The notes below the pieces were generated by a model, which worked only from the letters and a program-made list of their open reading frames with translations, was not told the origin of the DNA and searched no databases. A program made the position numbers and the translations under genes. From Macrostomum lignano (taxonomy: Eukaryota), in contig NIVC01005061.1 of the NCBI GenBank assembly GCA_002269645.1, positions 1 through 27,458 on the forward strand: a stretch of DNA of 27,458 nt. Direction: 5' to 3'. Positions 1 through 27,458 of the stretch are shown here, one piece after another. Within the stretch, counting starts at the first letter, position 1; every line of letters begins with the position of its first letter.

Positions 1-83
1 TTCGGTGCTGTCGGTTTGGTGCTGTCGTATTTTAGGTTCAGCGTATTGAGACTGATCGTATAGAGAATTTGTTGGGGGGCCAT
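1..83 (-). CDS. 5' end of gasdermin-X-like gene of copy A (runs off window)
   Basis: Minus strand GAAAAATG at 83 reads MAPQQILY...KPTAP. It is syntenic with 19371-20071 of copy C (MDAQNSLY..PTAP) and partly similar. Confidence 0.5.
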   Translation of the reverse strand, partial: MAPQQILYTISLNTLNLKYDSTKPTAP

Positions 84-136
84 TTTTCCCTAGAAAAAAT
101 ATAAAAAATTATAAAGCTATCCGGTTGAAATATCTG

Positions 137-946
137 TTATTTTCTCTTTGGTATTTCATCTGCAGTAATGATCGAAGGAGCAGTAGATTCTGCTTCATCA
201 ATAGCAATGTCACGAAGATTGAGTGTTCTCTCAAGACGATTAAGCCTCTTTAGTGTTTTACCCAAGAGCTATACATTCCATTTAGATAGCTACTGTGTGA
301 TACATCGTTTCTCTCTAATGCTTGAAGTCTTTCTTTAATTCTATCATGCAACGCTGTTGACTGGTTCATGAACTCTTCTAAATTCCTCACTTTAACTGTG
401 TTTGTGAAAAATTCTTTTTCAAGAATGCGCATCTGTCTAGCAGTAGAATTTCTCAGAAGATTAATTGTCAATACCAACCCGTTGATTTGCGAGACTGCCG
501 AAGTTATTTCTGACCTTAGTTCAAACCTGTACATAAAGCTTATCACGTTCAAACTTCTGCCTGGCCACTTTTATGCGGAGATCTTCTATGTTTATCTGTA
601 GCTGGTGCTTTGATCGCTCTAATTGTTTCAGTCTGTTTTTATTCAGTTTGATCTCTGGGATCTCTTCGGCTTTAATAAAATGTTGTTGCTGTGGTTGTGG
701 TTGTTGTTGTTGCTGTTGTTGTGGTTGTTCTAGATATTTTATGACTTCCCCCTGATCTTGCAAACCGAACCATACTTTGATGTGCTTGTACTTTTTGAAT
801 CTAGTCAGGTTGACACCGTTATCATACATAAGTCTCAGGACTTCTGGGGCCTTTAGTATTTCTATATCTCTACCAAGAGCAAAAGTCACTAGATCTCTAT
901 AGTTCTTTAGCTGTTTGTCCGAGATTCTCTCTTGGTTCTTGGTCAT
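137..946 (-). pseudogene. Fusion ORF: Q-rich protein N-terminus joined to coiled-coil protein (frameshifted)
   Basis: ORFs 521-946 and 250-552. MTKNQERISDKQLKNY...Q-tract matches C 22730-23009, IPEIKLNKNRLK...LHDRIK matches C 20460-20810, and the tail RLNRLERTLNL matches C RIGRLERLHNL. Confidence 0.75.
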
Positions 947-951
947 AAAAT

Positions 952-1467
952 TCAGTAAGGTTTCTGTGAAAAAATGCTCTTAGTTTCCGAGCCTTTGAAA
1001 ACAGAAATATTTTCCTTATTTATGTCGATATAATATTCCACTGGTTCATTATAAATATTTTTTCTCCACATACTTATTCCAAATACATATTTCCCATCAT
1101 GTTCTACACGCTCTACTGGTCCAAAAATGTTATCTGTCACTTTTAGTTGCTGTTGTTGTGGTTGTGATTGTTGTGGTTGCGGCTGTTTCTGTGGTTGCGG
1201 CTGTTGTGGTTGCGGTTGTATCTGTGGTGCTTCTGGAATTTTGCCCAAAACCTTTTGCACCTGGGTTTCCTGTATGTCGTCGATAGTTTCTTTGACCTGA
1301 TCAATATTTTTCTTAGCTTCTCCATACCCGGGCTTATGAAACTCTGTGGCTGCTTGGACAAACTCATTGTAGGATTGTTGCTCCTTATTTATTAGCCCGG
1401 TAACTCGTTTCTCTGCTTGTGCTAGCTTCTCCAATTCAGATATCTGCTGTGTACTTTTTCGCTTCAT
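952..1467 (-). CDS. Maverick hypothetical Q/P-rich protein (copy A)
   Basis: 171-aa ORF, near-identical to 23048-23494 but with a longer QP tract. Head-to-head with the capsid gene. Confidence 0.75.
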   Translation of the reverse strand: MKRKSTQQISELEKLAQAEKRVTGLINKEQQSYNEFVQAATEFHKPGYGEAKKNIDQVKETIDDIQETQVQKVLGKIPEAPQIQPQPQQPQPQKQPQPQQSQPQQQQLKVTDNIFGPVERVEHDGKYVFGISMWRKNIYNEPVEYYIDINKENISVFKGSETKSIFSQKPY

Positions 1468-1497
1468 TTCTTATTTTATTTTATTTTTAGTTAAAAA

Positions 1498-1559
1498 ATG
1501 AACGACCCACTGACACCAGTTTTCTACAAAATGAACAAGCCTATTTTGAGTGATGATAG
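1498..1559 (+). pseudogene. 5' stub of major capsid protein gene, truncated by insertion
   Basis: MNDPLTPVFYKMNKPILSDD matches the start of the ORF at 23525. Confidence 0.9.
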
Positions 1560-1813
1560 TGTAGTGACTGGCTGCTATCTGGTTATTCAGCAGCATTCAC
1601 TAGCTTTCCCTAAGGGCGCTGTGATCCGCTGCACAGTAGCTCAGTCCACCTGATCTAGTGAGAGAGATACCCTGTGCTGGGCCTAAGTGTTTACTGCCCG
1701 ATGACTCATCGCCTGAGCAGGCGTGGGCAGCCACACTCAATGTCTTCCCACTCGCGCTGAGAGGCGTAGCAGGATGACTCATCACCTGCGCGGAGTGTAA
1801 TGGCTGCCCAGAG
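1560..1813. mobile_element. Probable 5' part of an LTR, interrupted by Maverick B
   Basis: Begins TGTAGTG exactly at the capsid-gene break, is non-homologous to the Maverick and has two GATGACTCATC (AP-1 core) motifs. The other end is not in the window. Confidence 0.5.
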
Positions 1814-1857
1814 AGTAGAAGGCATGAGGGGGCTTCTGGGACAAAATTTTTCACCTC

Positions 1858-2143
1858 CTCCATAATCCACCTAAATCCATCCATATTATCCCTGACAGAA
1901 TCAGAAAAAAAGGGGGGTCGCACTCGCTAACAAAACGTCCTCCATAATCCACCTAAATCCTTCCATATTATCCCTGACAGAATAAGAAAAAAAAGGGGGG
2001 TCGCACCCGCTCACAAAACGTCCTCCATAATCCCATTAAATCCATCCATATTATCCCCGAAAGAATCATGAAAAAGGGGAGGGGCCGCACTTGCTCCGAA
2101 AACTTTAATCCCATTAAATCCATCCATATTATGACTGACAGAA
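1858..2143 (+). repeat. ~83-bp tandem subrepeats inside TIR (3.5 units in B, 2.5 in C)
   Basis: CTCCATAATCC..TAAATCCATCCATATTATCCC..ACAGAAT units start at 1858, 1940 and 2023, followed by a partial unit. Confidence 0.9.
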
Positions 2144-2355
2144 TATGGGAATATGGGTCCACTGATACCTGTTATGCTCACTGACACAGACATAATCCAC
2201 TGACATCCATCCATAGCATCTTCGAAACAATCAGAAAAAAATATGCATTCTTCTCCCCACATTCAATTCGCAACATGAAACCAGATCCCTAAAACTTTAA
2301 ACCCCCTAACCCAGGGTCCTTACCCTTTGAAAAAAAAATTAAATTTTCTCTAAAA

Positions 2356-2972
2356 ATGTTTCCAGTTGTCTCTCCAGGTTCTTATTACAAAGCGCACGAG
2401 CCTAATTACAAGAGTAAGTACCGATGCAAACTAGAATGCAGCGAGTACATGAGAAAATATTGGCCCGACGTTGATATCAATGTCCCTAATATTAATCTAG
2501 CTCTCCAAAGACACTGGTTTCATAAGTATGGAGTAACCTACGTAAAAGATTACGACAGCTACTGTGACGTAGCGAGTTCGAGATGTAGTCAGCGATTAAT
2601 TAATTATTAGTTGTTTATTTATTAGTTATTTATTTATTGGTTAGCTAGTTCAGTTATTAGTAGTGTTGACACGCATGGTACGAGACAAAATGCCGAGTTG
2701 AGGAGAGTACAAAAAACGAGCGCGAGGTAACAATTTAAATTGTCAAGATGTCTATCAAAAAAGTAATAACAACTTGGACTGAAATAAATAAAACTTCAAG
2801 TACATTTTTTTCTAAATAAATTACATTGAATTAATAGCTGGGAAACCTGCAAATTAATCAACTACAATAATTTGAAGTAATAAAAACTCAGATAGAAACT
2901 AAAAATTTAAGATGCTAACGACATCGTCACAGCTACTATAACTTTGCAGAAATAATTAGGCAATTGCGTTAG
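2356..2972 (+). pseudogene. TIR-encoded ~80-aa protein disrupted by solo LTR
   Basis: MFPVVSPGSYY...KDYDSY then LTR. Removing 2563-2936 restores YNFAEIIRQLR*, as in 9666-9905. Confidence 0.8.
2563..2931. mobile_element. Solo LTR, 369 bp
   Basis: TGTGACG...CGTCACA inverted termini, 5-bp TSD GCTAC (2558-2562 and 2932-2936) and internal AATAAA. Absent from both TIRs of C. Confidence 0.9.
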
Positions 2973-2991
2973 GCGTGTGAAAGTACTAACA

Positions 2992-3383
2992 TTTAAAAAT
3001 GGCCCCACTGGTAGCCATTCTAAGCGTTCTCATTGGTTGATAAGATTATACTAAAGAGAGAGTGGAAATGACTTGTTACTAAAAATAACTCAAGACAGAT
3101 ATTGCGATCGTGTCAATTTAAAATTGGCTGGCCCCACTGGTAGCCATTCTAAGCGTTCTCATTGGTTGATAAGATTATACTAAAGAGAGAGTGGAAATGA
3201 CTTGTTACTAAAAATAACTCAAGACTGCTAATACGGTCGTATTTAAAATTGGCTGGCCCCACTGGTAGCCATTCTAAGCGTTCTCATTGGTTGATAAGAT
3301 TATACTAAAGAGAGAGTGGAAATGACTTGTTACTAAAAATAACTCAAGACTGATATTGCGATCGTCTCAATTTAAAATTGGCT
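2992..3383. repeat. Three ~125-129-bp direct repeats with ~104-bp invariant core and short variable linkers
   Basis: GGCCCCACTGG...CTCAAGAC at 3001, 3130 and 3255. Each unit has ATTGG (CCAAT) and TGATAA motifs. Confidence 0.95.
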
Positions 3384-3402
3384 AAGTCATAACCCGTAAC
3401 CG

Positions 3403-4041
3403 TCACTGTCTCCACATCGCCGCATCCGCCTGGTAGCGAACCTCGTCCCGAATGAGCTTCATATTTTCCAGAACGAAGCTAACTGGTACGGCGCAGCGTT
3501 GTAAGGCCGGAAATTCTGTCAATAAGTCGTACACTCTCAACTTCTTGTCCAAAGTCTGCCTCGATACTTGTAGATTAAGCCGTCGAATTATATTCCGAAC
3601 CGACTTTAGTGTACGTTTGAGCCGGTGAATGATGGAGCCGATGTAAAATGACACAATTAATGTGCGCTTATCATAAAAATTCTCATGCTGAAATAATTCC
3701 ACCAGCATGTTCTGTACAGTGGGTAGAACAGTGGGTAGATGACGAAAGTTCAACGCGTGCATACTTTCCTCGATAACTGATAGCTCCCTTGTTGGCGCTT
3801 GAACTTCGACTCCATACGAAGCACGAAGGCGCTGGAAAACAGCAGCTACTCGTGCTTCGTAGGTGGAAATATCGCGTTGGGTTTGTCCTTCCATGCGAGC
3901 CAAATCGTGCTGTATTTCCTCTTCTTTGAAATTTTCAAACAATTGTTGGAGTCCATCTCTCTGCTCTAAAGGTGTTAAATTAATCAAATCGTTCACAAAT
4001 GCGTTAAGTCGAGCGGTTCTAACTGTAATTCTTTCAGCCAT
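3403..4041 (-). CDS. Orphan 212-aa alpha-helical protein of the variable cassette (possible DNA-binding protein)
   Basis: Intact ORF. Collinear motifs are shared with 10455-11078 (LRASY/LRTAY, IG/LG, FPALQRCAV/YPVLQRSAM). Confidence 0.8.
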   Translation of the reverse strand: MAERITVRTARLNAFVNDLINLTPLEQRDGLQQLFENFKEEEIQHDLARMEGQTQRDISTYEARVAAVFQRLRASYGVEVQAPTRELSVIEESMHALNFRHLPTVLPTVQNMLVELFQHENFYDKRTLIVSFYIGSIIHRLKRTLKSVRNIIRRLNLQVSRQTLDKKLRVYDLLTEFPALQRCAVPVSFVLENMKLIRDEVRYQADAAMWRQ

Positions 4042-4708
4042 TGCGTTTTCTAATAGGAATTGAGTGAAGAGGGCTGGCTGGCTTCCGCCTATACTTAAAA
4101 ACCGTCATGTAGGGTTTGAGGTGGTAGTGGTTGCTGCGCCGCGCCAATATTTTGGCAATTGGAAAGGAAAGCCGTCTCCACACTAGGTAGTCTTTCGTGC
4201 TATGAACTGACTGGTTGATTGGGGTTGCCAAAGCGGAAAGGAAAGCATGCGTGGAAGTTGTACATTCGCAAAATCGATTAAAAGGCTACGCTCCTTAAGC
4301 AAATAGCAGTCGATCAACCACATAACCTCTCTCTGCTTCTCAACTTTTCAAATGCAGCTGTTGCGTTCGGCCAGGGCTGAGAATAATAGTTAAACCCTTC
4401 CCGACTCAAACGCCTCTCTCTACTCCCCCCATATCTTCATACCGTAGAGACCAACTAGGCGGGCCACATTCCGAGGCCAAATCGGCGGGCCGAGGCCAAC
4501 TCGGCGGGCCAACTGGCCTCGCAATTTGGCCAATAATCAATATCAATCAAACATACACAGTCCATGCATGCTAATGGCGGCGAAGCGGTTGACTTTTTAT
4601 TTTCTGCTCTTAGCTCTCTGGAGAATGAGAATCTCTCTTGTGCGCAACTCTTTAGGGAATAAAAAACTGTACTTACTCAAATCCACACTTGCTCATGCCC
4701 TTCCCGAT

Positions 4709-5209
4709 TCAAGCGCCCCTTTCTACCCCCAGCTCTTTCAGCAGTCTTCCTAGTACCTTGTGAGGTGCGCACAAAATAAACCCGGCTCCCGTGCGTTCGC
4801 CCTCTCTCCCCGTGCACTCGCCCTCTCTCCCCAAACACCCGCCCTCGGCGTACACCCCCAACCCCAGTTTTGTCTTACTAAAAATAACAGCTTTAACTAG
4901 CTTCCGAGCGATCGACTCCTTCCACCCGCTTGAAGCCCCTATATTGTCTAGTCTCTTAAGCATTTCTTTGTCCCAGCGATTCTTCTCCTCAGGAAAATCT
5001 CTATATTTAACATCGTGCCACATGCAGACAGAGTCTAGCTCGTTCACAGGCTCATGCCCAGGATGTGGATTATTGTTTTTATCTAGCTGTATTTCAAGTG
5101 GATTCAAAGGCCCGCAATATTTATAGCCGGGAAGTGTCCAGCCTTTGTTCGGATGAGGAAGCTTTTCTATCAGTCCATGTGAATCTAACTTACCACCAGA
5201 GCGCTGCAT
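4709..5209 (-). CDS. PLA2X: parvovirus-type phospholipase A2 domain protein
   Basis: WTLPGYKYCGPLN Ca-loop-like motif and VCMWHDVKY catalytic HD motif. Likely start is MQRSGG at 5209. The C-terminus is uncertain. Confidence 0.85.
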   Translation of the reverse strand: MQRSGGKLDSHGLIEKLPHPNKGWTLPGYKYCGPLNPLEIQLDKNNNPHPGHEPVNELDSVCMWHDVKYRDFPEEKNRWDKEMLKRLDNIGASSGWKESIARKLVKAVIFSKTKLGLGVYAEGGCLGREGECTGREGERTGAGFILCAPHKVLGRLLKELGVERGA

Positions 5210-5239
5210 TATTTTATTTAAAATTTTCTTTTTAAATAA

Positions 5240-6277
5240 ATGACAGATCAGAAACTTAAAAAACTCTACTACAGCGACAAAGGATTCTTTGTAGGCAAAA
5301 ATGCCGTTAGTAAACTCATGGAGCTGAGTAAGGAACCAAAAGCTACAGTAGAAAAATGGCTCTCTAAGCAGGCTGTCTTTCAAGTCTATTTCCCACCAGT
5401 AAAATTTGAAAGGCCCCATTTCAGTATTTATAAACCTAATGAAGCGCACCAAGCAGATCTTTTGTTTCTCCCCAATGACTCAGGCTACAAGTATGCTCTT
5501 ACAATTATTGACATTGCTTCCAGATATAAGGAAGCTCGCCCACTCAAGACGAAGAAGTCAGAGGTTGTTGCCAGCGCACTGCAAGATATTTATAAAAACT
5601 CTCCGCTCACATACCCCCAAATCTTTATGACCGACCCGGGTAAGGAATTCATGGGTGTAGTGAAATCCCTTATGGAAAAGAAAAACACAGAGATTCGCTA
5701 TGGCAGAACAAACTTGCACAGAGACCAGGCTTTTGTGGAAAGATTCAATCTAACTCTAGCCAAGAGACTATTCACTAAGCAGACAGCGCAAGAACTCAAA
5801 CTGAGTGCGGGGCAGTACTATACCAAGTGGACAGAAAGACTCCCCACTGTTATAGAGCAACTGAACAATGAAGTCACACGCATGACTGGATTGAAACCAT
5901 CCCATGCAATTAAACAAGACACTGTCGAACTTAAGGCATCTCATAGAACAGACAACAACACGACAACCCCACACAACACACACAACACAAAACACACCTC
6001 GAACTACCCTAAGCTTCCAGGAGTTGAATCACCATACATACTGACAAACTCTGAGTTTCTACGCTTTTTATATCTACCTGGAGAGCTAGAGAATGACACC
6101 AAAAGAAGAGCTACAGATCCATACTTCAGCCTTGATGTGCATAAAATAGACAGACATTTTACCTCCGACTCCGGTGACTATTACTTTTTATCTCAAGCCT
6201 TTAACCCTAAATCCCCCACGCGGTCATTCACTAGAGCTGAACTCCTAGTGATACCAGCTGACACAGAAATTAATTAA
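5240..6277 (+). CDS. int: Retroviral-type DDE integrase (Maverick c-integrase)
   Basis: HQADLLFL, FMTDPGKEF and FVERFN supply the D-D-E triad. RRATDP C-terminal motif. Intact 345 aa. Confidence 0.95.
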   Translation: MTDQKLKKLYYSDKGFFVGKNAVSKLMELSKEPKATVEKWLSKQAVFQVYFPPVKFERPHFSIYKPNEAHQADLLFLPNDSGYKYALTIIDIASRYKEARPLKTKKSEVVASALQDIYKNSPLTYPQIFMTDPGKEFMGVVKSLMEKKNTEIRYGRTNLHRDQAFVERFNLTLAKRLFTKQTAQELKLSAGQYYTKWTERLPTVIEQLNNEVTRMTGLKPSHAIKQDTVELKASHRTDNNTTTPHNTHNTKHTSNYPKLPGVESPYILTNSEFLRFLYLPGELENDTKRRATDPYFSLDVHKIDRHFTSDSGDYYFLSQAFNPKSPTRSFTRAELLVIPADTEIN

Positions 6278-6293
6278 AATAATAAAATATTAA

Positions 6294-6740
6294 ATGACAA
6301 AGATTGAAACTAGAACCCTCAATAAACTCAATAATATCATTGAATCAAAGAAACCAGGTATTATATCAATTAAAGGTGTCAAAGTAAAAATCGATCCCAC
6401 GCAGCAAATAGTTCAGTGTAATGAACAAGGACACAGCATCACAGATGAAAAGTCAGGAGGAATCCTACCATTAGCAGCTCTTATTCCGATCATTGCAGGC
6501 GCTGTAAGTGCCGCAGGTGGTGTAGCTGGAGGTGTAGCAACTGCTGTTAAAGCTGGGAATGATAGAGCCCACCAGCTGGAATTGCAAAAGATTGCAAGAG
6601 ACAAAGGTATAACAATTAAGGCAGGAGAGGGCTGCCCCGATCGTGATGATTGTGAGAATGAAAATTCTATAAGCAAGTCTGACATTGTCAAAGCCATCAT
6701 GACACTGCACAATGCTGGGTTTACAATAATGCGGATGTGA
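6294..6740 (+). CDS. Adenovirus pX-like core/membrane protein
   Basis: SGGILPLAALIPIIAGAVSAAGG resembles adenovirus pX GGFLPALIPIIAAAIG. Intact 148 aa. Confidence 0.7.
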   Translation: MTKIETRTLNKLNNIIESKKPGIISIKGVKVKIDPTQQIVQCNEQGHSITDEKSGGILPLAALIPIIAGAVSAAGGVAGGVATAVKAGNDRAHQLELQKIARDKGITIKAGEGCPDRDDCENENSISKSDIVKAIMTLHNAGFTIMRM

Positions 6741-6821
6741 TGAGGTTTAAAACCCCACTTTATCCAGCTTCATAAACCTAATACTACTTATAGGATGTAG
6801 AAACAGTTCAACTTTTCTATC

Positions 6822-6835
6822 AGGGTGGTCACCCT
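6822..6835. promoter_or_regulatory. AGGGT-N4-ACCCT palindrome 28 bp upstream of polB ATG
   Basis: Same motif at 2313, 9623, 15062 and 25960, always 27-29 bp from an ATG. Confidence 0.5.
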
Positions 6836-8274
6836 CAAAATTTTTTTTATATTTTCGAGAAAAATGCCAAAAGCTAATCCAGCAAGAGATTTAGTCAACA
6901 AATATTTTTCAAAAGGCGTCTCATTTCAAGACAAAAGTAATTCACTAAGAGAAGCATGCAAACAAAAGTTCAACACCGACCCTGGTCACCTGGGAAGCTA
7001 TGAAAAACAGTTGGAAATCATCAATCAATTAGAATCAAACCAGTATGCGCCTATACAAAATCCTGCAAAGGAACACCAAGAGAGGAGTCGCAACTTAGTT
7101 AACAAATATGAAACTCTCACTGGTGAAAAAGCAAAGTACCCACAAAATAAGCAGGAACAAGAGAAATTAGAGCAATTAATCCATTTAAAAGAGTCGGAGC
7201 TTGCCACTGAAGAGATTAATTTTGCACAGACGAAGTTTACAGAACATTACATAGAGTACACAATCCCAATTAACGGCACCAACGGTACCACCGCAAACAT
7301 CTACGACTATAAAGACAGCATCCAATCAGTTGTTGATCACACACTCAAAACACGCAAGACCTTTAAACTACAGATATCATTCAAGATTGCGTTTTATATG
7401 CCTGCAAAACCCACTGAGCATCTCGAGTATTACATGACAACAAAGGCAAAGCCATTCACCCCAACAGACACACTGGATCCTTTCCTTCAAGATGTCAATA
7501 AGAAAATTGAAGCGTTTACATCCAGAGGTTCCGGATGGGTCGTGGGAGGGATTCAAAGAGCGACTGTCAGGGTCATGAAATATGACCCACTTAAAGCCTC
7601 CTCTTATATAGAGCTCCCGCATAAGCTAGCCGGTAAAAAAGCTTGCATAAATGTTAAAAATAAAGACAATTGCTGTGCTCTATGGGCAGTTCTTTCTGCA
7701 CTTTTTAGTGTCCCTTTACCACCCCGAAAGAACCTCAAATTATCAAAATTATTTTAACTACTATCTCATTGAATGCGAAAAGAAGGGAATCAGGTTTGAC
7801 AAAGGAGGCTTGGCAATCTCTCAGATCCCAAAGCTAGAAGAAGTGTTTAATAACAAAATTAGAATCACAGTCTTTGAGTGGAGTGAGAAAACTGAGAAAG
7901 TTCAACCGGTCAGATGTAGCAAAGACGTTTTAGATCCCGAGGGGAAAAGGCGGACTGAAGTGGATCTTCTAGTGATTGGTAATTTACTAGAGGAGGCTCA
8001 CTATGTTTGGATTAAAGATCTTTCAAGACTCATACACAAGCAGTTGAATAATCATCACGAGGCTGTTGCCATCTGCCGCTTGTGCCTTAAGCATTACAGT
8101 GGACCTGAACGCTTTGAAAAACTAGCAGAGCATGAATTATCATGCGAGGATCACCCGACAAACTGCTCTCTTCCTTCAGCTGAAGAGAAGTATCTCCGGT
8201 TTAAGAACTATCACAAGATGGAGAAGCTCCCATTTGTTGTATATGCTGATTTCGAATGCTCAATCGTGCCAGAA

Positions 8275-8340
8275 ACTCAAAAACAAACTCCAACTCAAAA
8301 ACAAACTCCAACTCAAAAACAAACTCAAACTCAAAAACAT
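8275..8340 (+). repeat. 18-bp in-frame repeat (TQKQTP x3) in polB; same at 16511-16575
   Basis: ACTCAAAAACAAACTCCA units. Confidence 0.9.
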
Positions 8341-9210
8341 ATCCCCAATTCAGTAGCATATGCCTTTATTAATACAAAAGGACTTGTTGAGTATAATTAT
8401 TTCTTTGGAGAGCAGTGTGTGGAGCAGTTTATTGCCAGAATGTTAGAGTTGCAAAAATTGATTAGCACCCTTCAACCTGTTCCAATAATGATGACTGAGG
8501 AGGATGAAAGCAATTTCCTATCAGCAACTCATTGCCACATCTGCAGGAAACATTTAACTTGCACTAATATTAAAAACCCCACCGTTAGGGACCACTGCCA
8601 CTTTACTGGGAAATTTAGAGGTGCAGCGCATAACACCTGTAATCTAAAGCTAAAATCGAACATTCATGATCTAACGATATTTTGTCACAACGCAAAGAAC
8701 TATGACATGCATTTAATAGTTGAAAAAATCGGCATGATTCCAGACATACACCTTGATTGCATCGCAGAGAACAAGGAGAAGTTTAAGTGTGTTGATATTA
8801 AACAGGATAATTCGGGTACAGGTAAAATAAGACTGAAGGATTCATATCAATTTCTAGCTGCCAGTCTAGACGAACTAAGCAAGAATCTAAAAGATGAACA
8901 ATGTACATATACAAAGATGTTTGCAAGTAAAATTAACAACACTGATGAATCATTTAAACTCCTGAGAACCAAAGGCTTCTACCCCTATGAAAATATTACT
9001 GGGTATCACGTATTTGAAGAAGGTTTACCACCACAGGAGAAGTTCTTTTCAAAGCTAACAGACTCTGGAATCTCTGACAAAGACTATGAGCACGCGAAGC
9101 ATGTCTATAGTTACTTTAATTGTCAAAACTTCTTCCAGTATCACCTGCTTTACCTCTTCACAGATGTGTTTCTGCTGGCTGATGTGTTTGAAACCTTCAG
9201 ATGCACCTGG

Positions 9211-9216
9211 TACACA
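9211..9216 (+). repeat. Left 6-bp target-site duplication TACACA of copy C
   Basis: Repeated at 26370-26375. Single copy in the uninterrupted polB at 17442-17447. Confidence 0.97.
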
Positions 9217-9903
9217 AGTAGAAGGCATGAGGGGGCTTCTGGGACAAAATTTTTCACCTCCTCCATAATCCACCTAAATCCATCCATATTATCCCTGACA
9301 GAATCAGAAAAAAAGGGGGGTCGCACTCGCTCACAAAACGTCCTCCATAATCCCATTAAATCCATCCATATTATCCCCGACAGAATCATGAAAAAGTGGA
9401 GGGGTCGCACTTGCTCCGAAAACTTCGAACATAATCGTATTAAATCCATCCATATTATCCCTGACAGAATCAGAGCAGGTGTCCACTAACACCTGTTATG
9501 TTCACTGACACTGACATAATCCACTAACATCTTCGAAACAATAAGAAAATAATCTGAATTCTTCTCCCCACATTCAATTTGCAACGTGCTACCAGATCCC
9601 TAAGACTTTAAATTATCAGCGCAGGGTCCTTACCCTTTGAAAAAAAATAATAAATTCTCAATAAAATGTTTCCAGTTGTCTCTCCAGGTTCTTATTATAC
9701 TCAGCCTAATCCATTGTACAAATCCAAGTACCAATGCAAACTAGAATGCAGCGAGTACATGAGAAAATATTGGCCCGATGTTGATATCAATGCCCCTAAT
9801 ATTAATCTAGCTCTTCAAAGACACTGGTTTCATAAGTACGGAGTAACATATGTAAAAGATTACGACAGCTATTATAACTTTGCAGAAATCATTAGACAAT
9901 TGT
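9217..9903 (+). repeat. Left TIR of copy C (~687 bp)
   Basis: Reverse complement of 25697-26369. Confidence 0.95.
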
Positions 9904-9905
9904 AG
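9666..9905 (+). CDS. TIR-encoded 79-aa hypothetical protein
   Basis: Intact ORF with AAAATG start, conserved in all three TIR copies in the window. Confidence 0.65.
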   Translation: MFPVVSPGSYYTQPNPLYKSKYQCKLECSEYMRKYWPDVDINAPNINLALQRHWFHKYGVTYVKDYDSYYNFAEIIRQL

Positions 9906-10256
9906 AATGTCGTTACGATACGCTTTAAGACTTTAAGACTGCAATAATAGATATTTTTACGCATGGTATTTTGCTGTGTGGCGGGTGGGTGATAGCGGAA
10001 TGGGTATGGCAGCTGTTTCTGGTCATAGCGCGAGCGGCGTGTGCAGCATAGAGAAAAAAGCTTTTGCCCAGCTCAACCCTAACTAGCTCAGAAGATCCCT
10101 TGCCTAGCTTCAGAAACGCCCATTTAGTTCCTTGTTTAAACCCCCAGCCTTTTCAACCCCCAGCTCTTTCAGCAGTCTTCCTAGATCTTTCCCAGGCAAC
10201 CCCAATCAACCATTAATAGAAAATACTGGCTATAAGTAGAAAATCTGCGGGTTTCC

Positions 10257-10337
10257 CTTCTAGAATTCGAATTCTAGAAAATTCTAGAACAAAAAGAGAA
10301 TCCGTGGATTCCCGAGCCCACACCAATGGTATATATA
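10257..10337 (+). promoter_or_regulatory. Heat-shock element plus CCAAT and TATA-like box upstream of 10455 ORF
   Basis: aTTCtaGAAaaTTCtaGAAc at 10271-10290 (4 perfect alternating nGAAn units), cTTCtaGAAt at 10257-10266, CCAAT at 10323, TATATATA at 10330-10337. Confidence 0.7.
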
Positions 10338-10454
10338 CAGCCGATTCACACCGCCCCTCGCCTCACCCTGCCTGCCCCGCCTCGCCTCACCCCGCCTCAA
10401 CTCGCTGAGCCAGCAACTTCTTATTTTTGACTAGCTTAATCTCTGGATCTTGCC

Positions 10455-11078
10455 ATGGATGAAGAAATGCAAGCAGGCAACAACGTTTACATCCAAAATC
10501 TGGAGAACTTCATCAAGGCGGTTTTTTCTAGTAAAGATCTCGACAACTGGAATCTTTGGGCCGATAAATACAATGCAATTGCTCGGTCACCAATCGTGAA
10601 GCCAACTATCAATGGACGGCTAGCGAAAACTACCGACAAGCAATTACAAATCGGCAAGGCTCTGGACGAGTTGCGCACGGCCTATAAAACCAACAGTGAG
10701 CCTGTGCCAGTGCATTCTCTAGAAGAATTTATGCAGGGAACATTTACGATCGACGCAGTGCTTGTACAGATTGCCAACCTTCATAAGCTAGTTGAACGGT
10801 ATGGTAAGCATGGCTTTGCAAACGGCCTACAGCTCGGCAGGATCTCTCTGAGAATGGAGCGGGTTCTCAGTAAGGAACAGTTCAACGAGCTGAAAAGACG
10901 TGCACCGTTCACCAGCCAGTGGACCAACTTTCTGATGAAATTGGCTGACCAAGCTGAGAAATATCCGGTGCTACAAAGATCTGCAATGTCCCTGCACAAG
11001 CTGAAGTCGATGATTGCATACTTGCCAGAGGCCCTTGCGATGCTGCAACAGGAAGTGGACGAAGGCTTGTTGTTTTAA
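10455..11078 (+). CDS. Orphan 207-aa alpha-helical protein of the variable cassette, distant homolog of 3403-4041
   Basis: Intact ORF with GCCATGG start context and shared collinear motifs with the B protein. Confidence 0.8.
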   Translation: MDEEMQAGNNVYIQNLENFIKAVFSSKDLDNWNLWADKYNAIARSPIVKPTINGRLAKTTDKQLQIGKALDELRTAYKTNSEPVPVHSLEEFMQGTFTIDAVLVQIANLHKLVERYGKHGFANGLQLGRISLRMERVLSKEQFNELKRRAPFTSQWTNFLMKLADQAEKYPVLQRSAMSLHKLKSMIAYLPEALAMLQQEVDEGLLF

Positions 11079-11164
11079 CTTTTAAATTACCTATCTATTG
11101 TTTATTTAGCAACTCATGAAGCTACAATAATAGCAAGTTATCCTTGGATAGTTACTAATGTTGA

Positions 11165-12165
11165 CACCAACCTCAAATTTTGAAACCACTGGTTTCATTT
11201 TCTGAGGTGGGTGTTTGATTAAAATAGCAAATTTGCTTGAGACAGTGTAGACAAATGTTTCTGCTGGAAGCAGTGCAGAACTCAGATCACCCACCTCAAA
11301 ATTTGAAACCAACGGTTTCATTTTCTGAGGTGGGTGTTTGACTAGGAGAGCGTAGAAGAAAACGGAGGGATCACCCAGAAGGTTGTACCTTGTAGAGTGT
11401 AGACGTAAGTTCTAAAAATAAAACCCATACAATGTGTTGGGAGAGCGTAGAAGAGATCACCCACCTCAAAATTTGAAACCAGTGGTTTCATTTTCTGAGG
11501 TGGCTGTTTGACTAAGCTCGGGAGAGCGTAGAAGAAAACGGAGCGGCTAGTTGTGGAGGCTAGAAAACGAAAGACCCCTCCCGCCCGGCTCAACCCTCAA
11601 CCCTCTGCAATTCTGGAGAGAGAAGGGGGGGGAGAGAGAAGGGGGGGGGGACTTGTGGCGGAATGCGCGGACTGCATGCAGTGAGTGGCAGGGCGGGTGA
11701 GAACTGGATAGCGCAGCAGTGTAGACCCACCTCAAAATTTGAAACCAGTGGTTTCATTTTCTGAGGTGGCTGTTTGACTAAGCTCGGGAGAGCGTAGAGC
11801 TAGTTGCAGAGGCTAGAGAAGCAGTGCAGAACTCAGATCACCCACCTCAAAATTTGAAACCAGCGGTTTCATTTTCTGAGGTGGCGCGGCGCCCCTGTGC
11901 AAAGAGAGCCCAGTGCTCTGGCCCGGACTGCTGGGGAAGGGAAAGGGAGAGGAGCTCAAGGGGAAGGAGATTTCAGTACAACGGGAGACTCAAAATTCCC
12001 AGGCGCCCCTCTACCCCCCAGCGCGAGATCGCTAGTGTTATGTTTGACTACAAATAGAATGAGCTCGGGAGAGCGTAGAGCTAGTTGCGGAGGCTAGAGA
12101 AGCAGTGCAGAACTCAGATCACCCACCTCAAAATTTGAAACCAGCGGTTTCATTTTCTGAGGTGG
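11165..12165. repeat. Array of six ~48-bp imperfect palindromes with mosaic spacers
   Basis: CCACCTCAAAATTTGAAACCnnnGGTTTCATTTTCTGAGGTGG near 11165, 11288, 11458, 11725, 11839 and 12120. Confidence 0.95.
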
Positions 12166-12335
12166 CTGTTTGACTAGGAGAGCGTAGAGCTAGTTGCGAA
12201 GAGAGAGAGGCACCCAGAGGACAGGCTTGGAATGAGAGGCGGTAGGGCAAGACGGGTGAGAGAAGGGCTGGAGAAAAAGCAGGCGCTCACCCAGAAACCT
12301 TTTATATTGTTGCATAGTTTAGACCCTGCACATAC

Positions 12336-12642
12336 GGGGTTATAGCCTAGTGGTTAGGGCGTCGGACTCACTACTTGAATGAAGGTTGAGGGTTCGATTC
12401 CCGATCCCACTGCAACAATCTGTGTCTTTGAGCAAGGCACTTTACTCCGCATTGCTTCAGTTCACCCAGCTGTAAAATGGGTGCCAGCATTAGCTGGGGT
12501 AATTGAGGGTGTGTGTGGCGACCCCCAGTCCTTGGACTGAACAGCCGTACGCAGCCTTAAGATGCGCCGCGCAATAGCTGCGGCTGAGCTGTCGATTGCA
12601 CATCTGCCCATTGGGCAGTTGTAATCAATTATTATTATTATT
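12336..12642 (+). mobile_element. tRNA-derived SINE with CORE-like central domain
   Basis: A-box TAGCCTAGTGG at 12343, B-box GGTTCGATTCC at 12391, TTTGAGCAAGG...CTGTAAAATGG core-like segment and (ATT)n tail. No clear TSD. Confidence 0.85.
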
Positions 12643-12969
12643 TACCTACGATAGGCATTCTGTCTTCTGCTGCATGCTCTGTTGTTGCCACGTTGCTTAC
12701 CACATGAAAAACTATAATAAACTAATAAACTATATAGCGACTATAATCTGTCGCTACAGTCCTTCAGTTGTTTATCAATGTAAACTGTTCAGCAGTCTTT
12801 CTAATTCTTTATTTGGCGTGCGCAATACAAAGGAAAGAAAGGAAAGGAAAGGGAAGCACGCGTGGAACTTGTACATTCGCAAAAGCTGCGCTCCCTCAGC
12901 AAATAGCAGTTACCCCACCCCCTTTCAAAATGCAGCTGTTGCGCTTGGCTGCGAATAATCTTTCCCGAC

Positions 12970-13458
12970 TCAAGCGCCTCTCTCAACCCCCAGCTCTTTC
13001 AGCAGTCTTCCTAATACCTCGTTTGGAGCACACAAAATAAACCCCGCTCCCGAGCACTCCGCACACCCGCCCTCTCTCCCCAAACACCCACCTTCGCCTT
13101 GAACCCCCAAACCCAATCTTGTCTTACTAAAAATAACAGCTTTAACTAGCTTCCGAGCGATCGACTCACGAAATCCGCTTGAAGCCCCTATATTGTCTAG
13201 TCTCTTAAGCATTTCTTTGTCCCAGCGATTCTTCTCCTCAGGAAAATCTCTATATTTAACATCGTGCCACATGCAGACAGAGTCTAGCTCATTCACAGGC
13301 TCATGCCCAGGATTTGGGTTGTTGTTTCCATCCAGCTGTATTTCAAGAGGATTCAAAGGCCCGCAATATTTATAGCCGGGAAGTGTCCAGCCTTTGTTTG
13401 GATGAGGAAGCTTTTCTATCAGTCCATGTGAATCTATTTTACCACCAGAGCGTTGCAT
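12970..13458 (-). CDS. PLA2X phospholipase A2 domain protein (copy C)
   Basis: Same YCGP and HDVKY motifs as in B. Likely start is MQRSGG at 13458. Confidence 0.85.
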   Translation of the reverse strand: MQRSGGKIDSHGLIEKLPHPNKGWTLPGYKYCGPLNPLEIQLDGNNNPNPGHEPVNELDSVCMWHDVKYRDFPEEKNRWDKEMLKRLDNIGASSGFRESIARKLVKAVIFSKTRLGLGVQGEGGCLGREGGCAECSGAGFILCAPNEVLGRLLKELGVERGA

Positions 13459-13488
13459 TATTTTATTTAAAATTTTCTTTTTAAATAA

Positions 13489-14517
13489 ATGACAGATCAG
13501 AAACTTAAAAAACTCTACTACAGCGACAAAGGATTCTTTGTAGGCAAAAATGCCGTTAGTAAACTCATGGAGCTGAGTAAAGAGCCAAAAGCTACAGTAG
13601 AAAAATGGCTCTCTAAGCAGGCTGTCTTTCAAGTCTATTTCCCACCAGTAAAATTTGAAAGGCCCCATTTCAGTATTTATAAACCTAATGAAGCGCACCA
13701 AGCAGATCTTTTGTTTCTCCCCAACGACTCAGGCTACAAGTATGCTCTTACAATTATTGACATTGCTTCCAGATATAAGGAAGCTCGCCCACTCAAGACG
13801 AAGAAGTCAGAGGTTGTTGCCAGCGCACTGCAAGATATTTATAAAAACTCTCCGCTCACATACCCCCAAATCTTTATGACCGACCCGGGTAAGGAATTCA
13901 TGGGTGTAGTGAAATCCCTTATGGAAAAGAAAAACACAGAGATTCGCTATGGCAGAACAAACTTGCACAGAGACCAGGCTTTTGTGGAAAGATTCAATCT
14001 AACTCTAGCCAAGAGACTATTCACTAAGCAGACAGCGCAAGAACTCAAACTGAGTGCGGGGCAGTACTATACCAAGTGGACAGAAAGACTCCCCACTGTT
14101 ATAGAGCAACTGAACAATGAAGTCACACGCATGACTGGATTGAAACCATCCCATGCAATTAAACAAGACACTGTCGAACTTAAGGCATCTCATAGAACAG
14201 ACAACAACACGACAACCCCACACAACACAAAACACACCTCGAACTACCCTAAGCTTCCAGGAGTTGAATCACCATACATACTGACAAACTCTGAGTTTCT
14301 ACGCTTTTTATATCTACCTGGAGAGCTAGAGAAAGACACCAAAAGAAGAGCTACAGATCCATACTTCAGCCTTGATGTGCATAAAATAGACAGACATTTT
14401 ACCTCCGACTCCGGTGACTATTACTTTTTATCTCAAGCCTTTAACCCTAAATCCCCCACGCGGTCATTCACTAGAGCTGAACTCCTAGTGATACCAGCTG
14501 ACACAGAAATTAATTAA
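13489..14517 (+). CDS. int: DDE integrase (copy C), intact 342 aa
   Basis: Near-identical to 5240-6277; lacks one HNT repeat and has N>K near the C-terminus. Confidence 0.95.
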   Translation: MTDQKLKKLYYSDKGFFVGKNAVSKLMELSKEPKATVEKWLSKQAVFQVYFPPVKFERPHFSIYKPNEAHQADLLFLPNDSGYKYALTIIDIASRYKEARPLKTKKSEVVASALQDIYKNSPLTYPQIFMTDPGKEFMGVVKSLMEKKNTEIRYGRTNLHRDQAFVERFNLTLAKRLFTKQTAQELKLSAGQYYTKWTERLPTVIEQLNNEVTRMTGLKPSHAIKQDTVELKASHRTDNNTTTPHNTKHTSNYPKLPGVESPYILTNSEFLRFLYLPGELEKDTKRRATDPYFSLDVHKIDRHFTSDSGDYYFLSQAFNPKSPTRSFTRAELLVIPADTEIN

Positions 14518-14533
14518 AATATTAAAATAAAAA

Positions 14534-14980
14534 ATGACAAAGATTGAAACTAGAACCATCAATAAACTCAATAAAATCATTGAATCAAAGAAACCAGGTA
14601 TTATATCAATTAAAGGTGTCAAAGTAAAAATCGATCCCACGCAGCAAATAGTTCAGTGTAATGAACAAAGACACAGCATCACAGATGAAAAGTCAGGAGG
14701 AATCCTACCATTAGCAGCTCTTATTCCGATCATTGCAGGCGCTGTAAGTGCCGCAGGTGGTGTAGCTGGAGGTGTAGCAACTGCTGTTAAAGCTGGGAAT
14801 GATAGAGCCCACCAGCTGGAATTGCAAAAGATTGCAAGAGACAAAGGTATAACAATTAAGGCAGGAGAGGGCTGCCCCGATCGTGATGATTGTGAGCATG
14901 AAAATTCTGTAAGCAAGTCTGACATTGTCAAAGCCATCATGACACTGCACAATGCTGGGTTTACAATAATGCGGATGTGA
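14534..14980 (+). CDS. pX-like protein (copy C)
   Basis: Near-identical to 6294-6740. Confidence 0.7.
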   Translation: MTKIETRTINKLNKIIESKKPGIISIKGVKVKIDPTQQIVQCNEQRHSITDEKSGGILPLAALIPIIAGAVSAAGGVAGGVATAVKAGNDRAHQLELQKIARDKGITIKAGEGCPDRDDCEHENSVSKSDIVKAIMTLHNAGFTIMRM

Positions 14981-15103
14981 TGAGGTTTAAAACCCCACTT
15001 TATCCAGCTTCATAAACCTAATACTACTTATAGGATGTAGAAACAGTTCAACTTTTCTATCAGGGTGGTCACCCTCAAAATTTTTTTTATATTTTCGAGA
15101 AAA

Positions 15104-18100
15104 ATGCCAAAAGCTAATCCAGCAAGAGATTTAGTCAACAAATATTTTTCAAAAGGCGTCTCATTTCAAGACAAAAGTAATTCACTAAGAGAAGCATGCA
15201 AACAAAAGTTCAACACCGACCCTGGTCACCTGGGAAGCTATGAAAAACAGTTGGAAATCATCAATCAATTAGAATCAAACCAGTATGCGCCTATAAAAAA
15301 TTCTGCAAAGGAACACCAAGAGAGGAGTCGCAACTTAGTTAACAAATATGAAACTCTCACTGGTGAAAAAGCAAAGTACCCACAAAATAAGCAGGAACAA
15401 GAGAAATTAGAGCAATTAATCCATTTAAAAGAGTCGGAGCTTGCCACTGAAGAGATTAATTTTGCACAGACGAAGTTTACAGAACATTACATAGAGTACA
15501 CAATCCCAATTAACGGCACCAACGGTACCACCGCAAACATCTACGACTATAAAGACAGCATCCAATCAGTTGTTGATCACACACTCAAAACACGCAAGAC
15601 CTTTAAACTACAGATATCATTCAAGATTGCGTTTTATATGCCTGCAAAACCCACTGAGCATCTCGAGTATTACATGACAACAAAGGCAAAGCCATTCACC
15701 CCAACAGACACACTGGATCCTTTCCTTCAAGATGTCAATAAGAAAATTGAAGCGTTTACATCCAGAGGTTCCGGATGGGTCGTGGGAGGGATTCAAAGAG
15801 CGACTGTCATGGTCATGAAATATGACCCACTTAAAGCCTCCTCTTATATAGAGCTCCCGCATAAGCTAGCCGGTAAAAAAGCTTGCATAAATGTTAAAAA
15901 TAAAGACAATTGCTGTGCTCTATGGGCAGTTCTTTCTGCACTTTTTAGTGTCCCTCACCACCCCGAAAGAACCTCAAATTATCAAAATTATTTCAACTAC
16001 TATCTCATTGAATGCGAAAAGAAGGGAATCAGGTTTGACAAAGGAGGCTTGGCATCTCTCAGATCCCAAAGCTAGAAGAAGTGTTTAATAACAAAATTAG
16101 AATCACAGTCTTTGAGTGGAGTGAAAAACTGAGAAAGTTCAACCGGTCAGATGTAGCAAAGACGTTTTAGATCCGAGGGGAAAAGGCGGACTGAAGTGGA
16201 TCTTCTAGTGATTGGTAATTTACTAGAGGAGGCTCACTATGTTTGGATTAAAGATCTTTCAAGACTCATTCACAAGCAGTTGAATAATCATCACGAGGCT
16301 GTTGCCATCTGCCGCTTGTGCCTTAAGCATTACAGTGGACCTGAACGCTTTGAAAAACTAGCAGAGCATGAATTATCATGCGAGGATCACCCGACAAACT
16401 GCTCTCTTCCTTCAGCTGAAGAGAAGTATCTCCGGTTTAAGAACTATCACAAGATGGAGAAGCTCCCATTTGTTGTATATGCTGATTTCGAATGCTCAAT
16501 CGTGCCAGAAACTCAAAAACAAACTCCAACTCAAAAACAAACTCCAACTCAAAAACAAACTCAAACTCAAAAACATGTCCCCAATTCAGTAGCATATGCC
16601 TTTATTAATACAAAAGGACTTGTTGAGTATAATTATTTCTTTGGAGAGCAGTGTGTGGAGCAGTTTATTGCCAGAATGTTAGAGTTGCAAAAATGATTAG
16701 CACCCTTCAACCTGTTCCAATAATGATGACTGAGGAGGATGAAAGCAATTTCCTATCAGCAACTCATTGCCACATCTGCAGGAAACATTTAACTTGCACT
16801 AATATTAAAAACCCCACCGTTAGGGACCACTGCCACTATACTGGGAAATTTAGAGGTGCAGCGCATAACACCTGTAATCTAAAGCTAAAATCGAACATTC
16901 ATGATCTAACGATATTTTGTCACAACGCAAAGAACTATGACATGCATTTAATAGTTGAAAAAATCGGCATGATTCCAGACATACACCTTGATTGCATCGC
17001 AGAGAACAAGGAGAAGTTTAAGTGTGTTGATATTAAACAGGATAATTCGGGTAAGGTAAAATAAGACTGAAGGATTCATATCAATTTCTAGCTGCCAGTC
17101 TAGACGAACTAAGCAAGAATCTAAAAGATGAACAATGTACATATACAAAGATGTTTGCAAGTAAAATTAACAACACTGATGAATCATTTAAACTCCTGAG
17201 AACCAAAGGCTTCTACCCCTATGAAAATATTACTGGGTATCACGTATTTGAAGAAGGTTTACCACCACAAGAAGTTCTTTTCAAAGCTAACAGACTCTGG
17301 AATCTCTGACAAAGACTATGAGCACGCGAAGCATGTCTATAATTACTTTAATTGTCAAAACTTCTTCCAGTATCACCTGCTTTACCTCTACACAGATGTG
17401 TTTCTGCTGGCCGATGTGTTTGAAACCTTCAGATCACCTGGTACACAGCATATGGCCTCGATCCAGCACATTATGTGTCTCTGCCTGCCACTAGCTGGGA
17501 ATCTTTGCTTAAAATGAAATGGGATCAAGATCCAGATTGGTACATTGAACTTCTTACAGACATTGACATGTACAATTTTGTCGAATCGTCAAAGCGAGGG
17601 GGAATCTCAATTTGCACAGGTATGCAAAAGCAAACAATCCCTACATTGAATCTTACAATAAGGAGCAGCCCTCAAACTACATTACTTACTTGGACGCTAA
17701 TAATCTCTACGGGTGGGCGATGAGTCAAGATCTTCCAGTTAGAGATTTTCGATGGCTACCCTCATCAGAATTCAAACGGGACTTTTCATTGGCTGCCATT
17801 TATGAGGTTGATGTTTACATTCCACCAGAGCTTCACGACTATTTCTCTGACTTTCCACCCTTCCCAGAGAACATCAAGTGCCCGAAAATAATCGAAACTC
17901 CCAATGATAATAATGGAACTTGGCACCTGTCAGGAACAGAAAAAGAACATACAGAGAAACTAACACAGAATCTAAACAACAAGACACGTTACAAAATCCA
18001 TTACAAACTGCTTCAGTATTTTATCTCACTTGGTTGCAGGGTCACCAAAGTTCACGGGCTCTTACATTTACAGAGGAAGCGTGGATGAAACCCTACATTG

Positions 18101-18970
18101 ATAAGAACACCCAGTTTAGGACCAAAGCAACCAACGACTTTGACAAGAACCTCTTTAAGTTGGCCAACAACTCTGTCTATGGCAAGACTCTTGAGAATGA
18201 GCGGAAAAGAACAAACCTGAAACTTGTTACCTCATCAGAGCCTGATGTTATTCAGGCAAATATGTCAAAGCCAACATTCAAAGAACTCCATATCTTTAAT
18301 AGCTACTTAGGTGTGATCATATTTTACAAAACCAAGGTGACGCTGCGCAAGCCGATCTATACAGGTGTCACTGTTCTCGACGAATCAAAACGTCTGATGT
18401 ACCAGTTCTTCTATGGCATGAAGCAGCAGTACAAGGATAAAATGAAACTCTTGTACACTGACACAGACAGTTTTATTATGGACATTCAAACAGAAGACAT
18501 TTATCAGGACATGCTGCAGCAAAAAGATTTGTTTGACTTGTCTGAGTATGATGAATCTTTCAGGACACAGAATGGCGATCAAGTGTTTGACGCCACTAAC
18601 AAGAAAGTGATTGGGAAAATGAAGGACGAGATTGCTGGTGACATAATCACTGAATTCATTGGGTTGAGAGCAAAGTCCTATTTTATAAAATGTGAGTCGT
18701 CAGACCCAATAAAAAATCAAAGGGAATTCCGAAACGTGTGTTAGGAAGGAAATTAATGAAGCTGAATACAGAGACGCCTTGAATTGCAACAAAAAGACAT
18801 CACATGAGTTCTCAAAGCTACAATCTAAAAACCATATTATTCACACAATTCAGCAAAAGAAGATTGGACTGTCAGGTGCAGATAACAAGAGATTCATTTT
18901 TGATGACAATATCAACAGTCTACCGTTCGGGCATTGGAGGTTAGGTTTAGGAGGTGGATATTGGGTTTAG
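15104..18970 (+). pseudogene. polB: Full-length protein-primed PolB with many 1-bp frameshifts
   Basis: Fragments carry YADFE, YLDANNLYGWAM, KLANNSVYGK and YTDTDS motifs in order. Confidence 0.95.
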
Positions 18971-19003
18971 GTTTGAGAGAAAGTTTAATAAACCTCATAA
19001 AAA

Positions 19004-19404
19004 ATGACAACAAATAACTTTCTTGAAGATTTGGCTAACGAACTGGAAATCCCAAACTTTAGAGGAATATTTATGAGGGACACTCTGCCTGATTTTCCTC
19101 TAAGAAAAGAATGCGGCATCATGAACTTTGACACCACCGATAAGCCAGGATCTCATTGGGTTTGCTGGGTGATTGATCCCATCGCAAGCACAAGTGTTAT
19201 TACTTCGATAGCTATGGGACGGCAGTACCAGAAGAGCTAAGAAATTATATGAAGGGAAAAAATAATAAAAAAATTTATCGCTCAGACTTTATTCTCCAAG
19301 GTCTTAGCAGTGATATTTGCGGTGAGCTGTGCATGACTGTTTTGTATGCAATGACCAAAACACGAAAGACCTACAAGGAAATTATTCTTGGCTGTGTTTC
19401 ATAG
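19004..19404 (+). pseudogene. Adenain-like cysteine protease (frameshift near 19190)
   Basis: GSHWVCW, then in the shifted frame YYFDSYG and Q...DICGELC: H/D/Q/C catalytic set. Confidence 0.9.

Positions 19405-27458: not shown

What the first reader, a model, noticed from the sequence alone, without database searches (positions are those of the whole stretch)
10257..10337. Perfect heat-shock element driving the cassette gene: a stress-induction switch?
A four-unit canonical HSE (TTCtaGAAaaTTCtaGAA) plus an adjacent two-unit one lies about 40 bp upstream of TATATATA and about 165 bp before the ATG. It is flanked by a GAATCC-gt-GGATTC dyad (10298-10311) and GGGTTTCCC (kB-like). This is the HSF1 target layout of hsp70 promoters. 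It suggests heat or proteotoxic stress could trigger a regulator of the provirus, like prophage induction.
Basis: partly seen in the sequence, partly recalled or inferred. Interest (0 to 1): 0.76.

Follow-up and report, generated by a model that had tools for sequence, protein, structure and literature searches.

The report
Heat-shock promoter on a Maverick accessory gene
A textbook heat-shock-factor binding site really does sit in front of a small gene of unknown function at the left end of an integrated, partly decayed Maverick/adintovirus-like element. That gene is therefore probably heat-inducible, but nothing shows that it switches the provirus on.

Summary
Bases 10258-10289 hold three TTCTAGAA palindromes: a two-unit HSE and a perfect four-unit HSE (10272-10289). 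They lie 40 bp before TATATATA (10330-10337), with CCAAT at 10323, and 165 bp before the ATG of an intact 207-aa ORF (10455-11078). A perfect four-unit HSE arises anywhere in the window in only 25 of 2000 shuffles. The kB-like site and the GAATCC dyad are at chance level.

The ORF is the terminal "cassette" gene of a 17.2-kb Maverick/Polinton element of the adintovirus type (9217-26369; 690-bp TIRs, 6-bp TSD). This element is nested inside the polB gene of a second copy.

The protein is all-helical with a basic C-terminal domain. It has four real relatives among 1.8 billion proteins and no informative Pfam, PDB or Foldseek match.

No HSE lies upstream in the paralogous cassette of the outer copy or in five loci carrying the four external homologues. 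Half of the HSE is an exact 10-bp tandem duplication, so it looks recent and allele-specific.

Best reading: an HSF-responsive promoter, as in ONSEN, Helitron1_CE and Macrostomum LTR elements, here on a Maverick accessory gene. A "regulator" that induces the provirus as in prophage induction is unsupported, and the copy's replication and capsid genes are fragmented.

The parts
10258..10289 (.). HSE block: three TTCTAGAA palindromes (TTCTAGAA-TTCGAA-TTCTAGAA-AA-TTCTAGAA)
   Evidence: 10258-10279 is a perfect 22-bp palindrome
10258..10265 (.). two-unit HSE, 14 bp out of register with the four-unit array
10272..10289 (.). perfect four-unit HSE (nTTCnnGAAnnTTCnnGAAn). It is also, from 10270, an exact 2x tandem 10-mer AATTCTAGAA
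   Evidence: (25/2000 shuffles)
10323..10327 (+). CCAAT box directly upstream of the TATA box
10330..10337 (+). TATA box TATATATA, 40 bp downstream of the HSE
10338..10454 (+). predicted start region and C-rich leader. The transcription start is inferred near 10360. No ATG lies between there and the start codon; start context is gccATGg
   Evidence: read; the only upstream ATG ORF (10326) starts before the TATA box; start site is inferred, not shown
10455..11078 (+). intact 207-aa ORF ('cassette' gene): all-alpha, no Cys, basic conserved C-terminal domain (pI 9.7)
10195..10212 (+). 18-bp motif GGCAACCCCAATCAACCA, shared 18/18 with the promoter of the outer copy's cassette gene (4212-4229, opposite strand)
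10249..10257 (.). GGGTTTCCC, the kB-like site of the finding; at chance level
10298..10311 (.). GAATCC-gt-GGATTC dyad; real, but not in HSE phasing and not statistically notable
   Evidence: inference
11159..12212 (+). array of six hairpin-bearing repeats downstream of the ORF
9217..26369 (+). inner Maverick/adintovirus-like provirus (17,153 bp) carrying the HSE gene, inserted in the polB gene of an outer copy and flanked by the 6-bp duplication TACACA
9217..9903 (+). left terminal inverted repeat of the inner element
   Evidence: 94% to 25697-26370
25697..26369 (-). right terminal inverted repeat of the inner element
12970..13701 (-). PLA2-domain virion protein gene of the inner element (the outer copy's gene is 4709-5452)
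13489..14517 (+). rve integrase of the inner element, open (342 aa)
15065..19240 (+). protein-primed polB region of the inner element; broken (several frameshifts and/or stops; limits approximate)
3403..4041 (-). 212-aa cassette ORF of the outer copy: a distant homologue at the same locus, in opposite orientation, with no HSE upstream

Best explanation
The 32-bp block at 10258-10289 is the upstream activating element of an RNA polymerase II promoter of the heat-shock type. This promoter drives the leftmost, hypervariable accessory gene of an integrated Maverick/Polinton element of the adintovirus kind.

Inferred mechanism: under heat or proteotoxic stress, host HSF trimerises and binds the four contiguous inverted nGAAn units, possibly with the neighbouring two-unit site. 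It then activates transcription from the CCAAT/TATA core promoter 40 bp downstream. The resulting mRNA has a short leader free of upstream ATGs and encodes a 207-aa helical protein with a basic C-terminal domain.

This is the same strategy by which ONSEN, Helitron1_CE and some Macrostomum LTR retrotransposons couple their transcription to the host heat-shock response. The HSE appears to be a recent, allele-specific gain made partly by a 10-bp tandem duplication within a promoter whose flanks are shared with another cassette type.

Shown: the sequence anatomy, its improbability by chance, the element context and the small protein family. Inferred: HSF binding, heat induction and the start site. 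Unknown: what the protein does.
For: - Perfect four-unit HSE, unique in the window and found in 25/2000 shuffles. Three of the four TTCTAGAA octamers cluster here.
- Correct geometry: CCAAT at 10323, TATA at 10330 and ATG at 10455, with no upstream ATG after the TATA box.
- The ORF is intact and aligns end to end with a 212-aa homologue (45% identity, E 1.4e-47).
- Element context: TIRs and a 6-bp TSD; rve, PLA2, Adeno_PX and DNA_pol_B_2.
- Promoter flanks are shared with the outer copy's cassette promoter (18/18 motif, collinear to the TATA box), while the HSE block itself differs.
- Precedents in which HSEs in mobile-element promoters give direct heat induction: bioRxiv 10.1101/2024.12.18.629116 and PMC6927752.
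Against: - There are no expression or binding data.
- Only one copy of this allele was available, so conservation of the HSE among close relatives is untested.
- No HSE (three units, up to 1 mismatch) lies upstream in the paralogous outer cassette or in five loci carrying the four external homologues.
- Half of the array is an exact tandem 10-mer, which replication slippage can make without selection.
- The host element is decayed and may be silenced.
Confidence: 0.55

Rival explanations
1. Non-functional by-product. A pre-existing TTCTAGAA palindrome was multiplied by slippage (a 10-bp tandem duplication plus a palindromic duplication) in a decaying, probably silenced provirus. It looks like an HSE because any tandem copy of TTCnnGAAnn is one, but it is neither bound nor used.
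For: 10270-10289 is an exact 2x 10-mer. 10258-10279 is a perfect palindrome. Two-unit TTCnnGAA seeds are common, 16 in the window. No upstream HSE is seen in the paralogue or the homologues. The element has broken polB and fragmented right-arm genes.
Against: Three copies of the ideal unit lie exactly where an upstream activating element belongs, 40 bp before CCAAT/TATA of an intact ORF. The probability of a perfect four-unit HSE anywhere in the window is about 1%, before conditioning on position. Perfect arrays of three or more units in accessible promoters are generally bound by HSF (established knowledge of HSF1).
Confidence: 0.25
2. The HSE-driven protein is a regulator that activates the rest of the provirus, so heat stress induces the element as SOS induces a prophage.
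For: - The gene sits at the genome end next to the TIR, as an immediate-early gene would (analogy only).
- The conserved C-terminal 90 aa are basic (pI 9.7 and 10.5).
- Sub-threshold HTH hints: HTH_Tnp_Tc3_2_like at E 8e-4, below the cut-off, in the outer paralogue; a SopB DNA-binding domain at Foldseek probability 0.21.
Against: - No significant match to any DNA-binding or regulatory family.
- No shared motif linking this promoter to other promoters of the element was looked for or found.
- This copy's polB is broken several times and its right-arm genes exist only as short ORFs, so it could not complete a cycle on its own.
- The HSE is absent from the other cassette type.
Confidence: 0.08
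3. Captured host module. The 207-aa gene and its heat-shock promoter are a host stress gene picked up as cargo by the Maverick. The HSE would then reflect the host gene's regulation, not an adaptation of the element.
For: The cassette is richer in G+C (0.477) than the backbone (0.40). The module is bracketed by a 37-bp direct repeat. A family member in Macrostomum lignano is not inside a recognisable Maverick.
Against: - The family has only four real relatives among 1.84 billion representatives and no cellular annotation.
- The M. lignano copy lies beside PriCT-2/D5_N virus-like ORFs and other transposons.
- The outer copy carries a distant homologue at the same locus with a homologous promoter flank, which argues that this is a resident, fast-evolving element gene.
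- The homologues' upstream regions lack HSEs.
Confidence: 0.1

Closest known systems
Cellular heat-shock promoters (hsp70 / small-hsp type: HSE array, CCAAT, TATA)
   Same: Contiguous inverted nGAAn units in 5-bp phase, placed tens of bp upstream of a CCAAT box and a TATA box, followed by a short leader. The layout matches what is established for HSF1 targets.
   Different: The gene driven is not a chaperone but an orphan helical protein of a virus-like element. Binding and induction are not shown. The array is partly an exact tandem duplication.
HSE-bearing mobile elements: ONSEN (Ty1/copia, Brassicaceae), Helitron1_CE (C. elegans), Mag/CsRN1/Gmr1 Ty3/gypsy lineages of Macrostomum lignano
   Same: A mobile element carries canonical HSEs just upstream of its own TATA box and start site. 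In those cases this gives direct HSF-dependent heat induction (10.1101/2024.12.18.629116; PMC6927752).
   Different: Here the element is a Maverick/Polinton (a virus-like DNA element). In two full-text searches I found no paper reporting an HSE in this class. The HSE drives only a terminal accessory gene, not the integrase/polB or a genome-length transcript. Only one copy is known, and no expression data exist.
Adintoviruses / Mavericks, Alpha (Mayetiola-class) module (Starrett et al. 2021, PMC8502044)
   Same: TIRs, 6-bp TSD, rve integrase, protein-primed PolB, a PLA2-domain virion protein and an adenovirus pX-like protein.
   Different: The 207-aa protein is not one of the described accessory classes. 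It has no Cys, so no LXCXE/CXXC 'Oncoid' motifs, and no Bcl2, IAP or gasdermin match. Capsid genes were not recognised by Pfam, and the ATPase hit is sub-threshold.
Prophage induction switches (lambda cI/SOS) and left-end immediate-early genes of adenoviruses (E1A)
   Same: Conceptual only: a stress-sensing or first-expressed gene at the genome end that could gate the rest of the programme.
   Different: There is no homology and no evidence of regulatory activity. The sensing would be done by a host transcription factor at a promoter, not by repressor cleavage.

Membership tests
Canonical heat-shock element (HSF binding site) | At least three contiguous inverted nGAAn units in 5-bp register | tested here: met
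   Four perfect units at 10272-10289 plus a two-unit site at 10258-10265; 25/2000 shuffles
Canonical heat-shock element (HSF binding site) | Position in a promoter, within about 50-300 bp upstream of the start site | tested here: met
   40 bp upstream of the TATA box and 165 bp upstream of the ATG; the start site itself is inferred
Canonical heat-shock element (HSF binding site) | Occupancy by HSF and heat-dependent transcription | not testable with these tools
   No expression or ChIP data for the source organism are available
Canonical heat-shock element (HSF binding site) | Conservation in related promoters | tested here: not met
   No HSE (three units, up to 1 mismatch) upstream of the outer paralogue or in L004, L005, L006, L007 or L008. 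These are distant (15-47% protein identity); close alleles were unavailable
HSE-bearing heat-activated mobile elements (ONSEN, Helitron1_CE, M. lignano LTR-RTs) | HSE lies in the element's own promoter, not in flanking host DNA | tested here: met
   The block lies 355 bp inside the left TIR of the element 9217-26369
HSE-bearing heat-activated mobile elements (ONSEN, Helitron1_CE, M. lignano LTR-RTs) | HSE drives the transcript that encodes the mobility machinery | tested here: not met
   It precedes only the 207-aa accessory ORF. Integrase starts 3.2 kb and polB 4.8 kb further on, beyond a minus-strand gene
HSE-bearing heat-activated mobile elements (ONSEN, Helitron1_CE, M. lignano LTR-RTs) | HSE shared by the copies of a lineage | tested here: inconclusive
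   One copy of this cassette type is in the window. The protein and the 32-nt block are absent from the protein collection, IMG/VR and JGI metagenomes
Maverick/Polinton, adintovirus-like | Long terminal inverted repeats and a 6-bp target-site duplication | tested here: met
   9217-9903 versus 25697-26369 at 94%; TACACA on both flanks, single in the uninterrupted copy
Maverick/Polinton, adintovirus-like | [quoted passage not shown] | tested here: met
   PF00665 E 2.2e-8; PF03175 E 1.6e-6. polB is broken in the inner copy
Maverick/Polinton, adintovirus-like | Virion module (double jelly-roll capsid, penton, A32-like ATPase, adenain) | tested here: inconclusive
   Only a sub-threshold Pox_A32 hit (E 0.002). 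PLA2 and Adeno_PX are above threshold. Capsid and protease were not recognised by Pfam, and these ORFs are short
NF-kB site | Match to GGGRNWYYCC | tested here: not met
   Only one-mismatch matches; 39 such in the window against 41.5 expected
Transcriptional regulator / HTH DNA-binding protein (for the 207-aa product) | Significant sequence or fold match to a DNA-binding domain | tested here: not met
   Pfam: nothing at or above cut-off. PDB profile search best E 0.38. Foldseek best E 0.25-1.5
Adintovirus 'Oncoid' accessory proteins | LXCXE and paired CXXC motifs | tested here: not met
   The protein has no cysteine

The most novel reading that the evidence does not exclude
The left-end gene of this Maverick lineage is a fast-evolving, possibly DNA-binding early gene whose promoter keeps a common frame (18-bp CCAAT-containing motif ... 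TATA) but swaps its upstream activating element between cassette types. The HSE allele would then be a stress-sensing entry point that couples an animal virus-like element to the host heat-shock response. That would be the first such switch described for Mavericks/adintoviruses, and the first example of alternative 'sensor' alleles in one element family.
Probability: 0.1. Interest if true: 0.75.

Novelty: new member of a known kind. Interest (0 to 1): 0.42.

Why it matters
Direct hijacking of the heat-shock response by mobile elements has been validated in only three groups: ONSEN in crucifers, Helitron1_CE in Caenorhabditis, and a few Ty3/gypsy lineages in Macrostomum. A canonical HSE promoter inside a Maverick/adintovirus-like element would extend the principle to virus-like DNA elements of animals, whose transcriptional control is essentially unknown. 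It would also give a concrete, measurable handle (one gene, one motif) for asking when such endogenous elements are expressed. As it stands it is a well-formed prediction from a single copy, not a demonstrated switch.

Tried and rejected
- **kB-like site:** at chance level. The GAATCC dyad is real but out of HSE phase and unremarkable.
- **Bacterial promoter/terminator scan:** irrelevant to this region.
- **Rfam:** no RNA family in the window.
- **Vector or polylinker artefact:** the block consists of XbaI/EcoRI/BstBI sites, so this was considered. It was rejected because there is no plasmid match, the flanks run continuously into the element, and the gene has natural homologues.
- **Word-indexed protein search:** nothing for the single protein. 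The alignment query returned only P0126, which was already in the query.
- **Exact-protein look-ups of four window proteins:** none is on record, so the source genome is not in the collection and the host could not be named.
- **IMG/VR and JGI metagenome scans** for the protein, the integrase and the 32-nt block: nothing.
- **Integrase relatives:** those at 58-68% identity sit on contigs of 2 kb or less. Those at about 48% (for example L001) have a different gene order, so they cannot test cassette conservation.
- **P0124 and P0125** (2890 and 4467 aa): repeat-driven spurious hits.
- **Function prediction:** PHROGs, Pfam, PDB sequence search and three Foldseek searches on two AlphaFold models (pLDDT 81 and 79) gave no significant match.
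- **Single-strand folding of the block:** only a modest z-score of -2.0, no more than its palindromes would give.

Full report
**1. The observation.**
Reading 9900-11300 confirms every coordinate in the finding.
- TTCTAGAA at 10258-10265 is a two-unit HSE.
- TTCTAGAAAATTCTAGAA at 10272-10289 is a perfect four-unit HSE.
- GAATCCGTGGATTC lies at 10298-10311, GGGTTTCCC at 10249-10257 and TATATATA at 10330-10337.
- The ATG of a 207-aa ORF is at 10455. The HSE ends 40 bp before the TATA box and 165 bp before the ATG.

The four-unit pattern is the only hit in the window even with one mismatch allowed. Perfect three-unit hits occur only here. In 2000 dinucleotide-preserving shuffles of the window, 25 contained a perfect four-unit HSE anywhere. 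The chance of one landing just upstream of a TATA box and an intact ORF is much smaller still. Three of the four TTCTAGAA octamers in 27.5 kb lie within these 32 bp.

- a CCAAT box at 10323-10327 abutting the TATA box;
- that 10258-10279 is a perfect 22-bp palindrome;
- that 10270-10289 is an exact two-copy tandem repeat of AATTCTAGAA.

The kB-like site is not significant. It matches GGGRNWYYCC only with one mismatch, and such matches are as frequent as chance predicts (39 against 41.5). The dyad is real but not in HSE phase.

**2. The surroundings.**
The window consists of nested copies of a Maverick/Polinton element of the adintovirus type. Self-comparison shows the following:
- 4701-9216 equals 12962-17447 at 97.9%.
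- 17442-18523 equals 26370-27458.
- 9216-9903 is the inverted complement of 25697-26370 at 94%.

The junctions show an element beginning AGTAGAAGG at 9217 and ending with its complement at 26369. It is flanked on both sides by TACACA, which occurs once at the equivalent place in the uninterrupted copy. So a 17,153-bp element with TIRs of about 690 bp and a 6-bp target duplication is inserted in the polB gene of an outer copy. The outer copy's left TIR starts at 1814.

Pfam finds a parvovirus-type PLA2 domain, rve integrase, adenovirus pX-like protein and DNA_pol_B_2. This set matches the Alpha-class adintovirus module described in PMC8502044. An A32-like ATPase is only a sub-threshold hit.

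The inner copy is decayed:
- Over the part of polB that is one open frame in the outer copy, the inner copy changes frame at least three times.
- The rest of polB is also in pieces in both copies.
- No ORF in the right arm exceeds 176 aa.
- Integrase (342 aa), the pX-like gene (148 aa), the PLA2 gene and the 207-aa ORF are open.

**3. The gene behind the HSE.**
The HSE lies 355 bp inside the left TIR, in a 3.1-kb 'cassette' (9904-12961) between the TIR and the conserved backbone. The cassette contains the promoter, the 207-aa ORF and a downstream array of hairpin-bearing repeats (11159-12212). It is richer in G+C than the backbone (0.477 against 0.40).

The outer copy has a different cassette (2562-4700). 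Its 212-aa ORF lies on the opposite strand (3403-4041) and is followed by its own tandem repeats. The two ORFs are distant homologues:
- BLASTP gives E 0.003.
- A profile comparison gives E 2.4e-5 over 144 columns, probability 75%.
- Lengths are similar, and the C-terminal helix patterns of two AlphaFold models are alike (pLDDT 81 and 79).

Their promoters share an exact 18-bp motif, GGCAACCCCAATCAACCA. They can be aligned collinearly down to the TATA region, yet the outer promoter has no HSE at the corresponding place. With two sequences and modest identity outside the 18-mer, that collinearity is suggestive, not proven.

**4. The protein family.**
An exhaustive phmmer search of 1.84 billion representatives found four real relatives:
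- P0121: 212 aa, 45% identity, E 1.4e-47, aligned end to end.
- P0122: 180 aa.
- P0123: 104 aa, from Macrostomum lignano assembly GCA_002269645.1 (organism confirmed through).
- P0126: 144 aa.

Two giant repetitive proteins in the hit list are spurious.

The conserved part is the C-terminal 90 or so residues, which are basic (pI 9.7 and 10.5). Nothing identifies a function:
- Pfam gives nothing at threshold. The best hit is HTH_Tnp_Tc3_2_like at E 8e-4, below the cut-off, and only in the outer paralogue.
- The PDB profile search gives a best E of 0.38.
- Foldseek against PDB and BFVD gives a best E of 0.25-1.5.
- PHROGs gives nothing.

The protein has no cysteine, so it is not an adintovirus 'Oncoid'. 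The M. lignano copy lies 1.1 kb from PriCT-2/D5_N ORF fragments, between a Ty3/gypsy element and a Helitron. The family therefore seems to travel with virus-like elements rather than being a host gene.

**5. Conservation of the HSE.**
No site with three units and up to one mismatch lies upstream of the outer paralogue, or of the homologues on L004 (402 bp upstream available), L005 (709 bp), L006 (641 bp), L007 (800 bp scanned) or L008.

L008 does have a perfect three-unit HSE exactly at the stop codon of its gene, followed by a TATA-like tandem repeat. It occurs in 5 of 200 shuffles. After testing several loci this is only a weak lead.

Close alleles of the HSE cassette could not be found. The protein and the 32-nt block are absent from the protein collection, IMG/VR and the JGI metagenomes. 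The HSE is therefore not an ancestral feature of the gene family. Together with the exact 10-bp tandem duplication, this points to a recent gain.

**6. How it most likely works.**
I commit to an HSF-responsive promoter, with confidence 0.55. Four contiguous perfect units suffice for cooperative HSF trimer binding (established knowledge of HSF1). The geometry of HSE, CCAAT, TATA, leader and ATG is that of cellular heat-shock promoters. Three unrelated groups of mobile elements are known to have acquired HSEs that give direct heat induction: ONSEN, Helitron1_CE and six Macrostomum Ty3/gypsy lineages. In the last case, an isolated LTR promoter was reported to drive a reporter on heat shock.

For the element, the benefit would be expression when the host is stressed and silencing is relaxed, or in tissues with constitutive HSF activity. 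Which of these applies is inference.

The main rival is a slippage product without function in a silenced relic (0.25).

**7. Comparison and novelty.**
The cis-element itself is textbook, and HSE-bearing transposons are a known kind. Two full-text searches found no paper linking adintoviruses, Mavericks or Polintons with heat-shock elements. This would therefore be a new member of that kind, in a new class of element.

It differs in that only a hypervariable terminal accessory gene is driven, not the mobility genes. It fails the 'conserved across the lineage' and 'drives the machinery' criteria as far as they can be tested, and it rests on a single copy without expression data. Interest is moderate at 0.42.

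One step was referred: the direct functional test of whether the protein activates the provirus.

Noticed in passing
window 9217-26369, junctions at 9216/9217 and 26369/26370: A complete-length Maverick is inserted in the polB gene of another copy, with the 6-bp duplication TACACA. A third partial copy (1-1559, similar to 20463-23586) precedes the outer copy's left TIR (1814). These elements therefore appear to have inserted repeatedly into one another.
   Followed up: partly
window 2562-4700 versus 9904-12961: The module of promoter, small gene and downstream tandem repeats lies in opposite orientation in the two copies. It encodes only distantly related proteins, although the backbones are 97.9% identical. 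This is a hypervariable, invertible-looking cargo locus between the left TIR and the PLA2 gene.
   Followed up: partly
window 10147-10183, 12976-13013 (and 4717-4753 in the outer copy): A 37-bp piece of the backbone's first gene end is duplicated in direct orientation on both sides of the inner module (about 95% identity). It may be a footprint of the recombination that installed or inverted the module.
   Followed up: no
window 11159-12212; 3000-3383; L008 804-896: Each cassette-family gene is followed by its own tandem repeat array: six units with a long hairpin core in the inner copy, three 127-nt units in the outer copy, and 31-nt units in L008. Their function is unknown.
   Followed up: no
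L008 783-795: In a 27% G+C metagenomic contig carrying homologue P0126, a perfect three-unit HSE GAATTTTCTAGAA starts at the gene's stop codon and is followed by a TATA-like repeat (5 of 200 shuffles). The 104-aa ORF just upstream looks like the N-terminal half of the same gene, which seems to be split in that contig.
   Followed up: partly
L001 12986-13003: A perfect four-unit HSE TTCCAGAACATTCTCGAA lies about 100 bp beyond the 3' end of a Ty3/gypsy pol gene on an ENA contig that also carries a distant Maverick relative. It is possibly an LTR-borne HSE like those reported in Macrostomum.
   Followed up: no
L007 10001-12377 (Macrostomum lignano NIVC01002974.1): The flatworm homologue P0123 (C-terminal domain only) lies 1.1 kb upstream of PriCT-2 and D5_N ORF fragments, between a Ty3/gypsy element and a Helitron. 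The family may be shared among different virus-like elements.
   Followed up: partly
window 1853-2245, 9256-9483, 26108-26330: The TIRs contain internal tandem repeats of about 83 bp. This accounts for part of their imperfect (94%) arm-to-arm identity.
   Followed up: no
window 8256-8357 and 16492-16593: An 18-bp tandem repeat inside the polB reading frame encodes a TQKQTP-like peptide repeat in both copies. A sub-threshold Endonuclease VII-like hit lies just after it.
   Followed up: no
window 521-1467 and 22430-23494, minus strand: Minus-strand ORFs with glutamine/proline-rich (QPQ) stretches are built on GTT/GTG-type DNA repeats. They are conserved between the third partial copy and the inner copy and have no Pfam match.
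   Followed up: no

Follow-up and report, generated by a model that had tools for sequence, protein, structure and literature searches.

Six long palindromes stand close together in the window (the whole 27,458-nucleotide stretch of Macrostomum lignano contig NIVC01005061.1 that was analyzed), and the question is what kind of DNA carries them and what they do there. A preliminary description made from the letters alone likened them to baculovirus hr regions and proposed that they were selected binding or cruciform sites (origin, enhancer or episome tether) or recombination sites. The six palindromes and their 3-nt centers (ACT, AAC, AGT, AGT, AGC and AGC) are as it reported. It described nested dyads of about 48 bp; the nesting holds, and the symmetric core measures 43 bp, with about 45 to 49 bp in some copies. 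The core has the layout 8-5-7-3-7-5-8, that is, outer box, linker, inner box and center, then the same parts mirrored. The dyads, which have no strand assigned, occupy 11168 to 11210 (dyad 1, the most diverged of the six), 11291 to 11333 (dyad 2), 11461 to 11503 (dyad 3), 11727 to 11769 (dyad 4), 11842 to 11884 (dyad 5), and 12123 to 12165 (dyad 6). Their centers fall at 11189, 11312, 11482, 11748, 11863, and 12144, and the center-to-center distances are 123, 170, 266, 115, and 281 bp. The outer and inner boxes are conserved, as had been noted, with the exception of the left outer box of copy 1, which reads CAACCTCA. The boxes are symmetric, whereas the 5-bp linkers are not (AAATT or AATTT versus TTTTC).

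We scored symmetry across the window and obtained 16 to 18 of 21 positions at the six centers, compared with 14 at the best other site. When the window was base-shuffled 100 times, 99 of the shuffles lacked any site of at least 17 and the remaining one had a single such site. All dyad and half-dyad matches in the surrounding 17-kb element lie within 11168 to 12165, so the array is a single cluster, and no standalone half-dyad was recognizable in the element at up to 4 mismatches in 20.

Self-BLAST, the target site duplication (TSD), and Pfam matches place this cluster in a 17.2-kb Maverick/adintovirus-like element, which we call B (9217 to 26369, no strand assigned). Self-comparison shows B as an insertion within the pPolB gene of a sister element, A, the left TIR of which begins at 1814. 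B is flanked by the 6-bp TSD TACACA (9211 to 9216 and 26370 to 26375), has the ends AG...CT, and carries TIRs of about 690 bp, as expected of a Maverick or adintovirus. Its left TIR (9217 to 9903, plus strand) and right TIR (25697 to 26369) are 94% identical over 691 nt and contain 83-bp tandem repeats. Four Pfam assignments exceeded the cut-off: rve integrase (E 2e-8 in B), pPolB (DNA_pol_B_2, found with E 1.8e-6 in A, whose copy has 97.9% identity to the one in B, where the gene is in pieces), a PLA2-like domain, and an adenovirus pX-like protein. A Pox_A32 ATPase (E 0.002) and a double-jelly-roll-like protein (E 0.02) both scored below the Pfam cut-off, and the protease-like pieces had no Pfam match. 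This gene set agrees with a Maverick of the adintovirus type (PMC8502044, in part).

Several features of the surroundings deserve a record of their own. The segment 325 to 1559 matches 20374 to 20811 and 22731 to 23586 at 85 to 90% and represents a third, rearranged Maverick copy. A sits in or beside that copy, with 254 bp of unrelated DNA (1560 to 1813) ahead of its TIR, so that the locus is a multiple nest. A 367-bp block (2562 to 2928) interrupts the end of A's TIR. The tandem repeats in the TIRs have units of 82 to 84 bp (1856 to 2144, 9259 to 9474, and 26117 to 26327), with 3.6 copies in A and 2.6 in B, and an ORF of about 80 aa points inward from the TIR at both ends (9663 to 9902, 2353 to 2610, and in the right TIR), with no Pfam match over cut-off. 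Many of B's core genes (13489 to 25730) are in pieces, while a 207-aa ORF and the integrase are open. Some of these gene breaks may be assembly errors, since several letters of the window differ from all four public runs that were compared.

The preliminary description allowed for one finding that would separate the palindromes from Mavericks altogether, namely that the unit is a dispersed host MITE or satellite, which would here have landed in the element. One observation in its favor is that a host insertion does lie right beside the array, in the form of a tRNA-headed, very high-copy SINE-like sequence (12336 to 12643, plus strand) at which the array region ends. We tested the idea using depth in four public runs of the organism, of 20 listed, counting only relatives of at least 85% identity; depth as used here is not equal to copy number. 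Array depth tracks that of the adjacent 207-aa ORF: in run X12, array bins ranged from 890 to 5,189 and ORF bins from 2,063 to 3,887, as against 162,130 to 256,333 for TIR bins and up to 4.7 million for the SINE. Runs X1, X5, and X7 gave the same order, with the array similar to the ORF and far below the TIR or SINE. That the array lies within a Maverick that has TIRs and a 6-bp TSD is further evidence against a MITE or satellite, and we consider the chance of such an origin negligible. In each of the four runs the region has far less depth than the TIR, and the cassette that carries the array is a minority type in a large family. As for the SINE-like element itself, it has an (ATT)n tail and is extremely abundant in the runs, and contigs of X1 and X7 join it to flanking element DNA, which means that the insertion is common to other samples.

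The nested arrangement allows the two sister elements to be compared directly. Over the first 4.5 kb of the core, A and B have 97.9% identity, but they differ in a slot between the left TIR and the core (2562 to 4700 in A, 9904 to 12961 in B). In B, the slot holds the 207-aa ORF (P0001; 10455 to 11078, plus strand), which belongs to an unnamed family with a weakly DUF3102/HTH-like C-terminal part, and the dyads begin 90 bp behind it. In A, the same slot holds a 212-aa paralog (P0002; 3403 to 4041, minus strand), and 20 bp behind its stop codon are three 125-bp tandem repeats (3000 to 3383, no strand assigned), each of which contains a CCAAT box. Both arrays sit between converging ORFs, in B the 207-aa gene and the PLA2-like gene. 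The 125-bp unit of A has no relation to the unit of B (P = 0.38 and 0.99), and A's array is without the outer box.

The two proteins match each other in BLASTP at E 0.003, and a family profile of the 207-aa protein matches the paralog in hhalign with 93% probability (E 3.4e-7, 137 columns). The 300 bp upstream of each ORF share an exact 18-mer in the same sense, compared with a longest match of 12 in 100 shuffles. This CCAAT-containing element lies at 10195 to 10212 on the plus strand and at 4212 to 4229 on the minus strand, so the cassettes have a common ancestry, promoter included. The cassette is thus low-copy, and a paralogous cassette with a different array replaces it in the sister element. 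Pieces of the border between core and variable region recur in both variable regions (10147 to 10184, 12788 to 12831, 4395 to 4427, 4698 to 4753, and 12962 to 13013), and are possible footprints of cassette-swapping recombination.

We searched for relatives of the accessory proteins in several ways. Four of six HMMER hits to the 207-aa protein are credible relatives, the best at 45% over 200 aa, and one relative is from M. lignano; the other two hits, P0006 and P0007, are long repeat proteins that we dropped as spurious. Word-index homolog searches returned none for P0001 or P0002 and only P0008 for A1, and no related loci were found for P0001, P0002, alignment A2, or the integrase. A PDB sequence search with the accessory protein gave no match, and PHROGs, NCBIfam, and phage tblastn gave nothing convincing for the accessory proteins. 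Single-sequence structure models reached pLDDT values of 40 and 38, and a fold search returned generic helical bundles. Weak hints of a helix-turn-helix (HTH) come from a Tc3 HTH match to P0002 (E 0.0008) and an HTH regulator match to P0003 (E 0.01). DUF3102 (PF11300) appeared at Atlas rank 30, and in an hhalign comparison of 15 rows from 14 loci it had a probability of 34% (E 4e-4), above 100 of 100 block shuffles, which falls to 2% with the alignment without P0002. No Pfam family, DUF3102 included, passed the cut-off for the 207-aa protein. DUF3102 may itself be a ParB/KorB-like HTH. One or both of the paralogs could conceivably match an "Adintoc" family of adintoviruses.

The spacers between the dyads record how the array grew. 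Counted between 45-bp units they measure 78, 125, 221, 70, and 236 bp, close to the range of about 70 to 235 bp given before, and the shared modules named in the preliminary description are present. Its "unique" inserts need qualification: spacer 1 is related, with divergence, both to the 70-bp base spacer and to the DNA ahead of copy 1, and the sequences inserted in spacers 2 and 5 turn up in other contexts in public runs. The simplest spacer is the 70-bp spacer 4 (11771 to 11840), which together with dyad 4 makes up the simplest unit of 115 bp. Spacers 2, 3, and 5, like the stretch that follows copy 6, can be written as this base unit plus inserts of 11 to 155 bp and short deletions, two of which sit at dyad edges. 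The spacer-2 insert (11379 to 11430, plus strand) is 3 to 7 times deeper than its neighbors in three of the four runs. In one contig of one run it is joined to the TIR end, and at that junction it completes a different 9-3-9 palindrome, although this was judged by eye on a side of 30 letters and is weak. The spacer-5 insert (11886 to 12040, plus strand) begins at the edge of dyad 5, and 11891 to 12040 also occurs, with 12 differences in 150, in a 1570-nt contig of other context. Compared with the rest of the window, none of the inserts beat all shuffles (best 2/30).

Because inserts recur in other contexts, the spacers must have been scrambled by recombination with sibling or host DNA. The array expanded by local duplication of a unit of about 115 bp, and its spacer acquired foreign pieces. 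One could go further and regard the dyads themselves as recombination or capture sites, i.e. as entry points for pieces of sibling elements by an integron- or CRISPR-like logic, given that the start of the spacer-5 insert coincides exactly with a dyad edge and that the sequences inserted in spacers 2 and 5 are present elsewhere. Against this, the other inserts lie inside the spacer, the lengths vary from 11 to 155 bp, no dyad duplication accompanies them, and the 25 window ORFs scanned contain no recombinase or Cas-like family apart from the rve integrase. We therefore find capture sites very improbable. Two further patterns were observed here. The plus strand of the array region (11244 to 12188), inserts included, has 12 occurrences of the word AGYGYAGA; the window has 16, against a chance mean of 3.1. 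Clusters of G-runs that are in principle capable of forming quadruplexes lie in spacer 3 (11603 to 11650), in spacer 5 (11933 to 11963), and in the leader of the ORF (10354 to 10393).

Five of the six dyad copies are near-identical, so most of their conservation reflects recent duplication. Among the six copies, we counted one change in 30 box columns and four in 13 linker and center columns (P = 0.03). The earlier proposal that the dyads are selected thus draws some weak support (P about 0.03) from a pattern that self-correcting palindromes yield as well; arm-to-arm repair could mimic the difference between boxes and linkers with no selection at work. Among the run variants listed, the spacers have 10 and the cores none (P about 0.05), a count that leaves out 121 substitutions and 7 indels and is affected by the ambiguous mapping of the repeated cores. 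Taken together, selection on the dyads is suggested. The centers ACT and AGT are inversions of each other, and two occurrences of TCACCCAGAA, at 11371 and 12287, may be broken (truncated) left arms.

All of this has to be weighed against a neutral account, in which the array is a hypervariable minisatellite: chance palindromes would form hairpins during strand-displacement copying and lead to slippage, template switching, duplication, arm repair, and uptake of sibling scraps, with no selected function. The family is repeat-prone near its ends, as the 83-bp repeats in the TIR and the 125-bp repeats in A attest, and such a process is in keeping with spacers built from a base unit by insertion and deletion (at dyad edges in two cases), inverted ACT and AGT centers, inserts that occur in other contexts, and possibly truncated arms. 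It leaves unexplained, however, why there should be a 43-bp nested dyad with asymmetric linkers and no standalone half of it, and why the outer box should precede the ATG of both paralogs, as described below. We regard the neutral account as the main rival, a real possibility if an unlikely one. Were it correct, the array would be an ordinary repeat in a repeat-prone region, and the proteins (two paralogs and their relatives) would still constitute a new Maverick accessory family.

We found 13 matches to the outer box, CCRCCTCA, in the window, 11 of them in the array. The other two lie 56 to 63 bp before B's ATG and 76 to 83 bp before A's, both in the sense direction; the latter reads CCACCTCA (4117 to 4124, minus strand). 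The R in this consensus was chosen to fit after inspection. For the 7-mer CRCCTCA, four of seven matches outside the array precede the two paralog ATGs, and a looser test was not significant, as a 10-bp dyad match occurred in 10 of 86 ordinary 300-bp windows. In B, three CGCCTCA words, one of them a full CCRCCTCA, lie at 10359 to 10399 on the plus strand, 56 to 96 bp before the ATG, with a CCAAT at 10323 and a TATA-like sequence at 10330 just upstream.

Still farther upstream, 10249 to 10289 (no strand assigned) contains a kappaB-like 9-mer (10249 to 10257) that abuts a 22-bp perfect palindrome and a four-unit TTCnnGAA array (10272 to 10289), the latter of which we take to be heat-shock-element-like. 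The perfect four-unit array (TTCnnGAA twice) is the sole match in the window, with a chance mean of 0.01; the kappaB-like 9-mer has a chance mean of 0.41 and is not significant alone. Within the dyads, the canonical ISRE GAAANNGAAA, with the consensus taken from the accessible portion of PMC6954429, makes up part of the right arm in six of six copies (11193 to 12157, minus strand). Spacer 3 has a seventh at 11563, on the plus strand, and none occur elsewhere in the window, so that all seven window matches are in the array (chance mean 3.1; six are copies of one). An ISRE in the right arm would account for the asymmetric linker. Every motif was picked post hoc, after the sequence had been inspected; with that caveat on each of them, the upstream and array motifs together read as a regulated cassette.

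We return to the binding or enhancer sites of the preliminary description, which are still the best reading of the array; other parts of that description fared less well, in that the evidence for selection is weak, there is a single cluster where hrs are dispersed, an internal origin fits poorly, and two left arms may be truncated. Specifically, we predict that the array is the enhancer or operator of an exchangeable accessory cassette and consists of protein-docking sites, a proposal that we consider about evenly poised between right and wrong. Lying in the variable slot that adjoins the left TIR, the cassette would comprise a promoter, a small helical protein, and a repeat array. Each dyad would be a double-stranded docking site with symmetric 8- and 7-bp boxes and A/T linkers, and the six would act jointly as enhancer or operator between the two converging genes. 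The candidate binder is the 207-aa protein, which would sit on the outer boxes as an oligomer, or a host IRF on the ISRE arm, or both. Binding by the 207-aa protein would be autoregulation, because the same box precedes its own ATG. The presence of the outer box upstream of both the ORF and its paralog, together with the weak DUF3102/HTH likeness, strengthens the link to this protein.

Several lines favor docking: symmetry is confined to the boxes and CCRCCTCA precedes both ATGs; both paralogs are trailed by an array within 20 to 90 bp and have the 18-bp upstream element in common; all seven GAAANNGAAA matches are in the array, a perfect TTCnnGAA pair precedes the ORF, and there are weak HTH and DUF3102 hints; and the 10 listed variants are in spacers, with 0 in cores. 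It is weakened by the near-identity of the copies, the self-correction of palindromes, the post hoc choice of motifs, A's unrelated array, and the possible broken arms.

The same symmetry could alternatively serve in RNA, where the dyads would act as hairpins in a transcript of the 207-aa gene or in one of the converging PLA2-like gene (3' UTR or read-through RNA), for 3' end formation, stability, a dsRNA decoy, or a source of small RNA. The predicted folds are strong (−29 and −32 kcal/mol, z about −7), with the minus strand the better one, and the first AATAAA past the stop codon, at 11417 in the spacer-2 insert, lies behind dyads 1 and 2. In a run presumed to be RNA, one contig spans 10689 to 11296, contig depth being no measure of expression, and hairpin-directed 3' ends are known in Mimiviridae from the part of PMC4402537 available to us. 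On the other hand, any palindrome folds, the six copies contain no compensatory change, and the element has no other gene with a hairpin of this kind at its end. No Rfam family reached its gathering score, the only hits being sub-threshold miRNA models and a tRNA at 12336, and ARAGORN found no tRNA. We consider a role in RNA improbable.

A more general proposal can also be made, which we advance as distinctly doubtful. Animal Mavericks may carry interchangeable cassettes of a regulator and its cognate array beside the TIR, in which a DUF3102-like protein would recognize its own array and promoter box, be switched by host HSF or IRF, and set the timing of sub-lineage expression among co-resident elements, with cross-talk between sister types. 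Phage immunity and plasmid incompatibility modules follow an analogous logic of swapped regulators and sites. For the regulation and reawakening of endogenous Mavericks in animals, the cassette supplies one protein, one 43-bp site, and two host-factor motifs for binding and reporter work.

How, then, does the array compare with known systems? In the available parts of PMC4535591 and PMC2834656, baculovirus hrs are described as several dispersed loci of 3 to 8 palindrome-bearing units that act as origin and enhancer and are bound by IE1. Like an hr, the array lies in a non-coding part of a dsDNA virus-like element and is a cluster of units that each contain an imperfect palindrome; a symmetric protein could plausibly dock there, and the array may resemble the enhancer side of an hr. 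A true equivalent would serve as an internal replication origin or as an episome tether to which the 207-aa protein binds; in favor of this, the unit layout (PMC4535591, in part) and the adjoining viral gene can be cited. The preliminary suggestion of an internal origin is a poor fit with a pPolB element, however, because in the accepted model, as stated in the portion of 10.64898/2026.07.28.741278 at hand, pPolB copies the excised element from its TIRs. There is only one cluster rather than several dispersed loci, the sister with the 97.9% identical core lacks it, and the shallow depth of the cassette relative to the TIR in four of four runs implies that most family members do without it. The dyad is also longer than in hrs and nested, with an odd center, and lies in a dispensable cassette of an element with a protein-primed polymerase. 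An internal origin or tether is accordingly a remote prospect, and we rejected the identification with an hr on dispersal, lack of a sequence match in viral contigs, absence from the near-identical sister, and end-priming by pPolB. The 25 window ORFs scanned contain no IE1-like Pfam match.

Other palindromic or repeated systems fit less closely. Dyad patterns had 0 matches in viral contigs and 0 in metagenome contigs, and a relaxed 18-base pattern had 19 single matches in prokaryote genomes, about the number expected by chance and none in arrays. A CRISPR array was rejected because the spacers are uneven (70 to 236 bp) with common modules and no cas genes were found by Pfam among the 25 ORFs, and the Mimivirus hairpin rule because a symmetry of 16 of 21 is attained at the six array sites alone and other genes are without hairpin ends. 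Palindromes reported in protist PLVs are terminal, and those reported in protist polisuviruses are terminal or bracket replicase modules. The ISRE of PMC6954429 is present as an exact core in the right arm of every dyad, here inside a longer dyad whose left arm has a half-site only, and the same source, as far as it was accessible, reports that fewer than 1% of canonical ISREs are IRF3-bound. The likeness to DUF3102 extends over about 60 aligned columns with the pattern G..l...k..l...f......fs and is below any cut-off.

The closest relatives of the element as a whole are Mavericks/Polintons and adintoviruses (PMC8502044, in part), with which it has TIRs, a 6-bp TSD, and pPolB, rve, PLA2-like, and pX-like genes in common, the A32 and double-jelly-roll hits being weak. 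Unlike adintoviruses as described there, it has a palindrome array and an accessory family of this kind; the word stem "palindrom" has 0 matches in the parts of that text and supplement that could be searched. A search that excluded subscription papers turned up no publication in which an animal Maverick has an internal palindrome array, an ISRE, or a cassette of this type, and the Maverick literature searched mentions no cis-element other than TIRs. In logic, the locus is like phage immunity regions and plasmid iteron or partition modules, where a small regulator gene and its own repeated sites are swapped between near-identical elements. It shows no homology to them and has eukaryotic promoter motifs, and cognate binding is hypothetical here. 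The feature itself is real: the palindromes form an array that belongs to an exchangeable accessory cassette carried by an animal Maverick.
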